Positions 1-26,452 of a DNA stretch of 26,452 bases are shown in pieces. The position numbers were made by a program, and so were the translations under genes. The DNA comes from a virus (taxonomy: Duplodnaviria > Caudoviricetes), in the IMG/VR virus record IMGVR_UViG_3300042196_000135, positions 1-26,452 of that record; one strand, written 5' to 3'. Below the pieces are notes generated by a model. That model did not search any database. It saw nothing but the letters and a program-made list of their open reading frames with translations, and was not told where the DNA came from. Positions within the stretch are counted from its first letter, which is position 1. Every line of letters begins with the position of its first letter.

Positions 1-27
1 GTCTTATAGAGGGGATATGTAGGGATT

Positions 28-381
28 TTACCCGCCCCCCTTTATTTTCTTTTTATTTCCGAAGCCACCGTCTTCTTTGGCTGTCTTCGAGTTGTGGCAT
101 GATGTGCACAGGGATTGCCAGTTTTTTCTATCCCAAAACAGCTTCCAGTCACCACCATGTGGCACGATGTGATCGACCACGTTTGCCTGGACCAGTACGC
201 CTTTCGATTCGTGCTCTGCGCATAAAGGATAAGCCATCAACCAGGCATCACGCGCCTTGCGCCACTTGGTGCCATAGCCTCGGCTACTGGCACTGCCGCG
301 CTTGGTGTCTGCTATCTTGCGCGATAATTTTAGTGATGATTGTTTGTTGCCAGTGCTGTATCGAACAGGTCTTGTTGGCAC
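28..381 (-). CDS. HNH endonuclease, terminase-associated (HK97 gp74-like)
   Basis: Motifs RGYGTKW, VVDHIVPH and NWQSLCTSCHNSKT; first gene after the late promoter. Confidence 0.9.
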   Translation of the reverse strand: MPTRPVRYSTGNKQSSLKLSRKIADTKRGSASSRGYGTKWRKARDAWLMAYPLCAEHESKGVLVQANVVDHIVPHGGDWKLFWDRKNWQSLCTSCHNSKTAKEDGGFGNKKKIKGGG

Positions 382-395
382 ATCACCCCAAGATA

Positions 396-424
396 AAAAG
401 CCCTGCTCAGTGAGCCGGGCTTCG
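396..424 (-). terminator. tR'-like intrinsic terminator
   Basis: Minus strand AAGCCCGGCTCACTGAGCAGGGCTTTT: a hairpin plus U-tract between the late promoter and HNH. Confidence 0.6.
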
Positions 425-467
425 TTTGATTTCTGTGCTGAGTGACAATTCGCTCAGCCTGACTGGT

Positions 468-497
468 TTTATACAGTTCTTTGCATGCAGATGTCAA
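468..497 (-). promoter_or_regulatory. pR'-like late promoter
   Basis: Minus strand TTGACA-18 bp-TATAAA, with TG before the -10. It overlaps the end of the Q-like gene and precedes a terminator. Confidence 0.7.
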
Positions 498-909
498 TAC
501 TATTTCTATTAAATTTCTTCATGGAGTACACGAAACAATCATACCAGGCGTGCGCTGACTCCATATCAGCCACAAACTTATTACGACCAATGGGCCTTCC
601 CAGCTGCCTGGACAGTATCTTGCTCTGCCTTTCACGGCTGGCCATGATCGTATAGGCCACAATGAGCAGATCACGGTAATACTCTGGCATTTCTAGCAGC
701 ACACGCTCAGCGCGCGCTATGTTTGGTGGTACATATGGATCTGCTGCTATTCTCTTTTTGCAGTCCTTGATCAATATATCAGGCCCGTACTGCATCATCC
801 TGTGCTCTAGTGACTCTGTGGCATAGCCTAGATTGACATCACCGCGCATGAACAAACCCCACTCTGCCAAATCCCTGATCGTGTCTTCATTGATTCTGCC
901 ATCACTCAT
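469..909 (-). CDS. Late antiterminator Q-like protein
   Basis: N-terminal LAEWGLFMR motif; located after the replication genes and before a promoter/terminator pair. Start set at 909 by the ATGA overlap. Confidence 0.7.
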   Translation of the reverse strand: MSDGRINEDTIRDLAEWGLFMRGDVNLGYATESLEHRMMQYGPDILIKDCKKRIAADPYVPPNIARAERVLLEMPEYYRDLLIVAYTIMASRERQSKILSRQLGRPIGRNKFVADMESAHAWYDCFVYSMKKFNRNSIDICMQRTV

Positions 910-1367
910 GCCGCACCACCCGCCTGTTGTTGTTTTTTTATTGGATACCCAATTTGCCGAATCTTTTCCCACTCACGATCACGCGCTGCTGTGCTGGCCT
1001 TCACAATGGTTGGCGCCTTTGGCTCTGGCTTTGCGTTTCTGTATGCCTCCTCACAGCAGCGTTCGAACTGACCCAGTGTTGGCGCCCACTGTGGGTTGGT
1101 GTGCATCCAGGTAGTCATGGCCGTGTTGATTTCATCGTTGGTATATTTCACCAGTGCAACACCCCACTCCACCAGAGCAACAGCCAGCTCATTCTCATTG
1201 CTAAACCGGTTTGACCATGGTTGGCCATAGTGCGCTTTCAGGCGCACAAATAAGGCGCTGACAACGGGTTTTGGTAAGCACTTCTCAGGGCTACCAATCT
1301 TCACCGCTGAACGCTGCTGCTGTGCCGTTGGCGAATACGTCTGCGCGATTTTGCCGATTGGCTCCAT
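906..1367 (-). CDS. Replication protein P-like (helicase loader)
   Basis: LFVRLKAHYGQPWSNRF and WAPTLGQF motifs resemble phage P-type proteins; follows the O-like gene. Start MEPIG follows a G-rich RBS. Confidence 0.65.
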   Translation of the reverse strand: MEPIGKIAQTYSPTAQQQRSAVKIGSPEKCLPKPVVSALFVRLKAHYGQPWSNRFSNENELAVALVEWGVALVKYTNDEINTAMTTWMHTNPQWAPTLGQFERCCEEAYRNAKPEPKAPTIVKASTAARDREWEKIRQIGYPIKKQQQAGGAA

Positions 1368-2073
1368 GTGTGCCCCCCCGTGGTTTTGGATGTATGTTTT
1401 TCCAGCGTGATGAAATGCAATATTCAATCGTTTCCAGCTGCTCTTGGTGGTTACCCAGGCTGATGATCAAATTGATCATCGACGGCATTTCGTGTGGCAG
1501 AAATGTTCTGCCGTGCCGTTTCTCCATGTGCTCCAACCACCGCGCCACTGCAGCAGTATTGCACTGTGGTGGGTAGTTCTTATCTTTAATCTTTAATTCA
1601 AGTTCTAAAGATTCAGACCCCCGTTTTTGGGGGTATTCGATACCCCCGTTTTTGGTGGTATCTCCGGTTATAATACCGCCACATTTGGGGGTATCACTTT
1701 TACCAATACCCCCGTTTTTGGTGGTATCTGTGGATAACTTTTCAGACGTGTCTGCGCCTTCAATACCCCCACTTTTGGGGGGATTAGAATCAGCCTCTTG
1801 CTGTATCTCAGTTACCACCAACCGATAAATTTTAGTTCTACCACTGCGCCCACATCGATCACCCGTGAACACCAGCAACCCCTGCCCCTGCAAATCTGCC
1901 ATCGCCCGGCTAAGGGTCTTTTCATTCAGCCCAGTATCCGCGATCAATCGCGTTATGCTGGGAAAACAGAGCAAATCCGTATTCGCCCTGCAGGCCAACG
2001 CCAGCAGCACATGCGCGCTAGATGACGGCCTCACCGGCAACGTCAACGCCCAATTAACAGCCCTATAATCCAT
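1291..2073 (-). CDS. Replication initiator O-like protein with N-terminal HTH
   Basis: VLLALACRAN...CFPSITRLIADTGLNEKTLSRAMADLQGQGLL winged HTH; internal iteron repeats. Confidence 0.85.
   Translation of the reverse strand: MDYRAVNWALTLPVRPSSSAHVLLALACRANTDLLCFPSITRLIADTGLNEKTLSRAMADLQGQGLLVFTGDRCGRSGRTKIYRLVVTEIQQEADSNPPKSGGIEGADTSEKLSTDTTKNGGIGKSDTPKCGGIITGDTTKNGGIEYPQKRGSESLELELKIKDKNYPPQCNTAAVARWLEHMEKRHGRTFLPHEMPSMINLIISLGNHQEQLETIEYCISSRWKNIHPKPRGGTHGANRQNRADVFANGTAAAFSGEDW
1578..1785. repeat. Probable replication origin: five iterons, an AT-rich tract and a DnaA box
   Basis: Repeats of about ATACCCCCGTTTTTGGTGGTATC near 1617, 1641, 1672, 1707 and 1763. AT-rich tract at about 1578-1612. 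TGTGGATAA at 1729-1737. Confidence 0.8.
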
Positions 2074-2106
2074 AGCACCATGCAGCTTGTGTGTGTGCCC
2101 TCCCTG

Positions 2107-2457
2107 TCATAACCACCGCACCAACTGCCCAGAAAACGGCAACCCGTGAGTGTCCTTAAAAAACTGAATAAACGCCGCCGCAGAATCAAAGCCATCCGCT
2201 TTGGCAAACGCCGCCAGCTCATCAGCAGGCAATAGACGATTACCCACCATCACCCCCGTGCGATCAATAAACACCTCATCCACCGACTCACAGCGCGTGT
2301 GCCGCAACCGCCGGCAACCAGGCTGGCGCATACCGGTAAACAAATAAAGCTCATCACCAGGCTTGAAAGGCCGCGCACGCTTCGCACGAATGGTCTGCTT
2401 TTTATCGCCGCACTCCACCTTATAGGCAAATTCACGTTTGAAGTTTATGGCTGGCAT
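2107..2457 (-). CDS. ASCH/PUA-like domain protein
   Basis: INFKREF..KVECGDKKQTIR...KPGDELYLFTGMR and FAKADGF motifs. Confidence 0.8.
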   Translation of the reverse strand: MPAINFKREFAYKVECGDKKQTIRAKRARPFKPGDELYLFTGMRQPGCRRLRHTRCESVDEVFIDRTGVMVGNRLLPADELAAFAKADGFDSAAAFIQFFKDTHGLPFSGQLVRWL

Positions 2458-3188
2458 GCTGGAAAATCCTTATATTCAAAATCACCAATCAGACAACCGC
2501 CTTTTGCAAGCCCGGTGCCGCCCCATTGCTTAAAGAAAAATGCAACCTCCCATATTTGCGCCAGCAGCCGTAGTCGAGAAACCCAATCAACAGCCATTTG
2601 CCGCGCATCATTGCCCGATTCACCGCCACAAATAATCCAGTCAATACCCGTTAAATCAAGCCGCGAGCTCACATCTTCCAACAACGGCTCACATGACAAA
2701 AACCGGATAACAGCAGGCACGCTGCGCAAAATATCCACGCGCGGCACACCGCGCTTAACATCCTCAACAGTCACCCCCAGCCACACATTGTGGAAACCAT
2801 CGCCCCAGTCATCAGGCAAAAACCGCTTTATATTCGGCGCGCGCTTAGTCAGCAGCAACCAATCCATATCCGGGGTTTCGCGTATCACCTGCCACAACCG
2901 TTCGCGCTGGCCTGCCGGTGCATCATTGCTGAACACATCGCACATAGACCCGCAAAAAACCCGCAAGCGCCGGCCTTCACGCACCGCCTGCCGCTGCAAC
3001 TTGTGCGGCAGCTTCCAGTTATTGTCAGACATCGCGCGCGGCTTTGTGCCAGCACCCCAGTGATGACCACCAAACCGGTGATCTAGCGTTTCCGCATAAC
3101 AATGATCACAGCCAGGCGAAACCTTAGTGCAACCCCACCAGGGGTTAAATGTGGCATCACACCAGCTGATGTTTGTGGTTTCAGCCAT
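2445..3188 (-). CDS. Phage Gp37/Gp68 family (DUF5131) radical-SAM-like protein
   Basis: ISWCDATFNPWWGCTKVSPGCDHCYAE, LLTKR, FLSCEPLL, WIICGGESG and FFFKQWGG motifs. Confidence 0.92.
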   Translation of the reverse strand: MAETTNISWCDATFNPWWGCTKVSPGCDHCYAETLDHRFGGHHWGAGTKPRAMSDNNWKLPHKLQRQAVREGRRLRVFCGSMCDVFSNDAPAGQRERLWQVIRETPDMDWLLLTKRAPNIKRFLPDDWGDGFHNVWLGVTVEDVKRGVPRVDILRSVPAVIRFLSCEPLLEDVSSRLDLTGIDWIICGGESGNDARQMAVDWVSRLRLLAQIWEVAFFFKQWGGTGLAKGGCLIGDFEYKDFPACQP

Positions 3189-3194
3189 GCTTAA

Positions 3195-3587
3195 TCAACC
3201 CCCCGCAACAGACTGATAATCACGATAGATAGCCTGCAAAATATCCTTGTCATGCTCGCTGGTGTAATTGCTGGCCATGCGCCGACGCAGGCAGGCCAAT
3301 TTGTCTGGCAGCATAAAGCTGAAACTGCCGCCTCTGGTTGCAATGCGGCGTATGCCCGGCTTGAATTTAAAATGTGAATCAGATGGTTCCAGATCTGGGT
3401 TATATCGCCACCGCGACAGGCCAGTAACATTGCAGATACCATCTTTTTCAATGCTGCCGCACTTGTTCACCATCATACTGATGTATGGCGTATCCAGCTC
3501 ATCACACACATCTGCAATCTGTCTCACAGTCAACGAACTTTCAGCAATCGCCTGTTTTAGCATTGTGATTTTCCCACCGTATTCCAT
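3195..3587 (-). CDS. Hypothetical protein, possible HTH
   Basis: Packed in the operon with a TGATG overlap at 3587; alternative start 3563. Confidence 0.6.
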   Translation of the reverse strand: MEYGGKITMLKQAIAESSLTVRQIADVCDELDTPYISMMVNKCGSIEKDGICNVTGLSRWRYNPDLEPSDSHFKFKPGIRRIATRGGSFSFMLPDKLACLRRRMASNYTSEHDKDILQAIYRDYQSVAGG

Positions 3588-3787
3588 CACCACCCCCGCA
3601 CCCGCAAAAACACCGGCCACACCGTAGCCATAAAAAACCAATATTTCACCCACCACAAAACACTGCGGCGCAGGCGCTGGTTCACAAAACTGGATGACGC
3701 CATACCAATGAAAATGCCTATAAACACATAACAGGTCAACAGCCCCAGCAAAAAGCCCTTGATTCCAGTCAAAGTGAATTCCATCAT
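3587..3787 (-). CDS. Small membrane protein
   Basis: Two hydrophobic segments; overlaps both neighbours. Confidence 0.6.
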   Translation of the reverse strand: MMEFTLTGIKGFLLGLLTCYVFIGIFIGMASSSFVNQRLRRSVLWWVKYWFFMATVWPVFLRVRGW

Positions 3788-4005
3788 CTAATCGGTCCCA
3801 TGTTGTCTAAAAAGGTGGTGATGTCATCGCCGTTTTCCTCTACCGCTTCCAGCAACGCATTCCATTGATCACAGACATCAGCTTCCACACCCACCGGTGA
3901 TGCATCGATAACCGTAGCAGCGGCAAACTCATTGGCCACCAGTTCATTGGCAGCATTAAACACTGTCACCAGCTGCAGGAATGTTTTATCGTTGACTTCA
4001 ATCAT
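3784..4005 (-). CDS. Hypothetical acidic protein
   Basis: Start/stop coupling with neighbours; GGAGGGG RBS. Confidence 0.65.
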   Translation of the reverse strand: MIEVNDKTFLQLVTVFNAANELVANEFAAATVIDASPVGVEADVCDQWNALLEAVEENGDDITTFLDNMGPIR

Positions 4006-4193
4006 TACCCCTCCCCAGCATCATATAAAAACCCCTTTTTCTCACGCCTGCAGCGCGGAAAGGTTTTATTAACCGTGCACAAATAAATATTGCACATCAC
4101 CTGCTGGCTGCGCACGCAACAGCCGCTTTTTTTCTGTTGCACTTCCATGCGCACTGCTGCTTCCAGCGTGGGGTTTGCGTAAGTATCTGCCAC
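4005..4193 (-). CDS. Small Cys-rich hypothetical protein
   Basis: Operon-packed ORF with several Cys; probable GTG start. Confidence 0.55.
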   Translation of the reverse strand: MADTYANPTLEAAVRMEVQQKKSGCCVRSQQVMCNIYLCTVNKTFPRCRREKKGFLYDAGEG

Positions 4194-4196
4194 CCC

Positions 4197-4415
4197 CTAC
4201 ACTGCCAATAACTTACCAGGGCGCAATGAGCATTTATGAAACGCCCGCACCAATGCCGTTTTGTTCATGCCCCGCGCATAGCCGCGCTGGTGTTCCAGCG
4301 TTTGCAAATAGAATAAATGCCACAGCGTGCTGTATTGCAGTTCGCCGGGCGTGTTTGACACCGCCGCTGGCAGTGATTGCACAGCGGCCATGTTATTGAC
4401 TACCAATTGCAGCAT
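4197..4415 (-). CDS. Hypothetical protein
   Basis: AGGAGG RBS before the MLQLVVNN start. Confidence 0.55.
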   Translation of the reverse strand: MLQLVVNNMAAVQSLPAAVSNTPGELQYSTLWHLFYLQTLEHQRGYARGMNKTALVRAFHKCSLRPGKLLAV

Positions 4416-4536
4416 GGGGCTTTGCCTCCTTGGGTTTTTCCTGTTGTACCGCCTGCAGCGCCAGCGCATATACAATGCGCTCGATAGCGTTTTCGATGGC
4501 GGTGTCTGGGTGGGTTTGTGGGGCGGTGGCTGTCAT
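4393..4536 (-). CDS. Hypothetical 47-aa protein (not in the ORF track)
   Basis: MTATAPQTHPDTAIENAIERIVYALALQAVQQEKPKEAKPHAAIGSQ; TAATG overlap with the upstream stop. Confidence 0.5.
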   Translation of the reverse strand: MTATAPQTHPDTAIENAIERIVYALALQAVQQEKPKEAKPHAAIGSQ

Positions 4537-4724
4537 TACAGCAACCCCTTCTCTATTGCGAACCATTCAGGCAGAAAAACCGATTCAATAACACCGGCGG
4601 TTTCGCATTGATCGGTGATCATAGACTTTGGAATCCACACCTCTGTTTTACCATCGAACACCAGCATGGCTTTTTCAGTGACGCGCCTTACTTCCACGGC
4701 GATTTCGATTTCTTTAACGCTCAT
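4536..4724 (-). CDS. Small phage hypothetical protein
   Basis: RVTEKAMLVFDGKTEVWIPKS...LPEWFAIEKGL; ATGA coupling. Confidence 0.75.
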   Translation of the reverse strand: MSVKEIEIAVEVRRVTEKAMLVFDGKTEVWIPKSMITDQCETAGVIESVFLPEWFAIEKGLL

Positions 4725-5083
4725 GGCACACTCGCAGATTTCAGCAAACCATGTATGTGCGGCAACATACGCATCAGCTCATTCATCGCCTGCTTTTTAC
4801 GCACCGAGCCATCCTGCACAAATTTTTCAATCAGCCAATACACTGGCCTGATGTCACCCGTGGCAATCAGCAATTCATCAAACCGGGGCAGCGGAAACTC
4901 CACATTGTCGCCCGGGTTGTGATTGAGTTTGCGTGACAGCTCAGAAACCGACATATCCAGATCAGCCGCAATCTGCTTAAACGGCCTGCCGCAGCTGTAA
5001 ACCGAGGCCGTGACCACATCACGCCAGGCGGGGTACTGATCCAGCAGGCTTCCGTCATAATTAAGCTCTATCTGGTTTTGCAT
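4721..5083 (-). CDS. CII-like transcriptional regulator
   Basis: KQIAADLDMSVSELSRKLN HTH, located downstream of cro. Confidence 0.75.
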   Translation of the reverse strand: MQNQIELNYDGSLLDQYPAWRDVVTASVYSCGRPFKQIAADLDMSVSELSRKLNHNPGDNVEFPLPRFDELLIATGDIRPVYWLIEKFVQDGSVRKKQAMNELMRMLPHIHGLLKSASVP

Positions 5084-5146
5084 GGGTCACCTGAATAACG
5101 CTGAAACTTTGTTTCAGTGCGTTTCAGTAGCTGATTGAGGCCAAAT

Positions 5147-5183
5147 AAAAACCCCCCGGCCAGCTTTACTGCTGGACCGGGGG
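5147..5183 (-). terminator. Intrinsic terminator between cro and cII (tR1 position)
   Basis: Minus strand CCCCCGGTCCAGC-loop-GCTGGCCGGGGGGTTTTT. Confidence 0.6.
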
Positions 5184-5330
5184 CAACCACAAACAGGTGT
5201 GTGCGCGGTGCACTTTGTTAGAGCACCAATTAAATGGGAAACACCGCACACAACACCAACCAAAATTGAGGGACACCCAGTGCTAGAATCGAAAATCTCA
5301 CAAAACGACCCCATCACCAGGAACCCCCCA

Positions 5331-5597
5331 ATGACCGACATAACCGCAGAAGATTTTGAAAACGTGTCTTTATTCGCCCACCACATCGGGCTAAAAGCCC
5401 TGTTTGACGTGCTGGCGCAGCACCAGCCAACGCTGGCCGCAGACGTGGCGATGGAATTAACCCAGGCACAAGCCGCGCTTCCACAGATAATGAGGGCAGA
5501 CCTGGCCGGCCATGTGCAGAGCAACCTGCAAGCGTGGATTGATCGCCTGCAGCAAAATACGCCGCCCATACCTTCAAATCATCAGCAACCCAATTGA
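5331..5597 (+). CDS. Hypothetical helical protein, antisense to the cro operon
   Basis: AGGA RBS; extended -10 TGCTAGAAT at 5281-5289; its stop abuts the cro stop. Confidence 0.6.
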   Translation: MTDITAEDFENVSLFAHHIGLKALFDVLAQHQPTLAADVAMELTQAQAALPQIMRADLAGHVQSNLQAWIDRLQQNTPPIPSNHQQPN

Positions 5598-5828
5598 TCA
5601 TGCGGCAGCCTCGCGTTCATCATATATATCAGGGCGCAGATCGCTTTCACGAATACCAGTTATGCGCACCACAATGGGCAAACGCTCTGCTGGCACTTGT
5701 TTGCGCCATTGATTTATCGCCTGCGACGTTACACCACACGCAGTCGCCAATTTGCGCTGGTTGCCACCAATATCGCACCAGCTATTAAATGACTGACTAG
5801 CGCTGTTTTTTATGGATTTGTTTGACAT
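5598..5828 (-). CDS. cro: Cro-like (YdaS-type) HTH regulator
   Basis: GGNQRKLATACGVTSQAINQW...VPAER...LRPDIY; divergent from cI. Confidence 0.88.
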   Translation of the reverse strand: MSNKSIKNSASQSFNSWCDIGGNQRKLATACGVTSQAINQWRKQVPAERLPIVVRITGIRESDLRPDIYDEREAAA

Positions 5829-5834
5829 GGGCGG

Positions 5835-5919
5835 AGTAAAGCATGGCTTGACCACAGTTGTCAAGCAACACTTGATTGTTTTTTCCCATGGCATAACCGA
5901 ACATCAAGCAATGCTTGAT
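5835..5919. promoter_or_regulatory. OR-like operators and pR-like promoter
   Basis: 17-bp palindromic operators GTAAAGCATGGCTTGAC (5836-5852), GTCAAGCAACACTTGAT (5860-5876) and ATCAAGCAATGCTTGAT (5903-5919). Minus-strand TTGACA (5864-5859), 18 bp, TTTACT (5840-5835). Confidence 0.85.
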
Positions 5920-6285
5920 ACTATCGGACAGCGAATAAAACACATCATCGACAACTCACCACTGACACAATCAGATATTGCGGCCCAATGCGGCGTCACC
6001 AAACAAGCAATCACAGGCTGGACAAACAAAAGCGCTATCACGAAACAGAATCTCAGCAAATTCTGCAAAATAACCCACACCAACATGCAATGGGTATTAG
6101 AAAAAAAAGGCGCTATGATGATAGAGACAGCTCATCACCAGATAGAGGAGCCAGTCGCACCGTACAACATGGATGATGTAAAATTACTAGACAGAATAAA
6201 CAAACTTAGCCATGCTGATCGCGTGCGACTGGCAGCCATCATTGACGCGCTTAATAGCACGGTGGACAAATCCACCGGCAGCTAA
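5911..6285 (+). CDS. cI: CI-like XRE repressor, short form
   Basis: TIGQRIK...LTQSDIAAQCGVTKQAITGW HTH; no recognisable S24 peptidase domain. Confidence 0.85.
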   Translation: MLDTIGQRIKHIIDNSPLTQSDIAAQCGVTKQAITGWTNKSAITKQNLSKFCKITHTNMQWVLEKKGAMMIETAHHQIEEPVAPYNMDDVKLLDRINKLSHADRVRLAAIIDALNSTVDKSTGS

Positions 6286-6308
6286 CCTACCCCACAAGGA
6301 CGGCAAAA

Positions 6309-6698
6309 ATGACAAAATATCTCATACTAACCACAGCAATATTCTTCAGTTTCCAGACCGCGGCAGAAGAAAACATAAATAATCAAATAGACTTAGCAGA
6401 AGCTAATTTAGAAATCCTCAACAGCCTTGCAACCCGCTGCAGTGTAGAAATTGATGTTTATGGTGCAGAAGCCCTGCAAAAAAACGCCTGCACCAAACTC
6501 ATCACCAACGCCGGCGGTGACTTTATGACCCAAACCACAAACGCCTGCAAAGCTATAATTGATTGGAGCAAAGCCAACCGGCAAACCCAAGTCACGCATG
6601 CACAATTCAATAGAATTGGCCAGGCATGCAACCCGCAGCGTTACCCCTACATCACAAAAGCGCTCACAAAAATCAGAAGCCTGCAAAAACTACAGTAA
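6309..6698 (+). CDS. Exported protein downstream of cI (possible exclusion or lysogenic-conversion factor)
   Basis: Signal peptide MTKYLILTTAIFFSFQTAA; four Cys; AAGGA RBS. Function is inferred only from position. Confidence 0.7.
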   Translation: MTKYLILTTAIFFSFQTAAEENINNQIDLAEANLEILNSLATRCSVEIDVYGAEALQKNACTKLITNAGGDFMTQTTNACKAIIDWSKANRQTQVTHAQFNRIGQACNPQRYPYITKALTKIRSLQKLQ

Positions 6699-6737
6699 AT
6701 AGCACTAATACCGACCCCCAAAAATAATGATTAAAAT

Positions 6738-6778
6738 GTAAAGCATTGCTTGACAGTGCGATAAAGCCATGCTTTACT
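6738..6778 (+). promoter_or_regulatory. pL-like promoter with two OL operators
   Basis: TTGACA (6750-6755), 17 bp, TTTACT (6773-6778). Operators GTAAAGCATTGCTTGAC (6738-6754) and ATAAAGCCATGCTTTAC (6761-6777) match the OR sites. Confidence 0.88.
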
Positions 6779-6804
6779 CTCTCTAGACCACAACGGAGAG
6801 CCAC

Positions 6805-7173
6805 ATGCAAACAGCCACCACACACCCCCTATTCACCAAATACCCCCGCCACCCCGTGCCCGGGGCAGTCGAATCAGAAATCCACTGGATCATGCCCGGT
6901 AAGCCTACCTACCTGGCACCCGGCGTGGTCATGGGCATTGAATACGATGATGACAACACCGCCACATTCAAAATATGGGTTGACGGCAAACGCATCAAAA
7001 ACCTGCAAACCAACAGCCGCCGCCAGCTGGATCTGCGCACCAGCCTGGGCCTGATCGTCACCCACATTAGCAACAAACACAACACCATCACCGGCTACGC
7101 AGAAAAAAGCCTGATCGAAATCGCCCCCGTGCCACTGCACCTGATAGGCGCTGAACTGGGTGGCCAGCAATGA
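6805..7173 (+). CDS. Hypothetical protein, first gene of the pL operon
   Basis: GGAG RBS; immediately after the promoter. Confidence 0.75.
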   Translation: MQTATTHPLFTKYPRHPVPGAVESEIHWIMPGKPTYLAPGVVMGIEYDDDNTATFKIWVDGKRIKNLQTNSRRQLDLRTSLGLIVTHISNKHNTITGYAEKSLIEIAPVPLHLIGAELGGQQ

Positions 7174-7388
7174 GTGGCCTGTCGTCATCCAAATTTTTAG
7201 CACTCAGCGCATACAAACCACCCAAAAAACCGCGCGGCAAGGCAGGCACCAAACTGGCCAAAACCGCCATCAAACACCGCTGCAGCATTCACGGCAAACA
7301 AAACACCACCAGCAGCGTGCACCTGTGGCACCTGCAAGTGCAAACCAACAACAACCTGCAACGCATCAAAGCACGGATGGCAGCATGA
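7170..7388 (+). CDS. Small basic hypothetical protein
   Basis: ATGA coupling at both ends; Lys/Arg-rich. An N-like antiterminator role is possible but unsupported. Confidence 0.6.
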   Translation: MSGLSSSKFLALSAYKPPKKPRGKAGTKLAKTAIKHRCSIHGKQNTTSSVHLWHLQVQTNNNLQRIKARMAA

Positions 7389-7753
7389 GCCAATTACTAG
7401 ACCCCCGCGATGATCCAGACTACAAAAACAAAACCCGCGCAGAGCTGTACACACAGCTGGTGGCTGCACAAGAAGAAGCTGACGACTTCCGCGCTGACAG
7501 CCATAATGAAATACGCGGGCGCCAACGTGCAGAGGACAAACTTAAAGACACGGAATCAGAAAACGCCGTGCTACAGAAAAAACTGCATGATCTGCGCATC
7601 GCCATCGAAACCGCCATGGCCATGCGCTTTCCAGATGCACCACACGTCACCAAAGCATTTGGCTACGTTATGAGCACCAGCACGGAATATACAAAAACAG
7701 AAACAAGCGAAGAATTAAACCTGCTGCAACACCTGCACAGGCTTGCAACGTAA
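7385..7753 (+). CDS. Coiled-coil hypothetical protein
   Basis: ATGA-coupled start MSQLLD; heptad-like segment. Confidence 0.7.
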   Translation: MSQLLDPRDDPDYKNKTRAELYTQLVAAQEEADDFRADSHNEIRGRQRAEDKLKDTESENAVLQKKLHDLRIAIETAMAMRFPDAPHVTKAFGYVMSTSTEYTKTETSEELNLLQHLHRLAT

Positions 7754-7924
7754 TGAGTCTTACACGCAACAGCGCACCTGCATTCGCCAATGTTGCGCGC
7801 AACGGGTGGCAAGCATTCCCGTTTAAGTGCAGGAGGGGCCGCGCCAGCGACATGCCAGCGAACCCCCATGGAAAACTCCTGACCATGGCACAGACTGGCA
7901 AACCCAACAACCGAGGGCAATGAT

Positions 7925-8146
7925 ATGGACCTGTATCTATTTATATTAATTGCAATCATCTACCTGGGCGCCGGCATCTACCCCAGCAGCCACATGCACG
8001 ACAACAGCCGCCTGTATTACAGCCTGACAGAAAACAGCTTCATATTCACATGGCTGCTATGGATCAGCTGGCTGCCCGTGTTTGTAGTCTATATGTACAA
8101 CCAATCGCTGAAAACAAAACCAGAAGGCGACGAACATGGATACTAA
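7925..8146 (+). CDS. Small membrane protein
   Basis: Two hydrophobic segments; GAGG RBS. Confidence 0.65.
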   Translation: MDLYLFILIAIIYLGAGIYPSSHMHDNSRLYYSLTENSFIFTWLLWISWLPVFVVYMYNQSLKTKPEGDEHGY

Positions 8147-8339
8147 CGAAATCAGTTATTGCCTGGCGAAGCAAATCTCAACAATGCACGCGATCGCCAC
8201 GAACTACGGTTATATTGAGCTTGATGAAGCAATGCAAGAAGCCGTAGAAAATGCGCTGCGTCCACTCTTAGAGAAGAGGCTGGAAGAACAATCAAGAATA
8301 GTGCAGGAAATAAACGAATGGGAGCAGTATGAAACATAA
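8136..8339 (+). CDS. Hypothetical protein
   Basis: Overlaps the upstream gene and ends just before the cassette array. Confidence 0.65.
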   Translation: MDTNEISYCLAKQISTMHAIATNYGYIELDEAMQEAVENALRPLLEKRLEEQSRIVQEINEWEQYET

Positions 8340-8374
8340 TCTAATATTGCAATAACCTCCGCTTTAGCACAGGC

Positions 8375-8459
8375 AGATAACGTTTAAGTTAATTTGCGGC
8401 GCGATGCTGCATGACAGTGGCGGACTGGTTAACCGTCAAAATTGAACGCCATGTTATGT
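8375..8459 (-). other. attC site 1 (85 bp)
   Basis: Minus strand ACATAAC-atggc-GTTCAATT...AATTAAC-ttaaac-GTTATCT. Confidence 0.85.
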
Positions 8460-8479
8460 GCATGGTGGGAGTATATAAA

Positions 8480-8653
8480 ATGGCAATAATTGAATTGAAT
8501 GTAAAACGGTTTTTGGTGTGCAGCACTGGCGAGGACGTTGATTTTCCAGAACCAGAGGACAGTCTTGAAGCCGCTATTGCGATGCGCGACAAAAACAACG
8601 AAGACGAAGATAATGACGAGGGATGGGATATTGTGGCAGAAGTAGACGCATAA
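8480..8653 (+). CDS. Cassette ORF: small acidic hypothetical protein
   Basis: GGAG RBS; stop lies within the GCATAAC box. Confidence 0.7.
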   Translation: MAIIELNVKRFLVCSTGEDVDFPEPEDSLEAAIAMRDKNNEDEDNDEGWDIVAEVDA

Positions 8654-8697
8654 CGATAAAGTTGAAGACAACGAACTAGCGGAGTGACTTGTTAGGT
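8648..8697 (-). other. attC site 2, short and degenerate (50 bp)
   Basis: R boxes are intact (plus strand GCATAAC and GTTAGGT) but the L boxes pair poorly. Polarity is assumed from neighbouring sites. Confidence 0.6.
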
Positions 8698-8719
8698 GCT
8701 CTAAATACGGAGAACGGAC

Positions 8720-8956
8720 ATGACACCAGAACAGATGGCGAAGGATGCGGCGCTGGCGATACAAGGCGGAACGAGAATGACGCTGGTTTTACCGAGGCCG
8801 TGGCGAAATAGGCCACTGAAGTTTCCGCGTGGAGAATTGCTGTGCGAAAACTCCAACGGCTGCAATGTTTACAGTTTCGACCCGCTTCGAGTGCTGGCAT
8901 GGCTCGCCGCTAACGGATTGGTGAAAGTGGAAACAAAGGTAGCACCTAACGATTAA
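8720..8956 (+). CDS. Cassette ORF: hypothetical protein
   Basis: GGAG RBS; flanked by GTTAGGTGCT and AGCACCTAAC. Confidence 0.75.
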   Translation: MTPEQMAKDAALAIQGGTRMTLVLPRPWRNRPLKFPRGELLCENSNGCNVYSFDPLRVLAWLAANGLVKVETKVAPND

Positions 8957-9004
8957 GTTAAAGCGCCGCGCTTTTCGCGGTCGATTTTGAACGCCTTGTT
9001 AGGC
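8944..9004 (-). other. attC site 3 (61 bp)
   Basis: Minus strand GCCTAAC-aaggc-GTTCAAAA-tcgaccgcgaaaagcgcggcg-CTTTAAC-ttaatc-GTTAGGT. Confidence 0.92.
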
Positions 9005-9017
9005 GCGGTGGTGAAAA

Positions 9018-9311
9018 ATGTACGAATGCACATGCCCTTATTGTGGCAAAACAATGGATGACCCGGATGATTGCTATGAACCGGATGTAACTTATGAGTA
9101 TGAATGCCCCAACTGTGAGAAAAACTTTGTATTTACAATCGACTATATCCGAACCTACAGCGAGAAAAAAGCCGACTGTCTCAATGGTGCAGAGCATGAA
9201 TATAAGCCAACCATAACTTACCCGAAGCAATGCACAAAAATGCGGTGCGAACACTGTGATGATGTGCGGGCATGCACAGAACAGGAGCTGGCGCAGGTAT
9301 TGAGCGCCTAA
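9018..9311 (+). CDS. Cassette ORF: multi-CxxC zinc-ribbon protein
   Basis: CPYC, CPNC and CEHC motifs; flanked by GTTAGGCGC and GCGCCTAAC. Confidence 0.8.
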   Translation: MYECTCPYCGKTMDDPDDCYEPDVTYEYECPNCEKNFVFTIDYIRTYSEKKADCLNGAEHEYKPTITYPKQCTKMRCEHCDDVRACTEQELAQVLSA

Positions 9312-9365
9312 CGACCAGCATCAGGCGCGGCGCTTTTTGCCGTCGCCTGAATGTGCTGGTTAGGT
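9306..9365 (-). other. attC site 4 (60 bp)
   Basis: Minus strand ACCTAAC-cagcacATTCAGGCgacggc-aaaaagc-gccgcGCCTGATgctggtc-GTTAGGC. Confidence 0.88.
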
Positions 9366-9377
9366 TGCGGAGGAATT

Positions 9378-9658
9378 ATGAAAGAGAAGAAATTACTCGA
9401 AGAACTGAAATCCTGCGTTGATGACTGGGGTGATAATTTTGATATTGATCTTGTGCAAGAGGACTACTGGAAAGGCAATACCTATTTATCAGTAATCATC
9501 ACCCACAAGTCGCTTGGCCATGATTACGAATTTAGAGCGCGTGTCAGTGACGAAGGTACTGTGAAATGGACTACAACGAGGATAGCTGGACACCGATAAA
9601 TATGGGAAATTTGTTTGCATGGATGTGGTTTGATACTGCGCCGAAAAGAGCAACCTAA
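9378..9658 (+). pseudogene. Cassette ORF with an apparent 1-bp deletion near 9560
   Basis: The first frame stops at 9599. The shifted frame reads [31 protein letters not shown] and stops inside the ACCTAAC box. The span is 281 nt. Confidence 0.65.
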
Positions 9659-9775
9659 CGCCCAAGGTAAGCCGCCCGCCGCCAACGAACCGAACAAGGG
9701 AAACGAATGCTAGACACAGAACAGAACGAAAACGAAGCCGCTTGCGGCGGGTCGGCCTTGACCGCCGTGTTAGGG
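9653..9775 (-). other. attC site 5 (123 bp)
   Basis: Minus strand CCCTAAC-acggc-GGTCAAGG-ccgacccgccgc...gcggcgggcg-GCTTACC-ttgggc-GTTAGGT. Confidence 0.88.
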
Positions 9776-10276
9776 GTGGGATCCACGCGGATGCACCCGC
9801 ACGAAAACAAGTTTCACGCGGGCAACAGAGAAGACGGGAAGCACTACTGGCTGACGCCACCCGAGCTTTACACGGAACTGAACGCTGAATTTAATTTTGA
9901 CTTTGACCCCTGCCCTTACCCGAAGCCAGACGACTTCGACGGGCTGACGTGCGAGTGGGGGCAGCGGAACTATGTGAACCCCCCTTTCGGATCCATCGTG
10001 CACCAGGGGAAGAAGAAGGGGCCGACTGCGTGGATGCGCAAGGCCATCGAGGAACAGCGGAAGGGGAAGCTGTCGGTTGTGGTGTACCCAGTGGACAAGT
10101 GGGTTCTGATGATGATGGCCGCGATAGGGGCGCAGAACATCCGAAACCTCGGCGATGTGAAGTGGTGCGCCACAGAGGACGGATCCAAGGGCAAGGGCAC
10201 TGGCCGGCACATCGCGTGCTTCGTGCTGACCCCTAACGCAAAGCTAACCGGCGGGCCGTCAGGCCCGTCCGGTTGA
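9707..10276 (+). CDS. Cassette ORF: phage-type DNA N6-adenine methyltransferase (Dam-like)
   Basis: WLTPPELY..LNAEFNFDFDPCP, DGLTCEW and YVNPPF motifs. Alternative start 9791. Confidence 0.85.
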   Translation: MLDTEQNENEAACGGSALTAVLGVGSTRMHPHENKFHAGNREDGKHYWLTPPELYTELNAEFNFDFDPCPYPKPDDFDGLTCEWGQRNYVNPPFGSIVHQGKKKGPTAWMRKAIEEQRKGKLSVVVYPVDKWVLMMMAAIGAQNIRNLGDVKWCATEDGSKGKGTGRHIACFVLTPNAKLTGGPSGPSG

Positions 10277-10290
10277 GCGACAGGTTATAA
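10231..10290 (-). other. attC site 6 (60 bp)
   Basis: Minus strand TTATAAC-ctgtc-GCTCAACC-ggacgggcctgacggcccgcc-GGTTAGC-tttgc-GTTAGGG. Confidence 0.92.
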
Positions 10291-10293
10291 CGC

Positions 10294-10572
10294 ATGTTGC
10301 TGGCACTGGACTACGACGAAACGTACACCGAAGACCCGGAGTTCTGGGACTTGGTGATTGGGCTTGCTGTGACACGCGGCCATTCGGTTATTTGCGCCAC
10401 GATGCGGCACGAGCACGAAGGAGAGGACATTGTTTCTGCTCTCGGCCATAAGGTTGAGCGGATAATTTTCACCGGCAGGAAAGCCAAGCATCAGTTTGTG
10501 CAAGAGGCCGGATATTACCCGTCTGTGTGGATTGACGATTCGCCACATTGGCTATTTCGGGATGCGTTATAA
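10294..10572 (+). CDS. Cassette ORF: minimal HAD-superfamily phosphatase-like protein
   Basis: ALDYDET, CATMR, K and WIDDSP motifs. Flanked by the perfect 12-bp pair GTTATAACGCAT and ATGCGTTATAAC. Confidence 0.8.
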   Translation: MLLALDYDETYTEDPEFWDLVIGLAVTRGHSVICATMRHEHEGEDIVSALGHKVERIIFTGRKAKHQFVQEAGYYPSVWIDDSPHWLFRDAL

Positions 10573-10584
10573 CTAATATTAGAA
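10567..10584. other. attI-like core, interrupted by the inverted cassette
   Basis: TTATAAC-TAAT-ATTAGAA: two opposed core boxes with no attC body between them, at the intI-proximal end of the array. Confidence 0.55.
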
Positions 10585-10836
10585 CCCTGCAAACTCTGGC
10601 ATGCGCTCGAACTGGTCGCGGGTCAGCCACACCGATGTTATGGCGTACTCATAGCGTTCATCGCCCAGCAGATCGTGCGCCTCGTGACACTCCATCACGC
10701 AGGCCGTGCCGTCGTATTCAACCCTGGCAAATTCTTCGGTCACATAGTCCTCACAAGCTGGCGCGTGGGTGCTTGGCGGGTATTTTCCGCCCATCGTTTC
10801 GCGCAAGTCTCGGCACATCGTCTGGCAGTTACACAT
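10579..10836 (-). CDS. Inverted cassette ORF: hypothetical protein
   Basis: Minus strand GTTAGAACCC-GGAG-ccagct-ATG ... GGGTTCTAAT. Confidence 0.78.
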   Translation of the reverse strand: MCNCQTMCRDLRETMGGKYPPSTHAPACEDYVTEEFARVEYDGTACVMECHEAHDLLGDERYEYAITSVWLTRDQFERMPEFAGF

Positions 10837-10849
10837 AGCTGGCTCCGGG

Positions 10850-10910
10850 TTCTAACACGGCGTTCAAAATCGACCGCGAAAAGCGCGGCGCTTTAACTTA
10901 ATCATTATAC
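10850..10910 (+). other. attC site 7 (61 bp), opposite polarity, with R' = ATTATAC
   Basis: TTCTAAC-acggc-GTTCAAAA...CTTTAAC-ttaatc-ATTATAC; internal 47 bp match site 3 at 46 positions. Confidence 0.88.
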
Positions 10911-10944
10911 GACAAATAACGATTAACACGAGAAGAGACAGCGA

Positions 10945-11922
10945 ATGAACAAACACAAATCGCCTTTCTTAAATGAACTTCGACATCACATGCACGCGCG
11001 TAATTACAGCGAAGCCACGATAAAATCCTATGTCAGCTGGGCGTTGAAATATATTGTGTTCAACCACAAAAAACACCCGCGCGACATGGGCCGTGAACAG
11101 GTGGAACAATACCTGGCACACCTTGCTACTGCTCGCTATTGCTCTGTGGCCACACAAAAGCAGGCGCTCAATGCGCTGGCGTATTTGTACAATCGGTTTT
11201 TAATAAAACCACTTGGCACGCTCACCATCAAAAAAGCGCGCAAACCAAAACGCCTGCCCACCGTGCTATCGGTTAGCGAAGTCAACGCCCTGCTGGAAAA
11301 CCTCACCGGCGTTTACCTTACCTGCGCGCTGCTCATGTATGGCGGTGGCCTTCGCCTGATGGAATGCCTGCGCCTGCGCATAAAAGATATAGATTTTGAA
11401 CGCAAACAAATCACCGTGCGCGGTGGCAAAGGTGACAAAGACCGCACCACCATGCTGCCCCTGTCTGCCATCAAACCCCTGCAGCGCCAACTGGCACTGG
11501 CAGGCAAATACCACCAGCAGGATCTGGCCAACAACAAAGCCAACGTGTGGCTACCGAATGCACTGGCGCGCAAATACCCAAACGCACCTGCACAATGGGG
11601 CTGGCAATGGCTGTTCCCCGCCAGCGGTTATTGCAGTGACAAATACACTGGCGAAATCCGCCGCCACCACATACACCCAAAATCACTGCAACGTGCCATC
11701 AAACACGCCGTGCACGCTGCCCATATAAACAAACCCGCCAGCGCACACACCTTGCGCCACAGCTTCGCCACGCACCTGCTGGAAACCGGCGTCAACATTC
11801 GCGTAATACAAGACCTGCTCGGCCATCAAAACATCAACACCACCATGATCTACACCCATGTGATGACCCACGGCACCACCGGCCTGCAAAGCCCCGCAGA
11901 TTTGCGCATGGCACAGCAATGA
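10945..11922 (+). CDS. intI: Integron integrase
   Basis: Tyrosine recombinase residues in [29 protein letters not shown] and TTMIYTH. Also carries the IntI-specific insertion [18 protein letters not shown]...TGEIRRHH. Confidence 0.96.
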
Positions 11923-12152
11923 CCACCCAATGCAAACTAGACCGCTGCCAGGAGCGCTTCACACCAAAGCGCCCAGGCCATAAATTCTGCTGTGATGCCC
12001 ACAGGGCAGAATACCGCCGCGACCACCAGCCCGGCACAGGCACCATCAAAGCCCTGCGCCAGTTGAAAACCACCGGCTGGTCAGTCACAATCCACTTTGA
12101 CACCCAGCCAGCTGTCAGCGTGGGCGCAAAAATACAACTGAGCCGCGATTAA
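11919..12152 (+). CDS. Small Cys/His-containing protein (possible directionality factor)
   Basis: [20 protein letters not shown]; ATGA-coupled to intI and upstream of the serine integrase. Function is inference. Confidence 0.65.
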
Positions 12153-12158
12153 TCGCGG
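12143..12158. repeat. Perfect 16-bp palindrome (possible terminator or binding site)
   Basis: CCGCGATTAATCGCGG followed by TTTAT. Confidence 0.5.
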
Positions 12159-12219
12159 TTTATGGGGTTTAATATGGCAAATGATACCAACATAAGCGAT
12201 CAGCCAGAAAAGCTGTGCG

Positions 12220-12327
12220 TGTTTTTAGGTATGGTAGTGGCGGAATTGGTAGACGCATTAGTGGAGCTGATAGCCCTATGTAAAGACGGCGTGCAGGTTC
12301 GAACCCTGCCTACCATACCTAAAAACA
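12220..12327 (+). ncRNA. tRNA-Leu-like structure lacking a canonical anticodon arm, with an 18-bp acceptor stem
   Basis: D arm TGGCGGAATTGGTAGACGCA; variable arm GCC..GGC; T arm GCAGGTTCGAACCCTGC; flanking perfect 18-bp inverted repeat. Confidence 0.75.
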
Positions 12328-12334
12328 TACTGAC

Positions 12335-13951
12335 ATGACCCCAGCCACCTATCTACGATACAGCACCGACAAACAACGCGAAGCCAGCTGCGAAGATCAG
12401 CTGCGCAATGTGCAAGAATTTTGCAGCCGCAACACCTGGCCGATGCCAGTAATCTATAAAGACGAGGCCACCAGTGGTGCCACGCTCAATCGCGCCGGGC
12501 TCGATGCCATGATCACCGCTGCGGATCGCAAAGAATTTGATGTGTTGATTGTTGATGATCAGAGCCGCCTTGGCCGCAACTACGAAATTCCGCTGATCAT
12601 CGAGCGCATGAAATTTTTTGATATACGCGTGATCTGCATTAACAACGGAATCGACACCAGCCGTGATGGCTATGACCTGCTCGTGTGCATGAATAACATG
12701 ATGGACGTCAAAACTATCAAAGACCTCGCCCAGCGCACCCACCGCGGCCTCACCGGCCAGGTGCTAAAAGGCAAAAGCGCGGGCGGCAAAAGCTACGGCT
12801 ACAGCAGCCAGGCGATCGACGACGGATACATAAAAACAATCGTGCCCGAGCAGGCCGAAATTGTGCTGCGCATTTTTACCGATTACGCCAGCGGCCACAG
12901 CCTGCGCCAGATCGCCAACCAGCTCAATGCCGATGGCATCCAAAGCCCAGGCGGAAAACGCTGGCGCACCAGCACGCTCTATGCAGACCCGCTGCGCGGC
13001 ACCGGCCTGCTGTGCAACCCGCTATATAACGGACAATACGTTTGGAACCGGGGCGAATGGCGCAAACACCCCGACACAGGCAAACCCTGCCAACGCCAGC
13101 GCCCACAATCGCAGTGGCACACTATCGATGCCCCGCAGCTGCGCATCATACCGCCAGATCTATGGCAGCGCGTGCAAACCCGCATCGCCACCACCCGCAA
13201 ACACACCCGGGTGCAAATCAGCGCTGGCAAACACCACGGTGGTAGATCGGCGCAGCACATCCTGTCTGGTCTGCTCAAATGCCAGTGCGGCGCGAGCTAT
13301 ATCATCATCAACCGCAACCGCTACGGCTGCGGCGCCAGGCGCGCCAACGGCCACGGCGTGTGCAGCAATGCACTCACCGTCGATCGCACACTGGCAGAGC
13401 AAAAAATTCTAGCTGGCATCAAAACCCAGCTGGCCACCGAGGCCAACTACAAAAAATTTGAAGCCCGAGTGCGCGCCCTGCTCAAACAACGCGAGCCGAA
13501 CACAACAGCCCTGCAGCGCCAGCTCACCGCCGCGACCACAAAGCGCGACAACATCATCAAAGCCATAGAGGCAGGCATATTCACCCCCAGCACCCACGCC
13601 GCCCTACAGGCCGCAGAACACAGCATAGAGCACAGCCAGGCCGCGATCGACCAGGCGCACAAAAACCAGCCCGCCGCCATCCTGCCACGCGCACGCGACA
13701 TCTACAAACAACTGATCGCCCAGCTGGAAAACGCCACAGACAAAAACACGGTGAGAATAGCAGTACAGGAATTAATTGGGGAGATAGAGCTGCAGCCAAG
13801 CCAGTGCAAAACGCACCTGGTGGCCAAAATTACCGGCCATGCCGCTATGGCCGGTAGGTTATCAATGGTAGCGGGGGCAGGATTTGTGTGTTTACCTACC
13901 GATTGGCTTATTCCGCTGACCGGTGCGGATTGTGGCACAAAGAGCGGGTGA
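12335..13951 (+). CDS. int: Large serine recombinase (phage integrase)
   Basis: YLRYSTDKQ catalytic motif, DQSRLGRN, recombinase domain (NPLYNG), zinc ribbon LSGLLKCQCG and a coiled coil. Confidence 0.95.
   Translation: MTPATYLRYSTDKQREASCEDQLRNVQEFCSRNTWPMPVIYKDEATSGATLNRAGLDAMITAADRKEFDVLIVDDQSRLGRNYEIPLIIERMKFFDIRVICINNGIDTSRDGYDLLVCMNNMMDVKTIKDLAQRTHRGLTGQVLKGKSAGGKSYGYSSQAIDDGYIKTIVPEQAEIVLRIFTDYASGHSLRQIANQLNADGIQSPGGKRWRTSTLYADPLRGTGLLCNPLYNGQYVWNRGEWRKHPDTGKPCQRQRPQSQWHTIDAPQLRIIPPDLWQRVQTRIATTRKHTRVQISAGKHHGGRSAQHILSGLLKCQCGASYIIINRNRYGCGARRANGHGVCSNALTVDRTLAEQKILAGIKTQLATEANYKKFEARVRALLKQREPNTTALQRQLTAATTKRDNIIKAIEAGIFTPSTHAALQAAEHSIEHSQAAIDQAHKNQPAAILPRARDIYKQLIAQLENATDKNTVRIAVQELIGEIELQPSQCKTHLVAKITGHAAMAGRLSMVAGAGFVCLPTDWLIPLTGADCGTKSG
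13866..13886 (-). other. Putative attP core matching the 3' end of an initiator tRNA-Met
   Basis: Minus strand CAAATCCTGCCCCCGCTACCA: half T-loop, acceptor strand and CCA. The rest of the tRNA is absent. Confidence 0.78.
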
Positions 13952-14038
13952 CTTCAACAGGTTGGCGGGGTGTTTTGGGGGTAATATATAAGGAGTGGGT
14001 GATTTACAAATATTTTCTGGTATTATTCCAAATCCTAT

Positions 14039-14575
14039 TCACTGATCTGGTTGAATTTTGAGCAGTGTGGCCTGTAGAGCATTTACCTTTATTCGCAATC
14101 TTATATTGTCTGCTGCGGAATCTTGTATAACCTGGGCGCCCGCTCGGGTTGCATCAATTGTTTGTCGATGTGGATCTTCGGGCAGGGTATCTGTTGCGGC
14201 GGCAATGTTCCACAGCTGGTAAGTAAAATAGTCAGACTGACTATCAGGGCCAGCAGTGGCCATGCAATCAGGATGCGCCACATTTCTGGTGGCAGTGGCA
14301 GCTGCTCTGGCTTTTTCGAGTTGTTTGATTTTTTCATTTTTGGTTTCCAGTTCGGTTTGCGCGCTGGCCATGGTCTGGTAGAAAGCGCTGGCTATATTGA
14401 TGGCACCGGCCTGTATATCTGCCTGTTTTTGTGCGGCTATGGCGGTGTTTTTGGTGGCCTGTGTTGAATCGATCAACTGCTGATCTGCCACGCCGTTGTG
14501 GTGGCCTGCGTAATAGGCGGCGGTGATGGCCAGGGCAATTGCCAGCAGGCTGGCTATGCCGCCTTTGATGGTCAT
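14039..14575 (-). CDS. Rz-like i-spanin
   Basis: N-terminal transmembrane segment and coiled coil; nested lipoprotein ORF; last gene of the lysis cluster. Confidence 0.8.
   Translation of the reverse strand: MTIKGGIASLLAIALAITAAYYAGHHNGVADQQLIDSTQATKNTAIAAQKQADIQAGAINIASAFYQTMASAQTELETKNEKIKQLEKARAAATATRNVAHPDCMATAGPDSQSDYFTYQLWNIAAATDTLPEDPHRQTIDATRAGAQVIQDSAADNIRLRIKVNALQATLLKIQPDQ
14101..14283 (-). CDS. Rz1-like o-spanin lipoprotein, nested
   Basis: MWRILIAWPLLALIVSLTILLTS-C lipobox; Pro-rich mature region; lies in a different frame inside Rz. Confidence 0.8.
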   Translation of the reverse strand: MWRILIAWPLLALIVSLTILLTSCGTLPPQQIPCPKIHIDKQLMQPERAPRLYKIPQQTI

Positions 14576-14673
14576 GCCAGACAGATGGTGGTGATGATTG
14601 CAGCCAGCACCAGCAGCATGCTGATGACCAGTGCCACGGCTGAAATTAGCTGGTATTTTTTGCGTGGGTTCAT
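14572..14673 (-). CDS. 33-aa single-pass membrane peptide (not in the ORF track)
   Basis: MNPRKKYQLISAVALVISMLLVLAAIITTICLA; GGAGG RBS; ATGA overlap with Rz. Confidence 0.6.
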   Translation of the reverse strand: MNPRKKYQLISAVALVISMLLVLAAIITTICLA

Positions 14674-14674
14674 T

Positions 14675-15091
14675 TCATTCACCCTCCCGGCGCCGCTGAT
14701 TGACCATGATGGTTTTGTCGTATTCATCGGTGACTTTTTCTGTGTCACCGCGCACGGTGAATTTGCGGGCCTTTAGTATGGCGATTAGCCACAGGTAGCG
14801 TTTTTGTTTTGCATAAGCCAGCAGCAATAGATATATGACCGGGTTTAATATTGCAATGGCGGCTGCCCATCGATCACGATCAAGATCACCCACCATGAAA
14901 AATCTTGTGATGATGTAGCCGGTGAGTATGGCAAAGGTGAAGATGATTAGTTTGCGCGCGAAGTCATCCAGGTTTGCCAGGTAATGTTTCACCAGCGCTT
15001 TAAACATTTGCACAACAGTCAGTGTGGAAATAATTGAAATTGCCAACCAGTAATGATGCAGAAGCCAGGCTATGGTTGAGTGCTCATCCAT
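14675..15091 (-). CDS. Holin-like multi-pass membrane protein
   Basis: Three or more hydrophobic segments and a charged C-terminus; within the lysis cluster. Confidence 0.6.
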   Translation of the reverse strand: MDEHSTIAWLLHHYWLAISIISTLTVVQMFKALVKHYLANLDDFARKLIIFTFAILTGYIITRFFMVGDLDRDRWAAAIAILNPVIYLLLLAYAKQKRYLWLIAILKARKFTVRGDTEKVTDEYDKTIMVNQRRREGE

Positions 15092-15501
15092 CAGTGTTTC
15101 CTCAGTTCGCGCACATCGCGTTGGGTGCGGTCGGTCATTTTTATGATCAGGTCAAACCGCTGATCGATGGATTTTTCAAGTTGCGTGAAACGCTGCGCGT
15201 TTGCCGAGTTTTGTATGTCGGCCTGCGCATTGGTGTATCGGTCTTTCGCTGCTGATTTGTCGGCCTTAGTTTCAATGAGTGCACGGAGTAGTTCTGACTG
15301 CCTTGCCTGCTGCGCCCGGGTTTCTGCATTTGACTGGTCGATTTTGGTGTTGAGGATGACAAGCCCCCCGCCGAGCGATGCGGCCACCGCAATGATTCCC
15401 GCAAACACAGCAATGAGACTAACGCGGAGATGACTCCGACCCATAACAACAGGACTGAAATCATCAATGGCTTCCTCTAGTTCGTGATCGTGTTTGTTCA
15501 T
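15091..15501 (-). CDS. Single-pass membrane coiled-coil protein (holin/antiholin candidate)
   Basis: One transmembrane segment then a coiled coil; between the endolysin and the holin-like gene. Confidence 0.55.
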   Translation of the reverse strand: MNKHDHELEEAIDDFSPVVMGRSHLRVSLIAVFAGIIAVAASLGGGLVILNTKIDQSNAETRAQQARQSELLRALIETKADKSAAKDRYTNAQADIQNSANAQRFTQLEKSIDQRFDLIIKMTDRTQRDVRELRKH

Positions 15502-15519
15502 TCATCTTGCGGCCTCTGG

Positions 15520-15996
15520 TTAGTGCTTCAAAACAAAGCGATGATAGTTGCCCACAAACTCATCCACAGTGCCGGCGCCCAGCGGTGTGTTGTAATGTTT
15601 TTTCCAGTATTCACCCAGGCCACGAATATCATCAGCATCAGGTAATGCGCCAGGCTTGCGCAGATAATGCACGCGGCACATCAGCGCAGCATAGCGCAGA
15701 TTCCAGAATAGTATTTCTGCGCGGTGCGAGTACGGGCTGGCCAGATTGTTCAGCAGTTTGGTATAGGGTTTTGCATCTTTATATTTTAAAAAGTTGCCCC
15801 ATATATCATCGTGAGTTGCGGGCTCCATCTGGAATATACCAACTGCGGGCCCTCTAATCTGTGCAAAATATGTGCCCATGTGTGACTCTTGCGCGGCTGT
15901 GCCCAGCAGTAAATTGACAGCCGCTTCGGAATGCAACTGTGCATCACGCAGCACAGGCTCGATCACATAGGTGCGCAGGTGGGTGGATTCAATCAT
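15520..15996 (-). CDS. Endolysin, lysozyme/transglycosylase-like fold
   Basis: LLLGTAAQES (putative catalytic Glu), GIFQMEPAT (GxxQ) and YWKKHYNT; adjacent to holin and spanin genes. Confidence 0.8.
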   Translation of the reverse strand: MIESTHLRTYVIEPVLRDAQLHSEAAVNLLLGTAAQESHMGTYFAQIRGPAVGIFQMEPATHDDIWGNFLKYKDAKPYTKLLNNLASPYSHRAEILFWNLRYAALMCRVHYLRKPGALPDADDIRGLGEYWKKHYNTPLGAGTVDEFVGNYHRFVLKH

Positions 15997-16077
15997 GCTA
16001 TATCTGCACAGCCGTCTGAATATATATCAGACAGTTCAGATATTCGTAGACCGTGTATGAAGTTGATTATCATTGGA

Positions 16078-17472
16078 CTATTTGTACATGTGGTCGGATA
16101 TTGATCGAGCGCATGCACTGGCTAAATAAATCCACCCATCAACATTGGGATGAACGCCATCACTCACCAGCGTTGGAGACGACCCGCCGAACGCTGCATA
16201 TGCAGGGACAATAAACACATTTGAATTTTCAGCAGCTAACTCTGATTTATAAATATTCGTCTGTTGTATTCGGGCGTCATAATCTGCATCAGTACGCCCA
16301 GTTGTCTCTACTATGTGGATTCTGACGCCATCATACGCAGAAGTCAGTCTTGTTATTTCTGTTTGCAGGTCTGTTTTAAAGCCTGCGGTTATATCATCAG
16401 TAGCACAGTCATTAGTGCCGATGTTAATTATAACGTCTGAAACATAGTTTTGATGTTTCGGTGGATTTTCTCCAAGCGATTTATCGAGCAATGAATCGAC
16501 TCTATGCGATAACAATTCAGACCCGCCGTTTCCGACTTGCGCCCCACCTCTGCCGTACATCAAAAAACGATGCTGTACACCGGAAGCCGCTGTTTCGCCT
16601 TCGTTTGATGTTGGCATTCCACCGACAAAAATATTTTTATCAGCTAGCTCTTTTTCTAGCATAGGAAACCATGCTGCATCTTTATAAGTAGATACTGCAA
16701 CCATGTCTGTGGAGCCAGTGTCGTACCAGTCTGTTGCAGACTGTATGCCGACGTTCGCATATCTCGAAACCGGGTATTGCCCTAGTCGTATAAATGAATC
16801 TCCGATAAACGCAACGCAGGTAACACTGGCATGCGCAGGAAGCATAAGAGGGCGCTTAGATACAATTAAATTTCTTATGTAGTATTCATCAGCTATACTC
16901 GCAACGCCAAAACCCGCATAACCTAGATATAAGTTTTGAAATAGCTGTGAGCCAAGAGCATTTGCATCAACATTTACAGTATCAGCCAAACCCTTATTAA
17001 TAAACACAATCGCTTTACCCCTGTTATATGTAATTGTTACGCGCGAAAACTCATCTTTACCTTCTGCCGAATATTCTTTTCCTATAGATGCGTTTGATTC
17101 AGAAACTATCAGCACCCAACCAAAAAGGGAAGTTTTTATTAGTGAAAAGTCATCGCCACCACGAGTACATTGAAAAATCTTTGCTGTCGACGCAGGAACA
17201 TAATCAACAGATAATAACTCCGACTGGATTTCAAACTGGATTAAACCAGAATTTAGAAGACTTGCGTAATTAGCAGCAGACATGACCCACTTCAAACCGC
17301 ACAATCCATCACCGCCATTATGCAGCGAAACACCTTTAACAGAATCATAGACCGGCGTTCCAGCCGTTACCACGGCTCCATTTAAATCATCAGCAGATGT
17401 AAGAGACGCCTGTACGACAAAAGCATCATCTACGTCCGTAAATTCCGGGAAACCTTCGTATTGAATAGTCAC
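16078..17472 (-). CDS. SGNH/GDSL hydrolase with a beta-rich N-terminal domain
   Basis: Blocks FIGDS, GRGG, NIGTND and DGVHPN. Confidence 0.85.
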   Translation of the reverse strand: MTIQYEGFPEFTDVDDAFVVQASLTSADDLNGAVVTAGTPVYDSVKGVSLHNGGDGLCGLKWVMSAANYASLLNSGLIQFEIQSELLSVDYVPASTAKIFQCTRGGDDFSLIKTSLFGWVLIVSESNASIGKEYSAEGKDEFSRVTITYNRGKAIVFINKGLADTVNVDANALGSQLFQNLYLGYAGFGVASIADEYYIRNLIVSKRPLMLPAHASVTCVAFIGDSFIRLGQYPVSRYANVGIQSATDWYDTGSTDMVAVSTYKDAAWFPMLEKELADKNIFVGGMPTSNEGETAASGVQHRFLMYGRGGAQVGNGGSELLSHRVDSLLDKSLGENPPKHQNYVSDVIINIGTNDCATDDITAGFKTDLQTEITRLTSAYDGVRIHIVETTGRTDADYDARIQQTNIYKSELAAENSNVFIVPAYAAFGGSSPTLVSDGVHPNVDGWIYLASACARSISDHMYK

Positions 17473-17484
17473 TATAAAATCCCC

Positions 17485-18066
17485 CTAGTTGTGATGTGAT
17501 CCGCGTACCTGATAAGCCGCTGAAATAGTCGCACCGAGCTGCACAACTTTTATAGCGCCGAAACGCCCATTCAAAATATAATTCCCAGCCACTTTAATAT
17601 CATCAGTTGATTGTATTACAGCGCCGACGACAAGAGACCTATCTACTAGCTGCACAGCGATAGCTTCATAAGTTGATGAGCCGATGTGTTTTACAAAAAC
17701 GTTAAGGCTATCCGCGCCAGCACCTGCGACCGCTGATATTTCATGCACATTATAAATTGCTAGTCCTTCGTCCTCTTCATAGACGATACTACCATCTGCT
17801 GTATCAGAAGCTGTCCCAGCAGATGCAATAGCCCATTGTTCTGGTTTTGTTCCGTCATCAACTACTGGCAGCGCCCCGCCAGCGGTTGGGGTTACATCAA
17901 GCAGCCAGCTTGCTCCGCTAAAATAATAAATATCGCCCGTGTCTGTTTCGATTGCAGTATCGCGCGCTTTGCATCCATTTTCACCGGCTACTGGTTTTGT
18001 GCCTGTGCTAAGCCCGATGTATGTATTGCCAGCCGCGCTGGCTACGGCCAAACTGTAATCTGTCAT
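17485..18066 (-). CDS. Hypothetical, probably virion-associated protein
   Basis: GAGG RBS; YIGLSTGTKP..ETDTGDIYYF..W N-terminus; beta-rich composition. Confidence 0.7.
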   Translation of the reverse strand: MTDYSLAVASAAGNTYIGLSTGTKPVAGENGCKARDTAIETDTGDIYYFSGASWLLDVTPTAGGALPVVDDGTKPEQWAIASAGTASDTADGSIVYEEDEGLAIYNVHEISAVAGAGADSLNVFVKHIGSSTYEAIAVQLVDRSLVVGAVIQSTDDIKVAGNYILNGRFGAIKVVQLGATISAAYQVRGSHHN

Positions 18067-18113
18067 TGTGGCTTCCTCTGTACGCTGTTGTTATTTAAAT
18101 TATTTTTTTTGCG

Positions 18114-18145
18114 AAAAAAAACCGCGCCTGTTGCCGGGCGCGGCT
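18114..18145 (-). terminator. Intrinsic terminator
   Basis: Minus strand AGCCGCGCCCGGCAACAGGCGCGGTTTTTTTT. Confidence 0.8.
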
Positions 18146-18164
18146 GATATGCTTGTTGTCTGCG

Positions 18165-18324
18165 CTATCGATATATTGGCATTATTGTCCCAACTGGGTC
18201 ATGTATTGGCACATTGTCAATACGGACAGTGCCCAGGGCATCCATATAAACCTCTCCGCTCCCCATGTAGATATTGCCGTTTATTATGTACCCCTTTTTC
18301 TTTTCCAGTTCATTGTAATGTCAT
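18165..18324 (-). pseudogene. Small ORF with one apparent extra base
   Basis: GAGG RBS, then ATG ACA TTA CAA (T) GAA CTG..., giving MTLQELEKKKGYIINGNIYMGSGEVYMDALG...IYR*. The span is 160 nt. Confidence 0.45.
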
Positions 18325-18350
18325 TTCTTTTTCCTCAAAATTATTCTATT

Positions 18351-18608
18351 TCACAGCCTCACCAAAAATCCGCAATGGTTAAGCCCTGATCCTGATTCTG
18401 CCTTTGGTATAGAGGATATGTGCTCACAGAAAACGATATTCTCTCGGTCTGTTTTGTACTCCATCCTCAGTATTCCTAGCGGATCAGGAAGGTCTACTTC
18501 TGGTCTGGTGCTACTTTCATCGGATAGTGACATGCCGAAGTACAGGTTAAAATCGCCAGCGTAAGCAGGTGCGCATAATGTCAGCAGGAAAAGGGTTCTA
18601 GTCAACAT
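18351..18608 (-). CDS. Small exported beta-strand protein
   Basis: Signal peptide ending AYA; amphipathic strands. Confidence 0.65.
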   Translation of the reverse strand: MLTRTLFLLTLCAPAYAGDFNLYFGMSLSDESSTRPEVDLPDPLGILRMEYKTDRENIVFCEHISSIPKAESGSGLNHCGFLVRL

Positions 18609-18686
18609 ACTCTATTATTACCCAGCCTCGGTTAAAGCAGCCTGATAGAATATAAACAATCACTAATATTAGCTTTTTCATGTTGA

Positions 18687-19511
18687 CTACTTCTCCAGAA
18701 ACAGCACCGCCATGACTGCGGCATCGACTCTTGTTGCTGTAGCCGTCGCATCAAAACAATATATATCACAGTAATTTGCTGTTATTGCCGCAGGTTGGGC
18801 AACCAAAAGCTGTGTGTTTATTGCATTACTTAACACAATATAATTTGTTGTCCCAAAATTATGAGTGATGCGATACCAACCAATGTTAATTTTCGAAGGG
18901 GTGAGACTTGTCGTTACATTTGCGTTAGCAGTCCCGTCTGTGTTTATTCGTATTTTATATATACCGGCAAGGTCTTGATCGTAACCATTCCAGTTTGTAG
19001 CTGTTGTAGCTGTTGTAGCTGTTGTAGCTGTTGTAGCTGTTGTAGCTGTCGCCGCATTGCCTGATATATTAGTAGGAATATAGTTTAGCGCACGCTCATC
19101 AGTAATCATGCTATTAGTAATTGCAGTCGTTGAGGTTGCAAGCGCGATCTGCGCAATAGCAATCTTGCCTGCTGGGATGGCCGGGGCGGATGGAATCGAC
19201 GCCTCAGTGCCAGTAACAATACTATAAACGCCAGTCGCCTCGTCAATCACAATCCGGTCAATGCGCGGGTTGGTAACGGGGGCCGTGATCGTTGTGGTCG
19301 TTTGCTGCGCTACGGTGGTGAGCGTGGTGCCGTACTGCGATGTGCCAGCATCAATAACAACCTTCATATCTGGTGGGTTGGCTTCGTGCGGCGCGAAAGC
19401 GGCGGCTACGTTGGCCGTCACTGAAATGGCTGCATCTATATTACCAGCATATTCCGACGGCACGCTGTCCTGGCTAACTCGATCTGGCTGTACAAATGTT
19501 GCGACTGTCAT
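18687..19511 (-). CDS. Tail fibre / receptor-binding protein
   Basis: NPRIDRIVID, APAIPAGKIAIAQI and ITNSMITDER anchor motifs; Thr/Ala shaft; follows the tail tip gene. Confidence 0.8.
   Translation of the reverse strand: MTVATFVQPDRVSQDSVPSEYAGNIDAAISVTANVAAAFAPHEANPPDMKVVIDAGTSQYGTTLTTVAQQTTTTITAPVTNPRIDRIVIDEATGVYSIVTGTEASIPSAPAIPAGKIAIAQIALATSTTAITNSMITDERALNYIPTNISGNAATATTATTATTATTATTATNWNGYDQDLAGIYKIRINTDGTANANVTTSLTPSKINIGWYRITHNFGTTNYIVLSNAINTQLLVAQPAAITANYCDIYCFDATATATRVDAAVMAVLFLEK
18996..19049. repeat. Perfect 9-bp tandem repeat, six copies
   Basis: (TGTAGCTGT)6, encoding (Thr-Ala-Thr)6. Confidence 0.95.
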
Positions 19512-22500
19512 TTAAACGCCCTCTGCTTCCCAGTCTATGGTACCAGCAACCGCGCCGGCATTGTTGAATAAATATACATCAAATGATGTGCTTGTGACGT
19601 TATTGATAACCGCATAAACGCCAGATGTGCCCTTAACAAATACACGCACAAAAGGCGCAACATGAAATTGCTCGGCGTAGACAATCGTTTCACCAGAAAT
19701 ACTAATAGCAACATCTTTTGCATTGATCGTGTATTCTAACAGGTCAACCGTAGGTTTGAAGCCACGAATAGCAGCGTTGCCTTTTGTAGTATCTAGCACC
19801 AGTTTTTGTTTAATGTAGCGCATATCAATATTCCCGATACTCCACGGTTCAAAGCCATCATATGAATCTGCTACTAATCTGTAATCAATCTGTAAGCCAG
19901 GATCAGCCACACCAGCGGTTTCACCAGGGCAGAGATAACTATCTATCTCCGCCCAAACACGCACGCCATCGTCAAAATCAATATCAATTTCTGGCGCTTC
20001 ATAGCTGCACGAAGGCTCTGGGTCTGGCGAGCATTCATCGAATACGCGCATGCCCAGCGCTGATATTGTGCTGGTGGACTCTGGATATAAAACCCCCGTC
20101 CAGTGTTTAACAAAATTTACCCGCGATCCTAACCAGTCGGGTGATTGCTCTAATTGATATATTACATCAAGCGCGGTGGTTACGACAAGGCTGGCCTGCG
20201 CTGCGGTGGTGGAGTAGTTGCCGCTGGTGTCCACCGCTTTTATATAAATGGTCCAGTTGCCAGGCGGGATGTCTGCGCTGGTGACATTGGTGCCGCGGGT
20301 GACACTGGTTAGCGGTGTTGCATCTGCATAGCTGCTGGCGCCGCGTTTGCCGTAACGGATGTCGTAGCCTGCCAGGTCTGCATCTGTAACCTGTGTCCAT
20401 TTTAGCACGACCACTTCGCCGTTTTGCGCGGCGATAAAGCCGGTGACATTGGCCGGCACGGCGGTTTTGCCGATGACGGTGGCGCTGTCTGACAGCGCCG
20501 CTGATTCTACGCCCAGGCTGTTGAATGCTTTTATATACACCGTGTAGCTGATGCCATCTTCTACCGGGCTGATGTATATCTCTGTGGTGGCCGGATCCTG
20601 TATGCGCGCATAGAACAGTTTTGTGGCATCTGTGGGTTTTTTGATATACACATTGTAGCCCAGCACAAAGGCATCTGCCGAGGCGGTGAATGTGGCTTTG
20701 ATGCGGCTGACTATGGTGCCATCACCATTTAATATTAATGCGTTGGTGCCGCTTTCTAGCACCAGGCTGGTGGGTGCGGTGACATCCAGCGGATCTAGCA
20801 GTTTGGTGTTGGCTGGTGGATCGGTTTCTGCCGATACGGCCCAGTCATAAACCGATGCTTCATACTCATCCAGCTCGAAATTTATGCCGCCTTCCAACAA
20901 TAGCGTGGTGTTGACCACGCGAAACAGTTTGCCAGACCAGCCCGTGGTGGTGCGGGTGATGTCCACCACTTCACCGGTTTGCACTTGCAGGGCATCTGCA
21001 TTGGCGGCCTGCAGTTTTACGCTGATTTGTTGGCGCGATTTTTTTAGTATGGTGGCTGCGCGGTTTTGTGCGCGGTAGCGGTTGCTCTCATAGTTGTTGC
21101 TTTCATCTGCGCGCAGTTCGCGGTTGCCGTCTGCTGACAGGTAGCTGGCAGAATCGGCAATCACTTCTGCATCGATATAGCCAATGGCGGCATCCACAAA
21201 GCTGTAGTGCACTACGTTAGCCAGGTCTTTTATACCGGCTTCGCCATATTCGAATGCACCGGTTATGTTCGTGTCATCAAATGAATAGTTACTGGTATCA
21301 TCATCGCGTTCGATCACCAGGGTGTATTTGCCGCTTACCCATGGCAGGTGCGCGCGCATGGTGAACAGTATTTTTTCTGCATTGCTTTTTACGCTGCCAG
21401 CTGTTTCAATGATGCCGTTAAAATCAAACAGGTTGATATTGACCGGGGTGCCACCCAGTCCGCCATCATGATCTACCTTTATGGTTTCTGCATAATCTGC
21501 GCCGGCATTGAAAGCATCCAGTTCTGCTGATGACAGCCCTTTACCATAAACGGTGCTGGTTAAATAATCATACAACACCAGCGCCGGGTTGGTGCCCCAC
21601 GCGGTGCCTGCGGTGCGCGGGTCGTGTAGCTTTTTGCCCTTTAGAATAAATAATGGCGCGGGCTCACCCGACCAAACTGCGGTGTTATATACATATTTAA
21701 TAACCACATAACAAATGCCGCGCAGTCGGTGCGCGGATGTCCACAAGAGCGATGCGGCATCCAGCGCGGTGTCTACTGTTTGTGTGGTGGTGCCGCCGTG
21801 AAAAGTAACGCTGATATAACCCACATATTTTGCATTGGTGTAGCTGACACTATCGAACAATATATCCACCAGCGAATCACACTCGCCCTCTGCCAGTGCA
21901 TATACCACCCACATATCACGGGTGCCATTTGTAACCGTGCGAAAAACCGGCTTTCCACTAATTGCAGACTGCCCATAGACTACTGGTAGCTGAATTGTGT
22001 TTGGTGTTTTTTTTCTTAACTGATCAACATACGCAGCCCACGCACCTGCCCCTATAATAAATGTACCCGTGCCATAATACGCGCCTGGCGCAACTATGCG
22101 CTCTGGGTCCAGGTATTCACCACCCCAATATGGCGCAAAGAAATCGGTGATGGTTAGATATTCCATACCCAAATCGCCAGAGTAGCGATTTTGCTGGCTT
22201 GCATCCGATAGAGTTCTGCCAGAGCTAGCTTCCCAGTTTGACCAGTGGTTCGAAATGGTCAGATTAACGGTGCTATTGCGCCCGCGCGTATCCTCTTTGC
22301 AGTTGTATTTGTCAGTAAAGCCATAGAACAGCACCACGGCTTCTGCCACGCCAATCAGGTAGCGATAGATATAGACATCGACATTTTTGGATTCAGACAG
22401 CAGCAGCGCGTGCACAGCGGCAGTGGCGCCTGATAAACCAATGCTGATGGTGCCGGGTTTGATGTCCAGCGATTCCACCACATCGGGCACATCCATCAGC

Positions 22501-22661
22501 ACCACGGATGACAGATATATATTGCCGCCATAGGTGATATTGTAAGGCGCTGTGGTGTAATACAGCGGCGTGCTGAAATCCATGCGCACCAGGTGGTAAA
22601 ACTCTACATTATCTGCGCCCAGTTCTGTAATGGCACCGGCTGATAGTCCTCGGTTGGCCAT
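19512..22661 (-). CDS. Tail tip / host-specificity protein (gpJ-like) with FNIII-like domains
   Basis: LPVVYG, LRGICY and NPALVLYDYLT motifs; FNIII-like repeats (LKWTQV..DLAGYDIRY, IKAVDTSGNYS). Confidence 0.88.
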   Translation of the reverse strand: MANRGLSAGAITELGADNVEFYHLVRMDFSTPLYYTTAPYNITYGGNIYLSSVVLMDVPDVVESLDIKPGTISIGLSGATAAVHALLLSESKNVDVYIYRYLIGVAEAVVLFYGFTDKYNCKEDTRGRNSTVNLTISNHWSNWEASSGRTLSDASQQNRYSGDLGMEYLTITDFFAPYWGGEYLDPERIVAPGAYYGTGTFIIGAGAWAAYVDQLRKKTPNTIQLPVVYGQSAISGKPVFRTVTNGTRDMWVVYALAEGECDSLVDILFDSVSYTNAKYVGYISVTFHGGTTTQTVDTALDAASLLWTSAHRLRGICYVVIKYVYNTAVWSGEPAPLFILKGKKLHDPRTAGTAWGTNPALVLYDYLTSTVYGKGLSSAELDAFNAGADYAETIKVDHDGGLGGTPVNINLFDFNGIIETAGSVKSNAEKILFTMRAHLPWVSGKYTLVIERDDDTSNYSFDDTNITGAFEYGEAGIKDLANVVHYSFVDAAIGYIDAEVIADSASYLSADGNRELRADESNNYESNRYRAQNRAATILKKSRQQISVKLQAANADALQVQTGEVVDITRTTTGWSGKLFRVVNTTLLLEGGINFELDEYEASVYDWAVSAETDPPANTKLLDPLDVTAPTSLVLESGTNALILNGDGTIVSRIKATFTASADAFVLGYNVYIKKPTDATKLFYARIQDPATTEIYISPVEDGISYTVYIKAFNSLGVESAALSDSATVIGKTAVPANVTGFIAAQNGEVVVLKWTQVTDADLAGYDIRYGKRGASSYADATPLTSVTRGTNVTSADIPPGNWTIYIKAVDTSGNYSTTAAQASLVVTTALDVIYQLEQSPDWLGSRVNFVKHWTGVLYPESTSTISALGMRVFDECSPDPEPSCSYEAPEIDIDFDDGVRVWAEIDSYLCPGETAGVADPGLQIDYRLVADSYDGFEPWSIGNIDMRYIKQKLVLDTTKGNAAIRGFKPTVDLLEYTINAKDVAISISGETIVYAEQFHVAPFVRVFVKGTSGVYAVINNVTSTSFDVYLFNNAGAVAGTIDWEAEGV

Positions 22662-23260
22662 TAAATTGCCTCAGTCAAATCTATTGCGTAGCTGTATATG
22701 CTGGGGTTTTTGGTTTTGAATTCCTGCATGCCATCTTTATATGCGACGGTAAAAGGCACATTGTTTATGATGACGGCCTCATTGTCTGCCAGCGGATAGA
22801 TTAGCGGTGGCTCTATTGGTATTAATGCCAGCCCCGCACCAGCGGCGCTGTCGGCATCTGCTGTCGCCATATACACTTTCGTATGGCTGCTGAATTTTAT
22901 TATGTCACCCGCTTTATATATGCCAGTGGTGGATGGTGTAAAACCATCAATCGCAATGGTTGTATCACCAACCGCGTGCACACCATCCACCAGAGGTGTG
23001 CCCGTAGCCACTCCTTGCGGTGTGGCCAGGTGCGGCAGCACTATCTGAAACGCACTGCCGCGCTGCGATATGGCAAAGGCGAACAGCGGCGCAAACTCGG
23101 CGCGCGTCATGGGTGGAAACTCGCAAGTCATTTCCCAAAGATGGCCGGCAATAATGCGCGCCTGGCGCTTGCCTGATTGCGCGATGTCTTCGAGCACCGG
23201 CTGCGTGGAACTAAGCTGCGCGGTTTTTATCTCGGGTGACGCGGGAAACGTTCCACTCAT
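22661..23260 (-). CDS. Distal tail protein-like
   Basis: Directly after the tape measure gene; SGKRQAR..GHLWEMTCEFPPMTR. Confidence 0.7.
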   Translation of the reverse strand: MSGTFPASPEIKTAQLSSTQPVLEDIAQSGKRQARIIAGHLWEMTCEFPPMTRAEFAPLFAFAISQRGSAFQIVLPHLATPQGVATGTPLVDGVHAVGDTTIAIDGFTPSTTGIYKAGDIIKFSSHTKVYMATADADSAAGAGLALIPIEPPLIYPLADNEAVIINNVPFTVAYKDGMQEFKTKNPSIYSYAIDLTEAI

Positions 23261-25227
23261 GCGAAGCTGTGCCCTTCTTCATTCATCCAGTCTTTTATAA
23301 TATTGCCCAGCTGTGCACGGTTGCGCTTTAGGTGCTCAATGGTATCTTTTGGGTTTGGCGAACTGATTTGCAGGGTGACTGATTTGGCACCACCGCCGAC
23401 TGCATTGTTACGCACGGCGGCAGATGTGCCGGGATCTAGCACCATTTCACCGCGCTGCAGGTTGTAGCTGCCTTCGCGTGGCACATAATCCATGCCGTCA
23501 TGCGCTTGCCCGGCCAGTGCCAGGGATTGCGACAGCGCATGGGTGGCACTGATGCCTTCCATGGCAGGCGCGGCATTGGCGCCAAAGCTGGCCAACGATG
23601 CTGCAGCTGCTGCCGGGGCATACGCTGTGGCCAATATGCCTGCGCTTACTATGCCTCTGACCACAATGGCCTTTTCTTCTGCCTGTGACATTGCGTTCAG
23701 CAGGGTGCGTTTAATCGCGATCTGGACTAATCCACTGATCACGCTCTTGATCACTGATGTCATTAATGATTTTAGTGCCTCTGCCATGCTTTTCTGTTCG
23801 ATGATAGCGTCTGCAAACGCATCACCAATGCCCTGCGCTACGTTGTTGGCGGTGCTTACCCATAGATCGTTCCACAGTTTTGCGCGCTCTTTTTCTGCTT
23901 CTGTGCGCGCGGCATCACGTTCTGCATAGAGTTCATCAAGCCTGTCTTGCAGCAGTATGGCATCGCGGAATTCCTGTTCCATTACATCAGCGCCGCCGGT
24001 AGTGCTGGTGCCACCACCCGATGATGCCAGCGGCTGGCCGGCAGCGCTGGCAATGCCTTCTGCTTCGGCGCGCAAATTGGCCAGGAACTTTTCGGCATTG
24101 GTTTGCGCGGTCATGGAATCGACCAGGTTGCTCAGCTCTGTCGTGGCCTGTTTCAACCCAGCAGCGGCACCTTCGGACATGGTGGTCAGTGCAGTAAAAT
24201 TACCCACCTGCAAGCCAAGCAAGCGACCTATTTTAATCCAGCCCTGTATGATCGGGGTGAGCACGGTGTCTGCAATGGTATTGACCACGGTGGCAAAACC
24301 CCATGCAGCCACTTCCAATGTTTTGAACAATAGGCGTATGCCCGTGATTGTGTCTGAGAAAAATGCAAAACCACGGATCGCGCCTTCGAGCGCATTGATT
24401 ATAGTCTGGCTCCAACCTTTGGCTATCTTGCCGTTATTCGCCATAGCAGCACCCAACTCACCGTTGATCACTGCCACCAAACCTTTGAGCCAATCAAACA
24501 GGCCGCCTTCCATCACGGTGTTTCTGAATGCAAACCATTTGTCAGACAGCATGGACATGCCACCATCCCAGGTGCGCGCCAGTTCTTCGGTGGCACCACG
24601 AAACTGGCTGCCCTGTTTGGTCCATGAATCCATGAGCTGCTGGCGGGTTTCTTCTGCAGTGTATGACACACCCGCCTTGAAACCTAGCATGGACAGAATG
24701 CCTTTCTCACGAAACATGTCTGCTGATGCTGCGCCGGCACTGTACATGCGCACCACCTGCCCGGTGGTTTCTTCAATGGACATGCCGCTGGTGGCGGCCA
24801 GGTCACCAATCAATGGCATCCACTGGTTGATTTCCTTTACGCCGCCTTTCATCACACCGGCTAGCTGGGTGGCGCTGTTCATTATGTTTTCGTATTCAAA
24901 CGGTACTTTGCTGGCAAACACGGCCATATCTTTAAACAACGCATTGCCTTCCGACACACTGCCCAGCAACACCTTAAGACGCACGGCATATTGCTCAGAT
25001 GTAGATGCTGCATTGACAAAAGAATGCGCCAGCGCACCAATACCGCCAACACCCGCCAGGGCAAACATGGCACCCTTGAGTGATGTGACTGCGCCGCTAA
25101 CCTTTTTAAACACACTGATCGACTGGCGCTGATATTGTTTTGTAATGGCCGCCGCTTTGGTAAAATCACTGCGCAGGCGTGCAGTGTTGGCATTGAGATC
25201 AATCGTTAATGCGCCTGCACTTGCCAT
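23257..25227 (-). CDS. Tail tape measure protein
   Basis: LTIDLNANTA start, FASKVPF tape-measure domain, Ala-rich helical body, AHDG..YVP..LQRGEMVL C-terminus. Confidence 0.92.
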   Translation of the reverse strand: MASAGALTIDLNANTARLRSDFTKAAAITKQYQRQSISVFKKVSGAVTSLKGAMFALAGVGGIGALAHSFVNAASTSEQYAVRLKVLLGSVSEGNALFKDMAVFASKVPFEYENIMNSATQLAGVMKGGVKEINQWMPLIGDLAATSGMSIEETTGQVVRMYSAGAASADMFREKGILSMLGFKAGVSYTAEETRQQLMDSWTKQGSQFRGATEELARTWDGGMSMLSDKWFAFRNTVMEGGLFDWLKGLVAVINGELGAAMANNGKIAKGWSQTIINALEGAIRGFAFFSDTITGIRLLFKTLEVAAWGFATVVNTIADTVLTPIIQGWIKIGRLLGLQVGNFTALTTMSEGAAAGLKQATTELSNLVDSMTAQTNAEKFLANLRAEAEGIASAAGQPLASSGGGTSTTGGADVMEQEFRDAILLQDRLDELYAERDAARTEAEKERAKLWNDLWVSTANNVAQGIGDAFADAIIEQKSMAEALKSLMTSVIKSVISGLVQIAIKRTLLNAMSQAEEKAIVVRGIVSAGILATAYAPAAAAASLASFGANAAPAMEGISATHALSQSLALAGQAHDGMDYVPREGSYNLQRGEMVLDPGTSAAVRNNAVGGGAKSVTLQISSPNPKDTIEHLKRNRAQLGNIIKDWMNEEGHSFA

Positions 25228-25240
25228 GGGTGTTTACCGT

Positions 25241-25390
25241 TTAAGTATTATTGCGGGTCATTTCAAGATAGACAAACCAGTAGTTGAATTCCTGCTGGGT
25301 CATTTCGCCAATTTCTTTCTGTGTTTTGTTGAGCCGGTCGGCCAACACAAAGCGCGCTAGTAGCATTGGGTTGGCCTTTAGTCTTTTTCC
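25241..25390 (-). CDS. Tail assembly chaperone -1 frameshift extension (gpT-like)
   Basis: Slippery GGAAAAA at 25390-25384. The -1 frame reads RLKANPMLLARFVLADRLNKT..IGEMTQQEFNYWFVYL. Confidence 0.75.
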   Translation of the reverse strand, partial: GKRLKANPMLLARFVLADRLNKTQKEIGEMTQQEFNYWFVYLEMTRNNT

Positions 25391-25701
25391 AGTTCTGCGC
25401 GCTCCACGTCTTCGCCTTTCATGCGAACCACAATGTTGGCCAGAATATCTGACTGCACACCGCGCATCAGTTTTTGCTTATCAGCAACGGTGAACAATGG
25501 TTTTGCATTTTCATCCAGGCATTTGCGGATGATGGTGTAGGCAATGAATTCTGCATCACTGCCTTTGGCCATGCGGTTGGCATAGCTCATATCATCCAGG
25601 GTAAACATTTTGAAGTAGATTGTTTTTTTCCACTGCTCAATGAACACTGATTGCAGCTCATTGCTGCCGATGATTTCGTCAATAAAAGATGTTTCTGCCA
25701 T
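25378..25701 (-). CDS. Tail assembly chaperone (gpG-like)
   Basis: Between the tail tube and tape measure genes; ends at the slippery site. Confidence 0.8.
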   Translation of the reverse strand: MAETSFIDEIIGSNELQSVFIEQWKKTIYFKMFTLDDMSYANRMAKGSDAEFIAYTIIRKCLDENAKPLFTVADKQKLMRGVQSDILANIVVRMKGEDVERAELEKD

Positions 25702-25704
25702 ACC

Positions 25705-26094
25705 TTACACCGTGGTTTCTGTGAGGATGCCGTTGCCTTCGAAGCTGAATGATGTTTCCACCATGCCATCGATGGCTGCGCTGCGCTCAATGCCAGTGAT
25801 AATGGCAGATCCGGTGAAGTAGGTGGCGCCAGCGCCCGATCCTTCGGGGTACATGTTCAGCGTGACTTCTGCGCCGATGGTCATTGCGCCCTGTCCAGTC
25901 GTGTCGGTTTCATCCCAGAAGGCATCTGCCTTGCCGTTCCATGATTGCTGACCGGCTTTTTTTGTCATCCAGGTATCGGTCAACGTGGAATCATCGATGG
26001 TGTTTGCGCTTTCTGTGAGCGACCAGCCTTTGAGCTCTGCAACTGCATTTGAGCCGACCTTGACTGAGCCTTCACTGCCTTTGTGGTTTGACAT
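25705..26094 (-). CDS. Major tail tube protein
   Basis: GWSLTESANTIDDSTL, GQQSWNG and SFSFEGNGIL motifs. Confidence 0.88.
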   Translation of the reverse strand: MSNHKGSEGSVKVGSNAVAELKGWSLTESANTIDDSTLTDTWMTKKAGQQSWNGKADAFWDETDTTGQGAMTIGAEVTLNMYPEGSGAGATYFTGSAIITGIERSAAIDGMVETSFSFEGNGILTETTV

Positions 26095-26158
26095 TTTGTG
26101 TGCCTCTTAATGTAAAAAAGCAGCCGTGGCTGCCAGTGTTATTCAAAAAATGCAGGGG

Positions 26159-26335
26159 TTAATCTTCTGCCTGTGCTGGTTTTTTCTGCTGGGTTTCAAG
26201 TTGCGATTTATGGCTGACAGCCGGTTTTGCGGGCTGTGGTTTTTCTGTTGTCCAGCCGCGTTTTTCTGCCGTGGTCTGGCTGCCTTCGCTAACGTTGATC
26301 GGTTCGCTGGCATCTGGGTGATACATTACTGGCAT
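26159..26335 (-). CDS. Small hypothetical protein, 58 aa (not in the ORF track)
   Basis: MPVMYHPDASEPINVSEGSQTTAEKRGW...AED*; GAGG RBS. Confidence 0.6.
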   Translation of the reverse strand: MPVMYHPDASEPINVSEGSQTTAEKRGWTTEKPQPAKPAVSHKSQLETQQKKPAQAED

Positions 26336-26350
26336 GGCTAACCCTCTATT

Positions 26351-26452
26351 TTATGTTCTGTAACTGATGGTGACATCGGTAGTGATTTCGTATATTTCGA
26401 AATCCTGATCAAATGATTGATCGATATTGTCGATTGTGATGTCCAGTATCAC
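26351..26452 (-). CDS. 3' end of a probable tail terminator protein (partial)
   Basis: ...DQSFDQDFEIYEITTDVTISYRT*; located upstream of the tail tube gene. Confidence 0.55.
   Translation of the reverse strand: MILDITIDNIDQSFDQDFEIYEITTDVTISYRT

What the first reader, a model, noticed from the sequence alone, without database searches (positions are those of the whole stretch)
8375..11922. Complete integron built into a temperate phage's early operon
Seen: an intact IntI with the integron-specific insertion sits beside seven attC-like sites. Each intervening ORF is bounded by reverse-complementary R boxes, for example GTTAGGTGCT/AGCACCTAAC, GTTAGGTTGC/GCAACCTAAC and GTTATAACGCAT/ATGCGTTATAAC. 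The element lies between pL-operon genes and the phage's own serine integrase, with no transposase, resolvase or IS ends nearby. Established: integrons are known mainly from chromosomes, plasmids, transposons and ICEs. Inference: the phage uses its own integron to capture and shuffle accessory genes, which to my knowledge is little described.
Basis: partly seen in the sequence, partly recalled or inferred. Interest (0 to 1): 0.95.

Follow-up and report, generated by a model that had tools for sequence, protein, structure and literature searches.

The report
Phage integron with backward-facing cassettes
A temperate phage from sediment carries a whole integron (intact integrase gene, insertion site, seven or eight gene cassettes) whose genes lie backwards compared with bacterial integrons, and the same phage backbone carries other cassettes in another sample, so it likely uses this integron to swap its own accessory genes.

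Summary
intI (10945-11922) is an intact integron integrase (TIGR02249 417 bits, cut-off 265). All seven attC-like sites match a covariance model built from other loci: five strongly, one degenerate, one inverted. The platform lies inside a temperate phage, between repressor-side early genes and a serine integrase.

New here: the recombining (bottom) attC strand is the coding strand of the cassette genes, the reverse of bacterial integrons. attI is compact and symmetric, about 46 nt from intI. The last cassette sits inverted in the attI left box. Contigs of another sample join the same flanks to other cassettes exactly at the crossover boxes; that variant's intI is frameshifted.

The layout recurs in other viral integrons (30 antisense, 7 sense, 15 unclear of 52 cassettes; bacterial 2, 19, 4 of 25). 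Integrons in phages are published (Qi et al. 2023); I found no paper describing this reversed, phage-fitted form. This scan noted it before on other phage DNA. Recombination and transcription were not tested. New variant of a known kind.

The parts
5598..6285 (.). Divergent Cro-like (minus) and CI-like (plus) repressor genes; context upstream of the plus-strand early gene row
   Evidence: PHROG 35 and PHROG 4/8 hits
8141..8161 (.). Distal border of the array: crossover box ending at 8147, followed by a 7-nt remnant where an attC is probably deleted
   Evidence: Contigs of runs X2 and X6 leave the window sequence at 8148; in X6 an attC-like arm follows
8155..8381 (.). Probable eighth cassette that has lost its attC; carries most of ORF 8136-8339 (plus)
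   Evidence: Ends complementary over 11 of 12 nt with one gap (read); depth of X2 falls from 27.7 to about 1 over this stretch; PHROG 27325 E 8e-5. Alternative reading: native gene deleted in the variants
8375..8459 (-). attC1 (top strand minus, bottom strand plus)
   Evidence: CM 43.9 bits; 7 of 7 L-box pairs, extrahelical G
8480..8653 (+). Cassette 1 gene, 57 aa, unknown function, antisense to attC
   Evidence: Ribosome-site-like GGGAG and stop in the R box; no family hit; strand rests on these signals only
8648..8697 (-). attC2, degenerate (50 nt, L'' box missing)
   Evidence: CM 20.4 bits, R boxes only
8720..8956 (+). Cassette 2 gene, 78 aa, unknown function, antisense to attC
   Evidence: GGAG upstream; no family or Atlas hit
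8944..9004 (-). attC3; 96% identical over 56 nt to the inverted site at 10852-10907
   Evidence: CM 41.3 bits; inverted repeat I1
9018..9311 (+). Cassette 3 gene, 97 aa, CxxC-rich protein, antisense to attC
   Evidence: 85% identical homolog in viral locus L188 with the same R-box borders, another attC and another neighbour
9306..9365 (-). attC4
   Evidence: CM 41.6 bits
9378..9599 (+). Cassette 4 gene, 73 aa, unknown function, antisense to attC
   Evidence: GGAGG upstream; no family hit
9653..9775 (-). attC5 (123 nt)
   Evidence: CM 45.9 bits
9707..10276 (+). Cassette 5 gene, DNA adenine methyltransferase-like; the frame starts inside attC5 and stops inside attC6; antisense to attC
   Evidence: PHROG 111 E 5e-17; Pfam Dam below cut-off; 73% DNA identity to an annotated phage N6-adenine methyltransferase
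10231..10290 (-). attC6
   Evidence: CM 38.1 bits
10294..10572 (+). Cassette 6 gene, 92 aa, phage HAD-like hydrolase, antisense to attC
   Evidence: PHROG 4256 E 2e-27; Atlas clusters named HAD hydrolase, 94-100% viral
10567..10584 (-). attI core (R box, 4-nt spacer, L box), displaced from intI by the inverted cassette
   Evidence: In run X2 the same core joins window 10904 directly, behind another first cassette; motif shared with other viral integrons
10579..10836 (-). Gene of the inverted cassette X (10579-10904), 85 aa, cysteine-containing, unknown function; also antisense to its own attC
   Evidence: 31 homologs at 49-89%; homolog is the first cassette of L017 in normal orientation; X2 contig covers 10569-10893 without differences
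10850..10910 (+). attC7, inverted (top strand plus), fused to the outer part of attI; R' box reads ATT instead of GTT
   Evidence: CM 24.0 bits on the opposite strand
10945..11922 (+). intI, intact integron integrase; R137, K162, H268, R271, H294, Y303
12231..12319 (+). tRNA gene, anticodon GAT (context)
12335..13951 (+). Large serine integrase of the phage; 13866-13886 is the reverse complement of a tRNA-Met(CAT) 3' end, a likely attP core
   Evidence: PHROG 95 E 6e-75; the 21-mer matched 5 of 5 bacterial genomes tried, and all 5 loci returned are tRNA-Met genes

Best explanation
This is a complete integron resident in a temperate phage, with an intact integrase, a compact attI and cassettes whose genes are coded on the recombining (bottom) attC strand; it likely serves to swap phage accessory genes, which would be read from the phage's early promoter at the far end of the array and not from a promoter in the platform. 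Shown: integrase, attC anatomy and polarity, attI position, gene strand for 4 of 7 cassettes by homology, different arrays on the same backbone. Inferred: IntI inserts circular cassettes at attI by ordinary bottom-strand attC x attI recombination; because the genes are built backwards, each new cassette ends up on the same strand as the upstream early genes, intI and the serine integrase. Inferred: intI has no LexA box and little room for a promoter (46 nt), so it would be expressed with the early operon, on infection or induction. Inferred: the symmetric attI core allowed the last cassette to enter at the left box, inverted and probably silent, pushing the attI core 326 nt from intI. Inferred: cargo comes from the phage gene pool, and phages without intI share it.
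For: Integrase. Polarity: CM and grammar agree on all well-formed sites; controls are the published aadA7 bottom strand and Shewanella prophage M16-3, where 9 of 9 hits give the canonical sense layout. Gene strand: PHROG hits on 2 cassette genes and 0 of 7 opposite-strand ORFs; homologs for cassettes 3 and X. Residence in phage: X1 contig 7000-8980 and contig 10874-13500 without differences; in X2, 7205-8148, 8318-8951 and 10904-12162. Variation: X2 holds a window-like variant (depth 5-6) and another array (depth 28-31) with unsplit attI; 14 of the 23 loose ends shown lie at R boxes or the attI junction, 6 inside attC bodies, 3 inside the methyltransferase gene (11 more not shown). Class: 30 antisense, 7 sense, 15 unclear of 52 viral cassettes against 2, 19, 4 of 25 bacterial; PHROG hits 14 antisense, 0 sense in upstream non-Vibrio-type arrays; attI with NAA 6 bp before the crossover in 13 of 17 confident viral sites and 0 of 8 bacterial. 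L017 repeats the whole architecture. No bacterial IntI above 52% among the 80 best of 548.
Against: No recombination or RNA data. No sigma-70 promoter signal above chance, so pL is not located (8 found, 8.2 expected). The dominant X2 variant has a one-base insertion in intI after 11455, matching the frameshifted protein P0010. L188 shares cassette 3 with no IntI in its record (71% complete), so exchange need not depend on this enzyme. No contig spans the whole array, and the junction of cassette 5 with attC6 is not bridged in the listed pieces. The inverted junction has A at 10904 where G is expected. Reversed polarity is not universal in phages: TJE1, Rctr41k, L011 and L013 are sense. Viral IntIs with this layout fall in several clades with an unresolved backbone (quick tree).
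Confidence: 0.75

Rival explanations
1. The array is real but is reshuffled mainly by host integrases in trans or by homologous recombination between attC repeats; the phage intI is a fading passenger.
For: Frameshifted intI in the dominant X2 variant; cassette 3 in a phage record without IntI; attC2 and the distal site are decayed; attC3 and attC7 are 96% identical.
Against: The window's intI is intact with all six catalytic positions; five relatives at 65-81% keep full alignable frames, one of them cut short by its contig; variants change the first cassette at attI and place unlike attC sequences behind the same R box, which homologous recombination would not give.
Confidence: 0.17
2. A fragment of a host chromosomal integron was captured passively, as in the Vibrio and Shewanella prophages of Qi et al. 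2023.
For: Such captures are published (PMC9892861, main text); the attC sites are of ordinary bacterial type; GC skew of the array (+0.14) differs from the flanking genes (-0.12 to -0.20).
Against: The element is internal to the phage, about 2 kb from the likely attP; cargo is phage-like and antisense; attI is compact; no LexA box; no close bacterial IntI among those listed (scan stopped at 57 of 64 parts).
Confidence: 0.05
3. The window is an assembly chimera of phage and integron DNA, or a mosaic of co-occurring array variants.
For: No contig spans the array; unitigs break at the 45-nt repeat shared by attC3 and attC7, so the block 9005-10849 could be flipped or mixed.
Against: Both phage-integron borders are bridged in runs other than the possible source: X5 7958-8235, X2 8318-8951, X2 10904-12162. 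L017 shows the same layout independently. Only cassette order is open.
Confidence: 0.03

Closest known systems
Canonical integrons (class 1 IntI1/attI1; Vibrio cholerae VchIntIA, PDB 2A3V)
   Same: IntI with the integron insertion and catalytic residues; attC grammar (R and L boxes, extrahelical base); array divergent from intI by attC polarity; attI next to intI.
   Different: Genes lie on the attC bottom strand; no Pc or LexA box found; attI only about 46 nt from intI, with inverted AA/TT halves around a 6-bp core; cargo is phage-like.
[quoted passage not shown] 2023, PMC9892861: 3 complete integrons, 1 In0, 17 CALINs in 10,705 genomes)
   Same: Integron parts in a phage; methyltransferase cargo. 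The PH101 CALIN of that paper is antisense by my model and the record's annotation.
   Different: The published complete integrons are a chromosomal subset, class 1 mosaics and a Shewanella-type element with LexA box and sense cassettes. The text does not mention antisense genes (0 hits for 'antisense' or 'opposite'; figures not seen) or array variation in a phage population.
Inverted-integrase integrons (Spirochaetota type; array downstream of intI)
   Same: All genes end up on one strand. Viral loci L011, L013 and Rctr41k use this solution.
   Different: Here the array is upstream of intI with normal attC polarity, and the genes are reversed within the cassettes.
L-box recombination of attI1 (Escudero et al. 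2016, PMC4792948) and attG secondary sites (bioRxiv 2022.09.11.507474)
   Same: The inverted cassette sits 6 nt from the R-box crossover, the distance that follows from the top-strand cut mapped in attI1, and leaves attI downstream of the cassette, as that paper foresees.
   Different: That paper says attI x attC crossovers take place in both R boxes and found L-box events in 1 of 607 clones; here an attC R box appears joined to the attI L box in nature.

Membership tests
Integron | intI encoding a tyrosine recombinase of the integron family | tested here: met
   TIGR02249 416.9 bits, cut-off 265
Integron | Catalytic R-K-H-R-H-Y and the integron-specific I2 insertion | tested here: met
   R137, K162, H268, R271, H294, Y303; insertion region aligns to 2A3V without large gaps; the catalytic roles are recalled family knowledge
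Integron | attC sites with R and L boxes, spacer and extrahelical base | tested here: met
   5 strong, 1 inverted, 1 degenerate. Own model, not the IntegronFinder model
Integron | attI adjacent to intI where cassettes enter | tested here: met
   Unsplit in X2 with another first cassette; same motif at first-cassette junctions of other viral loci; displaced in the window
Integron | Cassettes bounded by complementary R boxes and mobile as units | tested here: met
   cassette 3 in L188
Integron | Pc promoter in the platform driving the array | tested here: inconclusive
   No sigma-70-type site near attI; with reversed genes a Pc would give antisense RNA
Canonical integron layout | Genes on the attC top strand, readable from Pc | tested here: not met
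   Genes on the bottom strand: 4 of 7 by homology, 3 by ribosome site and stop position
Canonical integron layout | LexA box at the intI promoter (typical, not required) | tested here: not met
   Only CTGT-N8-ACAG match is at 22550; other LexA motifs not tested
Integron | IntI-catalysed attC x attI and attC x attC recombination | not testable with these tools
   Needs an assay
Mobile (transposon-borne) integron | Transposase, resolvase or IS ends next to the platform | tested here: not met
   No such gene among 47 ORFs; the only serine recombinase is the 538-aa phage integrase

The most novel reading that the evidence does not exclude
Phages run their own integron system: several lineages of IntI have been refitted with a compact symmetric attI and a cassette pool made from ordinary phage genes in reversed polarity, so that cassettes plug into one-directional early operons, are shared with integrase-less phages and stay silent if they enter a bacterial integron. 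Because close homologs of the cargo exist as plain phage genes without attC (0 of 21 HAD-like loci flanked on both sides, two of them 76-77% identical), these arrays would show cassettes being made from known parent genes.
Probability: 0.5. Interest if true: 0.85.

Novelty: new variant of a known kind. Interest (0 to 1): 0.7.

Why it matters
Integrons are treated as bacterial devices, and the attC strand rule is explained as a way to keep genes facing Pc (PMC5027507, abstract and introduction). A phage platform that keeps the rule but reverses the genes shows that site polarity and gene direction can be uncoupled, and gives phages a programmable accessory locus, here with an orphan methyltransferase that could act against host restriction. 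How cassettes are first made is called largely unknown (PMC5371416, passage); phage cassettes with close attC-free parent genes make this testable. The natural inverted insertion at a symmetric attI gives a direct handle on what normally keeps insertion at the R box.

Tried and rejected
Close relatives with DNA: single-protein scan of viral contigs gave only 27-47% XerC-like hits; a clade pattern found 0 viral contigs; the one metagenome scan gave one chance match inside an unrelated gene, L086; so the five clade proteins at 65-81% have no context. Unconstrained folding found few sites and no polarity; replaced by grammar and CM. Longest-ORF orientation calls are noisy (3 of 5 window cassettes unclear); backed by PHROG hits and homologs. 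Promoter and terminator scans were at chance level. No RNA holder listed. Rfam has no match in the array. PADLOC gave only weak hits. Cassette X scan of viral contigs found nothing. The careful tree did not finish; the quick tree was used. Considered and rejected: that intI is simply co-oriented with a sense array (attC polarity says otherwise); that cassette X arose by flipping a normally placed first cassette (predicted junctions do not match 10571-10587); that all phage arrays are antisense (TJE1, Rctr41k, L011, L013 are not). The host was not identified.
Full report
Observation. The window is a 26,452-nt virus record. PHROG scans of 47 ORFs show a tailed temperate phage: O/P-like replication, CII-like, Cro-like and CI-like genes, a large serine integrase, and tail genes; no transposase gene was seen. 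A 21-nt stretch at the end of the serine integrase (13866-13886) matches the 3' end of tRNA-Met in 5 of 5 bacterial genomes tried, and phage genes continue beyond it, so the record likely shows the excised form and the integron is internal to the phage. intI (10945-11922) passes TIGR02249 at 416.9 bits against 265, aligns to VchIntIA over residues 6-318 and has R137, K162, H268, R271, H294 and Y303 (the roles are recalled family knowledge).

attC sites. A box-grammar scan found 4 sites against 0 in each of 100 shuffles, and 5 once a 5-nt spacer was allowed. I built a covariance model from 35 of 45 high-scoring sites of other loci, none from the window. It hits all seven sites: five at 38-46 bits, the inverted one at 24 and a degenerate 50-nt one at 20. 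The training sites were picked by my own grammar and include a site of L017 that resembles attC3, so the model is not fully independent, and it is not the IntegronFinder model. Cassette ends are complementary over 6, 10, 9, 10, 9 and 12 nt. A probable eighth cassette (8155-8381) has ends matching at 11 of 12 nt with one gap and only a 7-nt remnant where its attC should be; it could also be a native gene that variants have lost.

attC is asymmetric: the bottom strand carries the extrahelical bases and is the one recombined, which normally leaves genes readable from Pc (PMC5027507, abstract and introduction). For six sites the bottom strand is the window's plus strand, so the array points away from intI as usual. 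The genes are also on plus. Homology fixes the strand for cassettes 3, 5, 6 and X; 0 of 7 opposite-strand ORFs hit a PHROG; cassettes 1, 2 and 4 rest on ribosome sites and stop position. Controls: the aadA7 bottom strand in the supplement of PMC9892861 has the same grammar as the window's plus strand, and in Shewanella prophage M16-3 all 9 hits give the normal sense layout.

attI and the inverted cassette. The last cassette (10579-10904) is inverted, site and gene together. Its two junctions suggested a split attI. Run X2 confirmed this: a contig of depth 29.9 covers 10904-12162 and carries the core AAC-TAAT directly before 10904, behind a different first cassette. The unsplit crossover lies about 46 nt from the intI start. 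The insertion point is 6 nt from the R-box crossover, the distance that follows from the top-strand cut mapped in the attI1 L box; that paper found L-box events rare and noted that they would put attI downstream of the cassette (PMC4792948, passages). One base does not fit (A at 10904, G expected). The left junction is in an X2 contig of depth 6.2 that covers 10569-10893 without differences, though with only 10 nt left of the junction. A homolog of this gene is the first cassette of phage locus L017 in the normal orientation (34% identity).

Contiguity and variation. X1, a possible source, has contigs over 7000-8980 and 10874-13500 without differences. Other runs bridge the borders: X5 7958-8235, X2 8318-8951, X4 8971-9539, X2 10904-12162. 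No contig spans the whole array, and unitigs break at the repeat shared by attC3 and attC7, so cassette order in the middle is not independently fixed. X2 holds a window-like variant at depth 5-6 and another at 28-31 with the same flanks (one substitution in 7205-8148) that leaves the window at 8148 and has other cassettes. Of 23 loose ends shown, 14 lie at R boxes or the attI junction, 6 inside attC bodies and 3 inside the methyltransferase gene; 11 more were not shown. Some of these contigs may belong to other phages that share cassettes. Against current activity: the dominant X2 variant has a one-base insertion in intI after 11455, matching protein P0010, which leaves the frame after residue 171.

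Relatives. The nearest IntI proteins are 81, 69, 69, 69 and 65% identical, then 56% or less, apart from a fragment and the frameshifted copy of the window's own protein; they form a supported clade with the window (SH-aLRT 100, quick tree), but no DNA context was obtained. A wider scan kept 79 viral loci from 96 hits, at most 51% identical, and 80 bacterial loci from 548, at most 52% (scan incomplete). With five duplicate loci dropped, cassettes between neighbouring sites were called by longest ORF: upstream viral arrays 30 antisense, 7 sense, 15 unclear of 52; two Vibrio-type arrays 13 of 13 sense; two downstream arrays 4 of 4 sense; bacterial 19 sense, 2 antisense, 4 unclear of 25. Per IntI cluster: 13 antisense, 2 sense, 5 tied of 20 viral; 1, 9, 1 of 11 bacterial. 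PHROG hits among 132 viral ORFs fell on the antisense strand in 14 cassettes of 10 loci and on the sense strand in 4, all in one downstream and one Vibrio-type array. Pfam hits among 50 bacterial ORFs were 3 sense and 1 antisense, an antitoxin. The motif AAC-N4-ATT lies within 120 nt of intI in 20 of 52 viral and 1 of 67 bacterial representatives; bacterial attI lie further off, so this tests compactness. An unbiased search for the first-cassette junction gave NAA 6 bp before the crossover in 13 of 17 confident viral sites and 0 of 8 bacterial, 4 of which have it at 7 bp. The window's attI also aligns without gaps to a bacterial one (L094), so the register is not proven. Of 13 viral loci checked with 54 chosen ORFs, 5 show head or packaging genes, 7 show other phage-type genes, and 1 shows none. 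L017 repeats the window's plan: repressor pair, antirepressor, six antisense cassettes, compact attI, intI, phage integrase. These viral IntIs fall in several clades.

Cargo. A Dam-like methyltransferase, a HAD-like protein, a CxxC protein and unknowns. Cassette 3 occurs at 85% identity in L188 with the same borders, another attC and no IntI in that record; 2 of its 5 homolog loci are attC arrays, both antisense. None of 21 HAD-like homolog loci is flanked by attC on both sides; one has a weak site 110 nt downstream. PHROG 2045 is an ordinary gene in the window (2445-3188) and a cassette in L008 and L039. The cargo thus looks drawn from phage genes.

Mechanism. Shown: parts, polarity, attI, variation at crossover boxes. 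Inferred: IntI inserts cassettes at attI by bottom-strand recombination; reversed genes then line up with the early gene row, intI and the serine integrase. No LexA box and no promoter signal above chance were found, so co-transcription from the phage early promoter is the likeliest route but is untested. Active integrases without LexA control tend to be inactivated (PMC8946536, passage), which fits the frameshifted variant. Rivals: shuffling mainly by host integrases or homologous recombination (0.17), passive capture (0.05), chimera (0.03).

What is known. Qi et al. 2023 (PMC9892861; main text read; supplement searched; figures not seen) report 3 complete integrons, 1 In0 and 17 CALINs in 10,705 phage genomes and show that phage attC sites recombine. 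The words antisense and opposite do not occur in the text. By my model their PH101 CALIN is antisense and TJE1 is sense; the figure may show this. Of 50,697 GenBank phage records, 9 hold an IntI-like match at E 1e-40. Seven literature searches gave no paper on reversed cassettes or a phage-type attI; the library lacks most subscription journals and bioRxiv supplements were closed. Also seen: PMC5371416 and bioRxiv 2022.02.06.479319 (passages), bioRxiv 2022.09.11.507474 (abstract). Earlier notes of this scan describe the same reversed layout in other phages; my reading was noted before I saw them, and they are not counted as support.

Verdict. A real integron and a member of the family by integrase, attC and attI; it fails the canonical layout in gene direction. 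New variant of a known kind. Interest 0.7.

Noticed in passing
window 12231-12319: tRNA gene called Ile(GAT) by ARAGORN, 89 nt, with an enlarged anticodon region and long variable arm (Rfam 40.5 bits); sits between a 77-aa ORF and the serine integrase.
   Followed up: partly
window 13866-13886: Reverse complement of a tRNA-Met(CAT) 3' end inside the end of the serine integrase ORF; likely attP core, so the phage would integrate in a tRNA-Met gene.
   Followed up: partly
window 11455 (run X2; protein P0010): One-base insertion that frameshifts intI in the dominant X2 variant, which has an unsplit attI and another array.
   Followed up: yes
window 9889 (runs X2, X5): Contigs of depth above 13 leave the methyltransferase cassette at the same internal point with the same new letters; possibly an insertion at a secondary AAC site. 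Unexplained.
   Followed up: no
L011, L013, L195 (KX853513, gene annotated xerD): A second phage layout: array downstream of intI with sense cassettes; L011 and L013 sit in a supported clade of 14 viral IntIs, most without detected attC.
   Followed up: partly
L199 (NC_029094 75900-78000): The published PH101 CALIN has its annotated genes on the attC bottom strand; two of its four sites are nearly symmetric in my score.
   Followed up: partly
window 2445-3188; L008 5266-6117; L039 5997-6716: PHROG 2045 is an ordinary gene in the window and an attC-bounded cassette in two other phage integrons.
   Followed up: partly
window 8148-10573: GC skew flips sign across the array (+0.14) against neighbouring genes on the same strand (-0.12 to -0.20).
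   Followed up: partly
L188 1-170: Homolog of window ORF 8136-8339 lies at the far end of the L188 array too, followed by what looks like a truncated attC arm.
   Followed up: no
L044 3755-3814: An attC nearly identical to the aadA7 control site lies downstream of the IntI in this viral contig.
   Followed up: no
L020 8001-9424: Two integrase-like matches in tandem in a viral contig.
   Followed up: no
window 1-26452: No capsid, portal or terminase gene among the ORFs scanned; the record is partial.
   Followed up: no

What the first reader, a model, noticed from the sequence alone, without database searches (positions are those of the whole stretch)
8375..10910. Cassette ORFs are antisense to canonical attC polarity, so the array is wired backwards
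Seen: the extra C in L'' and the unpaired A just beyond it place the top strand of sites 1, 3, 4, 5 and 6 on the minus strand, pointing away from intI as usual. Their ORFs are all on the plus strand. Site 7 and its ORF are both flipped, which preserves the same relationship. Each attC therefore lies 5' of its ORF, not 3'. Established: typical cassettes have the ORF followed by attC and are read from Pc next to attI. Inference: these cassettes are read from the CI-repressed pL-like promoter (6750-6778) toward intI. New cassettes would land farthest from the promoter and be expressed only in lytic growth. This suggests a distinct phage-adapted cassette class.
Basis: partly seen in the sequence, partly recalled or inferred. 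Interest (0 to 1): 0.88.

Follow-up and report, generated by a model that had tools for sequence, protein, structure and literature searches.

The report
Phage integron with back-to-front cassettes
A temperate phage carries an integron whose gene cassettes have the recombination hairpin in front of each gene instead of behind it, variants of the same phage in other sediment samples show these units reshuffled, and the genes are likely read from the phage's own early promoter.

Summary
Observation confirmed. A covariance model trained only on ordinary (ORF-then-attC) sites puts the top strand of sites 1, 3-6 on minus and of site 7 on plus; every ORF is on the opposite strand. In contigs of three other runs, 15 of 23 breakpoints fall at the predicted TAA|C crossover and none at the other R box, so the attC 5' of each ORF travels with it. 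attI lies next to intI (intact, TIGR02249), so new cassettes land at the far end of the operon. Cassette 7 is an inverted insertion at the attI L box. Reversed polarity dominates IMG/VR intI loci (22 reversed, 4 ordinary, 6 ties) but not prokaryote-genome ones (1, 15, 1). It is not universal in phages: TJE1 is ordinary. An operator-flanked pL-like promoter exists, but lytic-only expression is untested because no RNA data were available. I found no paper describing this class; the scan has noted it before in at least 8 findings on other DNA. Verdict: a real, likely phage-adapted variant of the integron.

The parts
5598..5894 (-). Cro-like HTH gene
   Evidence: phrog_35 repressor E 1e-14
5812..6285 (+). 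CI-like HTH repressor (likely start 5915); no peptidase domain reported
   Evidence: phrog_4 and phrog_8
5837..5918 (.). three operator-like palindromes (5837, 5861, 5904) over the pR-like promoter
6739..6778 (+). pL-like promoter (TTGACA 6750, TG + TTTACT 6773-6778) overlapped by two operator-like palindromes (6739, 6762)
   Evidence: not listed by the generic scan, whose rule needs an A at position 2 of the -10 box; function inferred
8141..8215 (-). site 0: decayed attC; crossover TAA|C at 8146|8147 is the array's left edge
   Evidence: R boxes match 6/7 with 8375-8381; an X2 variant leaves the window at 8148
8375..8459 (-). attC site 1 (top strand minus)
8480..8653 (+). cassette ORF1, 57 aa, acidic, stop codon in R box
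   Evidence: sequence; RBS; no family hit
8648..8697 (-). attC site 2, L'' arm missing, likely inactive
8720..8956 (+). cassette ORF2, 78 aa, ends inside site 3
   Evidence: RBS
8944..9004 (-). attC site 3, twin of site 7
9018..9311 (+). cassette ORF3, 97 aa, CxxC-rich, stop codon in R box
   Evidence: phrog_6504 E 1e-3
9306..9365 (-). attC site 4
   Evidence: X3 shows it with ORF4 behind another upstream cassette
9378..9658 (+). cassette ORF4; frameshifted near 9557 in this assembly, open to the R-box TAA in X4 contigs
9653..9775 (-). attC site 5 (123 nt); its loop holds the RBS and ATG of ORF5
9707..10276 (+). cassette ORF5, DNA N6-adenine methyltransferase-like
   Evidence: phrog_111; PF05869 just below cut-off; 73% DNA match to an annotated phage MTase
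10231..10290 (-). attC site 6
   Evidence: moves with ORF6 in X2
10294..10572 (+). cassette ORF6, 92 aa, DxDxT motif (HAD-phosphatase-like reading is recalled, not tested)
   Evidence: phrog_4256 and phrog_4919
10567..10578 (-). attI, R box and spacer half
   Evidence: X2 and X3 contigs join it directly to 10904
10579..10836 (-). cassette ORF7, 85 aa, inverted cassette
   Evidence: X4 shows its end next to another attC at G|TT
10850..10910 (+). attC site 7 (top strand plus); R' triplet reads AAT on the bottom strand, not AAC; 10904-10911 is the attI L-box half
10945..11922 (+). intI, intact integron integrase
   Evidence: TIGR02249 417 bits, cut-off 265; R137 K162 H268 R271 H294 Y303 invariant
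12335..13951 (+). large serine recombinase, likely the phage's own integrase, at the end of the same gene run
   Evidence: phrog_95 E 6e-75

Best explanation
This is a phage-borne integron with an ordinary integrase, attI and crossover point, whose cassettes are built attC-first with the gene on the attC bottom strand, so the genes point toward intI and are likely read from the phage's repressor-controlled early promoter rather than from a Pc.

Shown: the cassette unit runs from one TAA|C to the next and is attC + leader + ORF; units are reshuffled among relatives; attI sits about 40 nt before intI, so new cassettes join at the distal end of the gene run.

Inferred: IntI does the shuffling by folded bottom-strand recombination; intI is co-transcribed behind the cassettes, so shuffling would be tied to early phage expression; cassettes are made from ordinary phage accessory genes placed behind an existing attC/RBS module. 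Cassette 7 likely entered the attI L box because its R' triplet reads AAT, which matches the L-box cut site rather than the R box, and it would be silent from pL.
For: Strand calls from two methods agree.

Variant junctions: 15 of 23 breakpoints in runs X2-X4 lie at the left R box, 0 at the right R box, 3 at the attI L-box junctions and 5 elsewhere. Single contigs keep site 6 + ORF6 (X2), site 4 + ORF4 (X3) and site 5 + ORF5 (X3) together while upstream or downstream neighbours change. Empty attI is seen behind two different last cassettes (X2, X3).

The R boxes flanking each cassette are complementary at 6-7 of 7. attI has the 7+5+GTT geometry of attI1, and cassette 7's junction is at the L-box cut mapped for attI1 in PMC4792948 (passages).

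Survey: IMG/VR intI loci with scorable cassettes are 22 reversed, 4 ordinary, 6 ties (32 of 80 scorable); prokaryote genomes 1, 15, 1 (17 of 80), Fisher p 5e-7; pattern-found viral loci 25, 3, 6; metagenome intI loci 10 of 10 cassettes ordinary. PHROG hits: 29 of 98 bottom-strand ORFs vs 3 of 98 top-strand ORFs, 2 of those in the all-ordinary array L193. Long attCs carry RBS+ATG on the bottom strand in 15 of 22 and 21 of 32 viral sites vs 0 of 21 ordinary ones.

Cargo origin: 21 ORF6 homologues and one ORF5 homologue elsewhere have no flanking attC called. Upstream genes are co-oriented in 14 of 18 reversed loci.
Against: No RNA or recombination assay was available. The junctions come from assembled contigs, not circles, and do not prove IntI is the agent. 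Five of 23 breakpoints are off-pattern, the X3 one at 10279 lying inside site 6. The -10 box is non-consensus.

The longest-ORF rule errs: it miscalled 1 and left 1 ambiguous of 4 window cassettes. TJE1's phage array is ordinary, so phages do not require the reversal. The deepest X2 contig has a 1-nt insertion in intI, so not all relatives are active. Related loci are not fully independent. The AAT micro-homology idea rests on one junction.
Confidence: 0.8

Rival explanations
1. The structure is as described, but the cassettes are expressed from their own or another promoter (like promoter-bearing reverse cassettes in bacterial arrays, recalled), or also in the lysogen by read-through from the cI unit, so the lytic-only model is wrong.
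For: No terminator was found between cI and pL. The uncharacterised intergenic stretch 7753-7923 could hold a promoter. Two 9/12 promoter-like hits on plus lie at 7920 and 8586.
Against: 8 hits were found against 6.6 expected by chance. Leaders between R box and ATG are only about 3-22 nt, and ORF5 starts inside the attC. Operators overlap both -35 and -10 of pL.
Confidence: 0.3
2. The array is reshuffled mainly by the host's integron integrase or by homologous recombination between similar attCs, and the phage intI is a dispensable passenger.
For: Many viral arrays were found by pattern alone, without requiring intI. The deepest X2 contig has a frameshifted intI. Twin sites 3 and 7 share 56 nt.
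Against: Breakpoints sit at AA|C between dissimilar attCs rather than within shared stems. attI next to this intI is used. The window's IntI is intact.
Confidence: 0.2
3. The polarity call is wrong: this integrase uses the other strand, so the cassettes are ordinary ORF-then-attC units.
For: Folding energies of the two strands are close, and favour minus for site 5.
Against: 0 of 23 breakpoints lie at the right R boxes. The CM trained on ordinary sites calls minus. The same caller gives ordinary polarity in prokaryote genomes.
Confidence: 0.03
4. Cassette 7's orientation, or the order of 8996-10858, is an assembly artefact caused by the inverted twin sites.
Against: X2, a different study, has a contig 10569-10893 with the same attI/cassette 7 junction. 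In X1 both flanks enter the repeat from the same end, as the window predicts. The ORF-attC relationship is unaffected either way.
Confidence: 0.08

Closest known systems
Regular integrons (class 1 mobile integrons, sedentary chromosomal integrons); Nivina 2016 PMC5027507, Escudero 2016 PMC4792948 (passages read)
   Same: IntI family and catalytic residues; intI divergent from the attC top strand; attC boxes and extra-helical base; crossover at AA|C in R'; attI geometry; newest cassette at attI.
   Different: ORFs are on the bottom strand with attC 5' of the gene; no Pc is needed or found; the newest cassette is last, not first, in the transcript; no LexA-box match lies near intI; the RBS/start is often inside the attC.
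Phage integrons and CALINs, Qi et al. 2023 PMC9892861 (abstract, parts 2-3 of 6, passages, part 1 of 2 of the supplement)
   Same: attC arrays in phage genomes with methyltransferase cargo; phage attC bottom strands recombine better than top strands.
   Different: The paper's text has no 'opposite', 'reverse', 'antisense' or 'polarity'. Its complete integrons are captured pieces of bacterial ones. TJE1 is ordinary. P12002L attC1, read with the paper's bottom strand, lies between two genes coded on that strand, but that site failed their assay and neither my caller nor my CM detected it.
Inverted-integrase integrons (Treponema and others; Cury 2016 PMC4889954, passages)
   Same: An unusual orientation within an integron.
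   Different: There intI is flipped relative to attC. Here intI and attC are in the regular relation and the ORFs are flipped.
Cassettes inserted in the wrong orientation by top-strand or L-box recombination (laboratory events in PMC5027507 and PMC4792948)
   Same: Cassette 7 is a whole cassette inverted relative to the array, at attI.
   Different: Its junctions fit attC R' x attI L box. [quoted passage not shown]

Membership tests
Integron | IntI-type tyrosine recombinase | tested here: met
   TIGR02249 416.9 bits vs cut-off 265, whole length; RKHRHY invariant and the insert around K210/Y211/W220 conserved (the name I2 helix is from PMC4792948)
Integron | attI next to intI that receives cassettes | tested here: met
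   Empty attI with different last cassettes in X2 and X3; 7+5+GTT geometry
Integron | attC sites with R/L boxes and extra-helical bases | tested here: met
   Sites 1, 3-7; site 2 lacks L''; site 0 is decayed
Integron | Crossover at AA|C of R' on the bottom strand | tested here: met
   15 of 23 natural breakpoints, 0 at the other R box; indirect, from contigs
Integron | IntI-catalysed single-strand recombination | not testable with these tools
   Needs an assay
Canonical gene cassette | ORF on the top strand followed by its attC | tested here: not met
   All ORFs are on the bottom strand and the attC 5' of the ORF moves with it
Canonical integron expression | Pc in intI/attI reading the cassette ORFs | tested here: not met
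   No minus-strand promoter-like site in 10570-12400; ORFs 1-6 face the other way
Canonical integron expression | LexA box upstream of intI (feature recalled; E. coli-type box only) | tested here: not met
   No match with up to 1 mismatch between 3978 and 13724; other host box types were not tested
Inverted-integrase integrons | intI on the same strand as the attC top strand | tested here: not met
   intI is on plus and the attC top strand on minus
CI/Cro-controlled early operon | Promoter overlapped by operators shared with the cI/cro region | tested here: met
   5 operator matches, 3 at cI/cro and 2 at pL; pattern derived from these sites, so the 0.25 chance figure is optimistic
CI/Cro-controlled early operon | Transcription repressed in the lysogen and reaching the array | not testable with these tools
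   No RNA holder listed

The most novel reading that the evidence does not exclude
Phages run their own mirror-image cassette economy. They build attC-first cassettes from their own accessory genes, with the attC loop supplying the ribosome-binding site, and have recruited integron integrases more than once to shuffle them in the early operon. The reversed polarity would act as a firewall: host cassettes, including anti-phage ones, would enter the phage attI silent, and phage cassettes would enter host arrays silent. Because the recombinogenic strand is the non-template strand, early transcription could itself trigger shuffling, and twin sites 3 and 7 could make 8951-10903 an invertible on/off switch.
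Probability: 0.35. Interest if true: 0.92.

Novelty: new variant of a known kind. Interest (0 to 1): 0.8.

Why it matters
Strand selectivity of attC is explained in the literature as the device that keeps cassette genes in line with Pc. A widespread class in which the same chemistry places genes against Pc shows that gene orientation is set when a cassette is made and by which promoter reads it.

It bears on the open question of how cassettes originate. Here the cargo is ordinary phage genes, the same attC sits in front of different ORFs, and the bottom strand is the mRNA-sense strand, which does not fit a reverse-transcript origin for this class (inference). It also gives phages a site-specific way to generate the mosaic early regions they are known for. 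Tools that assign each gene to the attC behind it would mis-delimit these cassettes.

This locus adds population evidence for which attC travels with which gene, and a natural inverted insertion at the attI L box.

Tried and rejected
Rfam gave only a tRNA. DNA folding energy did not call strands reliably. The first version of my caller found only 2 sites and was replaced. A single-protein IntI search of viral contigs returned only Xer-like hits. INPHARED holds no relative of the array, only two methyltransferase matches. A loose pattern search of three Qi-2023 phages was uninformative except for locating P12002L attC1. PH101 and MW202573 sites were not located, so their polarity is untested. 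An exact attI pattern found nothing in metagenome contigs, and no sister locus of this IntI clade (above 60% identity) was found with flanks.

No RNA holder listed. The Atlas search for ORF7 gave only sub-0.9 leads. GC and AT skews of top strands are similar in reversed and ordinary sites, so they do not separate the classes.

One origin for all reversed arrays is neither shown nor excluded. The quick tree needs 7 changes of the label; with three labels scored, at least 2 are forced by strongly supported branches; the careful tree did not finish, and no clade test was run.

Paper searches that found no description of the class. Most subscription papers, the Dryad annotation file and the figures of Qi 2023 were not visible, so prior description cannot be excluded.
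Full report
Setting. The window is the whole 26.5-kb record and is part of a temperate tailed phage. A Cro/CI pair lies at 5598-6285, followed by a plus-strand run of small genes from 6805, the array, an integron integrase at 10945-11922 (TIGR02249 417 bits, cut-off 265; catalytic residues invariant) and a large serine recombinase. The four best-matching runs are sediment metagenomes.

Observation. Reading the sites by eye and with a hairpin scorer, sites 1, 3, 4, 5 and 6 have the 5-nt spacer and the 8-nt L'' with its extra base on the minus strand, and site 7 on the plus strand. No simulated site reached 12 in 30 x 26 kb, and 3 reached 11. To avoid circularity I built a covariance model from 19 sites that follow an ORF in the ordinary way. 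It gives the same strands with large margins where both strands scored. The ORFs are on the other strand: ORF5 is a DNA adenine methyltransferase-like gene, and ORF6 and ORF3 hit PHROG families. The opposite-strand ORFs gave one sub-threshold Pfam hit among 7 tested. Four of the seven ORFs stop at the TAA of the next R box as assembled. ORF4 does so in X4 contigs, which carry one more base at 9557.

Which attC travels. Contigs of runs X2, X3 and X4 (three studies; X1 left out as a possible source) hold variants of the same array (2 loose ends and 26 pieces were not shown). Of 23 breakpoints that I listed, 15 lie at a left-hand TAA|C, none at a right-hand GTT box, 3 at the attI L-box junctions and 5 elsewhere. 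Site 6 with ORF6, site 4 with ORF4 and site 5 with ORF5 each appear behind other upstream cassettes, and ORF4, ORF5 and ORF6 each appear in front of other attC-like arms. This is the canonical crossover for a minus top strand, and it means the mobile unit is attC + leader + ORF. The evidence is indirect: contigs, not circles.

attI and cassette 7. X2 and X3 each have a contig in which a different cassette end is joined straight to 10904. That empty form has a 7-nt L box, a 5-nt spacer and GTTRRRY on the minus strand, like attI1, about 40 nt before the intI start. In the window, cassette 7 sits inverted at the end of the L box, the cut position mapped for attI1 in PMC4792948 (passages). [quoted passage not shown] Site 7's crossover triplet reads AAT rather than AAC, which matches the L box. 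I infer that this redirected it, on one junction only. The inverted form is also a minor contig in X2 (depth 6.2 vs 29.9), and X4 shows cassette 7's end in a normal G|TT junction. Among the 80 viral intI loci fetched, none had an inverted site adjacent to intI.

Promoter. Five operator-like palindromes occur, three between cro and cI and two over the -35 and -10 of 6750-6778 (the pattern was taken from these sites). The leftward and rightward promoters share TTGACA-N17/18-TGCTTTACTC. The generic scan does not list this promoter, finds internal candidates at chance level (8 vs 6.6), and finds no plus-strand terminator in 5500-12400. Read-through from pL across the array into intI is therefore plausible. 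Nothing found blocks read-through from the cI unit either, and no RNA holder was listed. Lytic-only expression is untested.

Is it a class? A top-strand pattern scan of 7 of 64 parts of IMG/VR gave 123 loci, 67 of them with a scored site. By a longest-ORF rule their cassettes were 62 reversed, 9 ordinary, 6 ambiguous and 8 uncalled. In viral intI loci the counts were 63, 25, 9 and 3, and in prokaryote-genome intI loci 1, 27, 6 and 9. In metagenome intI loci 10 of 10 were ordinary. Per locus the counts are 22:4 vs 1:15 (p 5e-7; related loci are not independent). The rule over-calls 'ordinary' because of shadow ORFs. PHROG hits fall on 29 of 98 bottom-strand candidates and 3 of 98 top-strand ones, two of them in the all-ordinary array L193. 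The CM agreed on minus for all 28 sites it found in four reversed loci. Long attCs carry an RBS and ATG on the bottom strand in 15 of 22 and 21 of 32 viral cases and 0 of 21 ordinary ones, as site 5 does here. Against universality: TJE1's published array is ordinary.

Origin. In a quick tree of 120 integrases, 13 reversed arrays sit in one 30-row clade (SH-aLRT 98) that is all viral in the printed tree. This window's IntI lies in a separate small clade with P0001 and P0003-P0005, and L189 sits beside a Thiobacillus IntI. Repeated recruitment is suggested, not proven. Homologues of ORF6 in 21 viral loci and of ORF5 in a Bradyrhizobium phage have no flanking attC called. Sites 3 and 7 are twins in front of different ORFs, and an X2 contig follows site 3 and its leader up to the ATG at 9020 and then appears to carry other sequence. 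This suggests that cassettes arise by placing phage genes behind an existing attC/RBS module (inference).

Literature and earlier notes. Eight searches found no description of reversed cassettes as a class. Qi 2023 reports phage attC arrays without discussing ORF polarity. PMC13323075 and the Xanthomonas preprint (passages only) do not address it. The scan's own unchecked notes record the same layout in at least 8 findings on other DNA; I consulted them after my own first survey and do not count them as evidence.

Verdict. It works like an integron and is one by integrase, attI, attC and crossover, but its cassettes fail the canonical ORF-then-attC test. It is a new variant of a known kind, interest 0.8.

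Noticed in passing
window 8141-8380: Decayed attC (site 0) inside the 5' part of ORF 8136-8339, with an in-frame ATG in its loop; the ORF before it (7925-8146) also stops at the TAA of an R box. An X2 variant departs at 8148.
   Followed up: partly
window 8951-10903: Segment flanked by the inverted twin sites 3 and 7 (56 nt, 96%); inversion would turn ORF7 on and ORFs 3-6 off relative to pL.
   Followed up: no
window 11455: The deepest X2 contig has a 1-nt insertion in intI, a likely frameshift, so that variant's array may be frozen.
   Followed up: no
window 12220-12327: tRNA-Ile(GAT)-like call (12231-12319; Rfam 40.5 bits) enclosed by a perfect 18-nt inverted repeat, just before the serine recombinase.
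   Followed up: no
window 7753-7923: About 170-nt stretch between early genes with short inverted repeats; could be a regulatory RNA or promoter region. No Rfam hit.
   Followed up: no
window 8250-10500: GC skew turns positive on plus across the cassettes while flanking plus-strand phage genes are negative.
   Followed up: no
window 9889 and 9020: X2 and X4 contigs share the start of cassette 5 to 9889, and X2 the start of cassette 3 to the ATG at 9020, and then diverge: the same attC and leader with other coding sequence.
   Followed up: partly
L131, L132, L134, L136, L151, L155, L180, L189 (viral) and L210, L211, L222 (prokaryote genomes): Candidate attI sites share AAC + 4 nt + A(T/G)T, as in the window.
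   Followed up: partly
L130-L209 cassette ORFs: Reversed cassettes are rich in DNA methyltransferases, PAPS-reductase-like, DHH phosphoesterase and Mom-like genes, i.e. likely DNA-modification and counter-defence cargo.
   Followed up: no
L193: An IMG/VR contig with a 12-site ordinary-polarity array, possibly host chromosome flank.
   Followed up: no
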